DNA of 64,000 nt from positions 96,001 through 160,000 of the forward strand of contig CAWFAD010000012.1 in assembly GCA_963813815.1 (NCBI GenBank). Reading direction: 5' to 3'. Positions within the stretch are counted from its first letter, which is position 1; each line of letters begins with the position of its first letter. The stretch comes from an uncultured bacterium (GTDB lineage Bacteria; Krumholzibacteriota; Krumholzibacteriia; Krumholzibacteriales; Krumholzibacteriaceae). The notes beneath the pieces were generated by a model, which saw nothing but the letters and a program-made list of their open reading frames with translations, had not been told where the DNA came from and made no database searches. Positions 1 to 64,000 of the stretch are shown piece after piece. The position numbers and the translations under genes are program-made.

Positions 1-23
1 ACTCCCCGGGGACGGCGAGGGGC

Positions 24-55
24 AAAAAAATAAGGACCCCCTCGCGGAGAGTCCT
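24..55 (-). terminator. Intrinsic terminator after the ferredoxin gene
   Basis: Minus strand reads AGGACTCTC-CGCGA-GGGGGTCCT (stem with G-U pairs), followed by TA and T7, directly after the stop codon. Confidence 0.7.
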
Positions 56-273
56 CATTCAACCGTTATAGCGAAATCAGGACACCTGAGCTCGCACAGG
101 TTGCACTTGATGCAGTCATCGGGTCGTGCAACCTTGACCTTGCCGCCCTCCATCTCGAGGACGGCCTTGGGGCAAAAGGCCACGCAGATCTCGCACCCCT
201 TGCACCACTTCAGGTTGACCTTTATTATCGCTTTCTTTTTTTCTGCAGCCTGGCTCTCGGCCACCCCGACCAC
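55..273 (-). CDS. 2[4Fe-4S] ferredoxin, 2-oxoacid oxidoreductase delta-subunit type
   Basis: Motifs CKGCEICVAFCP and CIKCNLCELRCPDFAI. The exact start is uncertain (GTG 273 or 264). Confidence 0.9.
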   Translation of the reverse strand: MVGVAESQAAEKKKAIIKVNLKWCKGCEICVAFCPKAVLEMEGGKVKVARPDDCIKCNLCELRCPDFAITVE

Positions 274-345
274 TTCCGATCAGGTTCTATGCAAGCGCTT
301 GAAAAGCGATTTATCCCGTGAAAGGTACGGTCTGAAATTGGAACG

Positions 346-375
346 AATATATACCACCCCTCGTTTCAATGGCAA
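346..375 (-). promoter_or_regulatory. Putative sigma70 promoter for the minus-strand ferredoxin
   Basis: TTGCCA-N18-TATATT on the minus strand. Confidence 0.5.
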
Positions 376-447
376 GCCTTTTTGGGCCTATAGCAGACTT
401 TTTTCAGGATACTGGAAGGGATTCGGGCGTCTTTTTCGGCCATTTCC

Positions 448-476
448 TTGACGTAAGAGGCGTTCTTTCATATTAT
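448..476 (+). promoter_or_regulatory. Sigma70 promoter of the 2-oxoacid:ferredoxin oxidoreductase operon
   Basis: TTGACG-N17-TATTAT, close to consensus. Confidence 0.75.
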
Positions 477-482
477 TCACGC

Positions 483-701
483 ATGCATTCGATCAAGTTG
501 CGCACGGAATGGTGCAAGGCGTGCAAGATCTGCATCCAGATCTGCCCGCGCCAGGTCTACGTACAGGGGAAGGACCTCAACGCAAAAGGATACAAGGTCA
601 CGAAGGTCGAGAAGCTCGAGGAGTGCACGGGATGCAAGCTCTGCGAGCTCATGTGCCCCGATCTCGTGATCACCGTCGAAGATGCCGAAAAAAACGGATA
701 A
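483..701 (+). CDS. 2[4Fe-4S] ferredoxin, oxidoreductase delta subunit
   Basis: ATG at 483 (MHSIKLRTEW); CKACKICIQICP and CTGCKLCELMCPD. The upstream extension of the 369 ORF overlaps the promoter and is probably not translated. Confidence 0.88.
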   Translation: MHSIKLRTEWCKACKICIQICPRQVYVQGKDLNAKGYKVTKVEKLEECTGCKLCELMCPDLVITVEDAEKNG

Positions 702-1815
702 GGCGCTCATGGCGCCCAAGAAATACTTCATGCAGGGAAACCTCGCCTGCGCCGAGGGAGCGCTCGCGGCTGGGTGCCGATTCTACGCGGGATACCCCAT
801 CACTCCCTCTTCCGAGATCATGGAGCACCTCGCGCGGCGGATGACCGAGGTCGGGGGAACGTTCGCGCAGATGGAGGACGAGATCGCCTCGATTTGCGCC
901 GTCATCGGCTCCTCGTGGGGGGGCGTGAAATCGATGACCGCCACCTCGGGCCCCGGCCTTTCCCTCATGATCGAGGGGCTCGGGTACGCCTTCATGACGG
1001 AGACGCCATGCGTCATCATCAACGTGCAGCGGCAGGGCCCCGCCACGGGGAAGGCGACGAGGCCCGGCCAGGGAGACATCATGCAGGCGCGCTGGGGAGC
1101 TCACGGCGACCATCGCGTCATCGCCCTTTCTCCGTGGTCGTGCCAGGAGATGTACGATCTCACGATCGAGTCCTTCAATCTCTCCGAGCGCTACCGGGTC
1201 CCGGTCATACTCCTCGCCGACGAGATCGTCGGACACATCAAGGAGAGCTTCACCGTCCGCCCCGAGGTCGAGACGTTCGATCGCAACCGCGAGGGGGGCA
1301 AGGCGCCGTTCGGAGCCGAGCTCGTCCCCCCGATGCCGGCGTTCGGCGACGGACAGGCGCTCCTCGTGACCGGCTCGACGCATAACGATTGGGGAGTCCG
1401 CAAGGTGTCCGATCCCGACGTGCAGGAGAAACTCACGAAGCGCATCTGCGACAAGATAGACCTCAACCGGCACGAGATCGTGAAGGTCGACCGGCATTTC
1501 ACCGAGGATTGCGACACGCTGCTCATCGCCTTCGGCATCACGGCGCGCAGCGCCTACTACGCGGCGCGCGCGCTCCGGAGCGAGGGGCGCCGGGTCGGCC
1601 TGCTGCGCCCGATCAGCATCTGGCCGCTCCCCGAGGACGAGATCAGGGCCGCCGCCGAAACGGCCTCCCGGGTGATCGTCTGCGAGATGAACCAGGGACA
1701 GCTCGTTCACGAGGTCGAACGGCTCCTCTGCGGAAAGGAGATCGCGGGGCTTTTCAAGAGCCGCGGCGAACCGATCTACCCTCAGGAGATCATCGCAAAG
1801 GTGGTGGCGCAGTGA
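682..1815 (+). CDS. korA: 2-oxoacid:ferredoxin oxidoreductase alpha subunit
   Basis: FYAGYPITPSSE, QMEDEIAS, TATSGPGLSLM, QRQGPATG. Substrate specificity cannot be determined from the sequence. Confidence 0.9.
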   Translation: MPKKTDKALMAPKKYFMQGNLACAEGALAAGCRFYAGYPITPSSEIMEHLARRMTEVGGTFAQMEDEIASICAVIGSSWGGVKSMTATSGPGLSLMIEGLGYAFMTETPCVIINVQRQGPATGKATRPGQGDIMQARWGAHGDHRVIALSPWSCQEMYDLTIESFNLSERYRVPVILLADEIVGHIKESFTVRPEVETFDRNREGGKAPFGAELVPPMPAFGDGQALLVTGSTHNDWGVRKVSDPDVQEKLTKRICDKIDLNRHEIVKVDRHFTEDCDTLLIAFGITARSAYYAARALRSEGRRVGLLRPISIWPLPEDEIRAAAETASRVIVCEMNQGQLVHEVERLLCGKEIAGLFKSRGEPIYPQEIIAKVVAQ

Positions 1816-2570
1816 GCTCGCATCTCTACCGGTATCTGCGCGAAGAGGTCTTTCCGACGCCGTTCTGCCCCGGGTGCGGGCACGGCATTCTGCTCGGCGC
1901 CGTGACGCGCGCCATCGACGAGCTCGGGCTCGACATGAAGAGAATAGTGTTCGTCTCGGGCATCGGGTGCGCGGCATGGATCCCCTCTCCCCATTTCAAG
2001 GCGGACACGCTCCACACCCTCCACGGACGGGCGGTCGCCTTCGCGAACGGGCTCAAGCGCTCCCGCCCCGATCTCAAGGTCATCGTGATCTCCGGCGACG
2101 GGGATCTCGCCGCGATCGGCGGAAATCATCTGATTCACGCGGCGCGCCGGAACGTTCCGCTCACCGTCATCTGCGCCAACAACAGCATCTACGGAATGAC
2201 CGGCGGGCAGCAGTCTCCGACCACGCCGTACGGCGCCTTCAGCGAGACGACCCCCAAGGGAAATCCCGAGAAACCGTTCGATCTGTGCCGTCTCATGAAG
2301 GCCTGCGATGCGCCGTTCGTGGCCCGTCAGACGGTGTATCACGTACGGCCGCTCATCAAGATCATCAAGAAGGCGCTCACGACGGAGGGATTCGCGTTCG
2401 TCGACGTCGTGTCCCCGTGCCCGACGCAGTTCGGGCGCAAGAACAAGCTCGCGGGCGGCTACGAGATGCTCATGGATCTCAAGGAGCGCGCGATTCAATA
2501 CGAGAAGGCGAAGGCGCTTCCCAAAGAGGAGCTTCAACAGAGGATCGTAACCGGTGAATTCAACGATTGA
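1812..2570 (+). CDS. korB: 2-oxoacid:ferredoxin oxidoreductase beta subunit (TPP-binding)
   Basis: GTG at 1812 overlaps the alpha stop (GTGA); FCPGCGHG, SGIGC, GDGD...NNSIYGMTGGQ, SPCPT. Confidence 0.9.
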   Translation: MSSHLYRYLREEVFPTPFCPGCGHGILLGAVTRAIDELGLDMKRIVFVSGIGCAAWIPSPHFKADTLHTLHGRAVAFANGLKRSRPDLKVIVISGDGDLAAIGGNHLIHAARRNVPLTVICANNSIYGMTGGQQSPTTPYGAFSETTPKGNPEKPFDLCRLMKACDAPFVARQTVYHVRPLIKIIKKALTTEGFAFVDVVSPCPTQFGRKNKLAGGYEMLMDLKERAIQYEKAKALPKEELQQRIVTGEFND

Positions 2571-3111
2571 AATCAAGCTGACCGGCAAGGGCGGCCAGGG
2601 AGTCGTCTCCGCCGGCGAGATTCTCGCGTACGCGGCCGTTCTCGACGGCAAGGAAGCGAGCGCGGTGGCGGCCTACGGCTCCGAGGCCCGCGGCGGCGCC
2701 GTGAGCTCGGACGTCGTCATCGGCGATACCGAGGTCCCCGCCCCCTTCGTCATCAAACCGACGTACGTGCTGGCGATGTCGAAGGAAGGATACGCCGCGG
2801 CAGCCAAAATCCTCGCCGCCGATACGAAGGTCATCTACGACGCGACGACCATCAAGGACGCCCCGCGCGACGCGAACCACTTCCCCGTTCCCGCCGCCGA
2901 AATCGCCGCGAAGGTCGGCAACCCCGTCACGATCAACATGGTGCTCCTCGGCGCCTTCGCGGCGATCACCGCCGTGGTGAAGCGCGAAAGCATCGAAACG
3001 GTCGTGAAGGAGAAAATGAAGCCCGAAGCGGCCGCGCTCAACGTCAAGGCGCTCGCGGAGGGGTATGAAACGGGAAAGGGGCTTCTCGAGAAGCCCCCCG
3101 CCTCGAATTGA
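2554..3111 (+). CDS. korC: 2-oxoacid:ferredoxin oxidoreductase gamma subunit
   Basis: GKGGQGVV, YGSEARGG, NMVLLGA. Confidence 0.88.
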   Translation: MNSTIEIKLTGKGGQGVVSAGEILAYAAVLDGKEASAVAAYGSEARGGAVSSDVVIGDTEVPAPFVIKPTYVLAMSKEGYAAAAKILAADTKVIYDATTIKDAPRDANHFPVPAAEIAAKVGNPVTINMVLLGAFAAITAVVKRESIETVVKEKMKPEAAALNVKALAEGYETGKGLLEKPPASN

Positions 3112-3147
3112 TCTATCGAATCCGCGCCCGGAATCAATGCAAATTTC

Positions 3148-3223
3148 TGGAGCTGGCGATCGGAATTGAACCGATGACCTGCGCATTACGAGTGCGCTGC
3201 TCTACCAGCTGAGCTACGCCAGC
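3148..3223 (-). tRNA. tRNA-Thr(CGT)
   Basis: 76 nt: GCTGGCGTAGCTCAGCTGGTAGAGCAGCGCACT-CGT-AATGCGCAGGTCATCGGTTCAATTCCGATCGCCAGCTCCA, with encoded CCA. Confidence 0.97.
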
Positions 3224-3236
3224 TCCGTAACGTATC

Positions 3237-3265
3237 AATATAGAGGGCAATCCGAACGTTTTCAA
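3237..3265 (-). promoter_or_regulatory. Sigma70 promoter for tRNA-Thr
   Basis: TTGAAA-N17-TATATT, overlapping the TolC stop codon. Confidence 0.65.
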
Positions 3266-4671
3266 GCACTATTTCTCGCGAACCGCCCCTTCAGCGGAAA
3301 AGAGGGGAGCGAGCGCTCGACGTCGTCGGCGGCGTAGAGGAGAGCGGTTCCCTTGACGATGAGATCGTATTTCGAACGAACGACCGAATACGAGCTCTGA
3401 ACGTAGACGGCCCGGGCCTGCAGAAGCTCGAGCAGCGTCGAGAGACCGAGCCGGTATCGCTCCTCGTAGTTCAGAAGCGCCTGTTCCGCATAGACGAGCT
3501 GGGCCTTGGACACATCGGTCGTTTTCCGCGCCGTCTCGTAGTCGGCGAGCGCCTGCGCCGCCTCGATGCGGGCGCGCAGCTCCAGCGCTTCGAGGCCGAT
3601 CTCTGAGCGCCGCAGACCGATCTTCGCCTGCGATACGCTGTTCCTCGTCTGAAAGCGATCGAAGAGGGGGAAACTCGCCGAGATCCCGATCGAGGCGTTG
3701 AGGTTCCGGTCGAGCTGATCGGCGTAATCCCCAGGCGTACCAGAAGGATCGCGGTAGCTCGTTCCGACGCTCGCCGAGAGGCTCAAGCTCGGCCAGTACC
3801 CGGCGCGGCTCACGGCGATCTGCCGCTCGCTCGACTCCTTCACCTTGCGCTGGGCGGCGATATCGGGACGCTTCGAGAGCCCCCCCTCGACGGCGACGCC
3901 GGCGAGGAGGCTGTCGAGACCGGTCATGAGCGCTTCCGCGTCGGGTTCCACGACGGTGCATCCGCCCGCCGGATTGCTCCCCATCGCTTGGAGCAGCTGC
4001 AGCTTGCTGATCTCGAGGCTTCGCCGGGCCTCGAGGAGAGCGGCCTCGGCGTCGGCCACGGCCGCCTGCTGCTGGTAGAGATCAGCCGCCGGGCGCTTGC
4101 CCGCGGCGACGAAGGCGTCGATATGCTCGAGCGAGCGGCGCTGGGAGGTCAGGTTCGCCTCGTTCACGGCGAGTATCTCCTTGTCGAGCACGGCCTGCAT
4201 GAAGCGGACGACGGCGTCGTACAGCACCGATTGCCGCGTCCGGACGTAGCCGAGCTCCTCGGCCTCGAGATCGAGCTTCGCCTGTCTGCGAGAGTTGACC
4301 CTGCTCATGCCGGTGAAGAGGTCGAGGCTCGATGACACCCCGAGGCTCATCGAACGCGACGTCGCGCCCTCGTACCCTTCGAGGAGCGAATCGTACTCCT
4401 TCGCCCAGGATTGGGACGCGTGGGCGGAAAAACCGGCCGACGGGAGAAAGTCATACGCGCTTCTCCGGAGCGCTATTCGGCTCGCCTCCGGGAGCGTGGC
4501 GGCCTGCCGGAGATCGAGATTCGCCCGGAGGGCTTCCGCCACGGCGTCGCCGAGCGTGACGGCGCGCTCCCCGGCGGCGGCTCCCGCGAACCCGAAGCAG
4601 AGAACCGCGGCCGCGGCCGAAACGCGCCGGGCCGCCCCGTGCCTGAACGATGTCGAGAAAAGACGAGCCAT
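3262..4671 (-). CDS. TolC-family outer membrane efflux protein
   Basis: Signal peptide; two OEP repeats (TLGDAVAEALRAN, GYWPSLSL, PLFDRF, ERYRLGLSTLLELLQAR); GGAG SD before ATG 4671. Confidence 0.88.
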   Translation of the reverse strand: MARLFSTSFRHGAARRVSAAAAVLCFGFAGAAAGERAVTLGDAVAEALRANLDLRQAATLPEASRIALRRSAYDFLPSAGFSAHASQSWAKEYDSLLEGYEGATSRSMSLGVSSSLDLFTGMSRVNSRRQAKLDLEAEELGYVRTRQSVLYDAVVRFMQAVLDKEILAVNEANLTSQRRSLEHIDAFVAAGKRPAADLYQQQAAVADAEAALLEARRSLEISKLQLLQAMGSNPAGGCTVVEPDAEALMTGLDSLLAGVAVEGGLSKRPDIAAQRKVKESSERQIAVSRAGYWPSLSLSASVGTSYRDPSGTPGDYADQLDRNLNASIGISASFPLFDRFQTRNSVSQAKIGLRRSEIGLEALELRARIEAAQALADYETARKTTDVSKAQLVYAEQALLNYEERYRLGLSTLLELLQARAVYVQSSYSVVRSKYDLIVKGTALLYAADDVERSLPSFPLKGRFARNSA

Positions 4672-4722
4672 ACACACTCCCGTTCCTTCGAAAATCCCCG
4701 CGAGTCGCCCGGATCGTTCCGG

Positions 4723-5130
4723 TCAGTTTTTCCGCTTCCGCCGCTCGAACCGCTCCCGCATCTCAACGATGTTTTCGTCGTAGCGCTCGCGCTGCTCCGG
4801 CGTGAGTATCGTTCTGATGCGCGCCTCCATTTCATCGGCCATCGACCGCACTTCGTCCCGGGAGACGCGGTCGAACTGCTCGAAGCGCGGCCCGAACTCC
4901 TTCACGATTGCGTCGAGCTGCGTGCGCTGGTCCGCGTCGAGGTCCAGATTGCCCGTGAGCCGCCCGGCGACCATTTCATGGATGGGCGGGCGATCGTGTC
5001 TCATGATGTGAATCACGTGATTGCGGATCAGCACCGCCGTCACGAGCCCCCCGACGATGATGCCGGCGGCGAAAACGGCGACCACCGCGGTCCAGGCCTT
5101 TCTGCCGCCCTTCGTAATGCCATCGCTCAT
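4723..5130 (-). CDS. Membrane-anchored periplasmic Spy/CpxP-like (heavy-metal sensor type) protein
   Basis: N-terminal TM (AVVAVFAAGIIVGGLVTAVLI); LDLDADQ and ILTPEQRERY (LTxxQ-type) helical repeats. Confidence 0.7.
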   Translation of the reverse strand: MSDGITKGGRKAWTAVVAVFAAGIIVGGLVTAVLIRNHVIHIMRHDRPPIHEMVAGRLTGNLDLDADQRTQLDAIVKEFGPRFEQFDRVSRDEVRSMADEMEARIRTILTPEQRERYDENIVEMRERFERRKRKN

Positions 5131-5153
5131 ACCAATCCCTCCCGGTGACGGGC

Positions 5154-5459
5154 TCACATCAGAAAGCCGACCGGATCCTCGAGAAACCGCATCGCGAGAT
5201 CCCCGTAGTCGACGAACCCTTGGTTCAAAGCGTAGATTAGAAGCGCGATCGCCGCGCACGCCGCGATCGCCGACAAGCGCCACGCGAACCGCGCCACGAA
5301 CGCTTCCTGCGTCGCGCCGCTCATGGCGAGCGAGCGCCCGCGAACGTCCGTCATGACGGCGGCGCGCCATTGCCCGCCGGGCGTGATCCGTCCGCGCCCT
5401 CGCCGCTCGGCGAAGAGCGTTCTCTCGAGCGCCTCGAGCGATTCCTTCCTCGGTTTCAT
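5154..5459 (-). CDS. Putative single-TM anti-sigma factor
   Basis: ATG 5459 overlaps the ECF sigma stop; small protein with one hydrophobic segment (LSAIAACAAIALLIYAL). Confidence 0.6.
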   Translation of the reverse strand: MKPRKESLEALERTLFAERRGRGRITPGGQWRAAVMTDVRGRSLAMSGATQEAFVARFAWRLSAIAACAAIALLIYALNQGFVDYGDLAMRFLEDPVGFLM

Positions 5460-6085
5460 GGGCGTCCTTTCCGGTCCTCGAGCATTTCCTCGAGAATTCC
5501 GCGAAGCTTTCGCCGCGCGCGCAACGCGCGCACCTTGACGTTCCCCGCGCTCCATCCGAGCACGGCGGCGGCCTCCTTCACAGGCCGCTCCTCTATATGA
5601 ACGATTTCAATCACCATTCGGTCCTCCGGAGAGAGCCGGGAAAGCGCCCGATCGAGCAGCTCCCGCGCGTGCCGCGCGGATTCCGCCCGGTCGAGGAGCG
5701 CCATCGAGCGCTCGGAGGCGGCCACGTCCATCCAGCGGCGCTCCTCGTCGCCGAGCGCGCTCTCTTCCCGGTCGCGCCGCCGGTAACGCTCCCGCCAGTA
5801 GTCGTAGCATGCCCTCGTGGCGATCCGTGACAGCCATCCGGCGAAATTCCCCCTCCCCCGATACGACGAGAGAGATAGATAAGCTCGGACGAACGCCTCG
5901 TGGGCGACCTCCTCGACGTCCTCCCGCGGGACGTGCCGCGCCGCGATGGCGAACACCGCGTCCTCGTGCCGCTCGACGAGCAGCTCGAATGCGTCGACGT
6001 CGCCGCCCGCGACGAGCTCGATGATCTCGGCGTCGCTCCGGACGAGGGACTCCTTTTTCATGCGCAGAACGTTACTCGCTGCCAT
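5456..6085 (-). CDS. ECF RNA polymerase sigma factor
   Basis: Region 2 (AFELLVERH, DVEEVAHEAFVRAY, FAGWLSRIATRACYD) and region 4 (LSPEDR, VKEAAAVLGWSAGNVKVRALRAR). Start may be 6061. Confidence 0.9.
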   Translation of the reverse strand: MAASNVLRMKKESLVRSDAEIIELVAGGDVDAFELLVERHEDAVFAIAARHVPREDVEEVAHEAFVRAYLSLSSYRGRGNFAGWLSRIATRACYDYWRERYRRRDREESALGDEERRWMDVAASERSMALLDRAESARHARELLDRALSRLSPEDRMVIEIVHIEERPVKEAAAVLGWSAGNVKVRALRARRKLRGILEEMLEDRKGRP

Positions 6086-6261
6086 CGCACCATGTCCACT
6101 CGTTACTGGCCTTCCACCGAACTCGTCGCTCCCGGGCGGACTTTGGTTACAGCGTACCGGCCTTCCGAAGCCCGCGCGCGGCCGGGGAGTGTAACCGGGC
6201 CGCGGCTTCGGCCGACGATATGGCCGTACCCCGGCTTTTCCCCCGAAGGAGGAATACGGAC

Positions 6262-7161
6262 ATGAGAATGCACCGTGCGCTGGCGCTCCTCGCGGCCGCC
6301 GGCGCGCTCGCGGCGCTCGCCCCCTCGAGCGGAAGCGCGGACCCCACCTATGAGAGCAATCGATGCGATCGCGCCATCACGATCGACGGAGAGGCGACCG
6401 AGTGGGCGGGCCGGGAAGCGCGCTACGACGAGGAGGACGGCTACAAGCTCGGCTTCTTCAACGACGAGGAATACCTCTACGTGTACTTCGCCACTTGGAA
6501 TCTCTCGACGCAGCAGCGCGTGCTCACGAGCGGCCTCACCGTCTGGCTCGACGGCGGCGGCAAGAAGAAGAAAACCTTCGGAATCAACTATCCGCGCGGC
6601 CGCGACCGGGGTCCCGGGAGCGGATTCCCGGCGGCCGACGGCGCCGCTCCCGGCGAAATACCTCGCGAGGCGCGCGGCGAGGCGCCGCGCTCGATGCAAC
6701 GCCCCGGAGCGAATCCGGATCCGGCGAAGCTCGCGGCCCTTCTCAACGAAACGCAGGCCGAGGCGCTGCTCAAGAGCCCGGCCGGCGATTCGGTCCTGCT
6801 CCTCTCTCCTGCCGACAGCTCCGCCGCGGGGCTTCGGGCGATGCTCCGGGCGAGAAGCAGGCTCCTCGTCATAGAGCTTCGCGTGCCCCTCGATCCGGGC
6901 GCGGCTTCGCCCTACGCGCTTCATGCGGTTCCGGGACGAACCATCAGCGTCGGATTCGAAACGGGCACGATGGAGAGACCGAAATTGACGCGCCCGCAGG
7001 GCATGCCGGAGGACGATCAAACGGGCGGAGGAATGCCTCCCGGCGGAGGCGGCAATGCCCCCGGGGGCGGCATGTTTCCCGGCGGAGGCGCGGGGGGTCC
7101 CGGGGGAATGGGCGCGCCCGAAGGGCTCAAGCTCTGGGTCAAGGTCAAGCTCGCTCCGTAG
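6262..7161 (+). CDS. Secreted hypothetical protein with ITIDG-x4-W (CBM9/DOMON-like) N-terminus and Gly/Pro/Met-rich tail
   Basis: AAGGAGG SD; signal peptide MRMHRALALLAAAG; ITIDGEATEW, NDEEYLYV; GGGMPPGGGG low-complexity region. Confidence 0.7.
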   Translation: MRMHRALALLAAAGALAALAPSSGSADPTYESNRCDRAITIDGEATEWAGREARYDEEDGYKLGFFNDEEYLYVYFATWNLSTQQRVLTSGLTVWLDGGGKKKKTFGINYPRGRDRGPGSGFPAADGAAPGEIPREARGEAPRSMQRPGANPDPAKLAALLNETQAEALLKSPAGDSVLLLSPADSSAAGLRAMLRARSRLLVIELRVPLDPGAASPYALHAVPGRTISVGFETGTMERPKLTRPQGMPEDDQTGGGMPPGGGGNAPGGGMFPGGGAGGPGGMGAPEGLKLWVKVKLAP

Positions 7162-7633
7162 AGCTCCCGCCCACGAGCTTCTCGGGCACCTGCACGGCGA
7201 CGAGCTCGCCGCGCGCACAGGGCTTGCCGCCGGCCCTCAGCGTGGCCGTGACGACGATCTTTCGCCCCTTGATCTCCTTGACCTTCGCGCGCACCTCGAG
7301 GAGCGTGTCGATCGGAGTGGGCTGAAGGTAGTCCACGTGAAGCGACGCGGTGACGAATCGCCGCGGGGGATCGGACCCCATCTCCCGCCCCTCGGCCCGA
7401 TACGCCGCGGCCGACGCCGTTCCGGTGCAGTGGCAATCGATGAGGGAAGCGATGAGCCCCCCGTACACGTAACCGGGGATCGACGTGTGGTACGGCTTCG
7501 GCTCGAAGACGCACACCGCCTCGTCCCCGTCCCAGTAGCTCTTGATGTGGAGGCCGTGCTCGTTCAGCCGTCCGCAGCCGTAACACTGCGCGAAATTGTC
7601 CGGATAATATTCCTGGAACGCCTTCGGCGTCAT
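7145..7633 (-). CDS. PaaI/hotdog-fold thioesterase
   Basis: ATG 7633 with GGAGG SD; CYGCGRLNEHGL, YGGLIASLIDCH, TASLHVDYLQPTP. Confidence 0.85.
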   Translation of the reverse strand: MTPKAFQEYYPDNFAQCYGCGRLNEHGLHIKSYWDGDEAVCVFEPKPYHTSIPGYVYGGLIASLIDCHCTGTASAAAYRAEGREMGSDPPRRFVTASLHVDYLQPTPIDTLLEVRAKVKEIKGRKIVVTATLRAGGKPCARGELVAVQVPEKLVGGSSTERA

Positions 7634-8797
7634 TTCAAGGCCTCCTTGCGTCCCGCGTAGAAGTCGCGGTAAAAGGATATCGAGCTCCAGACCTCTCGCG
7701 GGATAAGGGGCTCGCCGCGCAGAATGAAGTTCGCCATGTTGCGGCCGACGCCGGGGCCGAGCATGAAACCCTGCCCGCACATCCCGACCGCGAGATAGAG
7801 CCCATCCACTTCGCGCACCTTGTCGAGGATGATGATACCGTCGGGAGTCATGGGATAGAGGCCGCGCCAGGTGCGCCGGATGAGCATGTTCCGCAGCCGG
7901 GGTATGAGCTCGATCATGCGCCGCGCGAGCACGGGCATGAACTCGGACGTGTTCTCCTTGTTCGTGCCCCAGATTGGAACGATCGGCGTATAGCAGAAGA
8001 TGACCTGTCCCCGGTCGTTCTGGCCGAAGTAGAAGTTCTTGGTCTTGCCCTCGGGCCCCGGCCGGATATCGACGATGAGCGGGTCGAAGAACCGCTCCAT
8101 CGGGGCCGAAATGCCCGCCTCGTGGCAGTCGGGCGTGACGGGGATCTCGACGCCCGCCATCGCGCCGACCTCCTTCGCGAACGATCCCGCCGCGTTCACG
8201 ACGATGTTCGAGTGGTAGATCCCCGCGCGCGTTTTGACCGAGGCGATCCGGCCCCGCTTCACCGCGAGCCCCGTCACGGGCTCGTTGAAGCGGTACTCGC
8301 ATCCGCCGCCCGCGCTCACCTTCCAGAGAGCGGCCGCGTATTTCAGCGGCGATACCTGCCCGTCCCCGGGGAGAACGTGCCGCCGCGAAGATCCTTCTCG
8401 TTGATGCCCGGAACGAGCTTCTTGATGTCGTCGGGGCCGAGCCAGTCGATGTCGAGGCCGTGGCTCTTCTGGATGGAAAGGAGGCCCTTGAGGATGTTCT
8501 CTTCCGCCTCGCGGTACACCGGAAAACAGTATCCCCCCGGCACCCATCCGAGATCGATCCCCGTGCGCTCCTGGAAGGTCGAGTAGAACTCGAGGCTCTG
8601 GAGACAGAGCGTTATCTTCGCCGGATCGGAATGGGTCGCCCGGACGCCGCCGATCGCCGCCTTGTTCTCCCCCTGTCCCACCGACGCGTTCGACTCGAGA
8701 ACGAGAACCCGGAGCCGCTCGAGGGTGAGAAAGTGCGCGATGGCGAGCCCCACGCTCCCGCGCCGATGACGATGGCGTCGTAGCTCGCGCCTTTCAT
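7630..8797 (-). CDS. FAD-dependent amino-acid oxidoreductase (sarcosine oxidase / proline dehydrogenase beta-like, DAO family); two frameshifts in this sequence
   Basis: Three frames join: MKGASYDAIVIGAG | SVGLAIAH...GGTFSPG | DGQVSP...WRGLYPMTPDG...GMCGQGFMLGPGVG. Breaks are at G-runs 8757-8759 and 8364-8367. Confidence 0.82.
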
Positions 8798-10941
8798 GCG
8801 CCATCCCCTTCCCCATCGGAGCCGGCGAACACCCCGAGCGGCACCTCCGCCGTGAACGGCCTGTTCGTCGGCAGCGTGATCTCGCCCGCCGGAATCCCGG
8901 CCTCGCGGTAGAGCCTCAGTATGAGATCGGTGCACGTCTTTCCGCCGCACGCTCCCATGCCGGTGCGGATCGTGGCCTTGAGGATGTTCATGTCCCGCAC
9001 GCCGTCGCGAATCTCTTTTCGCACCTCGCCCGCCGTGATGCGCTCGCAGCGGCAGATGATCGTGTCGTCCGTCAGGGGCTCTCCGGCGGCCGGCGCCTTC
9101 GCGCCCTTCTCCGGCTCGAGCACGGTGAATCCCGCGACCGCGAAGGCGTCTCCCCGCGGCACCTCGATCGAAACGATCTTCCGCTTGGCGTCGATGTTGG
9201 AGGTGCGGAACGCGACGACGCGTCCCCGGCCGACCGCTCCACCTTCCATGTCGACCGTCTTGACTTCCTTCCCCTCCGCGAGATCCGTCGTTTCCAGCTC
9301 GTAGGGCAGCATGAGGAGCGACGTCTTCCGGGCGGGGTCGTACTCCGGCATGACGAGACTGATCGCGAGCCCCGGACAAACCGCGACGCAGTTCGTGCAG
9401 CCGATGCAATCCCCGCCGAACACGGGATTGCACATGATCGAGTCGCCGCTCAGGATGATGCTGTTTCGGGGGCAGCTGTCGGCGCACGGATTGCAGGGGA
9501 TCTCCTGAACGCAACGGATGATGGGGTAGACCCGCTTTTCGAATCTCGCGGGTTCGTCCGGGATCGTCCGTCCGGGCTTGCTGCGGAGCACCTTCGCCGT
9601 CGACTCCCACTCGTCCGGAACGTCGATGTCGCGGGCGAGCGACCTCGCTATCCGGCGCCCCGTGATTTTTCCGCTGAATATGGCGGCGGACGCCTCGGCG
9701 ATCTCCTCCGCGTCGCCGGCCTTGTAGCACTCGATTCCGTACCCGGCGAGCTTCTCGTAGAGCTCGTTCACCGGCGAGAGGCCGACGGCGATGAGGAGCG
9801 TGTCGACGTCGTACGACCGTTCCGTTCCGGCGATCGGCTTCCAGTCCCGGTCGAGGCCAGCGATCGTGATCCGCTCGAGCGCTTCCTTGCCTTCCGCCCG
9901 GAGCACCGTGTGGGAGGTGTGAACCGGCACGCCGAGACGGCGGAGCTTGTCGAGGTGCACCTTGTATCCCCCGCATTGCGGAAGGGCCTCGACGAGCCCC
10001 ACGACGGTGATCCCCGCCTGGATCGCGTGGTAGCCGGTGATGAGACCGACGTTCCCGCCGCCGACGACGAAAAGGCGCCTCGTCGGAAGAACGAGATCGC
10101 GGTTCAGGATCGTCTGGAAGGCGCCCGCGCCGTAGACTCCCGGGAGATCGCAGCCGGGAAAGGCGAGGCTCTTTTCGCGCGCCCCGCACGCCACGAGAAC
10201 GACGCGCGGTCTCGCGAGATAATACCGGCGGCCCTGTTGGAGACCGATCTGCTTGTCCCAGAAGGCGCCGACGGCGGTCGTGTCGAGCATCACCGATACG
10301 CTCGGGTACCGATCGAGCCTTCCGGTCAGGATATGCGCGATCTCGATGCCCCGCGTGCCCGCGTAGCAATCGTCGCGCGAGCCGAAAAAGGTGTGCGTCT
10401 GCAGGGTGAGCTTTCCGCCGAGCTCGTTCTTGTCGTCCACGACGAGCGTTTTGATCCCGAGCTCCCCAAGCTCGGCCGCCGCGTTGATGCCCGCGGGGCC
10501 GCCTCCGATGACGAGAACCTCGGTCTCGATCGTTTCGATCTCCCTGAACGCGGGGAGCGCATCGGCCGCGGGGAGAGCGGGCGAGCCGTCGCAGCTTTCG
10601 ACGCGCATCCCCTCGCTCACGACTTGCATGCATCCCTTCACGGGGACGCCCCCGACGAGGACCATGCACTGGCTGCACTGGCCGTTCGCGCAGAAGATGC
10701 CCTGCGGCCCTCCGTCGCGTTCGTGGTGGCCGAAGACCTGAATGCCGTTCGCGAAGAGCGCCGTCGTGACGACCTCTCCCTCGTACGCCTTCATCGGCGC
10801 GCCGTTCCAGGTGAAGGACACGCTCGCCCGTTCGCGTATCGGCAGGATCGGGTGGCTCCTGACGCGGAATTCCCCCATCGCGCGAAGCGTCGCGCTCGAA
10901 ACCGGCGTGGAGCGGGAGGTTTTCTTCATCTCGATCGACAC
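8794..10941 (-). CDS. Fused [2Fe-2S]-FAD/NAD(P)-2[4Fe-4S]-BFD oxidoreductase (sarcosine oxidase / proline dehydrogenase alpha-like)
   Basis: GIFCANGQCSQC, VIGGGPAG, GVYGAGAFQ, CNPCADSCP/CIGCTNCVAVCP, ICRCERIT...GMGACGGKTC. Exact start uncertain. Confidence 0.88.
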   Translation of the reverse strand: MSIEMKKTSRSTPVSSATLRAMGEFRVRSHPILPIRERASVSFTWNGAPMKAYEGEVVTTALFANGIQVFGHHERDGGPQGIFCANGQCSQCMVLVGGVPVKGCMQVVSEGMRVESCDGSPALPAADALPAFREIETIETEVLVIGGGPAGINAAAELGELGIKTLVVDDKNELGGKLTLQTHTFFGSRDDCYAGTRGIEIAHILTGRLDRYPSVSVMLDTTAVGAFWDKQIGLQQGRRYYLARPRVVLVACGAREKSLAFPGCDLPGVYGAGAFQTILNRDLVLPTRRLFVVGGGNVGLITGYHAIQAGITVVGLVEALPQCGGYKVHLDKLRRLGVPVHTSHTVLRAEGKEALERITIAGLDRDWKPIAGTERSYDVDTLLIAVGLSPVNELYEKLAGYGIECYKAGDAEEIAEASAAIFSGKITGRRIARSLARDIDVPDEWESTAKVLRSKPGRTIPDEPARFEKRVYPIIRCVQEIPCNPCADSCPRNSIILSGDSIMCNPVFGGDCIGCTNCVAVCPGLAISLVMPEYDPARKTSLLMLPYELETTDLAEGKEVKTVDMEGGAVGRGRVVAFRTSNIDAKRKIVSIEVPRGDAFAVAGFTVLEPEKGAKAPAAGEPLTDDTIICRCERITAGEVRKEIRDGVRDMNILKATIRTGMGACGGKTCTDLILRLYREAGIPAGEITLPTNRPFTAEVPLGVFAGSDGEGDGA

Positions 10942-12078
10942 CTATTTCGCGAGCCTCGCCGCGGCGAGGGTCAGGAGATCCTTCACGTCGACGGGCGCCT
11001 TGCGCCACGACGTGCCGCCGAGCACTTCGGCGTAGAGGAGCGTGCATTTCGGACAGGCGGTGACGAGCGTGCCGGCGCCGGCGCGGTGCGCCTCGACGAG
11101 GCGCTCGTCGACGGCCGTCCTCGTGTGCGGCCCGTGATCGACGAGCGATCCGGCCCCGCAGCACGGGGCCTTCGCGCCCCGCCGCTCGAGCTCGACGAGC
11201 CCCGCCGAAGAAAGGGAGCTCAGCAGCTTTCTCGGAGCGTCCTCGACCCCGAGGGATCGGCACAGATAGCAGGGATCGTGAAACGCGAATTTCTCCTCGC
11301 CGGCGCGAAAGACGAGCCCGCCGAGACGCTCGGCGATGTACTCGGTGACGTGCCGGATCTCGATCGGCGCTCCGCCGAGCTCTCCGGCGTAATTGAATTT
11401 CAGCGTGAAGGCGCATTCGGGACACACGGTGAGAACGGTCTTCGCCTTCGCCTTCTTCAGCAGGGCCGCGTTGTGGCGCGCGAGAGCGGCGAACGCCTCG
11501 CGATCGCCCGTGTCGTACAGATCCCTGCCGCAGCAGCGCTCGTCCTCGAGAATCGCCGGGGCGACGCCGAGGCCGTTGAGGAGTCTCACCGCGGCCCTCG
11601 CCATGCCGCCGAAGGCTCCCGGCTCGACACCAATGCCGAGGGAATCGAAGAGCGCGAGGCATCCGGCGAACAGCACGACGGCGCTCTCCGGATCGAGCTC
11701 GAGCGACTTGTCGACCCACGAGTGGCGGGCCTTCGCCGCTCCCTGCCGGACCCCGGTCTCGAGCCTTTTCTGATACTGGCGGACGAGGCCACCGTGAATC
11801 GGCCGGCAATCGGATCTGCCGACGCGGAGCTCCCGGACGAAATCGGCGAATTCGACCTTGAAGGGACACGCCTCGGTGCACGCCCGGCACGTGACGCACG
11901 TCCAAATCAGCCGGTGCTCGCGAGCGGCCGCCTCCCCGCCCCGGAGAAAGAGTTGAGCGAGATCGCGGGGATGGTGCTTGCCGTAGTGCCGGTAAACGGG
12001 ACAGACCTCTGCGCACTCGTTCGCGCAGCGCGTGCAATCCTCGATGCGGAAGCTTTCCTTGATTTCCTGTTCGTTCAT
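10942..12078 (-). CDS. HdrD-like (Fe-S)-binding protein with two CCG domains
   Basis: CTRCANECAEVCP, CVTCRACTEACP, ERCCG, FHDPC, CCGAG, TACPKC; ATG 12078 overlaps the upstream stop. Confidence 0.85.
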   Translation of the reverse strand: MNEQEIKESFRIEDCTRCANECAEVCPVYRHYGKHHPRDLAQLFLRGGEAAAREHRLIWTCVTCRACTEACPFKVEFADFVRELRVGRSDCRPIHGGLVRQYQKRLETGVRQGAAKARHSWVDKSLELDPESAVVLFAGCLALFDSLGIGVEPGAFGGMARAAVRLLNGLGVAPAILEDERCCGRDLYDTGDREAFAALARHNAALLKKAKAKTVLTVCPECAFTLKFNYAGELGGAPIEIRHVTEYIAERLGGLVFRAGEEKFAFHDPCYLCRSLGVEDAPRKLLSSLSSAGLVELERRGAKAPCCGAGSLVDHGPHTRTAVDERLVEAHRAGAGTLVTACPKCTLLYAEVLGGTSWRKAPVDVKDLLTLAAARLAK

Positions 12079-14336
12079 TTCGATTTCCATGCCCACCGGT
12101 CGACGGCGAGCGCGAACTCGCCGGGACTCGTCGAAATTTCCGTCACGACGTTCGGGTTGCAGCCGAACACGCGGAGCAGATCCCGCGCCCGCTCCGCGAC
12201 GAGACGCGAGCGCGAGCGCCCGAATCCGTAATGGCAGACCTCCTCACGGCAGCCGCAGACGAGAATCCTCTGGCTGCCGCGAAGCGCCGCCTCGACGATG
12301 AGGGACGGCGCGATGCGTCCCGTGCACATCGTCTCGATCACGAGCACGCCGCCCGGCAGCTCGAGCCGCGCGGGGCGCGCCCAGCGGCAGACGAAGAGGA
12401 CCTTCGTTCTCGTCGAAACCGAGGCGAGCGCTCGCATGATCGCCCCGTGCTCGAAATTGTCTTGATCGGCGGCGCCCGTCGGGCACGCGCCGGCGCAGAT
12501 TCCGCAACCCTTGCAGGCGAGCTCGTCGACGCGGGCGACGAGACGGTTCCCCGGACGCGATTCGACCTGGATCGCCCGGTACCCGCACACCTCGGCGCAG
12601 CGTCCGCAGCCGATGCAGAGCCCCTCGTCGACCCGCGCGATCGTGCGGACGACGGCGGCCTCCGTCTCTTCCTCCCCCGCCCGCACGCGGACCGTCCGCG
12701 GCAGGGCAGACCAGAACTCGCGCCCCGCATGCGCGCCGAGGGTGAAATCCCCTCCGAACTTCAGGAGCAGGTCCTTCTTCTCGCAGATATCCACGCAAAC
12801 CGAGCACTCCGCGCAGGGGCCGCAGCGGAGGCACCGCCTCGCCTCGCGGCGCGCCTCCCGATCGGAGAGCCCCTTCTCGACCTCCCGGAAATCGTTCCGC
12901 CTCGCCCGCGCCCCCTCGACCGGCATGGTCGCGCGTCGCGGGTGATCTTCCGGAACGATCTCGAGCGTGTACTCCTCGTGCGCTATCGAATCGTCGATCG
13001 TGAGATCGAGCGGAGAGGAAAGAGTCTCGCCGCTCAGATGGTGATGGATGCCGAGGGCCGCCCGCTGCCCCGACGCGATCGCCTCCACGACGGTTCTCGG
13101 ACCGGTGACGAGGTCGCCCGCGGCGAACACGCCACCCGCGGCGGCGGCGGATGTCGCCGGATCGATCGCAAGCGTTCCGGCGGGGGTCGTTTCGAGACCG
13201 AGAGAGGCGGCGAACCCCCTGACGTCGATCCCCCGCGTATGCGCGTCGACGAAGACGTCCGCCTCGACGGCGAACTCGCCGTCGGGACGCTCGCTCAGCT
13301 CGCGCCGGCCCGTTGCGTCCTTCGATCCCTCGACGAGCGGCGAACAGACGACCGCCTCGAGCGTCCGGCCTCTCCTCGCGAGGCGCAGCGGCCGGACGAG
13401 AAACTTGAAAACGAGGCCTTCCCCTTCGGCGAGCTCGATATCGCCGCGGTGAAGCGCGGCGAGCTCGCGGCTCGAGCCCACGAGATAGGTGACGCGCCGC
13501 GCTCCGAGCCGGAGCGCCGTACGGGCGCAGTCGAGCGCCATCATGCCCTCGCCGGCGACGACGACGCTCTTTCCCTCGACGATCGCCCGCGCCTTCGCGC
13601 GCTCGCCCTCCGCCGGAGCGGCCGCCGCCTCGAGGAGCTCGATCGCGTGCAGCGCCCCTCCTCTCCCCGCCGGTCCCCATTTCCAAGAGGGTTTCCACGC
13701 GCCGTTCGCGAGGAGCAGCACCCGGTATCCCCGCCGCTTGAGCCGGCTCCACGTGACGTCCCGGCCGAACTGCACGCCCGTTTCGAGCTCGATCCCCATC
13801 TCGAGAATCATGCTCGATTCCCTCCGGACGACCTCCGCGGGAAGTCTGAATCCCGGTATGAGATTCATCATGCCGCCCGGAATCTCCCTCGCTTCGAAGA
13901 TCGTGACGGCGTACCCGAGGCTCGCGAGCGCCGCCGCCGCGGAAAGCCCGGCCGGACCGGCGCCGATGACGGCGACTTTCTCCGGGCGGCTCCTCGCGGC
14001 CCTCGCGGACGGACGGATTCCGCGCTTCATCTCGAGATCGGACACGAAGCGTTTCAGCGCGCACACGGCCACCGCCTCGTCGTGCCTGCCCCGCGTGCAC
14101 GCCGCCTCGCACGGCCGCGGGCAGACGCGCCCGCAGACCCCGGGGAACGGATTCCGCTCGCGGATGAGCTCGAGAGCTTCGGCGTAGCGCCCGTCGGCGA
14201 TGAGCGACACGTAGCCGCGCGCGTTGATGCGCGTCGGGCACGCCAGCGTGCAGGGGGAGGTCTCGAGGGGAACGAGCTCCCACGTTCTCTCGCCCTGCGG
14301 CATGCGAACCCGTATCGTTTCCGCCGCGCGTTTCAT
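12075..14336 (-). CDS. GltD/NfnB-like FAD/NAD(P) oxidoreductase fused to a ferredoxin and an MvhD/FlpD-like domain
   Basis: ATG 14336 (ATGA overlap); PCTLACP...CGRVCPRPCEAAC, VIGAGPAG, EARRCLRCGPCAEC, CIGCGRC/CKGCGIC, CRW...MCTGRI...GCREEVCHY. Confidence 0.85.
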   Translation of the reverse strand: MKRAAETIRVRMPQGERTWELVPLETSPCTLACPTRINARGYVSLIADGRYAEALELIRERNPFPGVCGRVCPRPCEAACTRGRHDEAVAVCALKRFVSDLEMKRGIRPSARAARSRPEKVAVIGAGPAGLSAAAALASLGYAVTIFEAREIPGGMMNLIPGFRLPAEVVRRESSMILEMGIELETGVQFGRDVTWSRLKRRGYRVLLLANGAWKPSWKWGPAGRGGALHAIELLEAAAAPAEGERAKARAIVEGKSVVVAGEGMMALDCARTALRLGARRVTYLVGSSRELAALHRGDIELAEGEGLVFKFLVRPLRLARRGRTLEAVVCSPLVEGSKDATGRRELSERPDGEFAVEADVFVDAHTRGIDVRGFAASLGLETTPAGTLAIDPATSAAAAGGVFAAGDLVTGPRTVVEAIASGQRAALGIHHHLSGETLSSPLDLTIDDSIAHEEYTLEIVPEDHPRRATMPVEGARARRNDFREVEKGLSDREARREARRCLRCGPCAECSVCVDICEKKDLLLKFGGDFTLGAHAGREFWSALPRTVRVRAGEEETEAAVVRTIARVDEGLCIGCGRCAEVCGYRAIQVESRPGNRLVARVDELACKGCGICAGACPTGAADQDNFEHGAIMRALASVSTRTKVLFVCRWARPARLELPGGVLVIETMCTGRIAPSLIVEAALRGSQRILVCGCREEVCHYGFGRSRSRLVAERARDLLRVFGCNPNVVTEISTSPGEFALAVDRWAWKSK

Positions 14337-15158
14337 GCCGTGCGCGCCCCCTTCTTCCGCCCTCCGCGCCCCGTAGTCCGGCCCGCGGGCTTTCCCGCCG
14401 CCGGCTTGCGCGGCGATCGCCCGCCCCGCCGCGCGAGGGCGACCGCCACGAGGGGATGCGTCCCCGCCTCGCCGCGCTGCTTCTGGTCGATCTCGCAGCG
14501 CGCGCATTCGTAGTTCAGCGAGCAGACCGCGTCCGGCAAAAAGCCCATGAGGGTATAGCGGCAGAGGTGCTCCCCCCCCCTGCTTGCGGAGCTCGAGGAC
14601 GCGCGTGTATTCCATCTGAACGGCCCCCGTGGGGCATACGAAGGTGCACGCCCCGCAGGCGATGCACTTCGAATGATCGATGCCGTAGGGGGAGTCGACT
14701 TTCCTGTCGATCCCCCGTTCGGCGAAGCCTATCGCGTTCGCCCCGACGATCTCGGCGCACGTGCGGACGCACAGCCCGCAGAGGATGCAGTTGTCGTCGA
14801 GGGGGACAAAACGCGATTTGACGACGCCGTATCGCGCGGCGAGCTTCTTCACGTACGGAGCGTTCGGCGAGCGCGCGAGCAGCAGCTCGAGCAGAAACTT
14901 TCTCAGAGCGCGTATCCTCTCCGTCTCCGAACGCACCTCGAGCCCGTCGGCGACCGGATAGAGGCACGAGGTCACGATCCGCCAGCGTTTCTTGCCCCTC
15001 TCTCTGACCTCCACGACGCAGAGCCGGCAGGCTCCATAGGGTTCGAGAGCGTCGTGAGCGCAGACGGCGGGAATGTCGACGCCCGCGGCGCGCGCCGCGT
15101 CGAGCACGCTCTCCCCTTCCCGCGCCGGCCTCGCCCTGCCGTTCAGGATAAACCTCAT
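14333..15158 (-). CDS. NuoG/HydA N-terminal-like Fe-S subunit without a catalytic domain; frameshift at a G9 tract
   Basis: IPAVC...GACRLCVVE...TSC ([2Fe-2S]); CILCGLCVRTC and CIACGACTFVCP. After 14572-14580 it continues in another frame as EHLCRYTLMG...C...YECARCEIDQ to the stop at 14333. Confidence 0.8.
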
Positions 15159-15694
15159 GTATAGCTCTCCAGCGCCTTGTCGACCGTGAGGTGGTCGAGC
15201 TTGCCGTGTATGTTTCCGTCGATCGTCATGACCGGAGCCTGACCGCAGCATCCGAGACACCGGACCGTCTCGAACGAAAAACGTCCGTCGGCGGTCGTCC
15301 CGCCCTCCGCGATTCCGAGCGTCCGCTCGATCGCATCCTTTACCCGCTCCCCGCCCCGCACGTGGCAGGCCGTCCCCATGCAGAGGCATACCTCGTGGCG
15401 GCCGCGGGGCTCGAGCCGGAAGGCCTTGTAGAAGGTCGCGATCGCGTAGAGGCGCGTCATCGGCACGTCGAGCTCCCGCGCGATGTACCGCAGATCCGCC
15501 TCGCCGAGGTAGCGGCGCTTCTCCTGAAGATCCTGGAGAATGGCGATGATCTGGACGCTCGCGCGTCCGTGCCGCTCGAGGACCTCCTCGATGGCCGATG
15601 CCTCTGGCGCCGCCGGAGACGGCACGGCCGTCGAGGGGCCGCGCCGCGCGGCGAGCGCGCGTTCGATGGCTCGTATGCTCTCGCTTCCGCTCAT
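15155..15694 (-). CDS. NuoE/HydC-like [2Fe-2S] subunit
   Basis: ATFYKAF, CMGTACHVRG, CLGCCGQAPV. Confidence 0.88.
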   Translation of the reverse strand: MSGSESIRAIERALAARRGPSTAVPSPAAPEASAIEEVLERHGRASVQIIAILQDLQEKRRYLGEADLRYIARELDVPMTRLYAIATFYKAFRLEPRGRHEVCLCMGTACHVRGGERVKDAIERTLGIAEGGTTADGRFSFETVRCLGCCGQAPVMTIDGNIHGKLDHLTVDKALESYT

Positions 15695-15741
15695 GGCTTG
15701 TGTCCCGGGCGGCCCCGGAGGGGGGCCTCCTTCGCGCGGCG

Positions 15742-17619
15742 TCACCTCTCTATCGCGTCGAATTTGCAGACGTCCCAGCAGGCGCCGCACTTGATGCAAC
15801 GCGCCTCGTCGATCACGTGGACCTCTTTCGGCTTTCCGCTGATACAGCCCGACGGGCACGGCTTGAAGCAGGCGTGGCACCCCGTGCACCGCCCGGTCTC
15901 GATCCGGTACCGCAGGAGCGGCTTGCACACTCCGGCGGGGCACCGTTTGTCGCGGATGTGAGCCTCGATCTCGTCCCTGAAATAGCGGATCACGGTCAGC
16001 ACCGGATTCGGGGCGGAGCCGCCGAGCGCGCAGAGCGAGGTCGCGGCCACGTTCCCCGCGATCTCCTCGAGGAGCGCCACGTCACCCCGCTTCCCCTTCC
16101 CCCCGGCTATCCGGTTCAATATCTCGAGAAGCGCGCGGAGCCCCTCGCGGCACGGAAGGCACTTCCCGCACGATTCATCCTTCAGAAAGTCTATGAAATA
16201 CCGGGCGACGTCCACCATGCAGGTGTTCTCGTCCATGACGATCATGCCGCCGGATCCCATCATCGATCCCGCCTCCGCGAGGCGGTCGAAATCGACCGGC
16301 AGGTCGAGCATCGACTCGGGGAGCACCCCTCCCGACGGCCCGCCCGTCTGCACCGCCTTGAACTTCTTTCCGTTCGGCACGCCCCCGCCGATGTCGAAGA
16401 TAATTTCGCGGAGCGTCGTTCCCATCGGCACCTCGACGAGACCGGTGTTCACGACCTTGCCCACGAGCGAGAATATCTTGGTCCCCTTGCTCCCGCCCCA
16501 GGGGCTCTCGCTCACGTCGCCGACCCCTATCGAGGTGTACCAGTCGACGCCCCCGAGAACGATCTTCGGCACGTTGGCCCACGTCTCGACGTTGTTGAGC
16601 ACGGTCGGCATCTCAAAGAGCCCCTTCTCGACCGTGTGAACGTACTTCGCGCGCGGCTCCCCGGGTTTCCCCTCGAGGGACGCCATGAGCGCGGTCGATT
16701 CGCCGCAGACGAACGCCCCACCCCCGCGCGATATGCCGATATCGAAGGAGAAATCGCTCCCGAGGATGCGCCGGCCGAGGAGACCGCATTCGCGTGCCTG
16801 CGCGAGCGCGATCGTGAGCGACTCGAGGGCCAGCGGATATTCATGGCGAACGTAGATGTATCCCTCGCTCGCCCCGACGGCGTACGCGCCGATGATCATC
16901 CCCTCGATGACGCTGTGCGGATTTCCCTCGCAGACGCTGCGGTCCATGAACGCGCCCGGATCGCCCTCGTCGGCGTTGCAGATGACGTATTTCCGCTCGC
17001 CCCGCGCCCGCCGCGCGGTGCTCCACTTGACGCCGGCCGGAAACCCCCCACCTCCCCGCCCGCGGAGCCCCGAGCGCGTTATCGTCTCGATGACCTTCCG
17101 CGGGTTCGCTCCCTCGAGCGCGCGCCGGAGCGCCTGATACCCGTCGAGCGCGATGTAGTCCCGAATGTCCGTCGGATCGATCCTCGAGTTGTCGCCGAGC
17201 ACGAGGCGAAGCTGCTTGCGGTAGTAAGGCACCTCGTCCTCGATCTCGACGCGCCGTTTGCTTCGCGGGTCGAGATAGAGGAGGCGCTCGACGACCTCGC
17301 CGCGCGCGAGCGTCTTCTCGACGATCTCGGGCACGTCGGAGGGCCGCACCTGCGTATAGAGGATCCGCCGGGGATGAATGACGACGAGGGCGCCCTTCTC
17401 GCAGAAGCCGTGGCAACCGGTGGCCTTGACCTCGACGTGGCGCAGCCGCGCTTTGGCGACCTCGCGTCTCATGGCTTCGTGGACGTGGACCGAGTCGCAG
17501 GCGCGGCAGCCCGTGTCCGTGCAGATGCCGACGGTGACGGCCCCCGCTGGGCGCTGCTCGATGATCTGCTTCTTGAACCTATCGAGGCTGCCGTATGAAC
17601 GAAGCTTCGAGAGTTTCAG
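15742..17619 (-). CDS. NuoF/HydB-like NADH-binding FMN subunit with N-terminal thioredoxin-like [2Fe-2S] and C-terminal 2[4Fe-4S]
   Basis: GCHGFCEKG, GLRGRGGGGFP, CNADEGDPGAFMDRS, ESCGKCLPCREG, SLCALG, CTGCHAC/CIKCGAC. Probable CTG start at 17619 behind GGAGGT. Confidence 0.9.
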   Translation of the reverse strand: MKLSKLRSYGSLDRFKKQIIEQRPAGAVTVGICTDTGCRACDSVHVHEAMRREVAKARLRHVEVKATGCHGFCEKGALVVIHPRRILYTQVRPSDVPEIVEKTLARGEVVERLLYLDPRSKRRVEIEDEVPYYRKQLRLVLGDNSRIDPTDIRDYIALDGYQALRRALEGANPRKVIETITRSGLRGRGGGGFPAGVKWSTARRARGERKYVICNADEGDPGAFMDRSVCEGNPHSVIEGMIIGAYAVGASEGYIYVRHEYPLALESLTIALAQARECGLLGRRILGSDFSFDIGISRGGGAFVCGESTALMASLEGKPGEPRAKYVHTVEKGLFEMPTVLNNVETWANVPKIVLGGVDWYTSIGVGDVSESPWGGSKGTKIFSLVGKVVNTGLVEVPMGTTLREIIFDIGGGVPNGKKFKAVQTGGPSGGVLPESMLDLPVDFDRLAEAGSMMGSGGMIVMDENTCMVDVARYFIDFLKDESCGKCLPCREGLRALLEILNRIAGGKGKRGDVALLEEIAGNVAATSLCALGGSAPNPVLTVIRYFRDEIEAHIRDKRCPAGVCKPLLRYRIETGRCTGCHACFKPCPSGCISGKPKEVHVIDEARCIKCGACWDVCKFDAIER

Positions 17620-17690
17620 AGACGACCTCCGGCCGATATGAGCAATAAAGATAAACTGAATAAATAAGAAATCCCTGACGGTGTCAAGGG

Positions 17691-19670
17691 CTAGGGAGCG
17701 ATGGTGAGAAGCACCTGATCCTTCTCGACCGAGGTGCCGGGGGCGACCTTGAGCGCCTTGACGGTGCCGTTCATGCCGGACGTGAGGTTGTTCTGCATCT
17801 TCATGGCCTCGAGGATGACGAGAACGTCCCCCTCCTTGACCTTGTCGCCGACCTTCACCTCGAACTGCACCACCATTCCCGGCATAGGGGCTATGACCGA
17901 ATATTCGCCGTTCGAGGACGCCGGGGCGTCGTTCTTCGCGCCCTTCGGCTTCGCCTCGTCCTTCTGCGGTTTCGGTTCCTCTTTCTTCTCGTTTTCCTTC
18001 TTCTCCGTCTCGGCCGGAGTCGACGGCTCCTTGCGAACGAGAGGCTGCGTCTCGCCGACCGCGACGACGCGCGGCTTGCCGCCTATCTCCTCGACGTCGA
18101 CGCTGTATCGCTCCCCGCTGACCGAGACGCTGAAGGTGCGGATGGCCGAGCCGCCCGATCCGCTCGCCGCCGGGGCCTTCTCGACAAGCTGGCCCTTGAG
18201 CGCCTTCTCGATCGTCTCGTTCTCGCGTTTGACGTCCTCGATCGTTTTCGCTTTCGTCTCCGGGGGCGCCTGCTCCTTGCCGTACTTCCAGCGCAGGAAA
18301 CGCAGCCCCGTCGTCGGATACATCGCGTAGACGAGGATGTCCCGCTCGTTTTTCGCGATATCTTTCGTCGCCTCGCGCGCCTTGTCCATCTCGGGCTCGA
18401 GGGTATCGGCCGCGCGGCACGTGATGGGCTTCTCGCCGCGCGGATAGCCATGGAGCACGATCCGCTGGATGCGCGGATCGATGGGGGCCGGCGGTTTGCC
18501 GTAGAGGCCGTAGACGTAGTCCTTCACCTGGCTCGAGATCATCTTGTACCGGCCGAAAAGGACGTTCTGGACGGCCTGCGTCCCGACGATCTGGCTCGTC
18601 GGGGTCACGAGCGGCGGGTACCCGAGCTCCTTGCGCGTGCGCGGCAGCTCCTCGTACACCTCGCCTATGCGGTCGAGGGCGTCCGCCTCCTTGAGCTGGC
18701 TCATGAGGTTCGTGAGCATGCCGCCGGGTATCTGGTGATCGAGCACCCCGGTATCGATGATCGACATCTTCGTCGAATCGAGGAACTGCCGGTACTTGGG
18801 AGCGATCGACTCGAGGTACTGCGCCACCTCGTAGAGCTTCTCGAGATCGAGCCCGGGGTCGCGCATCTTTCCCTTGAGAGCCGCGACGATCGGCTCCACG
18901 GCCGGCTCGCTCGTGCGGAGACCGAACGGCGACACGGCGCAATCGACAATGTCGACCCCCGCCTCGATCGCCTTGAGATAGGTCATCGACGCCATGCCGC
19001 TCGTGTAATGGCAGTGAAGCTGGAGCGGGATCTTCACGACCCGTTTGAGGGCCTGAATGAGCTCGTAGGCGTCATACGGGTTGAGAAGGCCGGCCATGTC
19101 CTTGATGCAGATCGAATCCGCCCCCATCTCCTTGAGTGCCTTGGCCTTCTCGACGTAATAGCGGAGATTGTATACCTTGCCGCCGATCTTCGACCCTGTG
19201 AGCGAGAAGGAGATGGTGCCCTGAATGTGCTTTTTCGCCTTCTTGATCGCCTTGAACGAGGCCACGAAGTTGCGCTCGTCGTTCAGCGCGTCGAACACGC
19301 GGAAGATGTCGACGCCGGCCTCGGCCGATTCGGCCACGAACGCATCGACCACGTCGTCGGCGTAGTTGCGGTAACCGACGAGATTCTGGCCTCGAAGCAG
19401 CATCTGAAGCGGCGTTTTCTTCACGCGCTTCTTGAGCTCGACGAGCCGGTCCCATGGATCCTCGTTGAGAAAGCGCGTCGCGACGTCGAACGTCGCCCCG
19501 CCCCATACCTCGAGGGCATGAAATCCGATCCGGTCCAGCCGCTCGGCGATGGGAAGCATGTCCTCCGTCCGCATCCTCGTCGCGAGCGTGGACTGGTGCC
19601 CGTCCCTGAGCGTGGTATCGGTGATCTTTACGGATGTGAAGGCCTTGAGAATTCTGGCCCGATTCGGCAT
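17691..19670 (-). CDS. pycB: Pyruvate carboxylase subunit B / oxaloacetate decarboxylase alpha-like carboxyltransferase with biotin domain
   Basis: DTTLRDGHQS, WGGATFD, IKDMAG, HQIPGGM, PPLVTPTSQIVG, EAMKM biotinylation motif. Confidence 0.88.
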   Translation of the reverse strand: MPNRARILKAFTSVKITDTTLRDGHQSTLATRMRTEDMLPIAERLDRIGFHALEVWGGATFDVATRFLNEDPWDRLVELKKRVKKTPLQMLLRGQNLVGYRNYADDVVDAFVAESAEAGVDIFRVFDALNDERNFVASFKAIKKAKKHIQGTISFSLTGSKIGGKVYNLRYYVEKAKALKEMGADSICIKDMAGLLNPYDAYELIQALKRVVKIPLQLHCHYTSGMASMTYLKAIEAGVDIVDCAVSPFGLRTSEPAVEPIVAALKGKMRDPGLDLEKLYEVAQYLESIAPKYRQFLDSTKMSIIDTGVLDHQIPGGMLTNLMSQLKEADALDRIGEVYEELPRTRKELGYPPLVTPTSQIVGTQAVQNVLFGRYKMISSQVKDYVYGLYGKPPAPIDPRIQRIVLHGYPRGEKPITCRAADTLEPEMDKAREATKDIAKNERDILVYAMYPTTGLRFLRWKYGKEQAPPETKAKTIEDVKRENETIEKALKGQLVEKAPAASGSGGSAIRTFSVSVSGERYSVDVEEIGGKPRVVAVGETQPLVRKEPSTPAETEKKENEKKEEPKPQKDEAKPKGAKNDAPASSNGEYSVIAPMPGMVVQFEVKVGDKVKEGDVLVILEAMKMQNNLTSGMNGTVKALKVAPGTSVEKDQVLLTIAP

Positions 19671-19709
19671 ACAGCAAACCCTTCAAAAAGGTTTCGGCGG
19701 AGCCCCTGA

Positions 19710-19910
19710 TTATATGATCGAGAATCTCCTCGGGCTCATCCGTGCCGGATTCGCCCGCACGGCCAGCGCCATCTTCGACATCGTTTCCCGGCGCCCGGCC
19801 ATTTTCCAGGGGCTCAGCTTCTGCCCGAACCTTCTCTCGTCGTTATTTTCCAGTTCTATGTATGCATCCACGGCCGCCGTGATGACGGCGAGCGTCCTCG
19901 TGTCGAGCAT
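19710..19910 (-). CDS. Small carboxylase accessory subunit (OadG C-terminal / acyl-CoA carboxylase epsilon-like)
   Basis: AVITAAVDAY...SPWKMAGR pattern; GAGG SD; directly upstream of the carboxyltransferase. Confidence 0.65.
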   Translation of the reverse strand: MLDTRTLAVITAAVDAYIELENNDERRFGQKLSPWKMAGRRETMSKMALAVRANPARMSPRRFSII

Positions 19911-19934
19911 CCTCGTTCCTCCCGGTTACGGGAA

Positions 19935-19964
19935 AAGATAACCCCGCCGTTTTGCGGGTGTCAA
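19935..19964 (-). promoter_or_regulatory. Sigma70 promoter of the carboxylase genes
   Basis: TTGACA-N18-TATCTT. Confidence 0.7.
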
Positions 19965-20055
19965 TCCAAAAAATGCCCGCCCGCCCGACGGCGCCAAACA
20001 CATAATAATTTATCAAATAATCAATTAGCTCGGTGCGAGCCCGGCAGGCTGGTTA

Positions 20056-20077
20056 AAAAGCCCGCCGCGGGGGCTTT
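20056..20077 (-). terminator. Terminator after tRNA-Phe
   Basis: AAAGCCC...GGGCTTT hairpin followed by a T-run on the minus strand. Confidence 0.6.
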
Positions 20078-20081
20078 GAAA

Positions 20082-20157
<76 letters not shown>

Positions 20158-20167
20158 ACGGGCGTTA

Positions 20168-20195
20168 ATCTTATTGGAAAAACACCAATTGTCAA
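20168..20195 (-). promoter_or_regulatory. Sigma70 promoter for tRNA-Phe
   Basis: TTGACA-N16-TAAGAT. Confidence 0.7.
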
Positions 20196-20199
20196 TGAA

Positions 20200-20919
20200 T
20201 TATTGCTTTGAAGGCCCTCGGCGGGGGCGTCTCGCGGCGTGCTCGGAGGCCTCGATATCGAGCATCCGCTTGCCGCCGACGTACTCCCGGGATGCCGGGC
20301 GCGTGATACCCGGCAGGCGCTCGGCGATGCGCTGAATGCGGGAAATTTCGCGCTCGATGCTGCGAAGCTTCCTCACGGCTCCCGCGTCCAGGCGGTCGCT
20401 CTCCATGAGAAGAAGCTGCGTGTTGCCGAGAATGGCGCAGAGCGGGTTATTGATGGCGTGGCTCAGCCCGACCGCTATCTCGGAGAGGGCGGCGAGACGC
20501 TCCGCCTCGAGGAGCTTGCCCTGAAACCGCTTCACGTCCCGGAGATCGGAGATGACGCAGAGAACCCCCGCGAGACCGCCGCGGCCCCTGCGGAGAGGAG
20601 AAACGACGAGTCGAACCGGGATATCGCCGCCCCTCTTCGAACGTATCTTCGTTATGAAGCCGTCCGCCTCGTACCGTCCCCGCTCCCGCAGGATGCGCGT
20701 GATGTAGCGCAGCTGGGAAACGCTCATGAGGGCGTTCGCCCGGCGCCGCTCCACTTCCGAACGGCCGTAGCCGGTGAGCTCCTCCGCCGCGCCGTTCATC
20801 ATGATGACGCGGAGCCCCGTGTCGAGCGACAGGAGGGCCGCGGGAAAGCTCTCGAACACCCCGGCGAGGTAGTCCCTCGTCTCGCGTCTGCCCGGCTTAT
20901 GCTTCGTTGCCGTCTCCAT
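20200..20919 (-). CDS. PAS + HisKA protein lacking a HATPase domain
   Basis: PAS (MNGAAEELTGY); H-box LSHAINNPLCAILG; the protein ends about 70 aa later with no N/G boxes. Confidence 0.8.
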   Translation of the reverse strand: METATKHKPGRRETRDYLAGVFESFPAALLSLDTGLRVIMMNGAAEELTGYGRSEVERRRANALMSVSQLRYITRILRERGRYEADGFITKIRSKRGGDIPVRLVVSPLRRGRGGLAGVLCVISDLRDVKRFQGKLLEAERLAALSEIAVGLSHAINNPLCAILGNTQLLLMESDRLDAGAVRKLRSIEREISRIQRIAERLPGITRPASREYVGGKRMLDIEASEHAARRPRRGPSKQ

Positions 20920-20967
20920 GCGGTACGACCCGTTCCGGCCGCCGCGGCCCGTCGCCGCGGCGCTCCC

Positions 20968-21378
20968 TCAGCGCGCCTCGGCGACGCCGCGGCGCTCCAT
21001 GTGGATGGCGATGCGCTCAATCAGACGCTTCATGTCGAAGGGCTTGTACATGAACTCGTCGGCCTTCGACCACGTCTTGAGAAAATCCTCGCGCTCGGGG
21101 CTCGCGACCTTGCGCGCGGTGAGGACGAGGATCGGGAATGGATCGACCTTCCCCTGCTCCATCTCCTCCTTGAGAATGCGCGAAACCTCGTAGCCGTTCT
21201 TGCCCGGAAGCATGATGTCGAGCAGCATGAGGTCGATCTGCTCTTTTCGGGCCTTCCGCAGCGCGTGCAGACCGTCGTGCGCGACGTCCACCGTGAATCC
21301 CTTGACCTCGAGGCTGTACTTCACGGTCTCGATGATGTCCACGTCGTCCTCGACGATGAGGACCCGGTACCCTTTCAT
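20968..21378 (-). CDS. Single-domain response regulator
   Basis: VLIVEDD, LLDIMLPGKNG, VLTA, YKPFD. Confidence 0.92.
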   Translation of the reverse strand: MKGYRVLIVEDDVDIIETVKYSLEVKGFTVDVAHDGLHALRKARKEQIDLMLLDIMLPGKNGYEVSRILKEEMEQGKVDPFPILVLTARKVASPEREDFLKTWSKADEFMYKPFDMKRLIERIAIHMERRGVAEAR

Positions 21379-23336
21379 TCGACTTCTCCTTTCAGTGCAA
21401 CGACCGTCGCTTCGGGCTCGAGCGCGGCGAGCGCCGCGGCGACGAGATCCCGCAGATCTATTCCATCCCTGCGGGCGACCGAGCGTCCGGCCCGGATGCC
21501 CGAGGGAAGCGCGAGCGTGCCGCGTTCCCGCGCGCTGACGCCGAGGGCGAGAGACTCGCCCAGCGGCCAGACGAGGAGCTCCTCATCGTGCGGCTCGCTG
21601 CGATGGGGATTGACCGCCGCCCCGCCCCTCGCGGGCGCCAGTGCCTTCTCCCAGGGCTCCTTCCCCGGCTTCTCGAAACAGTACACGACGGGCATGAGCC
21701 CGAGGCTCATCATCTCCTCGAAACGCATCTCGGCCGTCCGGTACTGCTGGATGACCCGGAACGTCGCTCCGTCGGCGGGCAGATACAGGTGCACGGCGCT
21801 GCCGCCGACGACTCCCTCCTCGATGACGAGCGACCCCCCCTGAAGCCGGATGAGCCGCTGCGCCACGCGGAGCCCGAGCCCCTGCGAGGCGCGAATGGGC
21901 CGGTACGCCGTCTGAGCGGACCGGTTCGCGCGGCGCGCCACCTCTTCCGGTATGCCTCCGCCCGTGTCGCGAACGCAGAGATCAGCGAACGTCAGCGTTC
22001 CCACGCGTCCGAGGAGCGGCCCGGGGAGAAAGAGAGCCGGACAACCGGCGCAGGGGATGACGGTGATCGAGACGGTCCCTCCCGAGGGGACGTGCTTGAT
22101 GCTGTTCGCGAGCAGGTTCTGGATGACCTGCTCGAGCCGGTCGCGATCGAAGGCGAGCCGGTCTGCGTCGCCGTCGACGAACACCATAAAATCGATCCCC
22201 TTCCTCTTCAGCGGCTCGACGAAGAGGGAGGACGCGTCCTCGATGAACGGCCGTATGTCGTGGAGCTCGATCCGCAGCGCCCGCTCGTCGATGCGCGCGC
22301 CGGAGGAATCGATGAGGCCGTCGACGAGCATGCCGAGCCGCTCGACCGTCCGGAGCGAGTTGGCGAGAAAACGCCCCGCGACCGGCTCGCCGCCGCCGCG
22401 GCCCGGGTCTTCCTCCGACTCGGCCACGATCGTGAGCGAGTTCTTGAGCGCCGTGAGCGGCGTGCGCAGCTCGTGCGCGACCATGGCGATCATTTCCTCG
22501 CGCATTTCGGCCTGCTCGCGCGCGGGGGTCGCGTCCCGGACGAGCATGAGCGCGCCGACGCCCTCGGCCAGCCCTTCGACGCGGGCGCAGGAAACGGACA
22601 GATAGCGTTCGGGCGCGATCGATCCCTTGAGCTCGCGATCGACGACCTCGCGCTGGAGTATGTTGAACTCATCCCAGATGCCCTGAAGGCTGAAGAGCGA
22701 CCGGGAGCCGATTCCTCCGACGGTGTCGGGCATCTCGTCACGGATTCCCAGGATCTCCGCGAAGGCCCGGTTCGATCCGACGATGGCCCCCTCCGGCGAC
22801 ACGAGAGCGGCTCCGAGGGGAATGGCGGCGAGAAAACGCTCCAGTATGTCCCGCTCCCCCCCCACGCGATAAACGAGCGGCGAGCGCTCCCCTTCCTCCT
22901 CGGCGAGCCCGCGAAGCGAGGCGATGTCGTCCCTTCCGAACGCCTCCTTGCGAACGCTCCCGAGGTAGAGCACGCCTCGCACCTTCGAGCCGAAAGCGAG
23001 CGGCACGAGGAAATAGCTCTCGATCCTCGGATTGCCGAGAAGATAGAGGACGGCCGGCTCGCTTCGCCGGTACATGATCCACTCGAGATGCTCGCGCTCC
23101 GGTTCGAGGCCGTTCGTGAACATGCGGTAGCTCGAGCGGACCTTCTCTCGAATCTCCTGGACCCGCGAGGCGAGCTCGCGGTTCTCGCACAGTATGTAGA
23201 CGAGCTCGCGCTCCCGCGCCGTGCAGAAGGCGCAGTACTCCGCCTGCATGCGCTCCATGATCTCGAGGAGAACCGCGCGCATTCCCTCGTCGTTTCCGAC
23301 CGCCTTGAGGAGCCGTATTTTGAGCGTCTCGTCCAT
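21375..23336 (-). CDS. Cytoplasmic GAF/PAS sensor histidine kinase
   Basis: AHELRTPL, NLLANSIKH, DTGGGIP, GLGL; GAF-like VPLAFGSKVRGVLYLG; no TM segment. Confidence 0.85.
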   Translation of the reverse strand: MDETLKIRLLKAVGNDEGMRAVLLEIMERMQAEYCAFCTARERELVYILCENRELASRVQEIREKVRSSYRMFTNGLEPEREHLEWIMYRRSEPAVLYLLGNPRIESYFLVPLAFGSKVRGVLYLGSVRKEAFGRDDIASLRGLAEEEGERSPLVYRVGGERDILERFLAAIPLGAALVSPEGAIVGSNRAFAEILGIRDEMPDTVGGIGSRSLFSLQGIWDEFNILQREVVDRELKGSIAPERYLSVSCARVEGLAEGVGALMLVRDATPAREQAEMREEMIAMVAHELRTPLTALKNSLTIVAESEEDPGRGGGEPVAGRFLANSLRTVERLGMLVDGLIDSSGARIDERALRIELHDIRPFIEDASSLFVEPLKRKGIDFMVFVDGDADRLAFDRDRLEQVIQNLLANSIKHVPSGGTVSITVIPCAGCPALFLPGPLLGRVGTLTFADLCVRDTGGGIPEEVARRANRSAQTAYRPIRASQGLGLRVAQRLIRLQGGSLVIEEGVVGGSAVHLYLPADGATFRVIQQYRTAEMRFEEMMSLGLMPVVYCFEKPGKEPWEKALAPARGGAAVNPHRSEPHDEELLVWPLGESLALGVSARERGTLALPSGIRAGRSVARRDGIDLRDLVAAALAALEPEATVVALKGEVE

Positions 23337-23645
23337 AATTCGATGATGGCCGCGTGGGGCGCTCCCGCGCCCTCGGCCCCTCTTTTCCCATTCACAGTGG
23401 CCCGGGGAGGTCCCCCGGCGAACATCTTACGCGATGCCAAAACGCAACTTACATGCCACGGACCTTGCCGCCGCGCACCCCGGCGCTTCTCCCGCGAACC
23501 GCCGGGATGCAACCTTTTAATCGATTGATATTATTGCGGATAAATAGAAAGCGAAGCCGCGGGGGACGGCATTGCGCCTTCACGGGTGCGCCCGGTCTGG
23601 GTCACAGCCGCTTCGGAACGCTGGCAAGAAAGTTTCCAGGAGAAA

Positions 23646-24620
23646 TCAGGACTCGTAGCCGTCGGGAAAGCGTTCCTTCCACGCGAACGCGTCCCGGATG
23701 ATCTCCTCGATCCCGGGATGGAAGCGCTTCCAGCCGAGCAGGCGCTCGGCCTTCTCGGAAGAGGCGACGAGCGCGGCCGGATCGCCGGGCCGGCGCTCGC
23801 CGACCCGGTACGGCACCTTGAGCTTCGTCACGCGCTCGGCGGCGCGCACGACCTCGAGCACGCTGAATCCCCTGCCGTTCCCGAGGTTGAGAACGCCGGC
23901 GTGTCCGGCGACGAGCTTTTCGAGACCGAGAAGGTGCGCCGTCGCGAGATCCTTTACGTGGATATAATCCCTGACGCAGGTTCCGTCGCACGTCGGGTAA
24001 TCGCCGCCGTAGACGACGAGCGCGTCGCGCCTGCCGAGAGCGACGTCGAGCACGAGCGGGATGAGGTGCGTCTCGGGGCGGTGATCCTCGCCGTGGCTCC
24101 GCCCGGCTCCCGCGGCGTTGAAGTAGCGGAGCGAAAGAGATCGGAGCCCCCACGCCACCCCGCAGTCGGCGAGCATCCGCTCGATGCCGAGCTTCGTGTT
24201 GCCGTAGGCGTTCAGCGGACGAAGCGAAGCCTCCTCGGGGATGGGAACCGCGTCCGGCTCGCCGTACACGGCCGCGGAGGACGAGAACAGAAAGTATTTC
24301 ACGCTGCGCGCCCGCATGGCGTCGAGAAGCGAAATCGCGCCGGAAATGTTGTTGCGGTAGTACTTGATCGGATCGGCGACCGATTCGGCCACCTGCGAGA
24401 AGGCCGCGAAGTGGCACACCGCGTCGACGCCGTCGAGAGCCGAGGCGAGAAACCCGCCGTCGAGGAGATCCCCCTCGCGGAAGGAAACGCGCTCGTCCAC
24501 GGCGCCCCGGTGCCCCGTCGAAAGGTTGTCGACGACGATCACCTCGTGCTTCGCCTCGAGCAGATGCTCGGTGACGACGCTCCCGATATAACCCGCTCCG
24601 CCGGTCACGAGGATTCGCAT
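23646..24620 (-). CDS. galE: UDP-glucose 4-epimerase
   Basis: [47 protein letters not shown]. Confidence 0.95.
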   Translation of the reverse strand: MRILVTGGAGYIGSVVTEHLLEAKHEVIVVDNLSTGHRGAVDERVSFREGDLLDGGFLASALDGVDAVCHFAAFSQVAESVADPIKYYRNNISGAISLLDAMRARSVKYFLFSSSAAVYGEPDAVPIPEEASLRPLNAYGNTKLGIERMLADCGVAWGLRSLSLRYFNAAGAGRSHGEDHRPETHLIPLVLDVALGRRDALVVYGGDYPTCDGTCVRDYIHVKDLATAHLLGLEKLVAGHAGVLNLGNGRGFSVLEVVRAAERVTKLKVPYRVGERRPGDPAALVASSEKAERLLGWKRFHPGIEEIIRDAFAWKERFPDGYES

Positions 24621-27394
24621 CTCGGGGAACCTCCGTACCTCTCCAGATACGCGGCCAAGTGCTTGCCCGTCAGGGACTGATTCGATTGTACGATGCTCTC
24701 GGGCGGGCCACAAGCGATAACCGCGCCTCCCTCATCGCCGCCGCCGGGCCCGAGGTCGATGACCTGATCCGCCCACCGGATCACTTCCATGTTGTGTTCG
24801 ATGAGGACGATCGTATGCCCCGCGGCGGCGAGATCGTCGAGGACGCCGAGGAGCCTCTCGACGTCGCTCATATGAAGCCCCGTCGTTGGCTCGTCCATGA
24901 TGTAGAGGTTGCGTTCGCCGGGGGCGTCGGCGAGCTCGCGGGCGATCTTGATCCGCTGCGCCTCTCCTCCGGAGAGGGTGTTCGAAGGCTGGCCGAGGGT
25001 GAGGTATCCGAGCCCCACCTTCGAGAGGATCCAGAGACGCTCCCCGAGCTGCGGCGACGCGTCGAAAAAGAGAAGCGCGTCGTCGACCGTCATGTCGAGC
25101 GTCTCCGCGATCGTTTTTCCCTTGTGGCGGACGTCGAGGGTCTCGGCGTTGAAGCGGCGACCCTCGCACTCCTCGCACGGCACGAACACGTCCGCCATGA
25201 AATGCATCTCCACCCTGCGGAATCCGACCCCTTGGCAGCGCGGACAGCGTCCGCCGGCCCTGTTGAAGCTGAACCTGCCCGGGTCGTATCCGCGCCTGCG
25301 GGCGAGCGGCTCGGCGGCGAATATCTCGCGAATGAAGCTGAACGCCTTGATATAGGTTATGGGATTGGAGCGGGGAGAGACGCCGATCGGACTCTGATCG
25401 ACGAGCATCACCCGGTCGAGCCGCCCCGTGACCTTCCAGCCCCGGAGCCGCAGATGAGCCGCCGACAGCGGGTCCTTCGATACGACGCGGTGCAGCACGT
25501 CGACGACGAGCGTGCTCTTGCCGGAACCGGAGACGCCGGTGACGCACGTGACGGCGCCGAGCGGAAACCGCGCGTCGATGTGCTTCAGGTTGTGCTCGGC
25601 GACTCCCGAGAGCTCGATCGCGCCGTGGGAGACACGCTTCTTTCTCGGGCGCCGCTCGATCGCGCTTCCCCCGGAGAGCCACGCGATCGTTTTCGATAGG
25701 GGCGCCGGGGCGCTCCGCGCCCGCTCGAGCGTCCCGTTGTAGAGCACTTCGCCGCCGCGGCTTCCCGGCCCCGGCCCGAGATCGACGAGCCAGTCGCACG
25801 AGGCGATGATATCGGGATCGTGCTCCACGACGATGACCGTGTTGCCGAGGTCCCGCAGGCGTCTCAACACCGAAACGAGCCTTTCGTTGTCGGCGGCGTG
25901 GAGGCCGATCGACGGCTCGTCGAGGATATAGAGGGTGTCGACGAGATTCGCGCCGAGCGAGTTGGCGAGATTGATCCGCTGAGCCTCGCCTCCGGAGAGC
26001 GTCCGCGTGAGGCGGTCGAGCGTGAGGTATCCGAGACCCACCTCGACGAGGAAGCGCAGCCGCGCCGTGAGCTCGGCGAGAACGTCGCGCGCGACGACGG
26101 CCTCTTCTTCCGTGAACCGGACGCTCGCGAGCTCGTCGAGAATCCGCGCGGGAATCATGCGGCAGAGATCCCGGATCGTGCTCTCTCCGATACGAATGTC
26201 GTACGCCTCGCTCCTGAGCCTTCCTCCTTGGCAGGACCGGCACGTGGTGAAGGCCATGTACTTCCGCGTGAAGAAGCGATGCCCCTTCTTGTAGCTCTTT
26301 TCCCTCAGCTTCTCGAGGAAACGTATGACGCCGAGGTAGCGCCCCTCTCCCTCGAGGATGACGGCGCGGGAGCGCTCCGGCAGGTCGGCCCAGGGAACGT
26401 CCACCGGGATGCCCTTTTTGCGGCAAAAATCGAGCATCTTGTGGTGAAAGTACATGAACCGCTCCCGCGACCACGGATCGACGGCCCGCTCTTCGAGGGT
26501 GCGGCGCTTGTCGGGGACGATGAGGTCCTCGGAAAACTCCATGCGATCGCCGAAGCCGTGGCAATCGGGACAGGCTCCGGAGGGGCTGTTGAAGGAAAAG
26601 AGCAGCGGCGTCGGCGCCTCGAACGCGGCCCCGCATTTCGAGCAAACGGGGGTCTGCGTGAAGCGGCGCCGGTCGGCTCCGTCCGCGTCCGTCGTCTCGA
26701 CAACGCCCGATTCGCGATAGGCGAGCTCGACGACCTCGGCGAACCGGGAGCGGTTCGTCTCCGCCGCCTCGAGCCGGTCGAGCAGAACCGCGAGCTCCGG
26801 TCTCTCCCTGCCCGCCACGGAGAACTCGTCGACGCGAACGACCTCGCCCCCCGCCACAAGTCTCGTGAATCCTCGCGACGCGTAGTAGCTCCGCCGGGTC
26901 TTCCACTCGGCCGCGCTCACGGCTCCGAGCGGCACCGTGCAATGGACGCGACGGCCGCCGTACATCCGGATGATCTCGACGGCCGCTTCGCTCGGCGTGT
27001 ACGCGCGCGCCGCGATCCCGCACCGCGGGCAGACGATTCTGCCGATCCGCGCGAAGAGGAGCCGCAGATAATCGTGAATCTCCGTCGCCGTCCCCACGGT
27101 CGAGCGCGCGCTCGTCACCGTGTTCTTCTGCCGGATCGCGATCGTGGGGCTGATATTGGCGATGTCGTCGACGTCGGGCCGCTCGAGCTTCTCGATGAAC
27201 TGCCGCGCGTAGGTCGAGAGCGATTCGATGTAGCGGCGCTGTCCCTCCGCGTAGATCGTATCGAAGGCCAGCGACGATTTTCCGGAGCCCGAGACCCCGG
27301 TCACCACGATGAGGCGCCGCCTCGGCACCTCGAGATCGATGTTCTTGAGATTGTGCTGCCGCGCGCCGCGTATGATGATGCCGTCCATGCCCAT
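24605..27394 (-). CDS. uvrA: Excinuclease ABC subunit A (possibly a UvrA paralog)
   Basis: GARQHNLKN, two GVSGSGKS Walker A motifs, two LSGGEAQR signatures, zinc fingers. Confidence 0.93.
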
Positions 27395-27546
27395 CACTCT
27401 GCTCCCCCGCAAACGGTCAAACGCCCAGTGTATCATCTCTCCGCGGCCGTGGCAACGGGCGATTCGGGGCCCGGGCCCGATGGCCCTTGTAATCCGCGCG
27501 TCATTTCCGTACGATGGTCGCCGGCGTTCCACCGGCAAGGACGGGT

Positions 27547-28416
27547 ATGAATCGCGGCGCGGACGGCACCCTCGGCAGAGAAATCGCCTCCCTCAGGCGC
27601 ACCCTCCGCGCGCTCCGCGGAGAGAACGGCTGCCCCTGGGATCGCGAGCAGAGCCTCGACGACGTCATCTCCTATCTCATCGAGGAGGCGTACGAGCTTC
27701 TCCGCGCCGAAAAGAGGGGGATCTGGCGCGACGTCGAGGAGGAGCTCGGAGACGTGCTCTTTCTCGTCGTCTTCGTTCACGAGCTGCTCCTCGAGAAACG
27801 GAAGACCGGCCTCGCCTCGATCGTCGCCGGCGTTCACCGGAAGATCGTTCGGCGCCATCCCCACGTTTTCGGTCCGACGAAGGCCCGAACCTGCGCGGAG
27901 AGCCTCGCCGAGTGGGAACGGATAAAGCGCGCCGAACGCAAGGGCCGCCCCCCGGCCACCCTTCTCGAATCGGTCCCGGAAAGCCTTCCCCCCCTCCGCC
28001 GGGCGGCGGCGATCCAGAAGAAGGCCGCCGGAGCCGGCTTCGACTGGCTCGGCAGCGCGGGAATCCTCGACAAGCTCGAGGAGGAGATCGGAGAGCTCCG
28101 GCGGGAGCTCCGCCGCGGCAAACGGGAAGCGACCAAGGACGAAATAGGCGACCTCTTCTTCACCGTCGTGAATCTCGCCCGCTGGCTGCGGATCGACTCC
28201 GAGAGCGCACTCGAGCGAACGACGGCGAAATTCATCCGGCGTTTCAACGATATGGAGCGGCGGGCCCGCCGCGCGGGAGTCGAGCTCCCGGCTCTGTCCC
28301 TCGACGAGATGGAGGCTCTCTGGCAGGCGAGCAAGAAGCGCGGCGGGGCCGCCGCGTCGCGGGAAAGGCGTCCGCGCCCCCGGCGCGAAAAAAGCGAAAC
28401 GAGCCGCGAGCGCTGA
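27547..28416 (+). CDS. mazG: Nucleoside triphosphate pyrophosphohydrolase
   Basis: [40 protein letters not shown]. Confidence 0.93.
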
Positions 28417-28446
28417 GGCTCCGGCGGCGGAGACGGCACATCATGA

Positions 28447-28474
28447 ACGAGGGGGCGATCGCTCGCCCCCTCGT
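28447..28474. terminator. Hairpin between convergent mazG and ompA-like genes
   Basis: Perfect 12-bp inverted repeat ACGAGGGGGCGA-tcgc-TCGCCCCCTCGT. Confidence 0.65.
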
Positions 28475-28506
28475 CGCGTTTTCTCCGTATTGGTCCGGGC
28501 GTCCCG

Positions 28507-30384
28507 CTAGTTCAGCCGCTTGAACTCGATGCGCCGGTTCTCGGCCCGTCCCGCCGCCGACTTGTTCGAGGCGATCGGATTCGTCTCGCCGTAGCCTCGC
28601 GCCTCGACACGCTCGGTCGCGATGCCGGCGTTCACGAGGTACTGTTTGACCGAGTCGGCGCGTTTCTGCGAGAGGCTCATGTTGTACTCGTCCTTGCCCA
28701 CGTCATCCGTATACCCCGCGACCTCGACCCGCACGTCGGGATACGCCTTGAGCGAGCGCACGACCTGGTCGAGTATCGTGTAGGAATCGGGCGTGATCGA
28801 CGCCGAGGCGGTCTCGAAGTTCACGCCGCGGAGGATGAAGCGCTCCTCGATGGGACGCTCGTCCGGGCAGCCGTCCTCGTCCTCGTGCCCGTTGAAGGTT
28901 TCCATCTCGTTCGGACAGCGGTCGCCGGTATCGGGAATGCCGTCGAGGTCGTTGTCCGGATCGGGGCAGCCGTCCTCGTCCTGGAATCCGTCGGCGTCCT
29001 CGCTCTTCTGCGGGCACTTGTCGACGTCGTCCGGAACCCCGTCGCCGTCGCTGTCCATGACGATATCGGGGCAGCCGTCAGTGTCCTGCACGCCGTCGAA
29101 GTCCTCCGGCTCGTTCGGACACTTGTCGTTCACGTCCTGGATGCCGTCGGCGTCGTTGTCGAGATCCGGGCAGCCGTCGGCGTCCTCGTACCCGTCGAAA
29201 TCCTCCGCGAGATCGGGGCACTTGTCGATGTTGTCCTTGATCGAATCCTTGTCGTTATCGAGATCGGGGCAGCCGTCGACGTCCTCGTACCCGTCGAAAT
29301 CCTCGGGCTCCGCCGGACACTTGTCGACCTTGTCTTCTATGCCGTCGTCGTCGCTGTCCTGCGGAAGCACGCTCCCGCCGAACGAAAGAATCAGGTAGAG
29401 GGCCCAGTCGGGCGCGCCGACGAAAGCCTTGTCGTCTTCGGGATTGAGGTTGATGTCGGCCGCGAAGGTCGCGCCGCCCCCCTTCTCGGAGAGCAGCTTG
29501 ATGCCGGGAGTGATCGTGTAGATGCTCTTGTTTCCCGGCAGGTAATAGGCGTCCCCTTCGCTGAAGTCGGCGTTCAGGTAGCTGTCCCAGGTGAACTCGG
29601 CGAAGAGGCTCGATCCCATCGCGAGGAACTCGATCCCCGCCCCGAACTGGAAGAGATCGTTGAAGCCGTCGCTCTCCCCCTCGGGAGAGAGCGGATAGGC
29701 GGGCGGATAAAAGCCGGTCGAGTCGGGGTTGTTCGCGTAGAGGATGCCGTACCCCTCGTCCTCGTTCCGGTTGAATCGGTACCCGACGTTGAAATGAAGC
29801 CTCACCGGAACGAACTTCGCGTTCCCGGGAAAGTCGAACGAGAGGAGCCCCTTGACCCCGAACTCGGTCTCCCCGGTGGTGAACCCGGCTTCCTCGCGAC
29901 CCGTCGGGAAGCTCGCCTGTCCGAGGATGCCGATGCCGACGTACTTCGTTGGGAGCGGCGGGCAGAGCTTGAGGAGGAGCTCCGTGTCCCCCAGACCTCC
30001 GCGCGTGCGGGTCTCGAAGACGTCGGTGACCTCGAACTCGTCGGGCACCTGCATGATCCAGTTGCGGACGCCGAGCGCCGCCGAGAACTCCACGTAGTCG
30101 CTCAGCCCGAAGGTGAGCGCCGCGCGCGACAGGAAGAAATGGTAATCGACCTCCGCCTCGCTGAGGCCCGTCGGATTGAGCATGCTGAGCGGACCCGGCG
30201 TGAGCACCGCGTCGGTCCGGTAGTAGGACGTGCCGAGCGAGAAAACGAGCATTCCTCTCCCGACCGTCCCCGCGCGCTCGAGATGAAGCATGCCGGAGGT
30301 GCCGTTCCATCCGTCCTGGCACCATGCCGCGCCGGCCGGCGCGAGCACCGCGACGGCGGCGAGCAGGCAAAGCATCCGTTTCAT
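28507..30384 (-). CDS. OmpA-family outer membrane protein with thrombospondin type-3-like Ca-binding repeats
   Basis: Signal peptide; barrel-like N-terminus; DxDxDG...DKCP...DGCPD repeats; C-terminal LSQKRADSV...GYGE...[10 protein letters not shown]. Confidence 0.92.
28858..29360 (-). repeat. Five ~33-aa (99-nt) TSP3-like coding repeats
   Basis: For example [33 protein letters not shown]; visible in the DNA as recurring gggcagccgtc. Confidence 0.85.
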
Positions 30385-30414
30385 TTCGCTGCCTCCTTGC
30401 TGATCCCCGTGTCT

Positions 30415-30789
30415 CTATTCATTTCGAGGTGCGGAACCATCATGTTTCGTGCCACTTCGATCGCTCCGGCCCTCCCGCTCCCCGTCGTTGCCGGCCGCTT
30501 CCGATTCGGCCTCCCCGCGAGCCGACTCGTCGACGTAGTTCATCCGCAGCTCCATGAGAACCTTGTCGAGATGGCGCCGCTCCTCCCCGGAGAGATTGCC
30601 GGCCGTTTTGTCGCTGATCATCTCCAGCATGTCGATCGTGATGCGCGCCTGTGCCAGATCGCGGTCGACCGCGCCGCTCAGCGGATTCACGAGCTTACCG
30701 AGCTGCTGGAGCGCGAGCGTCGCGAACATTGCGATGAGATTATGAAAGAGGAATTCCGTCCGCTCGTTTTCGCCGTTTTCGTACGTCAT
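30415..30789 (-). CDS. DUF1844-family protein
   Basis: ALQQLGKLVNPLSG, DLAQARITIDMLEMI, KTAGNL, ELRMNYV. Confidence 0.85.
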   Translation of the reverse strand: MTYENGENERTEFLFHNLIAMFATLALQQLGKLVNPLSGAVDRDLAQARITIDMLEMISDKTAGNLSGEERRHLDKVLMELRMNYVDESARGEAESEAAGNDGEREGRSDRSGTKHDGSAPRNE

Positions 30790-30818
30790 GGCTGGCCGCT
30801 CCTCGTCGCTTGCGTTCC

Positions 30819-30848
30819 ACTATAGAAACGCGCGATTTGAGCCGTCAA
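30819..30848 (-). promoter_or_regulatory. Sigma70 promoter for DUF1844-ompA
   Basis: TTGACG-N18-TATAGT. Confidence 0.65.
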
Positions 30849-30857
30849 TGAAAAACG

Positions 30858-30887
30858 AAAAAAAAGAGCCGCCCCGCGGGGCGGCTC
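30858..30887 (-). terminator. Intrinsic terminator after the XRE pair
   Basis: GAGCCGCCCC-gc-GGGGCGGCTC followed by T8 on the minus strand. Confidence 0.85.
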
Positions 30888-30913
30888 GATCGCCGGAGAG
30901 CCGTGCGGCGGAC

Positions 30914-31477
30914 TCAATCCGCCTTTCGCTCGGAGGCGAACCAGATCATCTTGGCCTGATCGCTCGCCGAGCTATTCGCGAAACCGTGCTGTTGGCTCGC
31001 GAGAAAATAGATGCTGTCCCCCTCGCCGAGATCGTGCGTGGCCCCGTCGACCGAGAAACGCACGGCGCCCTGAAGCACGAGCGCGGCCTCGTCCCCTTCG
31101 TGCGCGTGGAGCTCCACTTCCGGGCTCTTCACCGGCGAGATCGTGATGAGCTGCGCGTTGATCTTGCCGCTCGGAATCGACTTCGTGAGCATCTCGCGCG
31201 TTCCGGCGCACCGCTCGAGCCGGCAGGGTTTGCGATCCTCGAGCGAGACGCACGAGACGTCATCGAGCTCCGCGTCCTCTATGAAATACGCGGGATCGCG
31301 GCTCAGGGCGTCGGCGATCCTCACGAGGGCTCCGATCGTGGGAGAGGTCTTGCCGCGCTCGATCTCGGAGATGTGCGTCGCCGAAATGCCGGCCTTTGCC
31401 TCCACGTTCTTGAGCGTGAGGTGCTGCTCCTCGCGCACCTTCTTGATCCGTTTGCCGATCTCTTCCTTCGATATCAT
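30914..31477 (-). CDS. XRE-family HTH + cupin transcriptional regulator
   Basis: IGKRIKKVRE...ISATHISEIERGKTSPT; cupin HAHEGDE, GDSIYF. Confidence 0.9.
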   Translation of the reverse strand: MISKEEIGKRIKKVREEQHLTLKNVEAKAGISATHISEIERGKTSPTIGALVRIADALSRDPAYFIEDAELDDVSCVSLEDRKPCRLERCAGTREMLTKSIPSGKINAQLITISPVKSPEVELHAHEGDEAALVLQGAVRFSVDGATHDLGEGDSIYFLASQQHGFANSSASDQAKMIWFASERKAD

Positions 31478-31511
31478 TCCCTCATGCTCCTCCTCGCGGC
31501 GCCGTCGCGGC

Positions 31512-32072
31512 TCACAGGCTGTACGGCGGAAGGGTGATCCATATCGCGCGGCATTTCGCGTCGCCGATGTTGCGCATCGCGTGCGGCTTCGCCGCCTTGT
31601 AATGGATGCTGTCCCCTTCCTTGAGAATGTATTTCTGATCGCCGATGATGATCTCCATGACCCCCTTCGTCACCATGGCGAACTCCTCGCCTCCGTGCGT
31701 GCTCGTCTCCTCGGGCCGCTTGATGCCGGGCTCGAGCTCGACCTCGAGGAACGAGAACCGGGGATTCGGGATGTCCTTGGCGAGCGAGTAGTAGGTGGCG
31801 CCCCAATCCTTGAACTGCATCTTCTTGCGCTTCGTCTTGGTGACCACCGATATCTTGGAAACGTTCTGCTTTTCGACGAAATAGGCCACTTCCGTGCCCA
31901 TCGCCTCCGCTATCTTGGCGAGCGCCCCCACGGTCGGCGAAGTCATGCCGCGCTCGATCTCGGACACGTGCGTCGCCGAAACTTGTGCTTTGATCTCGAT
32001 GTCCTTGAGGGTAAGCCCCCGCGAAAGCCTGAATTGCTTAATTCTCGAGCCGATTTCGTCCTTGCCGTCCAT
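31512..32072 (-). CDS. XRE-family HTH + cupin transcriptional regulator
   Basis: IGSRIKQFR...VSATHVSEIERGMTSPT; cupin THGGEEF, GDSIHY...PH. Confidence 0.9.
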   Translation of the reverse strand: MDGKDEIGSRIKQFRLSRGLTLKDIEIKAQVSATHVSEIERGMTSPTVGALAKIAEAMGTEVAYFVEKQNVSKISVVTKTKRKKMQFKDWGATYYSLAKDIPNPRFSFLEVELEPGIKRPEETSTHGGEEFAMVTKGVMEIIIGDQKYILKEGDSIHYKAAKPHAMRNIGDAKCRAIWITLPPYSL

Positions 32073-32131
32073 TGTACTCCCCCGCTCTTATCCTATGGGG
32101 CAAAAAGGCCGTAAAAGAACCGACAACCCCA

Positions 32132-32160
32132 ATATTAAGAGAAAAAGCGATAATTTTCAA
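32132..32160 (-). promoter_or_regulatory. Sigma70 promoter for the XRE pair
   Basis: TTGAAA-N17-TAATAT. Confidence 0.7.
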
Positions 32161-32216
32161 GAATGAAATTTGTCATTCTGCAAATATTGCTGATTAATGC
32201 AATTTGATTGCATTAA
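32160..32216. promoter_or_regulatory. Candidate operator palindromes
   Basis: AGAATGA-N6-TCATTCT (32160-32179) and TTAATGCAAT-N3-ATTGCATTAA (32194-32216). Confidence 0.55.
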
Positions 32217-32282
32217 ACGAATTATCTCGGCGCCCTCGGCGGCAACGGGAGCGCCACGAATTCTTTATCTCTTTCATTTATC

Positions 32283-32311
32283 TGGACTTGATATAACGCT
32301 TCCCTTATATT
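32283..32311 (+). promoter_or_regulatory. Putative promoter of the GT9-waaA-radical SAM operon
   Basis: TGGACT-N17-TATATT. Confidence 0.45.
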
Positions 32312-32338
32312 GAGCGGCACACGTTGGAGTATGTTCCG

Positions 32339-33379
32339 ATGCCCTTCAATTTAAATAAAATCCTCGTCATCAGGCTGAGCTCGCTCGGCGATCTCGTTCT
32401 CCTCGTTCCGGAGCTCCTGAGGCTCCGGCGCGCGGCGCCTGGCGCCGTCATCCACCTGCTCACGAGGGAGCGATTCGCGGGGCTCTTCGAGGGAAACACC
32501 TATCTCGACGACGTCCTGACGCTCGGCGGGGGCGGCCCGGGAGAGCTCCTCCGCATGCGCGCGCGGCTCGCCCGCGAGCGCTACGACGCCGTCGTCGACG
32601 CGCATGGCGTGACGCGCAGCTCGATTCTCTATCACGCGCTTCGCGCGCCGAAGAAGATCAGGATCGAAAAAAACGAAATCCGAAAGTTCATGCTCATCGT
32701 GGGCAAGTTGAATCTCTACCGCGGCGCCGTCACGCAATCGGACCGCTACGCGCGGCTCGTCGCGGCGCTCGGCGCGGAGCCCGGCGGCGGATGTCTCGAG
32801 ATGCCGCTTCCGCCCCACGCGGCGGCGGCGGCGGACGCCGTTCTCTCACGCTCGGCGGAGGGCGGCCGGCGGCTCGTCGCGTTCGCTCCCGGCGCGCGGT
32901 GGGAGACGAAAACGTGGCCGCGGGAGCGCTACGTCGAGGTCATGAGGGAAACGGCGCGGCGGGGATTCGCCACGCTCCTCATCGGCGGAGCGGCGGACCT
33001 CGATCGCAACGCTGAAATCGCGGCGGCGGTTTCTCCGGCGCCCCTCGATCTCACGGGAAAGCTCTCGATCCTCGAATCGGCGGCGGCGCTCAAACGGTGC
33101 GCCGCGCTCGTGACGAACGACTCCGCGCCGCTGCACCTCGCCGAGGCGGTCGGCACGCCGGTCGTCGCGCTCTTCGGCCCCACGGTGCGGGAGTTCGGCT
33201 ATTTCCCGCGCCTCGAACGCAGCGTCGCGCTCGAGACGAAGCTCGGCTGCAGACCATGCTCCCGAAACGGCGCCCGCCGCTGCCCCTACGGAACCAAGGA
33301 GTGTCTCGCCGCGATACCAGCGGCGACGGTCGCGGAAGCCCTCGCCGGAATCGTCGGCGAACGCGAGGCCCGCGCATGA
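32339..33379 (+). CDS. GT9 glycosyltransferase (LPS heptosyltransferase-like)
   Basis: ILVIRLSSLGDLVL, APGARWETKTWP, TNDSAPLHLAEAVGTPVVALFGPT. Confidence 0.9.
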   Translation: MPFNLNKILVIRLSSLGDLVLLVPELLRLRRAAPGAVIHLLTRERFAGLFEGNTYLDDVLTLGGGGPGELLRMRARLARERYDAVVDAHGVTRSSILYHALRAPKKIRIEKNEIRKFMLIVGKLNLYRGAVTQSDRYARLVAALGAEPGGGCLEMPLPPHAAAAADAVLSRSAEGGRRLVAFAPGARWETKTWPRERYVEVMRETARRGFATLLIGGAADLDRNAEIAAAVSPAPLDLTGKLSILESAAALKRCAALVTNDSAPLHLAEAVGTPVVALFGPTVREFGYFPRLERSVALETKLGCRPCSRNGARRCPYGTKECLAAIPAATVAEALAGIVGEREARA

Positions 33380-34695
33380 GAATCGAGCACGCTCTCTACA
33401 ACGCCCTGATCCCCGCGGTCGCCTTCGGCGCCCGCGTCGCCTCGCTGTGGAACGCCAAAATCGCCGAGGGACTCGCCGGGCGGAAGGGATGGCGGGAGCG
33501 TTGGATCGAAAACGCGTCGAGGATCGAGCGGCGCCGGCCGCTCGTATGGTTCCACGTCTCGTCGGTCGGGGAGTTCGAACAGGCGAAGCCCGTCATGAGC
33601 ATGCTCGCCGATCGTCCCGGCGGCGGGGTCGAGATAGCCCTTACCTTCTACTCGCCGTCGGGCATGAGCTACTACGGGCGATTCGACCGATCGAGGCGGA
33701 TCGAGGCGATTCGCTTCGTCGACTATCTCCCGATCGATACCGCCGGCAACGCGCGTTTCTGCCTCGACACGCTGCGGCCCGATCTCATCGTGTACGTCAA
33801 GTTCGACATATGGCCGAATCTTCTCGTCGAGGCGTCGAAACGGGGAATCCCGCAGGCGCTCATGGCCGCGACGCTCTCGCCCGGATCGCTGCGTCTCTCG
33901 CGGATCGCGCGGGGCTACTACGGCGATCTCTACTCGCGGCTCGACGCGATCGCGGCGATCTCCGAGGAGGACGCGGAGCGTTTCCGGCGCGGCGTCCGCG
34001 ACGCGGCGAGGATCGTCGTCGCGGGGGACACGCGATTCGACCAGGTCTGCCGCCGCGTCGACTCCTCGACGGCGAGGCCGTCCGGCGCCGTCGCCGCCGC
34101 GGGCAGAGCATGGATCATAGCCGGGAGCACGTGGCCGAAGGACGAGGCGCTCGTCGTATCGGGCTATCGCGTTCTCCGGAAGGCGCATCGCGGCATCGGG
34201 CTCATCATCGTCCCGCACGAGCCTTCCGCCGAGCGGCTCGCCTCGATCCACCGGGCGCTCGCGTCGGCGGGCCTTTCCTACCGTCTGCTCTCGAGCCTCA
34301 AAGAGGGCGTTCCGTTCGAGGAGGACGTCGTCGTCGCAGACGGGGTCGGCTACCTCGCGGAGCTGTACCGTGCCGGGTGCATCGCCTACGTTGGGGGCAG
34401 CTTCACGACGGGCGTTCACAACGTCATGGAACCGGCCGTGCTCTCCCTTCCCGTCTTCTTCGGACCCCGCATCGACAACTCGTACGAGGCCCGGCGTCTC
34501 GTCGAGCTCGGCGCCGGAAAGATCGTTCGGCGGGGAATCGACTTCGCCCGGGAAGCCGGAGCCCTTCTCGCCGATCCGGAGCTCCGGGCGCGGGCGGGCG
34601 GCGCGGGGGAGCGTTTCATACGAAACCATTGCGGCGCGGCGTCCCGTTGCGTAGATTTAGCGGAAAACCTCCTCGCGAGAAAGGGTACTCCGTGA
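33376..34695 (+). CDS. waaA: Kdo transferase
   Basis: WFHVSSVGEFEQ, YLPID, GDTRFD, AGSTW, VPHEP, YVGGSF...HNVMEPA; ATGA overlap. Confidence 0.9.
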   Translation: MRIEHALYNALIPAVAFGARVASLWNAKIAEGLAGRKGWRERWIENASRIERRRPLVWFHVSSVGEFEQAKPVMSMLADRPGGGVEIALTFYSPSGMSYYGRFDRSRRIEAIRFVDYLPIDTAGNARFCLDTLRPDLIVYVKFDIWPNLLVEASKRGIPQALMAATLSPGSLRLSRIARGYYGDLYSRLDAIAAISEEDAERFRRGVRDAARIVVAGDTRFDQVCRRVDSSTARPSGAVAAAGRAWIIAGSTWPKDEALVVSGYRVLRKAHRGIGLIIVPHEPSAERLASIHRALASAGLSYRLLSSLKEGVPFEEDVVVADGVGYLAELYRAGCIAYVGGSFTTGVHNVMEPAVLSLPVFFGPRIDNSYEARRLVELGAGKIVRRGIDFAREAGALLADPELRARAGGAGERFIRNHCGAASRCVDLAENLLARKGTP

Positions 34696-35552
34696 AACAG
34701 CAGCTCAAGCTTCCGGCGCAACCGCGTTACATTCAGATCGAGACCATTCTCGGCTGCGACGCCGAGTGCCCCTTCTGCCCGCAGAAAACCATCGATCGCC
34801 GGCCCATCGTCATGGGCGAGGCGACCTGGAGAAAGATCATCGACGATACGCGAGGGCTCGGCGTCACCTACCGGCCCTTCCTGCAGAACGAAGCGCTCCT
34901 CGACAAACGTCTCGCGAAGATCGTCGCCCACATCAAGAAAGATCCGACCGCCCGCGCCGAGATCAACACGAACGGGAACCTCCTCGACGAACGCCGGGGA
35001 CGCGAGCTCATCGAGGCCGGAATCGATCTCGTGAGATTCAGCATCGACGCCTTCTCCCCCGAAACCTTCGCCCGCTGCCGCGTCGGCCTCGACTACGCGC
35101 GGGTCGTCGACAACGTCAACCGCTTCGTCTCGCTCGCTCGCGAGCGCGGCGGCCGCGTGGCGACGGAGGTCAGGATGATCGATATGGAGACGAACCGCCA
35201 CGAGCAGGAAGCCTTCGTGGAATACTGGGGCGCGCGGGCGGACCGCGCGCTCGTCGTGCCGCTCTACAACTGGCCGTGGGACGAGGGCGTCGAGATGGTG
35301 CCGAAACCCTGCCTCAAGATGCGCGAGGAGATGTTCTTCTACACCGACGGGCGGGCCGTGCTCTGCTGCTGGGACATCGCCGGCCGGGCCGTGATCGGCG
35401 ACGTCACGAAGGAGAGCGTCCTCGAGATTTGGAACGGCGAGGTCCGCCGCGGGTACGCGGGGCATCTCGCGCGAGGCGAGCGTGAAAAGATTCAGCTCTG
35501 CTCGCGCTGCGACGCCTACAAGGACCGCCGCTTCGAGGGATTCCCCGACTGA
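34692..35552 (+). CDS. Radical SAM protein with SPASM/Twitch domain
   Basis: GTG 34692 (GTGA overlap); CDAECPFC, NTNG, PC...DGRAVLCCWD...IGD...IWNG...CSRC. Confidence 0.88.
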   Translation: MKQQLKLPAQPRYIQIETILGCDAECPFCPQKTIDRRPIVMGEATWRKIIDDTRGLGVTYRPFLQNEALLDKRLAKIVAHIKKDPTARAEINTNGNLLDERRGRELIEAGIDLVRFSIDAFSPETFARCRVGLDYARVVDNVNRFVSLARERGGRVATEVRMIDMETNRHEQEAFVEYWGARADRALVVPLYNWPWDEGVEMVPKPCLKMREEMFFYTDGRAVLCCWDIAGRAVIGDVTKESVLEIWNGEVRRGYAGHLARGEREKIQLCSRCDAYKDRRFEGFPD

Positions 35553-36196
35553 CCGCCGCCCCACGCCCGGCGACGCGATCCGGCGCGCTCCTCCAACCTC
35601 ATTGGCCATTCCACGGCGCCGCGCCGCACGAGCGACGGCCGCGCTCTCCTGAAATCGACGATCGTCGAAGGGGCCGCCGGCGAGCGGCCGCGCCTCGAGA
35701 CGTACGCGTCGAGCCCCGGAAAGGCCCGCTCGATATCCCCGATGCGCGCGAGCGGCCTGCCGCCCGAGACGTTGGCGCTCGTCGAGACGAGCGGCTCCCC
35801 GACCGCGGCGACGAGCGCGCGCAGGGCCGCGTCGGCGGGCACGCGCACGGCGACGGCTCCGCGGGGGGCAAGCGCCGCGGGCAAGCGCCTTCGGGCGGGC
35901 AGGATCGCCGTCAGCGGCGCCGGCCAGAGACGGGACAGGATCCCCCTCGCCTCTCCGGGCCACCGCGAGACGACGCGCTCCGCCATCCGGGCGTCGGCCG
36001 CGAGCAGTATGTACCCGATTCCCCTCGATCGCCCCTTGAGCTTCCTGATCCGCTCCACGGCGTCGAGACGCGATGCGGCGCAATGAAGACCGTAGATCGT
36101 GTCCGTGGGAAGGACCGCCACCCCGCCCGACGCGAGGACGGCGGCGACGCGCGCGGCGAGGGAGCGCGTGAGGTATCCCTTCAGGATCGGTGCCAC
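35516..36196 (-). CDS. tsaC: Threonylcarbamoyl-AMP synthase (TsaC/Sua5/YrdC)
   Basis: PTDTIYGL, LKGR, LWPAPLT, VAVRVP, STSANVSG, PSTIVD. Confidence 0.85.
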   Translation of the reverse strand: MAPILKGYLTRSLAARVAAVLASGGVAVLPTDTIYGLHCAASRLDAVERIRKLKGRSRGIGYILLAADARMAERVVSRWPGEARGILSRLWPAPLTAILPARRRLPAALAPRGAVAVRVPADAALRALVAAVGEPLVSTSANVSGGRPLARIGDIERAFPGLDAYVSRRGRSPAAPSTIVDFRRARPSLVRRGAVEWPMRLEERAGSRRRAWGGGQSGNPSKRRSL

Positions 36197-36647
36197 TGTT
36201 CGCGCATGTCCTGAAGTTTGCCGGCGATCCGCTCGTCCGCGAGGGCGAGTATCTCCGCGGCGAGGATGGCGGCGTTTCGCGCGCCGGGCGCGCCGACGGC
36301 CACCGTGGCCACCGGAACCCCGGGCGGCATCTGCGCGATGGCGTACAGGGCGTCGATCCCGCCGGGAAGCCCGCTCGCGAGCGGCACGCCGATGACGGGG
36401 CGCATCGTAAGGGATGCGACGTATCCCGGCAACGCCGCGGCCATCCCCGCGCCGGCGATGAACACCTTCGCCCCCCGCCGCAGAGCTTCCTCGACATACT
36501 CGACCGTCGCCTTCGGCTGGCGATGGGCGGAGGAGACTCGAAGCTCCCACGTCACGCCGAGCTTATCGAGCTGCTCGACGCACGCCTGCATCGCCTCCCG
36601 GTCGGATTCGCTCCCATCAGCACGGCGACCTGAATATCCCCTTTCAC
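36181..36647 (-). CDS. purE: N5-CAIR mutase; one frameshift in this sequence
   Basis: VKGDIQVAVLMG | SESD...SAHRQP...AGAGMAAALPG...QMPPGVPVATV. One G appears to be missing at 36613-36615. Confidence 0.88.
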
Positions 36648-37954
36648 CGCTGCTCCTTTCTTCCTCCCGGGCTGAGCGCCCGCTTGCCGATGTCGCTCCG
36701 GGAGAACGCGCCCTCGAACCGAATCGCCCCGACGCCGCGATACGCATTTTCTATCGCCGCGGCGAGATCGTCCGCGACGGCCGTCACCCCGAGCACCCGG
36801 CCTCCCGCCGTGACGACGGCGTCTCCGCGGAGCGCCGTTCCGGCATGGAACACGAGGCATCCCCTGTCGGCAGCTTCCTCGAGTCCCGAAATCTCGAATC
36901 CTTTCCGGTACGTCCCGGGATAGCCGCCCGAGGCGACGACGACGCACGCCGCGGCGCGCGAGCCGCCCGCGAAGGCGACCCGGTCGAGCTCCCCCGCGGC
37001 CGCCGCTTCGAGCGCGTCGAGCAGATCTCCCTCGTAGAGCGGCAGAACCGCCTGCGTCTCCGGATCGCCGAAGCGGCAGTTGTACTCGAGCACCATCGGC
37101 CCGTCCGCGGTGAGCATGACGCCGAAGTAGAGCGCGCCCGCGCACGCGATCCCATCCTCCCGCATCCCCTCGAAGGTAGGCTCGATGATCGCGGAGCGAA
37201 TGCGCTCGAGCATCCCGGGGGCGAGCGCCGGCACCGGGGCGTAGGCCCCCATGCCGCCCGTATTGGGACCAAGATCATTGTCGCGCGCCCGCTTGTGATC
37301 CTGCGACGGCGCGAAGAGACGGTACGTTTTTCCGTCGAAGAGGGAAAGGATCGACACCTCGGGCCCCTCGAGATACTCCTCGATCACGATGCGCTCCCCC
37401 GCCGCGCCGAACTCCCTGCGCAGCATCATGAGCTCGATCGCCGCGCGGGCCTCGTCCTGCGTCCTCGCGATGATGACGCCCTTGCCGGCGGCGAGCCCGT
37501 CCGCCTTGATGACGAAGGGAGGTTCCGCGCGGGAGATCGCGGAGAAAGCGGCGCCGGAGTCGGCGCACACGGCGAACCCGCCCGTCGGAATGCCGTGCCG
37601 GCGCATGAACTCCTTCGCCCAAACCTTGCTCCCCTCGAGCTTCGCCGCGCCGCGGCCGAACCCGAAGATCCCGAGAGAGCGCGAGGCGAAGAGATCGGTT
37701 ATTCCGGCGACGAGCGGCGCCTCGGGCCCGACGATCGTGAGAGCGACCTCCCGCTCCGCGGCGAACGCGGCGAGCCCGGCGATATCCTCGGCGCTCACGT
37801 TCACGCACTCGGCGACCGCCGCCATTCCGGCGTTCCCCGGAGCGGCGTAGAGCTTTCCGGCGCGCGGCGACTGCGCTATCTTCCACGCGATGGCGTGCTC
37901 GCGGCCTCCGCCACCCACGATGAGAACGTTCATGCCGTTCCTCTCTTCGCTCAC
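36644..37954 (-). CDS. purD: Phosphoribosylamine-glycine ligase
   Basis: GGGGREHA, APGNAG, KADGLAAGKGV, QDHKR, GPNTGGMGAY, RFGDPETQ. Confidence 0.96.
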   Translation of the reverse strand: MSEERNGMNVLIVGGGGREHAIAWKIAQSPRAGKLYAAPGNAGMAAVAECVNVSAEDIAGLAAFAAEREVALTIVGPEAPLVAGITDLFASRSLGIFGFGRGAAKLEGSKVWAKEFMRRHGIPTGGFAVCADSGAAFSAISRAEPPFVIKADGLAAGKGVIIARTQDEARAAIELMMLRREFGAAGERIVIEEYLEGPEVSILSLFDGKTYRLFAPSQDHKRARDNDLGPNTGGMGAYAPVPALAPGMLERIRSAIIEPTFEGMREDGIACAGALYFGVMLTADGPMVLEYNCRFGDPETQAVLPLYEGDLLDALEAAAAGELDRVAFAGGSRAAACVVVASGGYPGTYRKGFEISGLEEAADRGCLVFHAGTALRGDAVVTAGGRVLGVTAVADDLAAAIENAYRGVGAIRFEGAFSRSDIGKRALSPGGRKEQR

Positions 37955-38005
37955 GGCCGGCCTCCGGCGCGCCGGCTCATCGGCGCTCGCCGGGCGGCGG
38001 CGCTC

Positions 38006-38011
38006 ATTATA
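38006..38011 (-). promoter_or_regulatory. -10 element upstream of purD
   Basis: Perfect TATAAT in a GC-rich gap; weak -35 (CTGCAC at 17-nt spacing). Confidence 0.5.
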
Positions 38012-38036
38012 CTACCGCCCGGAGGGACGTGCAGCC

Positions 38037-39368
38037 TCATTCTGCGCCTCCCGCGGGAGTGGAGGGCCGCGCGCGCGGCGACTCGGCCGGAGCCTCTCCG
38101 GCCTTCGCCTCCGGCAGCAGCAGCGCGCCGTTTTCGATCACGAGAATATCGTCGTCGTCGAGGCAGGCGAGGAGAAATTCCTCGTGCCCGTCCATCCACG
38201 GGCACAGGCCGAAACGGCTCGCGAGCGAGTCCTCCATCGCCGATTTGAGATAGATCGAAAAGCGAGCGGCGAGCTCGCACGTCGACAGCGCGGCCTGGGC
38301 GTTCAGCGTATACCGCCCGCGCACGCGCTCGGGCACGCCGAACCTGCCGTCGGCAAAGGCTTCCTCGTACGAGTCGGAACCCACGCCCTCGCGACACTCG
38401 GCGGCGACGAGCATGAGGCCTCCTTCCTCGAGTGCGTACGAGGCGTGACGGATCGCCTTGTGGCTCTGCAGGAGATTCAGGTCCCTCGGATATCCGCCCG
38501 CCGAAAGAACGACGGCCCGGTACGGGCGCGCGACGGGAACGCGCATGTGCGAGGAGAGAAACTCGCAGGCGGCGCGGTGCGAAGCGTCGAGCTCTCCCGC
38601 GTTCACGAAGATCGTTTCCCCGCGGCCGCCGGCCACCACGTTCACCGCGAAAACGCGCGTCCCGATGAGCCGCGCCCCCTCGAGCATGTCCTCGTGCACG
38701 CGGTTGCCGTCCAGGTTGCCCGGCCGGCAGCCGGGCGCGAGCCCCGATCCCGCGTCCGCGCGAAGCGATAGCCGGTGGTTGGCGAGAATCGTGCCCTCCG
38801 AGGCGATGCCCGGCAGAATGAGCTTCCGTCCGCCGCCGTACCCCGCGAAATAATGAAACGACGCCGCGCCGAGCGTCACGACGAGGGACGAATCGACGGC
38901 GGCGCGGTTGAGAAGGCACGGCGTGCCGGCGCTCGTCGTGCCGACGTCGACGAGCGATCCTCCGTCGCGCGGGTCGTGCTCGATCACGGTCCAGCGATCG
39001 AGGACGGCGGCGCCGAGAAACTCCGCGAGCTCCCGTCGTTCGCTCCGCCGGTGCATGCCGAGGGCGAGGATGACGACGACGCGATCGGGGCCCGCGCCGC
39101 CCCGCTCGAGCTCGCCGAGCAGCGCTCGGAGAAGCCGCGCCCCCGACTCTCCGCGCGTGAGATCCGAAATCAGCACGGCGACCGAGCCCGTCCGCGGGAT
39201 GAGCTTCGCGAGGGGGGACGATCCGACGGGCCGCTCGAGCGCGGCCGCGAGCGCGGCGGCCTCATCGGGAAGGGCGGGACAGGAGTGACCGTCCACTATC
39301 CTGACGGCCGTCCTGCCCGGCATCTCGAGGGCGAGGGAACCGTTTCCATAGGGGAGAGAAACCCGCAT
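38037..39368 (-). CDS. LarA-family nickel-pincer racemase/epimerase
   Basis: ISDLTR, ALGMHR, HYFAGYGGGRKLILPG, NH, AGGYPRDLNLLQSHKA. Confidence 0.88.
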   Translation of the reverse strand: MRVSLPYGNGSLALEMPGRTAVRIVDGHSCPALPDEAAALAAALERPVGSSPLAKLIPRTGSVAVLISDLTRGESGARLLRALLGELERGGAGPDRVVVILALGMHRRSERRELAEFLGAAVLDRWTVIEHDPRDGGSLVDVGTTSAGTPCLLNRAAVDSSLVVTLGAASFHYFAGYGGGRKLILPGIASEGTILANHRLSLRADAGSGLAPGCRPGNLDGNRVHEDMLEGARLIGTRVFAVNVVAGGRGETIFVNAGELDASHRAACEFLSSHMRVPVARPYRAVVLSAGGYPRDLNLLQSHKAIRHASYALEEGGLMLVAAECREGVGSDSYEEAFADGRFGVPERVRGRYTLNAQAALSTCELAARFSIYLKSAMEDSLASRFGLCPWMDGHEEFLLACLDDDDILVIENGALLLPEAKAGEAPAESPRARPSTPAGGAE

Positions 39369-39440
39369 GAGGACCTTCCCGGAGCGCGCGGGCTCCGCTT
39401 CGCCCGCGGCCCGCACGGCCGGCGGAAGGAATGAGGCGGA

Positions 39441-40382
39441 TCAGTCCGGAAGCACGTGCGTGCCCGCCGCACCCGCGCAGGCGTCGAGAAGCATGGCCGC
39501 GTCGGATATGATGACGCGCCGCCCGCCCGATTCGATGAACTCGATCGCCGAGTCGATCTTCGGCCCCATGCTTCCGGCCGGAAACTCGCCCGCATCCCGG
39601 AAGCGCCGCAGCTCGCCGAGCTTCACGTTGCGCAGGGCCCGCTCGTCGGGTTTCCCGAAACTCACGTAAACCTCGGGGACGCTCGTGAGAATGATGAGGC
39701 GCTCCGCGCCGACCATCTTGGCGAGCACGGAGGCGGCGCGGTCCTTGTCGACCACGGCCTCCACTCCCCTGAGCCGGCCGCCCTCCCGCACGACGGGGAT
39801 GCCGCCGCCGCCGACCGCGATCACGACGACGTCGAGCTCGAGGAGCCGCGATATCACCGCGGCCTCCACGATCTCGAGCGGCTTCGGCGACGGCACGATG
39901 CGCCGCCACCCGCGGTTGGCGTCCATGATCATCCGGAAGCCCTTGTCCCGCTCGAGGGCTTTCGCCTCGGCCTCGCTGTAGAACAGTCCGATCGGCTTCG
40001 TCGGGTGCTCGAAGGCCTCGTCGTCCTTCGAGACGACGACCTGCGAGACGAGCGCGACGACCTCGCGCGAGATCCCCTTCGCGAGGAGCTCGTTGCGGAG
40101 CGACTGCTGGATCATGTACCCGATCCCGCCCTGCGAATCGGCGTCGCAGACGTCGAGCGGCATCGGAGGAATCCGGTCCTTCACGGCCTCGTTGCGCTCG
40201 ACGATGTTGCCGACGATGGGTCCGTTGCCATGGGTGACGATCACCTTCCGCCCCGCCGAAATGAGCTCGGCGACCTGCCGCATCGAGGTGTCGGTCAGTA
40301 TCCGCTGCTCCTCGATCGTCCCCGTTCCCTTCGTCGGGATGATCGCGTTTCCTCCAAGCGCAATGACGTCAATGCCGCGCAC
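39441..40382 (-). CDS. arcC: Carbamate kinase
   Basis: IALGGNA, THGNGP, PTKPIG, RRIVPSP, GGGGIPV, EAVVDKD, GSMGPK. Confidence 0.93.
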   Translation of the reverse strand: MRGIDVIALGGNAIIPTKGTGTIEEQRILTDTSMRQVAELISAGRKVIVTHGNGPIVGNIVERNEAVKDRIPPMPLDVCDADSQGGIGYMIQQSLRNELLAKGISREVVALVSQVVVSKDDEAFEHPTKPIGLFYSEAEAKALERDKGFRMIMDANRGWRRIVPSPKPLEIVEAAVISRLLELDVVVIAVGGGGIPVVREGGRLRGVEAVVDKDRAASVLAKMVGAERLIILTSVPEVYVSFGKPDERALRNVKLGELRRFRDAGEFPAGSMGPKIDSAIEFIESGGRRVIISDAAMLLDACAGAAGTHVLPD

Positions 40383-40460
40383 CGCGGATGCCCTCCCCAA
40401 AAAGAAGTCCCCTGCCGGAGGCGGCGCCTCCAGCAGGGGCACGTTCCTTCGATACGTTCG

Positions 40461-41615
40461 TTACCTGAGGGCGCTCCGAATCTTCTCGAGCGCCTTCTTG
40501 ATGTTCTCCTGCGAGTTCGCGTATGAGAAACGCAGGTATCCCTCGCCGTACTTGCCGAAGCTCGTGCCGCTGAGGCCGGCCACGCCCGCCTTCTCGAGGA
40601 GGAACGTCTCGAGATCCTTCGATTTCATTCCCGTTCCCGTGATATTCGGAAACACGTAGAACGCGCCCTTCGGCTTCAGGCACCGGAATCCCGGAATCGC
40701 GTTGAGGCCGTCGACGATGAGGTCGCGGCGCGCCTTGAACTCCTTGACCATCTTCCGCGATCTGCTCTGCGATCCGGTCAGGGCCTCGATGCCGGCCATC
40801 TGCGTGAAGCTCGCGGTGCAGGAGTTCGAGTTGGTCTGGAGCCTCGCCACCGCGTCGGCGAGCTTCACCGGCATGATGCCGTAGCCGAGGCGCCATCCGG
40901 TCATCGCGTACGTTTTCGAGTGCCCCTCGAGCAGAATCGTGCGCTCCTTGACCTCGGGAAAGTCGCAGATGCTGACGTGCTTTCCCTCGTAGATGATCTT
41001 GCTGTACACCTCGTCGCTGAGGATCCACGCGTCGTACTTGTCGGCGAGCTCGGCGACCGTTTTCATGTCCTTCTTGGTGAGGATGCCGCCCGTCGGGTTC
41101 TGGGGAGAGTTGATGATGATGAGCTTCGTTCTCTCGTTCACGAGCGAGCGCAGCTCGTCGACGTCGAACGAGAAGTTCTTCTCTTCCCGCAGCGGAATGG
41201 GAACGGGCTTTCCGCCGACGAAATTGATCACCGATTCGTAGATGGGGAATCCCGGGTTGGGATAGATGACTTCGTCCCCCTCGTCGACGAGGGCCATGAT
41301 CGAGAAGAAGAGAATCGGCTTGGCGCCCGGGGTGATGACGATGTTTTCCGGCTTCACGTCGACTTTGCGGTCCCGCGAGATGTACTCGGCGAAAACCTTC
41401 TTGGCCGCCGGCATGCCGGCCGAAGGGCCATAGTGCGTGAAGCCTTCCTTGAGAGCCTTGATGGCGGCCTTGACGATGTTGGGCGGGGTGTCGAAATCGG
41501 GCTCGCCGATCTCGAGATGGACCATGTCCCTCCCCTCGGCCTCCATCGCCTTCGCGCGGGCCAGAACCTCGAAGGCGGTTTCGGTGCCGAGCCTGCTCAT
41601 TCTCTCCGCAAACAT
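40461..41615 (-). CDS. PLP-dependent aminotransferase class I/II
   Basis: IGEPDF, NSPQNPTG, SDEVY, SKTYAMTGWRLG; AGGAGG SD. Confidence 0.93.
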   Translation of the reverse strand: MFAERMSRLGTETAFEVLARAKAMEAEGRDMVHLEIGEPDFDTPPNIVKAAIKALKEGFTHYGPSAGMPAAKKVFAEYISRDRKVDVKPENIVITPGAKPILFFSIMALVDEGDEVIYPNPGFPIYESVINFVGGKPVPIPLREEKNFSFDVDELRSLVNERTKLIIINSPQNPTGGILTKKDMKTVAELADKYDAWILSDEVYSKIIYEGKHVSICDFPEVKERTILLEGHSKTYAMTGWRLGYGIMPVKLADAVARLQTNSNSCTASFTQMAGIEALTGSQSRSRKMVKEFKARRDLIVDGLNAIPGFRCLKPKGAFYVFPNITGTGMKSKDLETFLLEKAGVAGLSGTSFGKYGEGYLRFSYANSQENIKKALEKIRSALR

Positions 41616-41674
41616 CTCTCCTCCTCGTGAATTCTCGCCAGGAACGGGCATCTCACAAAAATTGAACCATATCT

Positions 41675-41703
41675 ATATTACGGGGGGACAGGGGCTTTGT
41701 CAA
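41675..41703 (-). promoter_or_regulatory. Sigma70 promoter of aminotransferase-arcC-larA
   Basis: TTGACA-N17-TAATAT. Confidence 0.75.
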
Positions 41704-41764
41704 CTCATTAGGCGAAACGCCGCAGCAACTTGTCCGGCAAAGGAATACGGGAAAACGCGGACCG

Positions 41765-43312
41765 TCATTTCAGCGAGGAGAGGTAATGCTGAACCTCGCG
41801 CCGGACCTCTTCGCGAATCGAGGCCCCCTTGCCGGCGAGCCTCGAGAGGGAGGCCTTGTCGATGAACCGCACGTGCACGAACTTGCGGAGCGAGGCGAGG
41901 GAAATCTTGGCGGGATTCTGAAGCAGGTTGATGGGAACCTCCTTGTTCGAAAATCCCGAATAGAGCGAACGATTGTTCGCGAGCATATTGAGAACGCGCG
42001 TCGAGCGCGATTTTTGGGCGATGAGCGGCATGATGCCGGGCTGGGCGACGACCCGCGGATTGTTGAGGAGCTCGACGATGAAGTTGTCGTTATCCATGTA
42101 GGTGAGAACGAGGGTCCGCCAGCTCACGATGGATTCCCGCTGAAGGTTTGTCCAATCGACGTCGCGCGGCGCGTCATCGTTATCGATGAACGGCGCCGAC
42201 GGAACCTTCGAGAGATCGATCGTCAGGATCCTTTCGCTGAGATCGAACCCCGGCATCTTGAGGAGCATCTTGAGGAGATTCAGCGAGGATTGCTTCTGGA
42301 GCATGATCTCGAGCATTCCGCCCCCCGCGGCGTCGATATAGATGGCGAGACAGCTCAAGAAATCGGGCTTGCGGTGCTGGCGGAGCAGCAGCGGATGCAT
42401 GAGGAGCGCCCGTACGACGGAGGTCCCCGTTTTGAGCGACGGGTAGGAATGCGCCTTGGCGCTCTGAGCCTCGAAGAGGCCCGCGATGCTCGCTCCGGCG
42501 GGCGATTCCCGGAGAGCCTCGATCATCGGCTCCCACTTGCCACCGAGGCTTTGCCGGATCACGAGCGTCGCCTCGCCGAAGCGCTGGTAAGCCTCTTCGA
42601 GCGCCTGTATCCGCCAGCGCGTCTCCTCGCCTCTCGTGGTGAGCAGGACCGTGGAGCGCTCCTTGCTCAGAAAATCGATCTTCGTGAGGAGCAGCTTGAT
42701 GCGCAGCTCGACTGCTTCGAGCTCGGCTTCGGCGCGCTCGAGCACGGCCTTGTCCCAGCGCCGGTCCGGATCGGACACGGCGCGGCGAACCTGATCGTTC
42801 CAGTCGAGCCATGGGGAGTCGAGAGGGGCGTTCGAACCGCCGGGGAGCGGATGGGAAATCGAGAGAAGCAACACCTTCTGTTTGAACCAATCCTCGCTCT
42901 CGCGAAGCGGCGTTCCCGCCTTTTCCTTGACGGCGATGTGCGACATGACGCGCCGTATGTTTCTGAACTCGATGAGCTCCATGACGAGATGCTCGGCCGG
43001 AGGCACGGCGAGGAGAGCGGCGCAGACGAGCTTGAACCCGGCCGTCTCGCCGGAAACCGCGAGAGAGGCGATGCGCAGGATGTCCTTGTGCGGCTCTTCC
43101 GCCGTTCCGAGGTACGCGGCGAGCTCGGACGAACGCTTGAAGACGTTCTCGACCGCGGCGATTCTGAGCAGGTTGTCCTTCGACTCCCCGGCGGGCTGGA
43201 GGGGAAGCAGCTCGATCGCGTGGTCGATGAACGGCAGCGGCGGCGGAAAGGCGATAACCTTTCTCCCGCTCGTTTTATCGTCATATACGATTGTCCGAAC
43301 GGCATCCATCAA
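41765..43312 (-). CDS. Hypothetical alpha-helical cytoplasmic protein (515 aa)
   Basis: Natural amino-acid composition and codon bias; C-terminal LLNNPR/LLQNP repeats. Confidence 0.8.
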   Translation of the reverse strand: MMDAVRTIVYDDKTSGRKVIAFPPPLPFIDHAIELLPLQPAGESKDNLLRIAAVENVFKRSSELAAYLGTAEEPHKDILRIASLAVSGETAGFKLVCAALLAVPPAEHLVMELIEFRNIRRVMSHIAVKEKAGTPLRESEDWFKQKVLLLSISHPLPGGSNAPLDSPWLDWNDQVRRAVSDPDRRWDKAVLERAEAELEAVELRIKLLLTKIDFLSKERSTVLLTTRGEETRWRIQALEEAYQRFGEATLVIRQSLGGKWEPMIEALRESPAGASIAGLFEAQSAKAHSYPSLKTGTSVVRALLMHPLLLRQHRKPDFLSCLAIYIDAAGGGMLEIMLQKQSSLNLLKMLLKMPGFDLSERILTIDLSKVPSAPFIDNDDAPRDVDWTNLQRESIVSWRTLVLTYMDNDNFIVELLNNPRVVAQPGIMPLIAQKSRSTRVLNMLANNRSLYSGFSNKEVPINLLQNPAKISLASLRKFVHVRFIDKASLSRLAGKGASIREEVRREVQHYLSSLK

Positions 43313-43435
43313 TTCCGGATTGCAGCATGAATGATTCCAAATCGGTCGTCCGGCAGAGCCGATGCTGACGATTCCGGCGAATATTCCGCCTCCTGCAGCC
43401 TCTCCGCCGGCCGGAGCGCCACGGTCGCCTGCCCG

Positions 43436-44983
43436 CTAGAAGACCGATAGCGCTTGAACCGTCCCGTCGGGCGCCGCCCCCATTTTACAAACAACTTTAT
43501 ACGATATCTGTATCTTGCTGTATTTAATAGATATTAGGCACGCAACGGTCTCGTGTCCGCCCGAAGCGTATTTCCACGGATAAACGCCTTCGAGAGAGGG
43601 TTCGTAATAGTAGCAGGCGGGCGCTCGCCCATGAACGCGGTACCCCGCGTAGGAGACCGTCGCCGCGACGCCGCCTCCCCGCGATCGCGCCCGAATCATC
43701 GGAGCGATGAGGATGCCGCTCCCGCCACCCGATTCGCCGACCCACTTCAGGGCGAGGCGCATCGAAAAGAGCGCGGCCGGATAGAGATCGACGAGCAGAC
43801 CGCACGAGCGGTTTTCCTCGCTGCTCGGCGGCTCGCATCCCGGCTGCGGTAAAAGCGGCGTCTCCTCCGACCCCGCCGCGGCGCCGGAGAGTTTCAGGCG
43901 AAGGATCTTCCATTTCTTCTCGAGCTCGGCTCTCGCGATCGCTCGCTCGCGTCTCTCGGTGTCGCCCGCGCGCACCGTGCGCTCGATCGCCGCCCGAAAA
44001 GCCCCGCGGCGCGCGATCCTGCGCTCCGCCATGACGGAGGCCCCGCCGTACGATGCGATGGAGCTCAGGTTGCCCCCTCCCGCCGCCCCGAAGGGACAAC
44101 CGCCCGACGGAATCGAGTGAAGCAGGGCTCCGAAACGCGTGCCGCCGCGCCGCGCCGAGATCGCGGCGCAGGCGGCGATGCCGCCTGCCCGGCCGCGGGC
44201 CGCCTCGAAGGCGGCGCGAAGAGGCCCTCTTTCTACGCGCGCGTCGGCGCCCGCGAGCAGGCGCCTCCCGTCGCCGGGACCGGTCATCAGGGATATTCCG
44301 GCCAAGGAGCGTCCACCCCGCGCCTCGACCCTACCTCCCGCGATCGTCGCTCCGCCCATGACGAGGCGGCCGCCCCGGATGATGCGCTCCCGTCCCGCGA
44401 AAATGATCGCGCCGACGGGGCCGCGGCGCGCCTCGACCGCGCCGCCGATCAGGGCGCGGCCGTACCCTGAGGTGTTGGAGGCGATCCACCTCCTCTCGTT
44501 CGCGGGAAACGCGCTCGAGAAGACGGAGGGGGCGCTCGCGCCGGCGACGAGCCTCTCGGCGAAATCGGGAGAAAAGCTGCCCGCATGAAGCGAGAGCGCC
44601 CCGCGAACCGGCGCCGCGGCGGCGAACCACGACACCCACGAAACGTCTTCCCCGGTTTTCCTCCGCAGAACGATCCGAAGGCGTTCGGCGTCGATCGAGA
44701 TGCGCTCCTCCCCCCGCTCCCCTTCATCGCCCGGGATTCCGTGGAGCGTGAAACGGGCGCGGGCGCTCATCCTCTTCGATTCTTCGCGGCTCCGCGACCC
44801 ACCGGAACGCTCTTCCGCGGTTTCGAACTCCTCGATGGATACCGCGGGATCGACCGAGTCGCCGAAACCCGCGTCCCCGGCGCGGCCCGCCGCCGCGTCC
44901 CCCGCCGCTCCGCGGCGCGCCCCGCCCGCGCCGCAGCCGGACGCAAGAAACGCCGCGCAGACGAGAATCGATGCGATCCTCAC
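43436..44983 (-). CDS. Putative outer-membrane lipoprotein/beta-barrel-like protein
   Basis: GTG 44983 overlaps the upstream stop; lipobox-like LASGC; amphipathic strands; terminal Phe. Confidence 0.6.
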   Translation of the reverse strand: MRIASILVCAAFLASGCGAGGARRGAAGDAAAGRAGDAGFGDSVDPAVSIEEFETAEERSGGSRSREESKRMSARARFTLHGIPGDEGERGEERISIDAERLRIVLRRKTGEDVSWVSWFAAAAPVRGALSLHAGSFSPDFAERLVAGASAPSVFSSAFPANERRWIASNTSGYGRALIGGAVEARRGPVGAIIFAGRERIIRGGRLVMGGATIAGGRVEARGGRSLAGISLMTGPGDGRRLLAGADARVERGPLRAAFEAARGRAGGIAACAAISARRGGTRFGALLHSIPSGGCPFGAAGGGNLSSIASYGGASVMAERRIARRGAFRAAIERTVRAGDTERRERAIARAELEKKWKILRLKLSGAAAGSEETPLLPQPGCEPPSSEENRSCGLLVDLYPAALFSMRLALKWVGESGGGSGILIAPMIRARSRGGGVAATVSYAGYRVHGRAPACYYYEPSLEGVYPWKYASGGHETVACLISIKYSKIQISYKVVCKMGAAPDGTVQALSVF

Positions 44984-45779
44984 CACGACCACCTCCTCCC
45001 CGCCCCCGCCGAGGCGCTCAAGCCCAGCGACGGATTGACGCCCCATGAGAAACCGAGGAGCAGACGCCGTATCTCGACGATGACACCGCACGTGAGCTCG
45101 CCCGATCGAAAAGCGTATGCCGCTCGAACGCCGATCCGCTCTCCGAGCGGCACGATCATGTCGATCCGGTATTCCGTCTCGACGCCGTCCGGCGATGAGC
45201 GGCTCAAGCCGGCCATGAGCTCGCCGATGGAGATGCCGCACGACCATGCGCAGCGCCCCGGCGTCGCGCATCTCTCTCGACGAGCGGAAGGGCGAACGTC
45301 GCCGAGACCGAGCGCGCGCGCCGAAAGCCGACGAGCAGACGAAGCGACGACGAACGCTCCGCCGGGAACCCTTCGGCCCGGCGCCGCAGCGTAGCGAGCT
45401 CGGCGCCCGCGATGATTCCCGGAATGGGGACGGGAATCGCGGCCGCGCACGATAGAAGGTCCTCCCGGTAGAGCGAGTGCGAAATCCTTCTCCAGTCGAG
45501 GCCGACCATGACGACGCCGCCGTCGATCTCGCCCTCGAGGCGGGAGGAGACGAGCCCCTCGATCGAGTACGGATTCGCGATCGACAGGAAGACGGACGCG
45601 GCCCTCGCCGTGTCGCGCCCGGCGGCGAAGCGCGGTCCGGAACATGCGCGAAACGGCGTCTCGCCCCATGATGCGGCGGCCCCGGCGCTCAGGCCGACCG
45701 CGAGCGTCTGCCCGGCGACGAGCGCCCGGACGAGGGTCAGCCGCCGGCCACGACCACGCAGGCCTTCTCTCTTCTGCAT
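44980..45779 (-). CDS. Putative small outer-membrane beta-barrel protein; one frameshift
   Basis: GGAGG SD plus ATG 45779. The N-terminal frame (PYSIEGL...YREDL) joins the C-terminal frame (FSWGVNPSLGLS...W) across a G4 run at 45256-45259. Confidence 0.5.
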
Positions 45780-47440
45780 ACCCCACCTCCCGGCCCAATG
45801 AACTCGACGAGGCATACGTAGATCCCGGACGGCAGAGCGCGGCCCTCGTCATCCATTCCGTCCCACCCGCATGAGAAGGCTCGAGCGCCGCCCGCTTCCG
45901 CGAAGAGGCGGCGAAGCTCGATACCGGCGACGCTGAATATCCGCACGCGAAAACCCGTCTCCCCGCGCGCGAGGGAGCCCGAGATGAAGGTCTTGCCGTG
46001 CCGCGCCGGAGAGTAGGGATTCGGGGAGAGCGCGATCCCCGATCCCTTCGGCATCCTACGGAGACGGGTCGAGTTCTCCGCCCCCGGTGTCGCGCCATCC
46101 CTCGCCGCGGACCGGTGCCATACGCCGCCCGGTATCGATCCGCAGGCGGTCTCCGAGTAGCGCTCGATGCTCCGTCCGCGCTCCTCCCCGAGGAGATCAC
46201 CGTAGGAAACCGCCTCGACGAGGGCGCCGGAGGCGTTCCGCAGCGAGATCCTGTCGGCGACGCCGTCGCGCTCGGCGTCGTTGAGGGACGGCCATCCGCC
46301 GGCTGGGATTTTCACGGGAGCGGGGCAGCGCGGGTACCGCGCGGCGAACGCCGCGGAATCGCGGGCCAGAATGAGATATCCGAAAGGCGGCAGAACGAGC
46401 GCCTCCTCGGAAATGATCCGCCTCGAACCCGTCGCGTCGCTCATCGTCCAGCCCTCGAGATCACATGAGGCGCCCATGGCGCCGGCGATCTCGATCCACT
46501 CGCACTCTCCCTCCCCGGGGCGGTACATGATTTCGTTCACCACGACCTCTCCGGGAGACGGGCGGATCGACGCGCGGCTGGTGTCGTCGAGGGCCCAGTC
46601 GTCGGGAGCGCCCGTCAGGCACGCCTCGACCGAGAAGCTATCCGCCACGGGCGACACCGCCCGCGCCGCGATCGAGTCGCGCGTCTCCGGCGCGAGAAGG
46701 AGATCTCTCGATGCCGTCGCGGAATCCGCCGCGCCGGCGGGTCCGGCGACGACGACGCGCAGCGTCACCCGGCCGTCGAACGTCTCCAGTCCTGCGTTCT
46801 TCAACCTCGCCACGAGCGTAAAGCGGGCGCCTCGGCACGGCAGATCGACGAGTGGCGCGATGGACACTTCGATGTCGCGGCGGAAAAAATTGCGCCGCCC
46901 CGGCGTCGGTGATGCCGCGACGAAATCGAAGGCGTTCCGGTCGCTGTCGGCGCCGTCCGGCCTGCGGGCGAGACTCGTCCCCGCCGGCACTTCGGGAGCC
47001 GGGCTCCCCTCGAAGAGCCCGTCGAGAAGGAGCGGACCGTACCCGAGAACGTCGATCCCGCCCGCGGCGGCCACGAGACGAACCGCGTCCGGGCCGTTCT
47101 CGAGCGCGCCCGCGAGAACCCGTCCGGGCGGAGGTTCGCGCGCGCTCCCCGCGACGCAGAAGGCCTCGCCGGGAAGGATCCGGGCTCCCGAGGGGGCGGT
47201 CCAGAGGCACGCCGTTTCCCCCGATGCTCCGTCGACGGATTCTATCCGCCAGCCCGAGAGATCGACGGTGTCAACGCCCGCGTTGTAGAGCTCGACGTAT
47301 TCCCATCCTTCGTCCCGTCCCGGATGGTCGTAGTACACCTCGTTGACGACCACGCGGGAGGTCTCGCCGGGGAACGCCGCGATCGAATGGAGTTGAAACG
47401 AGAGAACAAAGGCGGCACAAACAAAAAGGCTCGTCCACAT
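45737..47440 (-). CDS. Secreted protein with two lamin-tail domains and a FlgD/T9SS-like C-terminal domain
   Basis: VVVNEVYY...EYVELYN and VVVNEIMY...EWIEI; SPTPGRRN/ATPGAENS; SPNPYSP...RIFS..G...WDG.DD.G..LPSGIY. Confidence 0.85.
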   Translation of the reverse strand: MWTSLFVCAAFVLSFQLHSIAAFPGETSRVVVNEVYYDHPGRDEGWEYVELYNAGVDTVDLSGWRIESVDGASGETACLWTAPSGARILPGEAFCVAGSAREPPPGRVLAGALENGPDAVRLVAAAGGIDVLGYGPLLLDGLFEGSPAPEVPAGTSLARRPDGADSDRNAFDFVAASPTPGRRNFFRRDIEVSIAPLVDLPCRGARFTLVARLKNAGLETFDGRVTLRVVVAGPAGAADSATASRDLLLAPETRDSIAARAVSPVADSFSVEACLTGAPDDWALDDTSRASIRPSPGEVVVNEIMYRPGEGECEWIEIAGAMGASCDLEGWTMSDATGSRRIISEEALVLPPFGYLILARDSAAFAARYPRCPAPVKIPAGGWPSLNDAERDGVADRISLRNASGALVEAVSYGDLLGEERGRSIERYSETACGSIPGGVWHRSAARDGATPGAENSTRLRRMPKGSGIALSPNPYSPARHGKTFISGSLARGETGFRVRIFSVAGIELRRLFAEAGGARAFSCGWDGMDDEGRALPSGIYVCLVEFIGPGGGVCRREKACVVVAGG

Positions 47441-47536
47441 CACATCCACCACCCTTCACCTGAGCCGGAGAGGATTGAAACCGATCGCGCGCCGGATTGC
47501 AAGAAAAATCGAGATGCGGGGCCGCTCGCCGCGCGG

Positions 47537-48811
47537 CTATCTGCGGATCACGCCGAGCCGCTTCAGAACGGCGTGCCCCGCGACCGATCCCTTCTCGTAG
47601 CCGTACCAGGCGTCGGCGATCCGCCCCTCGGAATCGATGATGTAGTTGAGCGGAACGGCGCTCTGCCCCTTGAGGGTCTGGTAGCGCCGGTAGTAGAGAT
47701 CCTTGACGGCCGCCGAAGTGTCCGCGGCGTTCGGAAAGGTGATCCGCCGCTCGTCGAGGTACTCGCGCGCCGCGGCGGAGGCGTCCGCGAAGTTCACACC
47801 CACGACGACGAATCCGTTCTTTGCGTGCTTTCCGTAGAGGCGGTCGAGCTCGGGGAGCTCCACGCGGCAGGGCGGGCACGCGAGACGCCAGAAGCAGAGC
47901 CATACGGTCTTGCCGCGCTGATCGAAGAGGTTGAATCGCGAGCCGTCGAGGAGCGTGACCGTAAAGTCCGGCGCCTCGCTCCCCGGCAAGAGCAGCCCGT
48001 CGACGAGACCCGGCAGGCGGTATTCGGTCCAGCCCGCCGGCGGCTTCCATGAAAACAGATCGTCCGCGAGCGGCGAGTTCACGGAAACCGCCCGCCAGTC
48101 CTCGCGCTTCACGATCTCCCGGCCGAGCCTCACGGTTTCCACGATGCGCCGGGGGAGGCGGTCGCACCGCGCGATCCAGAACACCCGGCTCCGGCGGCGC
48201 TCTTCGTACTCGGCGGCGACGACGTCGCAGACCTCGCCGTCGACCGCGGCGCTCCCCATGCCGCGCACCTCGACGAGAAACGGCTTCATCGGGTCCTGGA
48301 GGCCGTGAAAGACGCTCGGATCGAGGATCGGCGTCGACATGCCCGTCCCGAGATTGCTCGTTTCGCGGCCGATCGAATGCGAGCCCTCGCGCGCGCTCTT
48401 TCGCATGAACGAGTTCATGCCGCCGGAGGACGCCGCCGACGAATCGATCCCCTGAATGAGCGGTCTGCCCGTCGGCCACCAGATCCACATGTCGCGGCCG
48501 TCGACCACGATGATTCCCGTCCGCGAGAGGTCTCCGCTCCGCGACTCGAGGCGCCCGAAGTTCGGCTTTTTGAGGCGCAGCGCGTAGGTAGAACGTCCGA
48601 TCTCCCTCCCGTTCGACTCCCACACGCACTCGCTCTCGACGGAGAGGGTTTTCGCTCCGCGGATCGCCTCGTGCATTCCCTCGAAAATCGAGAGCGCGGC
48701 GGCGCCCTCGCGCCCCGTGCCTTTCGGGCCCGGCCCGCTCGCGAGCGGCGACGAGAGCGCTATCAGCGCGGCGGCGAGCGAGATCGCCGCCCTTCCGAGA
48801 ACAATCGTCAT
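47537..48811 (-). CDS. Secreted LolA-like domain + TlpA-like redoxin
   Basis: Signal peptide; KKPNFGRLE...IVVDGRDMW; GSEAPDFT, FWRLACPPCRVELP, VPLNYIIDSEGRI. Confidence 0.8.
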   Translation of the reverse strand: MTIVLGRAAISLAAALIALSSPLASGPGPKGTGREGAAALSIFEGMHEAIRGAKTLSVESECVWESNGREIGRSTYALRLKKPNFGRLESRSGDLSRTGIIVVDGRDMWIWWPTGRPLIQGIDSSAASSGGMNSFMRKSAREGSHSIGRETSNLGTGMSTPILDPSVFHGLQDPMKPFLVEVRGMGSAAVDGEVCDVVAAEYEERRRSRVFWIARCDRLPRRIVETVRLGREIVKREDWRAVSVNSPLADDLFSWKPPAGWTEYRLPGLVDGLLLPGSEAPDFTVTLLDGSRFNLFDQRGKTVWLCFWRLACPPCRVELPELDRLYGKHAKNGFVVVGVNFADASAAAREYLDERRITFPNAADTSAAVKDLYYRRYQTLKGQSAVPLNYIIDSEGRIADAWYGYEKGSVAGHAVLKRLGVIRR

Positions 48812-50964
48812 ACGAGCCCCCATGCCTTTCGTACGATCCACTCGGCCCCGAGCAGCGCCACAAGGCCGAGAAATCCGAACGCGCTTCCGCGCAGATCGCG
48901 TGCGCTCCGTATCTCCACGCTTTTTCCCGGGAGATTCCATACCGCGGCGGCCGAGTCGAGCGCGGAGCGCTCGACGCACGCCCCCTTCGTCTCCGCCGCC
49001 GTTCTCGCCAGCAATGCGCGGTCCGGGGATGTGTCGAGAAACTCGACCGAGAGCGGCTCGACGGAAAACTCCACCGGCCTCGACGCGCCGAGGGCTCCCG
49101 GCGGCGACTCGACGGCGACGGCGCTGTAGTCTCCGGGCGCGAGCCCGTCGAGCGCCGCCCGAAAGATGCCCGGACGCCGTGGATCGGGCTCGAAGAGGAA
49201 CGTCGCCTCGACGACCGGGGAATCGCCCGATGGGCGGCGCAGCTCGCCGCGAAGACCTTCCGGCGCCTCCCGCTCGCCGATCGAGGCGGTGAAGCGGATA
49301 CGATCCCCGCTTCGATAGAGAGCGCGATCGGCGTCGAGCGCTATCGGCGGCGATTTCGCGCCTTCGGCCAGATATTGAACGATGCCGCCGAGGAGCGATT
49401 CATAGGCGCGGGCTCCCTCGTTCCCGGCGAGCCTCCAGCGCCACAGGGGAAATCCGAGGACGGCGGCCGAGAGCCCCTTGCCCCGGCGGTCGATCACGAG
49501 AAGCGATCCCCCACCGGCCCCCTCGAGAGCGAGCGGAGATCGCGCCCCGGCGCTCGGCGCGAGACCGGCGATCCGCGCGGGAAAGGGCGGCAGCGCGGCG
49601 ATCGAACCGGCCGGGACGAGCGACGCGGCGGAGGGCTCGACGGCGGCCTCCTCCGGGGCCTTCACGAACCACTCCGCGTACTCGACCCGGATCGCTCCCG
49701 CGCGGCGGACGGGAAGCACCCGCTCGAGAAGCGCGAAGGAGGCCTCGCGCGCCATCGGCGACTCCTCCCCGGCGAGAAAGAGAACGCTTCCCCCCTCCTC
49801 CACGTATCGCTCGAGCGTCTCGACGTTTTTCCGTTCGCCGAAGAGCCCTCCGTCGTCCCCCACGATCACGAGATCATAGGGGGCGAGACCGCGGGAGGAG
49901 GCGGGGAACGTCCAGGACGCTCCTCCGGGATCGAGCACGAGGCTCGAGCCCGATATCCGGAGCGCGATGTCGGCGTCGAGGCGCTTCGAACGCCTCGCAA
50001 GATCCCGCAGAAACGCAGTGTTCCAGTCGGCGAGCTCGTCGATCGAGAGCACGCGAATCTTTTCCCCGCGAACGTCGAGCCGAATCGATTCGACGTTGTT
50101 GCCCGGATCGTCCCCGGCCCGCGCGGGGATCGCCTCGATCGTGAGACGGCGCGATCCCTCCCGTTCCGGGACATAGTCGAAGACGGCGCTCAGGTCCTCG
50201 GCTTCGAGCCGCGCCGCGAGCCGGACGATTCCTTTCGGCTCTCCGTCCTCGAGAAGGCGGGCTTCGATCGCGCTTCCGCGGCAGCCGGCCGTCCGGATGA
50301 CCGCCTCCACCCGGAGCGACGTGCCTCGATAGGCGATTCGGTCGGCGACGATCTCGGCGATCGATACCTCCACGCCCCGCGCGGTGTCGCCGTACCCGAC
50401 GGCGAAAACGGGCGCGCCCGAGGCTCCCGCGCGAGAGGCCATCCCTCGCGTCACGCGGCCGTCGCTGAGAAGCACGATGGAAGCGATGCCGCCCGGATGC
50501 CGCCGGCGCGCGGCCTCGAGAGCGCCTCCGATGTCGGTGCCGTCGCCATCCGGCGAAATGCTGTCGGACGATAGAGGGGATGAGGCGAGCGCCTCCGCGA
50601 AGGGCAGCACCTCCACCTCGGCTCCCCTCCTCTCGAGCGCGGCCCGCACGATCGACGCGTCCTCGAGCGCCGCCTCGATCCTGCTCCGTTCCCCTTCATC
50701 CCGGATCCCCATGCTGCGCGACCGGTCGATCAGCACGAGCACGAGCGGCCGCCGCCCTTCCGTGCGGGACGAGACGAAGGCAGGATTGACGACGAGAAGC
50801 GCGAGCATCAGGAAGCTCCCCGCGCGAAGCGCGCGGAGAAGCGCCCGCCGCGCGGGAGGAAGCGGAGGCGCCGTGCGACGATACGCCGCGAGGGAATAGA
50901 CGACGAGACCCGCGGCGAGAACCGCCGCCCAAACGTCGAACCTCATCGCAAAATCCAATTGCAT
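48808..50964 (-). CDS. Membrane-anchored vWA-domain protein with glutamine-amidotransferase-like region
   Basis: N-terminal TMs; MIDAS DRSRSM...TDIGGAL...LLSDG; YDLVIVGD...GGSVLF; C-terminal TM ending EWIVRKAWGLV. Confidence 0.8.
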   Translation of the reverse strand: MQLDFAMRFDVWAAVLAAGLVVYSLAAYRRTAPPLPPARRALLRALRAGSFLMLALLVVNPAFVSSRTEGRRPLVLVLIDRSRSMGIRDEGERSRIEAALEDASIVRAALERRGAEVEVLPFAEALASSPLSSDSISPDGDGTDIGGALEAARRRHPGGIASIVLLSDGRVTRGMASRAGASGAPVFAVGYGDTARGVEVSIAEIVADRIAYRGTSLRVEAVIRTAGCRGSAIEARLLEDGEPKGIVRLAARLEAEDLSAVFDYVPEREGSRRLTIEAIPARAGDDPGNNVESIRLDVRGEKIRVLSIDELADWNTAFLRDLARRSKRLDADIALRISGSSLVLDPGGASWTFPASSRGLAPYDLVIVGDDGGLFGERKNVETLERYVEEGGSVLFLAGEESPMAREASFALLERVLPVRRAGAIRVEYAEWFVKAPEEAAVEPSAASLVPAGSIAALPPFPARIAGLAPSAGARSPLALEGAGGGSLLVIDRRGKGLSAAVLGFPLWRWRLAGNEGARAYESLLGGIVQYLAEGAKSPPIALDADRALYRSGDRIRFTASIGEREAPEGLRGELRRPSGDSPVVEATFLFEPDPRRPGIFRAALDGLAPGDYSAVAVESPPGALGASRPVEFSVEPLSVEFLDTSPDRALLARTAAETKGACVERSALDSAAAVWNLPGKSVEIRSARDLRGSAFGFLGLVALLGAEWIVRKAWGLV

Positions 50965-51096
50965 AGCATGCGTTCCCTCGCGACCGCGCGACGGAGCCCC
51001 ATGCTACCAGAAACGCCGCGCCGCGGAAAAGAAAAAGCGCTCGGCGCGAAGGCGCCGGCGCTCATGATGCGATGCGATGAAGCGCGGAACGCGGAT

Positions 51097-51534
51097 CTAG
51101 CCGTTCTTCGTCCCGTGCGTGCTGCCGACCTTGGCGTCCGCCGGGCTCCCCGATTTATCGGAGCCGGCGTCGCCGGCGGCCTTGCCGAAGGCCTTGACCG
51201 CTTCCGCAACGGTGTCGAAGCTCTGGAGGATCGTCTGGAACTCGAGCAGCTCGAAAACCTCGTACACGTCGGCGACCATGGAAGCGAGCTTGAGATCGCC
51301 TCCGTTTTCACGGATCGATTTGATCTCGCTGATAAAGATGCCCCAGCCGGCCGACGATATGTAGTTCACGCCCGCGAGGTCGATGACGATGTTGAAGCGG
51401 TTCTTCTTGAGCAGTCTCTTGAGACTCTCCTCGAGCTCCGCCGACGTCGTGGTATCCACGAACCCCTGCACGGAAAGAACCGACACGTCCGGGTTTTCCT
51501 CGGGCTTCGAGAACGATACGTTGATCCCTTCCAT
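51097..51534 (-). CDS. STAS-domain anti-sigma factor antagonist
   Basis: GFVDTTTS, DLAGVNYISSAGWGIF, VYEVFELL. Confidence 0.9.
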   Translation of the reverse strand: MEGINVSFSKPEENPDVSVLSVQGFVDTTTSAELEESLKRLLKKNRFNIVIDLAGVNYISSAGWGIFISEIKSIRENGGDLKLASMVADVYEVFELLEFQTILQSFDTVAEAVKAFGKAAGDAGSDKSGSPADAKVGSTHGTKNG

Positions 51535-51559
51535 GGCAACCTCGCTCCTTCTTCCAGCG

Positions 51560-51928
51560 CTATGATGCTTTCGTGTTTTGAGACGCCGCGAACGCGGCGA
51601 TTGCTTCCTCGCGCGTTCCGTAGGGCCGAAGCAGCGTGCTGAACTCGAGGAGCTCGAAAACCTCTCTCACGTCCGGATGCATGGCCGTGAGCTTGATGTC
51701 TCCCCCCCGCTGGCGTATCCCCTTGATCTCGCCCACGAAAATCCCCCAGCCCGCGGAGCTGATGTAATTCACCTCGCTGAGATCGGCGACAATGCGAACG
51801 GTGTTCGACGCGACGAGCTCGTTGAACGTATCCTCGAGAAACTGCGCCGTGCCCGAATCGATGATGCCACCGAGCTTCAGGACGACGACGTTCTCCACGT
51901 ACTCTTCGCTAATAACGAGCTTGTCCAT
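51560..51928 (-). CDS. STAS-domain anti-sigma factor antagonist
   Basis: GIIDSGTA, DLSEVNYISSAGWGIF, VREVFELL. Confidence 0.9.
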   Translation of the reverse strand: MDKLVISEEYVENVVVLKLGGIIDSGTAQFLEDTFNELVASNTVRIVADLSEVNYISSAGWGIFVGEIKGIRQRGGDIKLTAMHPDVREVFELLEFSTLLRPYGTREEAIAAFAASQNTKAS

Positions 51929-51973
51929 TATCTGGCCAGTCCTCTCCTCTGCCCCACCCTGAATTAGCAAACT

Positions 51974-53092
51974 TCAGTCCAATAATGCCTTTAAAAGGAT
52001 AAATATTCCCTGCTTGTCGTTCTCGGACAACCGCAGGTTTTTCTGCGCCTTCTGGTAATTCCCGTTGATTTCGAGCGCCTTTTGAAAGGCCTTGTTGGCC
52101 CTGTCCATGAATATCTTGCATTTTGCGGTATAGAGGATGCCGAGGCTGTTGTGCCCGTCGGCGAAGGTCGGGTTCTGGTCGACGATCTGGCGCACGCTCT
52201 CGAGATGCCCCTCGATATCCTCCTCGCGTAGATTTTCGCCGTCGTACAGAAGCATCAGGTAGAGGTCGAGCACGATGTCCTCGATCCCGCCCCGCTCGGA
52301 GCGGCCACCGGCGCTCTCGAGGGCCTCGTACGCGAGCTCGTACTCCTTGCCCCGAAACAGGCTTCTCGCCTCCTCGACGCGGTTGGAGGCGAGGTACGGA
52401 TCGAGCTGCACGGCCCGGTCGAGATTGCCGAGAAACGCCGTATCGAGATCGCGCGCGAGCTCGTAATCCTCCTTGATGATCGTGTTGAGGAGAAAGGCAC
52501 GTGCGAGGTTGAGGTAGGGCTCGCCGTAGTAGAGATTGAGCCCGATGGCCCGGTTGAAGCAATCAATCGCGGCGCGGCATCGGCGCTGTTTGAGGTGTAT
52601 CACGCCGAGCAGGTTGTGCAGATCGGGGTACTCGGGATTGATCGCGAGGCCGTTTTCCACGGCCTTTATGGCCGCGTCGAATTTTCCGGCCTCGAAGCTG
52701 CACGAACCGATGATCAAATGAGGAAGGGAATCCTTGTTTCCCTTTTCGATCGCATGCCGCGCCTCCTGGATCGCCTCGTCCAAGAGATGGCGCCTCGCGA
52801 GCGCCTGCGCCACGCGCAGATGCGGCTTCGGATCGTCGCTCTGGCGCACGCGGTCGGTCACGCCGAGCAGAATGAGGAAGCGCCGCTTGTTCTCGAGATG
52901 CGCCTCCTTCGTGGCCCGGCGCAGGGCTTCCGCGGGCGCCTTGCCGTCGATGGCGACGTCCGTCGTATCGAAGGGAACGCCGTTCCTGAAGAACGAGCTC
53001 TGAATGATCCCCTTTTGAGGAAGCATGCTCGTCTGCAGAAAATACTTCCGCCCGGCGTGATCGATTTCCTCTCTCAGCTCGAACCCCGTCAC
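51974..53092 (-). CDS. Cytoplasmic TPR protein with an uncharacterised N-terminal domain
   Basis: NPEYPDLHNLLG, NPTFADGHNSLG, AFQKALEINGNYQKAQKNL. Confidence 0.88.
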   Translation of the reverse strand: MTGFELREEIDHAGRKYFLQTSMLPQKGIIQSSFFRNGVPFDTTDVAIDGKAPAEALRRATKEAHLENKRRFLILLGVTDRVRQSDDPKPHLRVAQALARRHLLDEAIQEARHAIEKGNKDSLPHLIIGSCSFEAGKFDAAIKAVENGLAINPEYPDLHNLLGVIHLKQRRCRAAIDCFNRAIGLNLYYGEPYLNLARAFLLNTIIKEDYELARDLDTAFLGNLDRAVQLDPYLASNRVEEARSLFRGKEYELAYEALESAGGRSERGGIEDIVLDLYLMLLYDGENLREEDIEGHLESVRQIVDQNPTFADGHNSLGILYTAKCKIFMDRANKAFQKALEINGNYQKAQKNLRLSENDKQGIFILLKALLD

Positions 53093-53119
53093 CGGATCTC
53101 CTTCCGTGCCGCCCGGATC

Positions 53120-53128
53120 ATGCTAGCA
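53120..53128 (-). promoter_or_regulatory. Possible internal extended -10 promoter before TPR-STAS-STAS
   Basis: TGCTAGCAT (TGn + TAGCAT) in the 58-nt gap, followed by a GGAAGGAG SD. Confidence 0.35.
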
Positions 53129-53150
53129 CGGTCCGTGCGCCCGCGCCAGC

Positions 53151-53927
53151 TTACCCTTCCCTCTCCCCGCCGGCGCAGCGTGCGCCGGCGCGATCGAGGC
53201 CGAGGATCTCCTCGGTGAGATGGTAATAATCGAACGCTCCGCGCGAAAGCGGCGCGTGTTCGAATATCGTCTTCTGCCGCCCCGGGGCCTCCCGGATCGC
53301 CTGATTCGCCCTGATGACCGTTTTGAGGAGCCGGCCTCCGAAGCGCTCGCGAAGGCTCTCGAGCATGCTGTGCGCGAGCCGGGTGCGCGAATCGTAGAAC
53401 GTCGGCAGCAGCCGAATCGCAATCGGTCCGCGGCCGTTCCACGCCTGGATTTCCTCGACGATCTCGGCCGTCTGCACCGCGCCCGCCTCCGCCAGATAAT
53501 CCATCGAGACGGGGATGATCACCTCGTCGCAATAGGCCAGCGCGTTGATGTTGATGAGGTTCAACGACGGCGAGCAATCGCAGATCACGTAATCGCACCC
53601 CTTGAGCTGTTTCAGCGACTCGGAGAGGCGCTGCTCGCGGTTGACGCGCGAGCCGAGCGTGAGCTCGACCTCCGCGAGGCGCCGGCCGCCCGAATCGATG
53701 AAGAAGAGATTGTCGCGCACCTGGAGAATCTCGACTTCTCCCGAGGTCAGAAGGTCCGCCAGCCCGCGCTCCCCGCGGACGCCGAGGCTGAGGGCCACGC
53801 TCCGCTGCGGATCGCAATCGATGAGGAGCACCCGCTTCCCCGTGAGCGAGAGACCGTGCGACAGGCACAGCGCGGTCGTCGTCTTGCCGGTTCCGCCCTT
53901 CATGGTCATCACAGCGTACTTTTTCAT
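53151..53927 (-). CDS. ParA/Soj-family ATPase (orphan)
   Basis: KGGTGKTT deviant Walker A, IDCDPQ, CDCSPS, PTFYDSRT, IREAP. Confidence 0.92.
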   Translation of the reverse strand: MKKYAVMTMKGGTGKTTTALCLSHGLSLTGKRVLLIDCDPQRSVALSLGVRGERGLADLLTSGEVEILQVRDNLFFIDSGGRRLAEVELTLGSRVNREQRLSESLKQLKGCDYVICDCSPSLNLININALAYCDEVIIPVSMDYLAEAGAVQTAEIVEEIQAWNGRGPIAIRLLPTFYDSRTRLAHSMLESLRERFGGRLLKTVIRANQAIREAPGRQKTIFEHAPLSRGAFDYYHLTEEILGLDRAGARCAGGEREG

Positions 53928-53949
53928 GCCGCAGCCCAAACGCGCCCTT

Positions 53950-56900
53950 CTACTTCTTGCCCCGCGGCTTGCGATCCGAGTTGCGCAGCCGTTTGCCGTA
54001 TTCGTCCCAGCCTATCCGCGTGATGCGCTTGTCTTTGTCTTCGCGGACGTCCGTTCGCTTCTTGAAATCGATGAAAATCACTTTCTCCGGATCCGCGACC
54101 CGCTCGAGCGGTTCGAGCGGAGCGATCTTCGAGGCGCCCAGAAGCGCGTCCGCGAGATCCTGCTTCCGGTCCTCGGGCTCGGGGGCGGGCGCTCCCGCGG
54201 GCGCTCCGGGACCGGGCGCCGCCTCGGGCGGCGCGAAATCCGCGGCGCCTTTCGCCGGCGCCAGCTCCGCGAGCGCCATTTCGAGCGTTCCGTAATGCGG
54301 AATGAGCGGCTCGAAACCGAGATCGCGGAATATATTGAGAATGCTCGAGCTCATGCCGGCGATGGCGATGCGCCCGCCGGTTTCGCCGAGCTTCTGAAGA
54401 TACCTGATGATGATGCCCCATCCCCCGCTCGATATGTACACCATGCGTTCGACGTCCAGAATGAGATTGAGCGGCCGCTCATCCGCGCGCCGCGAGAGCT
54501 CCGCCTCGAACGCTTCGGCCGTCGAGGAATCGACGGCGCCGTCGATCGTCACCACGACGGTCCCTCCGACCGCGCGGGCGTCGCCTGCGGAAGCGATCGC
54601 GAGCGGCGTCCCGGCGCCCTCGGTCCGCTCCGCGCGGGGAGCCGCGGCGGCCTCGTCCGGAGGCTCCTCGTCGAGGATCTCCCCATCCGCGAGCGTCGGC
54701 GCCTCGTTCTTGAAATCCTCTATCGCCTCGGCCAGAACGCCGAAGGAGCGCATGATCGAGTCGAACCCGAGCAAGCTATAGATGCCGTCGACTTCCTGAT
54801 CCATGCCGAAGATCTTGAGATCGCCGCCCCGCAGTCTGATGTCCTTGATGCGCGAGGCGAACACTCCCCAGCCGCTCGAGCTCACGTACTCGACGCGCGA
54901 CATATCGATGACGATCTTCACCGCGCCGCGGTCGACGAGCCCGTCCAGAACGGAGCGGAGGTTCACGCAGCTCACCGTGTCCACGACCCCGTCGAGGTAC
55001 AACACGGTGATTTCCCCCTGATCTCCGACCGTCCCCGCCTCGATCTTGAGGGCGGCCCACGACGAATCCGTCTCCGGGACCTCTCCGGGCCCCGACGCGC
55101 CGGAAGCCGCCGTGGACTGGCGCGTTTCGAGCGTTCTGAGCGGGGCCGGGCGGGCCGATTCCCTCTCGAGTCGGCTCCGCCGCTCCGCGAGCGGGAGCGA
55201 GATATAAGCCGCCGCTTCATCGACCGTCGCGAACTGGAGGATGATCTCCTGGAAGCCGAGGAGCTCGTAGATGTCGTACACCTCCGGCGACATGCTGGCG
55301 AGCACCACGTCCCCCTCTCCCTCGCGAAGCGATTTGACCCGCCCCGTGAAGATTCCCCAACCGCCGCTCGATATGTACATCACCCCGGCGAGATCGACGA
55401 TGATCTTGCGGTATCCGTACTCGTGCACGCTTTCGAGAATTCCCTCGAGCTCTCCCGCCGACGAGGAATCGAGGTGGCCGGCCACGTGCAGCACCACCAC
55501 GTCCCCCGCGAGCTCCTCCGATGTGACCTCGATCGCCCGTCCTTGGCCGGTCCCGAACGACTCGCGGGCGCCCCGCCGGCGCAGCGGCGGCGCGCTCTCG
55601 CGACGGAGGGACGGCGCCGCAGCGGCCGGACGAGCTTCGGGAACGCTCGCCGGCGCCGCTTCCTCCGGGGCGGCTTCCGCGGGGGCCTGCGGCGCCCCGG
55701 CTGCCTCGGCGGCCGCCTCGGCCGGACGGCCGTGCGCGGCGACGAGCTTCTTGAACTCCTCGTCGGAAATGAACCGGTTGCGGCGCAGATACTCGAGCCG
55801 CATTTCGTAGGTGTTGAGCCGGATGCGCTTGAGCTCGTCGTAAACGATGGCGGGCGAGAGCAGGTCGCCCTCCGCCTTTCCCTCGTTGAACGCCGCGGTG
55901 ATCTTCTTCGCGCCGTAGCGGGGATGGTCGCGAATGATCCCGAGAAGCCCCTTCCGCTGCTCGATGCTCACGCGCCGGATATCGACCTCGCGTCGCAGCG
56001 TCTTGTCCTGCAGCCCCCGCTCCCCGAGCTCCTCGAGGCGCTTCTTGTATCGATAGTAGGTCGACGGCGACACCCGCATCATCCGGCAGGCCTCGGCGAC
56101 CGCCACCCCCTGCACCTCGACGAGATCGAGGAGCTTCCGCCGGATGCCGTAGAGCACCTCGTCCGCCTGGAGCTTCTCCTTGATTGCGACCACGGTGATG
56201 TCGTCGTTCTGCGGCTGATCGCCGGTAAAGCTCTTGATGTCGTCGTTGAGGCGATCGATGAACTCCTGCGGGGCGAGACGTCCGCACTGCTTGATGAGCC
56301 TGATGAGACGCTCCTCGCCGTATTGGTTGCGAGCGCCGTTCATCGCCTCCGTCACGCCGTCCGTATAGATGACGAGCATGTCGTCCTTCTTGAGCTTGAT
56401 CTTCTCGACGTCGATCGAGCGGCGGAAGAGCGTGTCGTCGGGCAGCTTGATGCCGACCGGAAATCCTCGCGGGTTGAGAAAATACGTCTCGTCCGTCTCG
56501 GCGCGGTAGAGGATCATCGGATTGTGGCCGGCCGAGGCGTAGCTGATGATGCGGTTTTTCGAATCGAGGATCGAGTAGAAGATCGTAACGAACATGCCTT
56601 TTTTCATGTCTTCCGTCACGAAATCGTTCATGCGCGCCATGACCTCGGCGGCCGAGTGGTTGCCCCGCGCCTCCATGCGCAGAGCCGTCCGGATCATCGT
56701 CATAACGAGCGAGCCGGGCACTCCCTTGCCGGAAACGTCCGCGACGACCACCCCGAGCGTGTCGTCGTCGACCCGCACGAAGTCGTAGTAATCGCCGCCG
56801 ACCTCCTTGGCGGCCCGGTAGAGGCTCGCGATGTCGTAGCCGCCGATCGTGGGGACGCGCTTCGGGAGCAGCGTCTGCTGGATTTCCTGCGCGACCTGCA

Positions 56901-58182
56901 TCTCCTTGTGGAGCCGCTCCTGCTCGACGACGTTCTTCTGGGCCTCGCGGAACTTCGACGTTATCTCGTTGAAGGCCCGGGCGATCTCGCCGATTTCCTG
57001 CGGCCCCGTGATTTGGATCTCGTCGCTGAGCGAGCCCTCGCCGATGGCGCGCACGCCGTCGGTGAGCGCCTGGATCGGGCGGACGAAAATGGCCACGAGC
57101 AGGTAGCTGAGCGCCACCCCGGCGGCGAATACGCCGACGAGTATGAGCGTCATCATGGGCCGCGGGTCGATGATATCGCCCGTCGCGATCGCCTCGGAGA
57201 TGCCCACGACGACGCGTCCGATCTCGGAGGTCTGCCCCCGCTCGGAATCGGTCAGGTAAACGGCCTGATGAAACTCGCGAATGAGACCGAGGCTGTCGTG
57301 GGCCACCGTCCGGTACGCGGCGCCGCGATCGAGCGAGCGCACCTCGGCGGGAATCGCGTACGTCGTGAGAAACTCGTCCTGCTGGTTCGAAGCGAAGATG
57401 CGCCCGTCGGCGTGCACGACGCGGATATACTTCACCTCGGGATACCGCTTTATCTGCCGCGGAATCGCATCCGTGCTGAGCTCGAGCCCGCTCACGTCGT
57501 AGGGATCCTTCGTGAGCGCGCCGACGCTCAGGCTCGCGATGGTTTCGGCGACCCGCTTGCGCTGCAGCCAGGTGTCGGCGAATCGGTCGCGCAGCTCGTT
57601 CGTCTGACGGTAGAGGAGAATCGCCCAGAGGAACACGACGAGGCCGAAGAGGCCGAGCGTCGTGCGCAACGCGAACTTGAATCGGAGCGTCGAGGTCCAC
57701 TTCGGCCGCCTGATCGAGCCGAAGAGCTGCGGCCGCGCGGCGGCCGCGGCCGAGTTTTTTACCATGTAGAGGCGATTCCCCGTCGGCGAAGCCGAATAGC
57801 TCAAATTGTCCATGAGGCGGTTCATCAGGTAGATGCCGAGACCGCCCTTCTTGCCGATTTCGACATAATGGTCGAGGTCGGGCTCCTTGACCTTGGACCA
57901 GTCGAAGGGCTCGCCGCGGTCGAAGATGCTGATCTCGACCGTGCCCGGACCCGCCTGAACGTCGATCCGGATGTCTCCGGCTTTCTCTTTGTACGCGTGT
58001 TTGATGATGTTCGTGCATGCTTCATCGACGGCGAGCTTCGTGTTGTTCGTTTCGCCCTTCGAGAATCCCGCGCGATCGCAGATGCCGGCGATGAAATCCC
58101 GGACCTCGCTCAGGTTGTTCTCGTCCGCGGGAACCTCGAGATGGAACGTCTCGCGCTCCCGCATGCGCTCGCCGCGTTTCAC
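53950..58182 (-). CDS. Multidomain partner-switching protein: RsbW-type HATPase - TM - extracytoplasmic domain - TM - HAMP - SpoIIE/PP2C - HTH - 3x STAS
   Basis: DEACTNIIKHAY/DRGEPFD/GGLGIYLM; two TMs; RPIQAL...EIGEIARAFN; VGGDYYD/DVSGKG/YTDGVTEA/DDITVV; AEACRMMRVSPSTYYRY; three Y(I/V)SSxGWG STAS motifs. Confidence 0.9.
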   Translation of the reverse strand: MKRGERMRERETFHLEVPADENNLSEVRDFIAGICDRAGFSKGETNNTKLAVDEACTNIIKHAYKEKAGDIRIDVQAGPGTVEISIFDRGEPFDWSKVKEPDLDHYVEIGKKGGLGIYLMNRLMDNLSYSASPTGNRLYMVKNSAAAAARPQLFGSIRRPKWTSTLRFKFALRTTLGLFGLVVFLWAILLYRQTNELRDRFADTWLQRKRVAETIASLSVGALTKDPYDVSGLELSTDAIPRQIKRYPEVKYIRVVHADGRIFASNQQDEFLTTYAIPAEVRSLDRGAAYRTVAHDSLGLIREFHQAVYLTDSERGQTSEIGRVVVGISEAIATGDIIDPRPMMTLILVGVFAAGVALSYLLVAIFVRPIQALTDGVRAIGEGSLSDEIQITGPQEIGEIARAFNEITSKFREAQKNVVEQERLHKEMQVAQEIQQTLLPKRVPTIGGYDIASLYRAAKEVGGDYYDFVRVDDDTLGVVVADVSGKGVPGSLVMTMIRTALRMEARGNHSAAEVMARMNDFVTEDMKKGMFVTIFYSILDSKNRIISYASAGHNPMILYRAETDETYFLNPRGFPVGIKLPDDTLFRRSIDVEKIKLKKDDMLVIYTDGVTEAMNGARNQYGEERLIRLIKQCGRLAPQEFIDRLNDDIKSFTGDQPQNDDITVVAIKEKLQADEVLYGIRRKLLDLVEVQGVAVAEACRMMRVSPSTYYRYKKRLEELGERGLQDKTLRREVDIRRVSIEQRKGLLGIIRDHPRYGAKKITAAFNEGKAEGDLLSPAIVYDELKRIRLNTYEMRLEYLRRNRFISDEEFKKLVAAHGRPAEAAAEAAGAPQAPAEAAPEEAAPASVPEARPAAAAPSLRRESAPPLRRRGARESFGTGQGRAIEVTSEELAGDVVVLHVAGHLDSSSAGELEGILESVHEYGYRKIIVDLAGVMYISSGGWGIFTGRVKSLREGEGDVVLASMSPEVYDIYELLGFQEIILQFATVDEAAAYISLPLAERRSRLERESARPAPLRTLETRQSTAASGASGPGEVPETDSSWAALKIEAGTVGDQGEITVLYLDGVVDTVSCVNLRSVLDGLVDRGAVKIVIDMSRVEYVSSSGWGVFASRIKDIRLRGGDLKIFGMDQEVDGIYSLLGFDSIMRSFGVLAEAIEDFKNEAPTLADGEILDEEPPDEAAAAPRAERTEGAGTPLAIASAGDARAVGGTVVVTIDGAVDSSTAEAFEAELSRRADERPLNLILDVERMVYISSGGWGIIIRYLQKLGETGGRIAIAGMSSSILNIFRDLGFEPLIPHYGTLEMALAELAPAKGAADFAPPEAAPGPGAPAGAPAPEPEDRKQDLADALLGASKIAPLEPLERVADPEKVIFIDFKKRTDVREDKDKRITRIGWDEYGKRLRNSDRKPRGKK

Positions 58183-60089
58183 CGCGCACCCCCCGCTCCG
58201 CCGCTGTTCTGAAGGCGCTTGCGGGCCTCCCCGATGTTCCTCAGCACGCTCTCGTTATCGGGATCGATTTCGAGAATCCGCTGCCACCGCTCGACGGCCT
58301 TCAGGTAATTCCCGTCCGTGAAATGCTTCATTCCCTCGAGATAGAGAGCGCGCACCTCCGCCTTTTCGCCGTCGCTGAGCGGGGTCATGCGCCGCTCGGC
58401 GCGCAGCAGCAGGGTTCGCGCCTCCGCGTGCTTCGGATCGATGGAGAGCAGCTCCCTGATCTGTTTCACGGCGTCCGGATACCGCCCCTCCCCGAACGAC
58501 CTCACGGCGCCGTCGTAGAGCTCCGCGACCCGGAGCCGCTTGGCCGTCGTGAGATAATCCCGGCTCATCTCGTCGACTCGCTCGTTCAGCCGCTCCACGG
58601 CTGCGAGCGCCTCGGCGGATTCGGGCACGATCGTCCGGACCATATTCCACTCGCCGAGTGCGGCTGCGAGCTGTCCCTGCCGCTCGAGATCGAGGGCCCG
58701 CTCGCGGTGCTGCGCCGCGAGGCCATCGAGCTTCTCCTCGGTCGCTCCGAGATACTCCGCCGCCTGCCCGTTCTCCGGATCGATCTCGAGGACACTCCGC
58801 CATTCCGCGCGGGCGCGGATATAATCTCCCGTGCCGTAGTATTCGAGTCCGAGACGGAAGTGACGGTTCGTGAGGGCCGCTTTTTCGGCGTCCTTCGTCC
58901 GCTGCTCTTCCGCTGCGAGAACGTCGCGCTCGACCACGCTGATGGTGTCGGCGACGGCCCGGCTCGTCGGATCGTACTCGAGGGCGATTCTGAGCTCGTC
59001 GAGCGCCTTCGCCGGCTGCCCATCGCGCCGGAACTGCTCGGCGGAGGCAATGTGGCCGGCGATCCTCCTCGTGAGCATCTGCTGGATGCGACGTTCTTCG
59101 TCGGCGAGGCGCCGCTCCTCGCGCAGCCGTATACGGTCGTCGATCGAGGATCCGATCCGGGCGGAGAGCGAGAGCGGATGCGCGCTTCCGGCCTCCTCGC
59201 GGCTCAGATAGCCGTAATCGAATCCGAAGCCGTGCCAGCCGACGCCGACCCCCGCCGTGATGCTTTGCCCGTCGTATCCGGCGCGGATCGCGAGAAAGTC
59301 CCGGAACCGGTACTCGGCCCCGGCCCGCACCTTCGTGTCGCCGCGCGCGGGAAGATCCATCTGCGCCGCCAGCACGAGCGCGGAGCTCTTTCCCAGCGCG
59401 CGGGCGTAGCCGGCGCCGATCATCACGGTGCGGTCCACGGGCTCGCTCACCGAGACGAGCTTGATCTCCGCGCCGACGATATCCTGAAGGTTGCACCCGA
59501 CGCGGAGGCCCTCCAACCAGCGCGGCTGGTACACGAATCCGACGTCGAGCCCCGTGCCGGTATCCGAGAAATCTCCGACGCGCTGGCTCAGCATCTTCGC
59601 CGACGAGCCGACGGTGACCGCGCCGGCGTAACGCCACGGCAGCGTGTACGCGTAGGCGACGATCATCTGACTCTCGCGGTAGCTGAGCTCGCCCGTTTCA
59701 CGGCTCCACTCGTCGAACCCGCGGATGCCCCCCGTCCCCGCCGTCATGAAGCCCGCGCCGAGGGCGCCGGCGGAGATCGTCGGATACACGAAACCGAGAA
59801 AGTCGTATCCCGTGTCGCTCCATCCGGAAAAGAGCTGCGCGTGGCTCGCGAGCACCGCGGTGTACCGGTTGAGCGCGAGGGCGGCCGGGTTGTAGAACAA
59901 CGCCGACGCGTCGTCGCCCACGGCGGAGAAGGCTCCCCCCATGGCGATCGCCCGCGCCCCCGCCCCGACGGCAAAGATCGAGCTCGTGCCGCCCGTTCCC
60001 TCCTGCGCCGCGACGCTCGACACGAGCATCGCCGAGAGCAGGACGGCGGTCAACGCCGCATACCGATGGTTCGTTCGCATACCCATCAC
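58179..60089 (-). CDS. PorV/PorQ-like outer-membrane barrel fused to C-terminal TPR repeats
   Basis: Signal peptide; GAGARAIAMGGAF.AV.DDASALFYNPAAL; DVGFVY, IRAGYD, FDYGY; TPR units (WRSVLEIDPEN, WQRILEIDPDN). Confidence 0.85.
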   Translation of the reverse strand: MMGMRTNHRYAALTAVLLSAMLVSSVAAQEGTGGTSSIFAVGAGARAIAMGGAFSAVGDDASALFYNPAALALNRYTAVLASHAQLFSGWSDTGYDFLGFVYPTISAGALGAGFMTAGTGGIRGFDEWSRETGELSYRESQMIVAYAYTLPWRYAGAVTVGSSAKMLSQRVGDFSDTGTGLDVGFVYQPRWLEGLRVGCNLQDIVGAEIKLVSVSEPVDRTVMIGAGYARALGKSSALVLAAQMDLPARGDTKVRAGAEYRFRDFLAIRAGYDGQSITAGVGVGWHGFGFDYGYLSREEAGSAHPLSLSARIGSSIDDRIRLREERRLADEERRIQQMLTRRIAGHIASAEQFRRDGQPAKALDELRIALEYDPTSRAVADTISVVERDVLAAEEQRTKDAEKAALTNRHFRLGLEYYGTGDYIRARAEWRSVLEIDPENGQAAEYLGATEEKLDGLAAQHRERALDLERQGQLAAALGEWNMVRTIVPESAEALAAVERLNERVDEMSRDYLTTAKRLRVAELYDGAVRSFGEGRYPDAVKQIRELLSIDPKHAEARTLLLRAERRMTPLSDGEKAEVRALYLEGMKHFTDGNYLKAVERWQRILEIDPDNESVLRNIGEARKRLQNSGGAGGAR

Positions 60090-63000
60090 TTCGCCACGGC
60101 GATCTTGAAGAGCGCCGATTGCGAGCCAGCCTCGACCTTGCAGAGATACACGCCGTTTCTCACCGTTTCTCCGCGGGCGTTCCGCCCGTCCCAGGGGATC
60201 TCATGCATGATCCCGTCGGCGGAGCCGGTGCCGCCCTCCTCGCCCGAGGCGATTTCCTTCGTCCAGACGAGAATGCCGGCGAGATCGTAAATGCGGATCG
60301 ATACCGCCGCGTCCTCGAGCAGGAAGTAGCAAATGCGCGTTTCCTGCGATCCCGCGGCGAAGGGGTTCGGATAGTTGTGGACATAATCCTCGAAGCGCGC
60401 GCTCAGAACGGTCAGCGGACCGCTCAGGAACGAGCCGGCGATGTCCCCGCCCTGATCGTCCACGACGCCGACGCGCGATCCCGCGCCGCCGCCCTCGAGC
60501 GTGATCGAGAAAACGACGTCGGCGCTCTCTTCGATTTCGAAGCGAATCTCCCCTGCCGGGGCGTTCGCCGCGATATCGGCGGTGAGGAGCAGCGTGTCAG
60601 CGGCGCCGGGAACGACCTCGAACGCATGTCCCGCCACGATCGGCACCGGGTTCGCCTCCGAGACCGCCGCCTCGAAGCGAACCCCTCCCGCCACGAGCGC
60701 GACGCCCGACACCCGCCGCGAAGGCGGCGAGACGAGCCGGCCGGTCCCGTCCTTGATCGCCACGTAGAGCGTATCGAGCCCGATCGTGTAACCCGACGTG
60801 TTCTCGAACTCGGCGCGCATGATCGGCACGCCGGCGGCCCCCTGGGGAACGACGACCGGCGGGATGGTATCGAGGGAGGAGAGGTTCAACATGCGCACGG
60901 CGCCCGTCTCCGTCTGCACCGGCAGGAACACTTCGCCCGTCGTCACCGCGCAGGCGAGGTTCGTGTTGACGTCCTCCGCCAGCGGCTCGACGAACCTGAT
61001 CTGCAGGTTCCCGGGGGACGTGGGCTCGGCGGGCGCGCGCACGTTCCACGCGACGGGCTCGCCCGGATAGAACGGCTTCCGGTAGGTCTCGCCCGCTCCG
61101 TCGAGATCGTAATTCTGGCCCGAGGGCAGGACGAGCTCGATCCGCGCTCCCGCCGTGTCGACGCCCGCCTCGCCCGCATTGGCCGCCGTCGCTTCGATCG
61201 TGAACGACTGATTCACGGACAGGATCCCGTCGAGCGCCCCGTCGGGACCCGATATCCGCCCGGCGAGGGCGAGAGCCGCTTTTTCGACCGCGCGCACGGC
61301 GAACACGACGCGGCGAACGGGGAGCCGCTCGCCCGAGTTGGCGTCCACGCCTCCCGCCCGTCCGACGAGCGTGTCGACCGGAGCGGCGATCGAGGGCGCC
61401 CGAACGGTCCAATCGAGCGTTACGAGCTCTCCGGCGCCGGCTCCGACAAACTTGATCATGTCCCCCGCGACGGCGTACCCGGCGGGCGCCGAGAGCTCGG
61501 CCCACACCGAATCGGCGTTGACCGAGGGAACGAGCGCCACGCGCGCGACGAACTCCTGATCCGTCGAGAGAACGCCGTCGACGGCTCCCGCGGGGGCCGC
61601 CACGGACACCGAGCATTCGGCGATGCCTCCGGCCTCTTCCGTACGCGCGACGATGCGCGACTCGGCGGTTTGGATTGCCGCGGGCGAGCCGATATTGATG
61701 TCGTTCGGAACGGAGCTGATCGACGCCCGCAGGGTGTCGAGCGACGGAGCCGCCGGCGCTACCAGCGTCCACTCGAGCGGCGCGCCCGCGTCGAACCGCC
61801 TCGTGAGCGGATCCGCCGGATCGGCGAGGCTCATCGAGACCGGCAACGCGAGCGTCACCCTGCCCGTCGTATCGATCGCGGCTTCTCCCGCGTTTTCGAC
61901 GAGAACGGTCACGACGAAGATCTGACCGGTCGAAAGCGTGTCGTCGATCGCCCCCGCCGGCGAGGTGATGGAAGCGCCGCACGCGAGGAGCGCGGCGGTT
62001 TCAATCCTCAGATTCTCGATCGACTCGACGGCCTCCGCCGGCGTCACGGGCTCTCCCGTGTTGACGGAAACCGCCTTCACGATCGAGGCGCGCAGATATT
62101 CCACGGCGCTCGACGGCGCCGCCGTCACCGCGTAGACGAAATCCCGTTCGGTTCGCGACGGCATGTAGGCGAGAGAGTCTCCCTCGACGAGGGTGCCCGA
62201 AACGCCGCTCGTCGCGAGCCTCACGAGAACGCTGTCGAGATCGTCCCCGCCCGTATTCTCCACCCGCACCGTGAGGTTGAAGGTCTGGCCGGTGTTGACG
62301 ATCGACGTGTTCGCGAATGAGGCGTTGTTCGGCGCGTCGCTCGTCACGGCGACTATTCTGAGCCCGGAAGGAGGCCGCACGAGCACCGATCCGCTCCCCG
62401 AGGCCGGCGGTCGCGGCGCCTCGGGCTCGTTGCCGTCGATCCAACCGAGCGTGGCGGCGATATCGACCGAGCCGGTATCGCGGCCCGTCGCGGCGATTCG
62501 ATAGAGAAGCGTATCGGCCGCGCCTCCCTCGAGCACGAGCGGCGAGGCTCCCGACACGAAGGTCTCCGGCGCGATGACGAGGTACCCTCCGACCGAAACG
62601 CCGTCGATGGAGAATGCCAGATCGTCCGAAGCGGCGGCGTCGATCTCGAGCGGCGCCTCGCCGTCGTTCCGCACGCCGACATCGATGGTCCACTCGATGG
62701 TCTGTCCGGCGTTCACCGCCTCCTGCGAAGGGGTGACGGCGGTCACGACGAGCGCCGCCGGTCTCTGTATCACGGCCAGCGCCGTATCATCCACGGCGGC
62801 GTCGAACAGCACGTAATCGCTCTCACCCGAGTTGGCGTCGACGGCCGAGCGGATGCGCGCCGTGAAAATCTCCGAGCCCTCGCCATCCGCGGTCACGAGA
62901 AACGTGTCGGAAGCCGACGCGAACCCGGCGATGGCATCGATGAAGACGAGGGTGTCGGCGATGGCGGACGAGCCCGAACCCTCGAGCGCGACGCCGACGT

Positions 63001-64000
63001 TCTCGACTCGCGCCTCGCCGCCGTTCGCAACTTCGGCGACGACGACGAACTGCTGCCCCGAGTCGACGTACGGCGCGCGCGGAGCCGCGGTGGCCGCGAG
63101 CGCGACCGCCAGCCGGGCCTGCGCCTGCACGCGGATCGAGCCCGAACCCGAGCCGTCGAGCCGCGTGTCGTAGGAACGATGAACGCCGTTGTTGTTCTCC
63201 ACGAGCTCGACGTCCGCATGGAGCTCGATGTCGGCGCCCGCGGGAATCTCCGGCGTCGGAGAAACGGAGAACACGAGGTGGCGGCATTCGCCGCCCGGCA
63301 GATCGAGCCCCCCCTCGACGAACGCCGGCGGCCGCGCATGGGCGAGCGGCAGACCCTCGTCGCGGTAGACGCGCGCGCTGTCGGGGATGAGCGTGAGATC
63401 AGCCTCCCCCGCGTTGCAGACCTCGCACGCGATCTGCCACGGGGTCGTTTGCGCCGAGGTCACGGTCGCCCGCGAGGGCGCGCTCGAAACGACGGCGGGA
63501 TCGCCGGGCAGCTCGACCATGACGTGGCTGAAACCGCCGCTATAGGTATCGTCAGAGACGGTGAGATTGCTGTTGACGTCGGTGCCCGTCACCGTTCCGT
63601 TCACGAGGGCGATGCCCGGGGTCGAACCCGTGGAGGTCACCGTGAAGAGGAGACTGTCGACCGCCCCTCCCGGAAGAATGGCGCCTCCGATGCCCGAGAG
63701 CGCCGCCGGGCGTACGACGGTATATTCATACGTCCGGTCTCCCACCCCGACGATCGTAAAGGTGAGGAAGGTCTTCGCCGCCGCGAGATCGAGGGAAACG
63801 GACGCCTCGCCGCTGTTCCGGAGCTTCATCCATACGTTCCACGGCTCCGTCTGGGAGCGGGTCACCGATTGAGGCGTGACGATGCCGCTGATACCGAGCT
63901 GGGGCGCCTGCTCCACGAGAACGGAATCGGGCGAGAGCGGCAGCACGGTCGAGAACGGATTGCCGTTCTCCTCCCCGACGAGCCGGATGAACGCGGCGTG
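60086..64000 (-). CDS. Giant secreted/surface protein with Ig-like repeats and a FlgD/T9SS-like C-terminal domain (5' end outside the window)
   Basis: At least 1286 aa, open towards the window edge; repeated xxQxF/W...NxGEA units; C-terminus HNYPNPF...IRIYDLAG...WDGRN..G..V.NGVYLCKV. Confidence 0.88.
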   Translation of the reverse strand, partial: HAAFIRLVGEENGNPFSTVLPLSPDSVLVEQAPQLGISGIVTPQSVTRSQTEPWNVWMKLRNSGEASVSLDLAAAKTFLTFTIVGVGDRTYEYTVVRPAALSGIGGAILPGGAVDSLLFTVTSTGSTPGIALVNGTVTGTDVNSNLTVSDDTYSGGFSHVMVELPGDPAVVSSAPSRATVTSAQTTPWQIACEVCNAGEADLTLIPDSARVYRDEGLPLAHARPPAFVEGGLDLPGGECRHLVFSVSPTPEIPAGADIELHADVELVENNNGVHRSYDTRLDGSGSGSIRVQAQARLAVALAATAAPRAPYVDSGQQFVVVAEVANGGEARVENVGVALEGSGSSAIADTLVFIDAIAGFASASDTFLVTADGEGSEIFTARIRSAVDANSGESDYVLFDAAVDDTALAVIQRPAALVVTAVTPSQEAVNAGQTIEWTIDVGVRNDGEAPLEIDAAASDDLAFSIDGVSVGGYLVIAPETFVSGASPLVLEGGAADTLLYRIAATGRDTGSVDIAATLGWIDGNEPEAPRPPASGSGSVLVRPPSGLRIVAVTSDAPNNASFANTSIVNTGQTFNLTVRVENTGGDDLDSVLVRLATSGVSGTLVEGDSLAYMPSRTERDFVYAVTAAPSSAVEYLRASIVKAVSVNTGEPVTPAEAVESIENLRIETAALLACGASITSPAGAIDDTLSTGQIFVVTVLVENAGEAAIDTTGRVTLALPVSMSLADPADPLTRRFDAGAPLEWTLVAPAAPSLDTLRASISSVPNDINIGSPAAIQTAESRIVARTEEAGGIAECSVSVAAPAGAVDGVLSTDQEFVARVALVPSVNADSVWAELSAPAGYAVAGDMIKFVGAGAGELVTLDWTVRAPSIAAPVDTLVGRAGGVDANSGERLPVRRVVFAVRAVEKAALALAGRISGPDGALDGILSVNQSFTIEATAANAGEAGVDTAGARIELVLPSGQNYDLDGAGETYRKPFYPGEPVAWNVRAPAEPTSPGNLQIRFVEPLAEDVNTNLACAVTTGEVFLPVQTETGAVRMLNLSSLDTIPPVVVPQGAAGVPIMRAEFENTSGYTIGLDTLYVAIKDGTGRLVSPPSRRVSGVALVAGGVRFEAAVSEANPVPIVAGHAFEVVPGAADTLLLTADIAANAPAGEIRFEIEESADVVFSITLEGGGAGSRVGVVDDQGGDIAGSFLSGPLTVLSARFEDYVHNYPNPFAAGSQETRICYFLLEDAAVSIRIYDLAGILVWTKEIASGEEGGTGSADGIMHEIPWDGRNARGETVRNGVYLCKVEAGSQSALFKIAVAK

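Follow-up and report, generated by a model that had tools for sequence, protein, structure and literature searches.

A candidate trans-envelope partner-switching cassette joining a PorV-family barrel with a TPR arm to a Cache-PP2C sensor in uncultured bacteria

Signals cross the bacterial envelope by contact between a periplasmic part and an inner-membrane receptor in LapA/LapD/LapG, in TonB-dependent transducers and in RcsF-IgaA, systems whose barrel, receptor and output chemistry differ from those of the cassette analysed here. The means by which bacteria detect contact with a surface, or the condition of an adhesin they have secreted, are open questions, as is the activator of a membrane PP2C such as SiaA. 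The SiaABCD operon of Pseudomonas aeruginosa encodes a membrane PP2C, a protein kinase and a small switch protein but no sigma factor. Once dephosphorylated, the switch protein activates a diguanylate cyclase that serves biofilm formation; the signal of SiaA is given as unknown, and the operon names no barrel, TPR or cargo protein (PMC7278518). Several copies of our cassette carry a cyclase in the same position, and the SiaA PP2C structure was among the top fold matches. However, in the cassette the kinase and the phosphatase are often one protein and the phosphorylation site is a Ser, where SiaABCD has a Thr; the SiaA model NF038263 scores 82 on this sensor against a cut-off of 700, and SiaA-SiaD orthologues were not found in one operon here, this operon having no cyclase. 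In Vibrio fischeri, SypE unites a serine kinase and a phosphatase in one protein that works on a stand-alone STAS protein and controls biofilm, and SypA is described as not acting as an anti-anti-sigma factor (parts of PMC4517449). SypE is described there as a response regulator switched by a phosphorelay, whereas the middle of the cassette sensor is TM-Cache-TM-HAMP and its proposed partner is an envelope protein.

The same three domain families and a phospho-serine loop are found in RsbU-RsbV-RsbW-SigB of Bacillus subtilis, and the RsbU and RsbW domains are also fused in Rv1364c (part of PMC8256260); 3ke6 was the top fold match. The cassette differs from both, as described there, in membrane topology and order, and 121 genomes of its phylum gave no SigB/F/G above the cut-off. 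The anti-sigma-like kinase of CapK/CapS phosphorylates a DNA-binding STAS-like protein, and the STAS-HTH2 proteins of Eisenbacteria and Zixibacteria look like it (excerpt of PMC13373217). On the secretion side, SprB-SprF and PG1035-PorP-PorE are encoded as a cargo gene followed directly by its own shuttle barrel; the cargo is held at the surface and the barrel is linked to periplasmic PorE, which is tied to the cell wall (parts of PMC12618676 and PMC9143113) and has a TPR domain (part of PMC12773672). These cognate pairs have type B CTDs, PorP/SprF barrels and a separate PorE, and no signalling is reported in those parts of the papers; the cassette instead combines a PorV-family barrel, a type A-like CTD and a fused TPR, and its next gene encodes a receptor.

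Our locus lies in contig C12 of a Krumholzibacteriota genome (G000), within a window of 64,000 nt, the whole stretch of DNA analysed. Reading the sequence, we found the seven co-oriented genes of the first-pass annotation in place, all on the minus strand, with a GTGA shared between neighbours at 60089-60086 and 58182-58179 and with 22, 58, 45 and 25 nt separating the remaining genes, within the 22-58 nt that had been claimed. They are the tail of a longer gene array that starts 11 kb beyond the window edge and, to judge from spacing, promoter and terminator patterns, appears to form one operon. Its probable end is a terminator-like hairpin with a T run after the last STAS gene (51042..51057, minus; read 51057-51042), found by a consensus scan only, which returned 16 such hairpins region-wide against 10.6 +/- 3.3 by chance, not clearly above chance. 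The seven-gene form is lineage-specific.

The first gene encodes an Ig-repeat surface protein of 4,954 aa, of which the window holds the C-terminal 1,304 aa (60086..64000, minus; ORF and start site); the gene is cut by the window edge and starts about 11 kb outside, at G000:C12:170950. The protein has a signal peptide, Big_1/invasin repeats (Big_1 in 13 stretches and Invasin_D3 in 12) and a FlgD_ig/T9SS-type C-terminal domain, with FlgD_ig above cut-off in the window fragment and TIGR04183 at 22.7 bits, just under its cut-off of 23; an Atlas search with the N-terminal part matched unnamed clusters only. Together with its signal peptide and sorting domain, the SprA translocon of the genome marks it as a T9SS cargo. 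SprA and PorU are both above cut-off in G000, and the GldM model (PorL/PorM motor) had no match there, as it had none in the control genomes either. In an alignment judged by eye, the CTDs of cargo adjoining dedicated barrels form a subtype distinct from most of the CTDs in G000.

Outside the window, before the surface protein gene, a sigma-54 -24/-12 promoter pattern occurs at C12:171015-171001 (minus), and recurs in 30 of the 31 regions upstream of orthologues (shuffles: mean 0.91, maximum 4). A candidate enhancer palindrome, written as a pattern after viewing the sequences, lies about 260 nt further upstream and is present in 23 of the 31 (shuffles: mean 2.3, maximum 8); in Krumholzibacteriota it also overlaps a sigma-70-like -35/-10 spacing. 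Reading the upstream motif as an IS481-like site for the HTH was set aside because the motifs are the sigma-54 consensus and a palindrome that also precedes pilB. Of 11 Zixibacteria regions, 5 have the sigma-54 pattern a short distance ahead of the cargo frame and 2 more have it inside the open frame. The pattern is not general, being found in 0/4 barrel-less regions and 0/11 other regions, some of them truncated.

The second gene (58179..60089, minus) encodes a signal peptide, a beta-barrel at about residues 40-313 and a helical arm of 323 aa made up of long helices and TPR hairpins. With 108.5 bits on NF033709 (PorV_fam, cut-off 90) it belongs to the PorV/PorQ family, but it is not the housekeeping PorV: the true-PorV equivalog NF033710 scores 38 against a cut-off of 250, and a better PorV-family match (201.9 bits) sits after porU on contig C13. 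The AlphaFold model (pLDDT 86, pTM 0.55) had its best fold matches in 8gl6_F and 6h3i_F, both chains from structures of the T9SS translocon. The best-conserved part of the protein is the last TPR (573-629), with invariant A598, W602, P610 and N618. One of the seven barrels of G000 has a TPR arm, and only that barrel adjoins a TM-Cache phosphatase. The arms of the orthologous cassette in two phyla, at about 27% identity, measure 317-335 aa; arms of 175, 217 and 255 aa occur within the single genome G002, a spread on which we rejected a fixed periplasmic ruler as a general feature.

The third gene (53950..58182, minus; domain matches and TM prediction) encodes an inner-membrane sensor of 1,410 aa that carries, in order, an RsbW-type serine kinase (10-144; HATPase_c_2, 107 bits), TM1 (172-190), a periplasmic single Cache domain, TM2 (347-365), HAMP, PP2C (441-670; SpoIIE, 174.6 bits), two IS481-like HTHs (672-802), three STAS domains and a charged tail. 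An RsbW/SpoIIAB-type kinase, a PP2C/SpoIIE phosphatase and STAS, the parts of a partner-switching module, are thus all present. The catalytic motifs of kinase and phosphatase are both intact in this sensor; among the fused domains the three ATP-binding boxes are intact in 134/137, and the metal-binding aspartates of the phosphatase in 128/131, while the stand-alone kinases of split cassettes have all three motifs less often (3/25). The Cache domain (57150..57600, minus) folds between the two TM helices, and its sCache_3_2 match, weak here (E 9e-5), reaches E 9e-13 in a split paralogue. The family is generic (149 distant representatives: 62 with PP2C, 42 with other outputs, 45 short), so this Cache may bind small molecules. 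We predict that it receives the TPR arm, and infer the contact itself. No DDE integrase core follows the two HTHs, where the IS481 match spans model positions 2-109 of 284. Many sensor orthologues end after HTH2; the last 40 residues of this one were considered as a decayed HTH2 and discarded (profile comparison probability 0.3-0.4%).

Synteny is conserved, as had been anticipated. In 74 of 77 related loci the gene immediately upstream of the sensor is that of the barrel, an order far from chance, and since the other three contigs start within 56 bases of the sensor match, this holds in 74 of the 74 with room for it; the junction in genome loci is mostly overlapping or within a few bases. Later counts come from six-frame HMM scans because the gene caller missed genes in high-GC DNA, and related genomes in the counts are not independent. 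A core of cargo, PorV-family barrel with TPR arm, Cache-HAMP-PP2C sensor, RsbW kinase and STAS recurs in four candidate phyla as fused and split paralogues, and the same gene order is kept by separate split paralogues whose cargo differs, of which a fetched genome has up to three more. Among TPR-armed barrels, 58/72 adjoin a sensor and 13/72 lack one. In two sets of 20 loci chosen by sensor, 4 Zixibacteria and 11 Goldbacteria-phylum loci have, immediately upstream of the sensor, a secreted protein that lacks the barrel but has the same last TPR. Because the last TPR stays before the sensor in these 15, it is probably the ligand that the Cache domain binds. Sensors with no nearby TPR partner number 2/30 among fused Zixibacteria, 5/20 in the Goldbacteria phylum and 1/20 in a further set (a 145-aa remnant only). 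These paralogous cassettes and barrel-less forms lend independent support to the trans-envelope logic first proposed. Of 80 loci from a metagenome scan, 6 were full-length relatives and the others were partial or generic phosphatases. Barrel and phosphatase trees (53 of 111 pairs) agree within clades and not at deep nodes (r 0.48), an agreement that we do not count as co-evolution because linkage alone yields it. Covariation between the last TPR and Cache, in a set of low depth (125 paired rows, effective 104), gave a top inter-chain z of 6.1 with 8 pairs above 4.5, against 5.5-6.6 and 6-10 pairs in six within-clade re-pairings.

The cassette probably reports a surface state in uncultured bacteria and steers attachment or biofilm without the usual stress sigma factor. 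The reading that we favour, at about an even chance, is a partner-switch receptor that works without a sigma factor and has a periplasmic TPR protein as its ligand, mostly the tail of a dedicated T9SS shuttle; the signal may be contact with a surface or the secretion of the giant protein. The cargo would exit through SprA and be held on the cell surface by a PorV-family barrel of its own rather than by the housekeeping PorV, as the gene pairing and the cognate shuttles of Bacteroidota suggest. The helical arm would span the periplasm and bind the Cache domain with its last TPR, so that a change in the cargo-barrel unit (loading, ligand or surface binding, pull) could shift the arm and, by way of TM2 and HAMP, switch the PP2C phosphatase against the RsbW-type kinase. 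The phosphorylation state of SSxGW-type STAS proteins would then act on attachment or biofilm outputs through protein contact, and sigma-54 would probably turn on the operon together with pilus and polysaccharide genes. Sensors or arms without a partner, the spread of arm lengths within a genome and the generic Cache family speak against this mechanism. Somewhat short of an even chance is the broader claim of a new trans-envelope signalling class, with dedicated PorV-family shuttles as outer-membrane receptors, cargo kept as a surface probe, a TPR arm acting on Cache-HAMP-PP2C, a TPR protein and not a small molecule as Cache ligand, several paralogous copies in at least four candidate phyla serving adhesins and carbohydrate-binding proteins, and c-di-GMP, two-component or domesticated-transposase HTH outputs. 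If true, PorV-family barrels would gain a signalling role, a single Cache domain would bind a protein, and T9SS-like secretion outside Bacteroidota would be wired to a sigma-54 attachment programme. With the last TPR as candidate ligand, a candidate receptor domain and a phospho-readout, the cassette offers small soluble parts that are open to in vitro tests for which the organisms need not be cultured.

The alternative that survives best, though we consider it unlikely, is an envelope or assembly checkpoint in which the TPR-Cache pair reports barrel insertion and loading, or the distance between the membranes, and not outside contact. Ten Goldbacteria-type loci have barrel and sensor with no adjacent cargo, and the barrel-less forms also lack it, so cargo sensing cannot be universal; two of the latter adjoin a barrel-OmpA gene, two loci have an OmpA gene between TPR and sensor, and arm length is tightly kept within lineages, all of which would suit a checkpoint. 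Most paralogues nevertheless retain cargo of their own, malectin, CBM9 and GH30 proteins with LacI among them, which suggests cargo-specific signals, and several copies per genome would be redundant for a single envelope check. Less probable still is mere co-regulation, with the sensor reading a small molecule, the TPR arm acting as a chaperone for secretion or as a tether to the cell wall, and the genes linked by a shared sessile programme. The generic Cache family, the sigma-54-type promoters in common with pilB and pilins, and the orphans of both arm and sensor fit such a reading, as does a downstream vWA gene conserved in 43/77 loci, from which we take some of the synteny to be passive; yet the TPR remains with the sensor after barrel and cargo are lost, the pair survives moves to unrelated neighbourhoods with possible re-pairing at deep nodes, and 0/16 barrels with another (beta-rich) tail adjoin a sensor. 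Inside-out control as in LapD/LapG, where the cytoplasmic phospho-state would set the Cache via HAMP, the grip of the Cache on the arm would decide whether the adhesin is kept, released or positioned, and ParA would place the complex, we hold equally improbable: the LapD-like topology (periplasmic domain, HAMP, cytoplasmic module) beside a giant adhesin and the co-occurrence of ParA with a long sensor tail speak for it, but the phosphatase is catalytically intact by its motifs and very conserved, as expected of an output enzyme, barrel-less forms hold no cargo to release, and no protease gene was seen in the cassette.

Returning to the partner-switch receptor, its output does not seem to be a sigma factor. 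In line with the first-pass annotation, 0/121 genomes of the phylum have SigB/F/G above the TIGR02980 cut-off (1/14 in the control set), and beyond position 64000 no sigma factor gene adjoins the operon; the 13 sigma-70 matches of the genome lie at the nearest about 40 kb upstream and 45 kb downstream, and the set reads by eye as RpoD, two RpoD/RpoS-like and ECF types. On the genome set and the 121-genome survey, we rejected an upstream cognate sigma factor. The outputs that had been offered, ParA or the embedded HTH, are not supported in that form: ParA occurs only in some lineages, and the sensor is without HTH in 20/20 sampled weaker Zixibacteria matches and in split forms. Cargo is missing from the ten Goldbacteria-type loci as well, and a fixed seven-part machine is not supported. 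Genes downstream of cassettes are often diguanylate cyclases, kinases or LacI, and in two lineages the first gene after the cassette is a cyclase; in other copies, carbohydrate-binding cargo goes with LacI. The operon of this genome is followed by neither a cyclase nor a kinase. From such neighbours, the output partner would often be a diguanylate cyclase, and elsewhere a histidine kinase, LacI or an IS481-derived HTH.

ParA, the fused STAS domains and the IS481-like HTH are accessories. The orphan ParA/MinD-type ATPase (53151..53927, minus; AAA_31, 117 bits) is present in 31/77 loci, only beside sensors with HTH1 and a long C-terminal extension; together with the three fused STAS and the HTH pair, it would be an addition that probably tethers, buffers and positions the switch. 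Five STAS with SSxGW loops are encoded in the operon, three fused and two stand-alone, and the putative position of their acceptor serine follows from alignment to SpoIIAA. STAS protein 1 (51560..51928, minus) has a YISSAGWG loop. STAS protein 2 (51097..51534, minus) is the most conserved substrate; in Eisenbacteria and Zixibacteria its orthologues include a copy of HTH2, and in Goldbacteria-type genomes they are unlinked. The remaining accessory is a cytoplasmic TPR protein (51974..53092, minus) with TPR matches and no hydrophobic segment, whose N-terminal domain gave no usable match in an Atlas search and whose Zixibacteria orthologue sits within an exopolysaccharide export locus.

The locus is a real, conserved and undescribed combination of known parts. 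In the cytoplasm it appears to work like SiaABCD and SypE/SypA, and at the outer membrane like cognate cargo-shuttle pairs, but by the tests applied it is not a member of any of these systems. No published account of the combination was found in a search that reached few subscription papers and took in main texts without supplements, and we put the case for a new class of trans-envelope signalling at somewhat short of even. In the Krumholzibacteriota genome itself (G000), of which the window covers C12:96001-160000, the minus-strand operon agrees with the first-pass annotation in its seven ORFs, both GTGA overlaps and the gaps of 22, 58, 45 and 25 nt. The surface-protein gene extends 11 kb beyond the window, and its product of 4,954 aa combines a signal peptide with Big_1 repeats, repeats of invasin type and a T9SS-type C-terminal domain (CTD). 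The second gene encodes a barrel of the PorV family. From the barrel topology we take its helical arm of 323 aa to lie on the periplasmic side; when extended, this arm could reach roughly 15-23 nm, by arithmetic on the helix lengths of a model with a pTM of only 0.55. Two membrane helices were found in the sensor, the product of the third gene, such that its Cache domain is predicted to be periplasmic and the kinase, HAMP, phosphatase, HTHs and STAS cytoplasmic. The genome also encodes SprA and RpoN, some 30 CTD proteins and 13 strong matches to sigma-54 activators, and its PorU gene has a better PorV behind it. Most of the closest named relatives of the window come from records titled Krumholzibacteriota.

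A genome scan gave 77 loci, in 74 of which the barrel gene lies directly upstream of the sensor; the other three are on contigs without room for it. With many of the contigs short, the giant cargo was seen at 55 of the 77 loci, ParA at 31 and the cytoplasmic TPR protein at 30. The complete seven-gene order is the Krumholzibacteriota form. The Eisenbacteria version consists of cargo, barrel, a STAS-less sensor and a single STAS-HTH protein, Zixibacteria versions add ParA or miss the HTH, and a Goldbacteria-type version (ten loci) has barrel and sensor only, flanked by genes labelled by eye as rnr and hisD, with the STAS2 orthologue away from the barrel-sensor locus in 5/5 such genomes. Within its own phylum, the sensor was matched in 91/208 genomes (40/42 in the family, 0/91 and 0/12 in two others); at a looser threshold and with split forms included, matches occurred in 130/151 genomes around a Zixibacteria genome, 38/121 around an Eisenbacteria genome and 74/99 around a Goldbacteria-type genome. 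SprA or an SprA-like frame was detected in all ten genomes tested from these groups, five over the cut-off and five under. The frames below the family cut-off belong to the Goldbacteria-type genomes G001-G003, G244 and G266, are about 2,100 aa long in four of the five, and represent putative T9SS-like secretion outside the usual groups.

Paralogous split cassettes were found at six loci while seeking STAS genes. In these, a CTD cargo is followed by a TPR-armed barrel, a protein of some 500 aa with TM-Cache-TM-HAMP-PP2C architecture, and RsbW and STAS as genes of their own. All 13 listed split-type second matches of the own phylum were fetched, and a barrel or arm lies directly upstream in 12, the remaining contig being too short. 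Among 20 further Zixibacteria and Eisenbacteria matches (19 split, 1 fused), cargo and barrel accompany 19, and a 145-aa remnant was found in one. As a control, 90 barrel matches from one phylum were sorted by tail type (two without room omitted, four classed by hand); their ranking by likeness to the query barrel profile tilts the sample towards the positive class. A sensor adjoins 58 of the 72 barrels with a TPR arm and room, RsbW and STAS only adjoin one, and 13 have none; no sensor adjoins any of the 16 barrels with a beta-rich tail. In G000, one of seven barrels bears an arm, and only that barrel adjoins a TM-Cache phosphatase. A second cargo-barrel pair of this genome, at C6:17108-21427, has neither arm nor sensor, and its cargo CTD is closer to that of the giant than other CTDs are.

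The invariant residues of the arm sit in its last TPR, and it is the TPR that travels with the sensor. Of 20 fused sensors lacking the HTH, 16 have cargo and barrel and four have neither; these four loci encode a protein of some 255-290 aa that has a signal peptide and, at its end, the same TPR. Twenty sensors of the Goldbacteria-type phylum were drawn from split-type and weaker matches, regardless of barrels: a barrel-less secreted TPR protein lies directly upstream in 11 (eight being one orthologous family), a TPR or barrel-TPR gene is one gene off in four, and five have none. Fused Zixibacteria sensors without a partner number 2/30. Since such sensors exist, the linkage is strong, not absolute. 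Three genomes (G238, G244, G245) hold both orphan cargo-barrel-arm genes (L273, L275, L278) and orphan sensors (L420, L431, L433), which may be unlinked partners.

From gene context, the linkage points to TPR-Cache coupling and speaks against the cargo as an obligatory part. The leading reading, to which we give about even weight, is a signal that would pass from outside in: cargo and barrel would act by way of the arm on the phosphatase, with STAS as the readout. An envelope or assembly checkpoint acting via the same TPR-Cache contact we consider rather improbable. Inside-out control over adhesin retention is more doubtful still, the cargo being absent from the barrel-less fused loci. Equally doubtful is co-regulation without contact, to which the partnerless sensors are congenial and the TPR linkage is not. 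By summed weights, and by genomic inference throughout, a TPR-Cache contact appears highly probable; what would move the arm is much less certain.

The motifs are intact in 134/137 kinase and 128/131 phosphatase domains, and a single SSxGW type accounts for most STAS loops. No SigB/F/G match over the cut-off was obtained in the 121 genomes searched. Genes 3' of the cassette vary among copies: a diguanylate cyclase follows in the barrel-less family and in Zixibacteria, in the latter often ahead of polysaccharide export genes; a GAF-HisKA kinase lies downstream of split cassettes; and LacI accompanies copies with malectin, CBM9 or GH30 cargo. The HTH pair corresponds to positions 2-109 of 284 in the IS481 transposase model, and Eisenbacteria and Zixibacteria have a copy of HTH2 on STAS (98% and 96% probability by profile comparison). 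Because the HTH is missing from many sensors, it is one optional output. ParA adjoins 61 sensors, all of which have HTH1 together with fused STAS or a long extension, and none of the 127 short-tailed sensors that lack fused STAS, in rows that repeat the same genomes and cover only two or three lineages; this confinement suggests that ParA may bind the extension.

Of 31 orthologous regions, 30 have a sigma-54 consensus upstream of the cargo, where chance would give 0.9. Still further upstream lies a palindrome, at a distance of 125-143 or 242-274 nt. The G000 site, C12:171015-171001, falls outside the window, some 50 nt ahead of the start of the adhesin. Sigma-54-type promoters of the same genome at C13:27848, C13:35306, C13:35961, C7:453796, C11:115103 and C11:174803 precede pilB, two pilins, an MglA-like GTPase, a polysaccharide export gene and a likely cyclase (GAF-GGDEF-like), as labelled from translations, and a palindrome similar to that of the operon is found in the pilB region. 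The promoter type common to pilus and polysaccharide genes places the operon in a putative attachment programme. This promoter is not general to all cassettes. One relative has several direct repeats, each some 60 nt long, upstream of the adhesin promoter (L315:5205-5930).

About 470 nt from the operon, across the gap that holds its promoter, a separate conserved run (G000:C12:171400-176500; L001:15417-20000) comprises genes for three CBM48 proteins, two of them small and one of 646 aa, followed in this list by an unknown protein and a PorV-like product. On the other side, behind a terminator-like hairpin, a vWA-type membrane protein (43 related loci) and a lamin-tail CTD protein (33) at window positions 45737-50964 are probably passive synteny. 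Elsewhere, CTD cargo and a TPR-armed barrel are followed by a secreted-looking FliG-domain protein, MotA and MotB-like genes, with no sensor (L256:712-8001, from G287:C1), possibly a motor coupled to a T9SS shuttle. In L288:2365-7801, L290 and similar loci, barrels whose beta-rich tail measures 115 aa lie between CTD cargo and a 1,000-aa TPR protein, and the MotA/TolQ/ExbB and ExbD-like genes that follow may energise T9SS-like secretion. Lastly, a 515-aa protein with no Pfam match is encoded at window positions 41765-43312, and its look-alikes, matched by eye, seem to recur downstream in nine related loci.

What the first reader, a model, noticed from the sequence alone, without database searches (positions are those of the whole stretch)
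53950..58182. A whole partner switch in one polypeptide: kinase, phosphatase and three STAS substrates
Seen: an uninterrupted 1410-aa ORF with an N-terminal RsbW/SpoIIAB-type HATPase (~57760-58182), two TMs around an extracytoplasmic domain, HAMP, a PP2C/SpoIIE domain (~56170-56900) and STAS domains at ~55200-55540, ~54710-55050 and ~54260-54600, separated by Ala/Pro/Glu linkers. The kinase motifs (N-box, DxG, GGLG) and phosphatase metal-binding Asp motifs look intact. Established: in Bacillus these functions are separate proteins (RsbW, RsbU/SpoIIE, RsbV). Inference: opposing enzymes tethered to their own substrates could form an intramolecular, multi-site, ultrasensitive switch gated through HAMP. 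The kinase sits before TM1 and the phosphatase after TM2, both on the cytoplasmic side.
Basis: partly seen in the sequence, partly recalled or inferred. Interest (0 to 1): 0.88.

Follow-up and report, generated by a model that had tools for sequence, protein, structure and literature searches.

The report
Fused kinase-phosphatase sensor beside giant adhesin
One 1,410-residue protein, predicted to span the inner membrane, joins a serine-kinase domain, the opposing phosphatase domain, a likely DNA-binding module and three copies of their likely target domain, and its core recurs in five little-studied bacterial phyla, next to a giant surface-protein gene that it likely controls; fusing kinase, phosphatase and target in one chain was already known from tuberculosis bacteria.

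Summary
The ORF and every domain are real, and 114 of 120 homologues share the full architecture. The headline is not new: M. tuberculosis Rv1364c already fuses kinase, PP2C and STAS, and SypE fuses kinase and PP2C.

The three tethered STAS domains are a lineage-specific add-on. The conserved core is kinase–TM–Cache-like–TM–HAMP–PP2C plus a transposase/paired-like double HTH (240 of 240 homologues), with a separate free STAS gene downstream that is better conserved than any tethered copy.

The HTH profile hits, nearly always once per genome, 60/61 Calditrichota, 76/81 KSB1, 52/128 of the own phylum, and some Eisenbacteria and Zixibacteria. The gene follows a giant Ig-repeat T9SS-type adhesin gene and a PorV-like barrel with TPRs. 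A sigma54-type promoter precedes the adhesin in 19 of 20 relatives, and no sigma70 gene is in the operon.

Best reading: a SypE-like envelope sensor that sets STAS phosphorylation and likely controls the adhesin; activity, input and output are untested. This scan has reported the family before (16 windows in 15 genomes). Verdict: new variant of a known kind.

The parts
53950..58182 (-). 1410-aa fused kinase / sensor / HAMP / PP2C / double HTH / 3x STAS protein (P0001)
57754..58155 (-). RsbW/SpoIIAB-type serine kinase domain (res 10-143)
   Evidence: Pfam HATPase_c_2; RsbW 6m36 E 1.8e-18; motif counts
57613..57681 (-). predicted TM1 (res ~168-190)
   Evidence: hydropathy, model
57163..57612 (-). 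predicted periplasmic Cache-like sensor domain (res 191-340), the most variable folded domain (32% mean identity to the query)
   Evidence: sCache_3_2 E 8.8e-5, below cut-off
57091..57156 (-). predicted TM2 (res ~343-364)
56923..57096 (-). HAMP domain and start of the signalling helix (res 363-420)
56173..56910 (-). PP2C/SpoIIE phosphatase (res 425-670); best PDB match is the Rv1364c PP2C domain
55774..56166 (-). bipartite (double) helix-turn-helix resembling transposase N-termini and paired domains (res 673-803)
   Evidence: IS481 model positions 2-109, E 2.7e-14; model; fold searches weak; present in 240 of 240 homologues
55198..55515 (-). tethered STAS 1, motif YISSGGWG, S939
54703..55050 (-). 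tethered STAS 2, motif YVSSSGWG, S1102
54268..54564 (-). tethered STAS 3, motif YISSGGWG, S1252; fastest-evolving copy (44% mean identity)
53986..54009 (-). C-terminal W-x-x-Y-x-x-x-L motif that co-occurs with the ParA gene; likely ParA-binding
53151..53927 (-). ParA/Soj-like ATPase with deviant Walker A (KGGTGKTT)
51974..53092 (-). 372-aa TPR protein with an unnamed N-terminal domain and no evident signal peptide; its gene lies upstream of the adhesin in Calditrichota/KSB1
51560..51970 (-). free STAS protein a (YISSAGWG)
51097..51534 (-). free STAS protein b (YISSAGWG), the best-conserved STAS and likely main substrate
58179..60089 (-). PorV/PorQ-family outer-membrane barrel with C-terminal TPR domain; overlaps the start of P0001 by 4 bases
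   Evidence: NF033709 108.5 bits over cut-off 90
60086..64000 (-). 3' part of a 5006-codon Ig-repeat (Big_1 / Invasin_D3) surface-protein ORF with FlgD_ig C-terminal sorting domain; it runs to G000 C12:171106, and its sigma54-type promoter lies at C12:171015, outside the window
48808..50964 (-). vWA-domain membrane protein; frequent downstream neighbour, not universal

Best explanation
The protein joins a serine-kinase domain and a PP2C phosphatase domain around a predicted periplasmic sensor, and it likely sets the phosphorylation of the STAS proteins of its own operon, chiefly the free STAS, to likely control a giant surface adhesin encoded upstream. Shown: domains, intact motifs, operon order, co-occurrence with the PorV-TPR barrel, a conserved sigma54-type promoter, and no sigma70 gene in the operon. 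Inferred input: the barrel likely holds the adhesin by its C-terminal domain, and its TPRs, if periplasmic, would contact the Cache-like domain; HAMP would then gate the phosphatase against the kinase, as REC does in SypE. Inferred output: the dephospho- or phospho-STAS acts on a partner rather than releasing a sigma factor, and the double HTH (also fused to the free STAS in four phyla) likely binds DNA. The three tethered STAS copies are a later addition in part of this phylum that likely buffers or tunes the response, and the tail likely docks the ParA-like ATPase.
For: Catalytic residues kept in 104-106 of 106 rows. Free STAS most conserved. PorV-TPR and the enzyme's HTH occur in the same genomes of the own phylum: 53 versus 52 of 128, the one difference being G063, whose HTH is degenerate but present. 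Adhesin and barrel lie directly upstream in 19 of 20 Calditrichota/KSB1 loci. Sigma54-type site at the adhesin start in 19 of 20 own-phylum regions, with 1 other hit in those 800 kb of strand, and near the operon start in 7 of 10 KSB1 loci. rpoN, 13 strong enhancer-binding-protein matches and SprA are in the genome. None of 13 sigma70 matches lies in the operon; one lies beside a separate PP2C-kinase-STAS cluster on C5. Precedents: SypE/SypA, where STAS is the downstream output (PMC10120452 passages); SiaABC controlling aggregation (PMC7647112 abstract); cognate barrel shuttles linked to their cargo genes (PMC12618676 abstract).
Against: No activity, binding partner, ligand or DNA site has been shown. 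No palindromic operator emerged from 19 upstream regions. The sigma54-type site was not found near the operon start in any of 10 Calditrichota loci, so that link is not universal. Gene order and co-occurrence among kin are few independent events. HTH fold matches are weak (best Foldseek E 0.11; best Z 6.3). Genomes without this HTH still hold weaker STAS matches (7 such genomes among 128, apart from G063).
Confidence: 0.5

Rival explanations
1. One reading: a self-contained intramolecular multi-site switch in which the tethered STAS domains are the main substrates and give ultrasensitivity.
For: All three serines are invariant in 40 of 40; each position forms its own group in the tree, so the copies are old and kept (quick tree; support 89, 100 and 85); long variable linkers; Rv1364c modifies its own STAS (PMC7693655, PMC9138534 passages).
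Against: Two free STAS genes are kept beside the 3xSTAS form. Relatives in four other phyla and in family f8 carry the core with no tethered STAS. STAS3 is diverging (44%).
Confidence: 0.2
2. Positioning scaffold: the HTHs bind the nucleoid non-specifically or act as protein docks (enzyme HTH2 pairing with the HTH on the free STAS), and with ParA they place the sensor and the adhesin export site in the cell; phosphorylation controls localisation, not transcription.
For: The tail motif occurs in 41 loci with ParA next and 0 without; 47 have neither and 4 have ParA without the motif. The second HTH alone is fused to the free STAS in 21 of 21 distant STAS proteins printed. No operator was found.
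Against: ParA is missing next to the gene in 47 of 92 loci while the HTH stays. The first HTH's recognition-helix residues (S705, T708, Y710, Y712) are kept in 94-104 of 106 rows, as expected of sequence-reading. The motif was defined after seeing the tails, and kin are not independent.
Confidence: 0.17
3. Canonical partner switch: the kinase is an anti-sigma factor for a sigma70-family factor encoded elsewhere, and the STAS domains are its antagonists.
For: Best profile match of the kinase is RsbW; STAS domains pass TIGR00377; the genome has 13 sigma70 matches; Rv1364c binds SigF in vitro (PMC7693655 passage).
Against: No sigma70 gene in the window's operon; the proximal promoter is of sigma54 type; the STAS loop departs from D-S-x-G-L-G to S-S-x-G-W-G; the kinase scores 91 bits against an RsbW cut-off of 145.
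Confidence: 0.12
4. Assembly or indel artefact, or insertion-sequence debris inside a signalling gene.
For: A few assemblies show the gene split (G134, L133, L152); the HTH resembles IS481.
Against: 114 of 120 homologues at 45-83% identity have the same single-chain architecture; HTH1 is as conserved as the kinase (74% versus 70%); no DDE domain; one copy per genome in nearly all hits.
Confidence: 0.01

Closest known systems
Mycobacterium tuberculosis Rv1364c (PMC9138534 and PMC7693655, passages; PDB 3ke6)
   Same: Kinase, PP2C and STAS on one chain; its PP2C domain is the top sequence and fold match.
   Different: Rv1364c is ordered PAS-PP2C-kinase-STAS with one STAS and binds SigF. This protein is predicted to span the membrane, has the kinase first, HAMP, a double HTH, 0-3 STAS and free STAS partners.
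Vibrio fischeri SypE-SypA (PMC10120452 and PMC8256260, passages)
   Same: N-terminal kinase, central input domain, C-terminal PP2C; adjacent free STAS; surface/biofilm locus; STAS as output with unknown target.
   Different: SypE's input is a REC domain; here it is TM-Cache-like-TM-HAMP. SypE as described has no HTH, tethered STAS, ParA or barrel partner.
Pseudomonas aeruginosa SiaABC(D) (PMC7647112, abstract)
   Same: PP2C (SiaA model E 2.7e-23 over residues 338-667) opposed by a kinase on a STAS-like target, controlling aggregation.
   Different: Separate proteins, a threonine target and a diguanylate cyclase output; no cyclase was recognised in this operon.
Bacillus RsbU/RsbV/RsbW and SpoIIE/SpoIIAA/SpoIIAB
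   Same: Same three domain families; phospho-serine position kept.
   Different: Separate proteins with a sigma70 target; canonical D-S-x-G-L-G loop versus S-S-x-G-W-G here.
T9SS cargo with a cognate barrel shuttle (PorV; PorP/SprF) (PMC12618676, abstract)
   Same: Large cargo gene linked to a barrel gene; SprA is present in the genome.
   Different: The barrel carries a ~300-residue TPR extension and is coupled to a signalling gene; it scores far below the PorV equivalog cut-off.
Bipartite DNA-binding domains of IS481/IS630, Mu, TnsB, Tc3 and the Pax paired domain
   Same: Two trihelical HTH units with a flexible linker; these lead both fold searches.
   Different: No catalytic DDE domain; fixed, essentially single-copy, and fused to a phosphatase and to a STAS. 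Fold scores are not significant, and the direction of descent was not tested.

Membership tests
RsbW/SpoIIAB-type STAS kinase | HATPase_c_2 fold with catalytic Glu, N-box, DxG and glycine lid | tested here: met
RsbW equivalog (anti-sigma B) | Score above the curated cut-off | tested here: not met
   NF003144 90.9 vs 145; TIGR01924 81.2 vs 155
RsbW/SpoIIAB-type STAS kinase | Phosphorylates a STAS serine; binds a sigma factor | not testable with these tools
   needs biochemistry
PPM/PP2C SpoIIE-type phosphatase | SpoIIE domain with metal-binding aspartates | tested here: met
   174.6 bits vs 25; five Asp in 106 of 106 rows
Anti-sigma antagonist STAS | STAS fold with the phospho-acceptor serine | tested here: met
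   TIGR00377 above cut-off; alignments to SpoIIAA, RsbV and TM1442
Anti-sigma antagonist STAS | Canonical Asp before the serine (D-S-x-G-L-G) | tested here: not met
   Asp in 0 of 121 motifs counted; Ser in 117, Asn in 3, Ala in 1
Rv1364c family | PAS-PP2C-kinase-STAS order | tested here: not met
   order from PMC9138534 passage
SypE family | Central REC domain between kinase and PP2C | tested here: not met
   no REC match at E 0.01
IS481-family transposase | DDE catalytic domain; full-length profile match | tested here: not met
   53.4 bits vs 224, profile positions 2-109 of 284 only
Paired / bipartite transposase DNA-binding fold | Two tandem trihelical HTH units | tested here: inconclusive
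   model pLDDT 87.8; Pax5 E 0.11, TnsB Z 6.3 at rmsd 11.6 over 124 residues
Paired / bipartite transposase DNA-binding fold | Sequence-specific DNA binding | not testable with these tools
   no candidate operator found
PorV/PorQ barrel family (upstream gene) | NF033709 above cut-off | tested here: met
   108.5 vs 90; PorV equivalog NF033710 38.2 vs 250 is not reached
T9SS type A cargo (giant gene) | C-terminal sorting domain and translocon in the genome | tested here: inconclusive
   FlgD_ig 29.2 vs 27; TIGR04183 22.8 vs 23; SprA above cut-off
Sigma54-dependent promoter | -24/-12 GG-N10-GC element conserved upstream, rpoN present | tested here: met
   the consensus itself is recalled
Sigma54-dependent promoter | Transcription start about 12 bases downstream, dependent on RpoN | not testable with these tools
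   no RNA holder listed

The most novel reading that the evidence does not exclude
A new trans-envelope signalling system of the wider FCB group: a giant adhesin held by a TPR-tailed PorV-like barrel signals through the periplasm to a membrane kinase-phosphatase, whose output is not a sigma factor but a transposase-derived, paired-like DNA-binding module carried on both the enzyme and its STAS substrate. It would be a bacterial parallel to the domestication of the Pax paired domain, fixed almost as a core gene in Calditrichota and KSB1, and feeding a sigma54 promoter in two phyla.
Probability: 0.2. Interest if true: 0.82.

Novelty: new variant of a known kind. Interest (0 to 1): 0.52.

Why it matters
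The fusion itself extends a known design. What matters is the conserved operon. A gene found, nearly always once, in 60 of 61 Calditrichota and 76 of 81 KSB1 genomes searched, and described in none of the papers my searches returned, points to a basic function in these sediment bacteria. If the HTH pair is the output, it would bear on a standing question, namely what STAS proteins act on in sigma-less partner switches such as SypA. It would also link T9SS adhesin display to cytoplasmic signalling. All domains are small enough to express and assay, and Calditrichota has cultured members (recalled; whether they carry the operon was not checked).

Tried and rejected

No RNA holder was listed. Logan contigs of three runs cover most of the ORF only in pieces.

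PDB sequence search of the HTH found nothing meaningful. The ESM Atlas gave no usable hit for the TPR protein's N-terminal domain.

A dyad search of 19 upstream regions found no palindromic operator. The top element, TTGC-N3-TTGC in 8 of 19 (shuffle maximum 6), overlaps what looks like a sigma70 -35 box. A first relaxed sigma54 pattern had wrong spacing and was redone.

The careful STAS tree did not finish; the quick tree has few columns and long branches, and 2 domains without a motif match were dropped. No order of duplication is claimed from it.

A 'GW' tail motif was tried first (33 of 45 ParA loci, 1 false hit) and replaced by [WF]xxYxxxL after viewing the tails; L152 (split gene) was left out of that count.

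The idea that HTH2 on the free STAS is a dock replaced by covalent tethering is weakened by family f8, which has neither.

Literature: searches listed no paper on this architecture or operon; subscription papers are largely outside the library, and no supplements were opened, so domain-architecture surveys could list it. The primary Rv1364c paper PMC2785613 is not held. Word searches of earlier scan notes that included sigma54 returned nothing, but they need every word to match.


Full report
Observation. The window holds one open frame at 53950..58182 on the minus strand, 1410 residues. Pfam and NCBIfam place, in order, an RsbW-type HATPase (17-142), a weak Cache match (207-295), HAMP (363-406), SpoIIE PP2C (472-668), HTH families (681-795) and three STAS stretches. 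Hydropathy gives two membrane segments. The AlphaFold2 model of residues 1-830 (pLDDT 87.9, pTM 0.64) shows the expected folds, and Foldseek returns Rv1364c, SiaA, RssB, SpoIIE, SpoIIAB and RsbW. Kinase motifs align with RsbW and SpoIIAB and are present in 104 of 106 rows; five PP2C aspartates are in 106 of 106. The STAS loop reads Y[IV]SSxGWG. Its second serine aligns with the serine after Asp in SpoIIAA, RsbV and TM1442, which is Ser58 of SpoIIAA (PMC8256260, first of five parts read, for Ser58; the position within the motif is recalled). All three serines are invariant in the 40 of 120 homologues aligned.

It is not an artefact. The best 120 hits of a region-wide search run from 100 to 45% identity; 114 have the complete architecture and 6 lack terminal domains. 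Source labels name Krumholzibacteriota, Krumholzibacteriaceae and Latescibacterota. A few assemblies are split (G134, L133, L152). Public contigs cover the ORF only in pieces and show one in-frame insertion.

With a Calditrichia query, 120 of 120 hits have HAMP-PP2C-HTH, 112 also the kinase, and none a tethered STAS; the HTH is in 240 of 240 proteins from the two searches. An HTH profile (A5) finds a match, nearly always one per genome, in 52 of 128 genomes of the own phylum (families f1, f2, f3, f7, f9 complete; f8 5/9; f4, f5, f6 none at that threshold), 60 of 61 Calditrichota, 76 of 81 in the KSB1 phylum, 13 of 51 Eisenbacteria and 12-13 of 51 Zixibacteria. Phylum names come from the titles of loci L004, L006, L007 and L010. 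I read the context of 20 of the Calditrichota/KSB1 hits: all 20 are PP2C-linked and followed by a free STAS bearing the second HTH, 19 have adhesin and barrel directly upstream, and 17 have the TPR gene further upstream. Three tethered STAS occur in part of the own phylum; family f8 has none. In a quick tree the tethered copies group by position while free STAS b has short branches (poorly resolved). Free STAS b is 62% identical to 21 distant free STAS proteins, against 41, 39 and 27% for tethered 1, 2 and 3.

The operon. In the window, upstream lie a 5006-codon ORF with 13 Big_1 stretches and a FlgD_ig C-terminal domain and a PorV/PorQ-family barrel with TPRs that overlaps the start of the fusion gene by four bases. 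Downstream lie a ParA-like ATPase, a TPR protein, two free STAS genes and a vWA protein. This order recurs in genome and metagenome loci. The barrel's TPR domain is found in 53 of 128 genomes, the same set as the HTH plus G063, whose HTH is degenerate; kin are not independent, so this is a handful of events. A tail motif [WF]xxYxxxL occurs in 41 loci with ParA next and in none without; 47 have neither and 4 have ParA only (n = 92; motif defined after viewing the tails). SprA is present.

Promoter. A -24/-12 element (NGGCA[CT]R-N4-TTGC; sigma54 consensus recalled; pattern chosen) sits at the adhesin start in 19 of 20 own-phylum regions. The 20th region did not contain a recognisable gene start, there was one other hit in those regions, and G000 has 30 such sites genome-wide. 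With a relaxed pattern (GG[CT]A), a site lies near the operon start in 7 of 10 KSB1 loci and 0 of 10 Calditrichota loci, against 26 hits in 1.44 Mb of strand overall. The genome has rpoN and 13 strong enhancer-binding-protein matches. None of 13 sigma70 matches is in the operon; one lies beside a separate PP2C-kinase-STAS cluster on C5.

The HTH. It matches the N-terminal third of the IS481 model (E 2.7e-14, far below cut-off) and folds as two trihelical units. Both fold searches are led by bipartite DNA-binding domains (Pax5, Mu, Pax6, TnsB; also IstA, Tc3) at non-significant scores. HTH1 is as conserved as the kinase (74% versus 70%). Of the best 150 representatives hit by the profile, 83 link to PP2C, 31 to a GT2 glycosyltransferase, 1 to STAS and 35 to none of these, by eye mostly fragments of those two families. 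A Pfam scan of 53 of the 150 showed no DDE domain at E 1e-6. Transposase origin is therefore inferred from resemblance only.

Mechanism. Shown: anatomy, intact motifs, operon, co-occurrence, promoter element. Inferred: HAMP gates the phosphatase against the kinase; the free STAS is the main substrate; the barrel holds the adhesin and signals through its TPRs; the HTH binds DNA; ParA docks on the tail. The readings are not fully exclusive: tethered copies are probably modified too.

Known systems. Rv1364c carries PAS, PP2C, kinase and STAS on one chain and modifies its own STAS (PMC9138534 and PMC7693655, passages). SypE is kinase-REC-phosphatase acting on SypA Ser56, with SypA downstream (PMC10120452, passages; PMC8256260, passages). 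SiaABC is a partner switch controlling biofilm (PMC7647112, abstract). T9SS type B cargo genes are often linked to cognate barrel shuttles (PMC12618676, abstract). The protein works like these but fails their defining domain orders. Searches listed nothing on this architecture; no supplements were seen.

Earlier scan notes. One search shows look-alike stretches in 16 windows of 15 genomes, with similar verdicts. These are unchecked AI notes and not independent support. My reading of the fusion and operon was stated before that look-up; the idea that the tail docks ParA appears in e1-5333488 and I tested it only by co-occurrence.

Verdict. Real, conserved and unstudied; a new variant of a known kind. 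Interest 0.52, carried by the operon, the near-core distribution, the HTH on both enzyme and substrate, and the sigma54-type promoter, not by the fusion.

Noticed in passing
P0305, P0313, P0336, P0339, P0374 and others: A second family uses the same double HTH: two tandem copies at the N-terminus of large GT2 glycosyltransferases (up to 2949 aa, some with BNR, MG2 or DUF2341 domains). 31 of the top 150 profile hits. No names or taxonomy were returned for the four looked up.
   Followed up: partly
G000 C12:171001-171015 (-), outside the window; L181-L200: Conserved sigma54-type promoter before the adhesin gene, and up to about 250 bases further upstream a sigma70-like element with extended -10, preceded by TTGC-N3-TTGC in 8 of 19 regions.
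   Followed up: partly
L003, L004, L007-L009, L221-L240: The free STAS carries a C-terminal copy of the second HTH in Calditrichota, KSB1, Zixibacteria and Eisenbacteria; a STAS-HTH fusion with a likely phospho-serine.
   Followed up: partly
P0224-P0240; L231-L240: The region after the HTH is a swap zone: a helical domain in some relatives found with the Calditrichia query, a terminal TPR in KSB1, STAS x3 here, a duplicated HTH in P0219.
   Followed up: no
window 51974-53092; L201-L220: The 372-aa TPR protein has an unnamed ~80-residue N-terminal domain (no Pfam or Atlas hit) and moves from downstream of ParA to upstream of the adhesin in other phyla.
   Followed up: partly
G203 C35:682-1080 and C23:51212-51418: A second full HTH match and a half match in a 1993-codon frame; possibly a paralogue or another fusion partner.
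   Followed up: no
L003 / G201: Record titled Ignavibacteria, yet its phylum search drew the same genomes as the Zixibacteria genome G205.
   Followed up: yes
L011, L012: HAMP-PP2C genes followed by STAS (YVSSAGWG in L011) without HTH, and in L012 a separate kinase gene and an upstream TPR gene: possibly a simpler, unfused relative.
   Followed up: no
window 43436-47452: Lamin-tail/FlgD_ig protein followed by two ORFs without Pfam match (45204-45815, 43436-45271) that look by eye like outer-membrane or competence-type proteins; many other C-terminal-domain cargo-like ORFs occur in the genome.
   Followed up: no
L003 14286-19799 and similar loci: In Zixibacteria-type loci the operon is followed by genes that look by eye like exopolysaccharide functions (deacetylase, tyrosine autokinase).
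   Followed up: no
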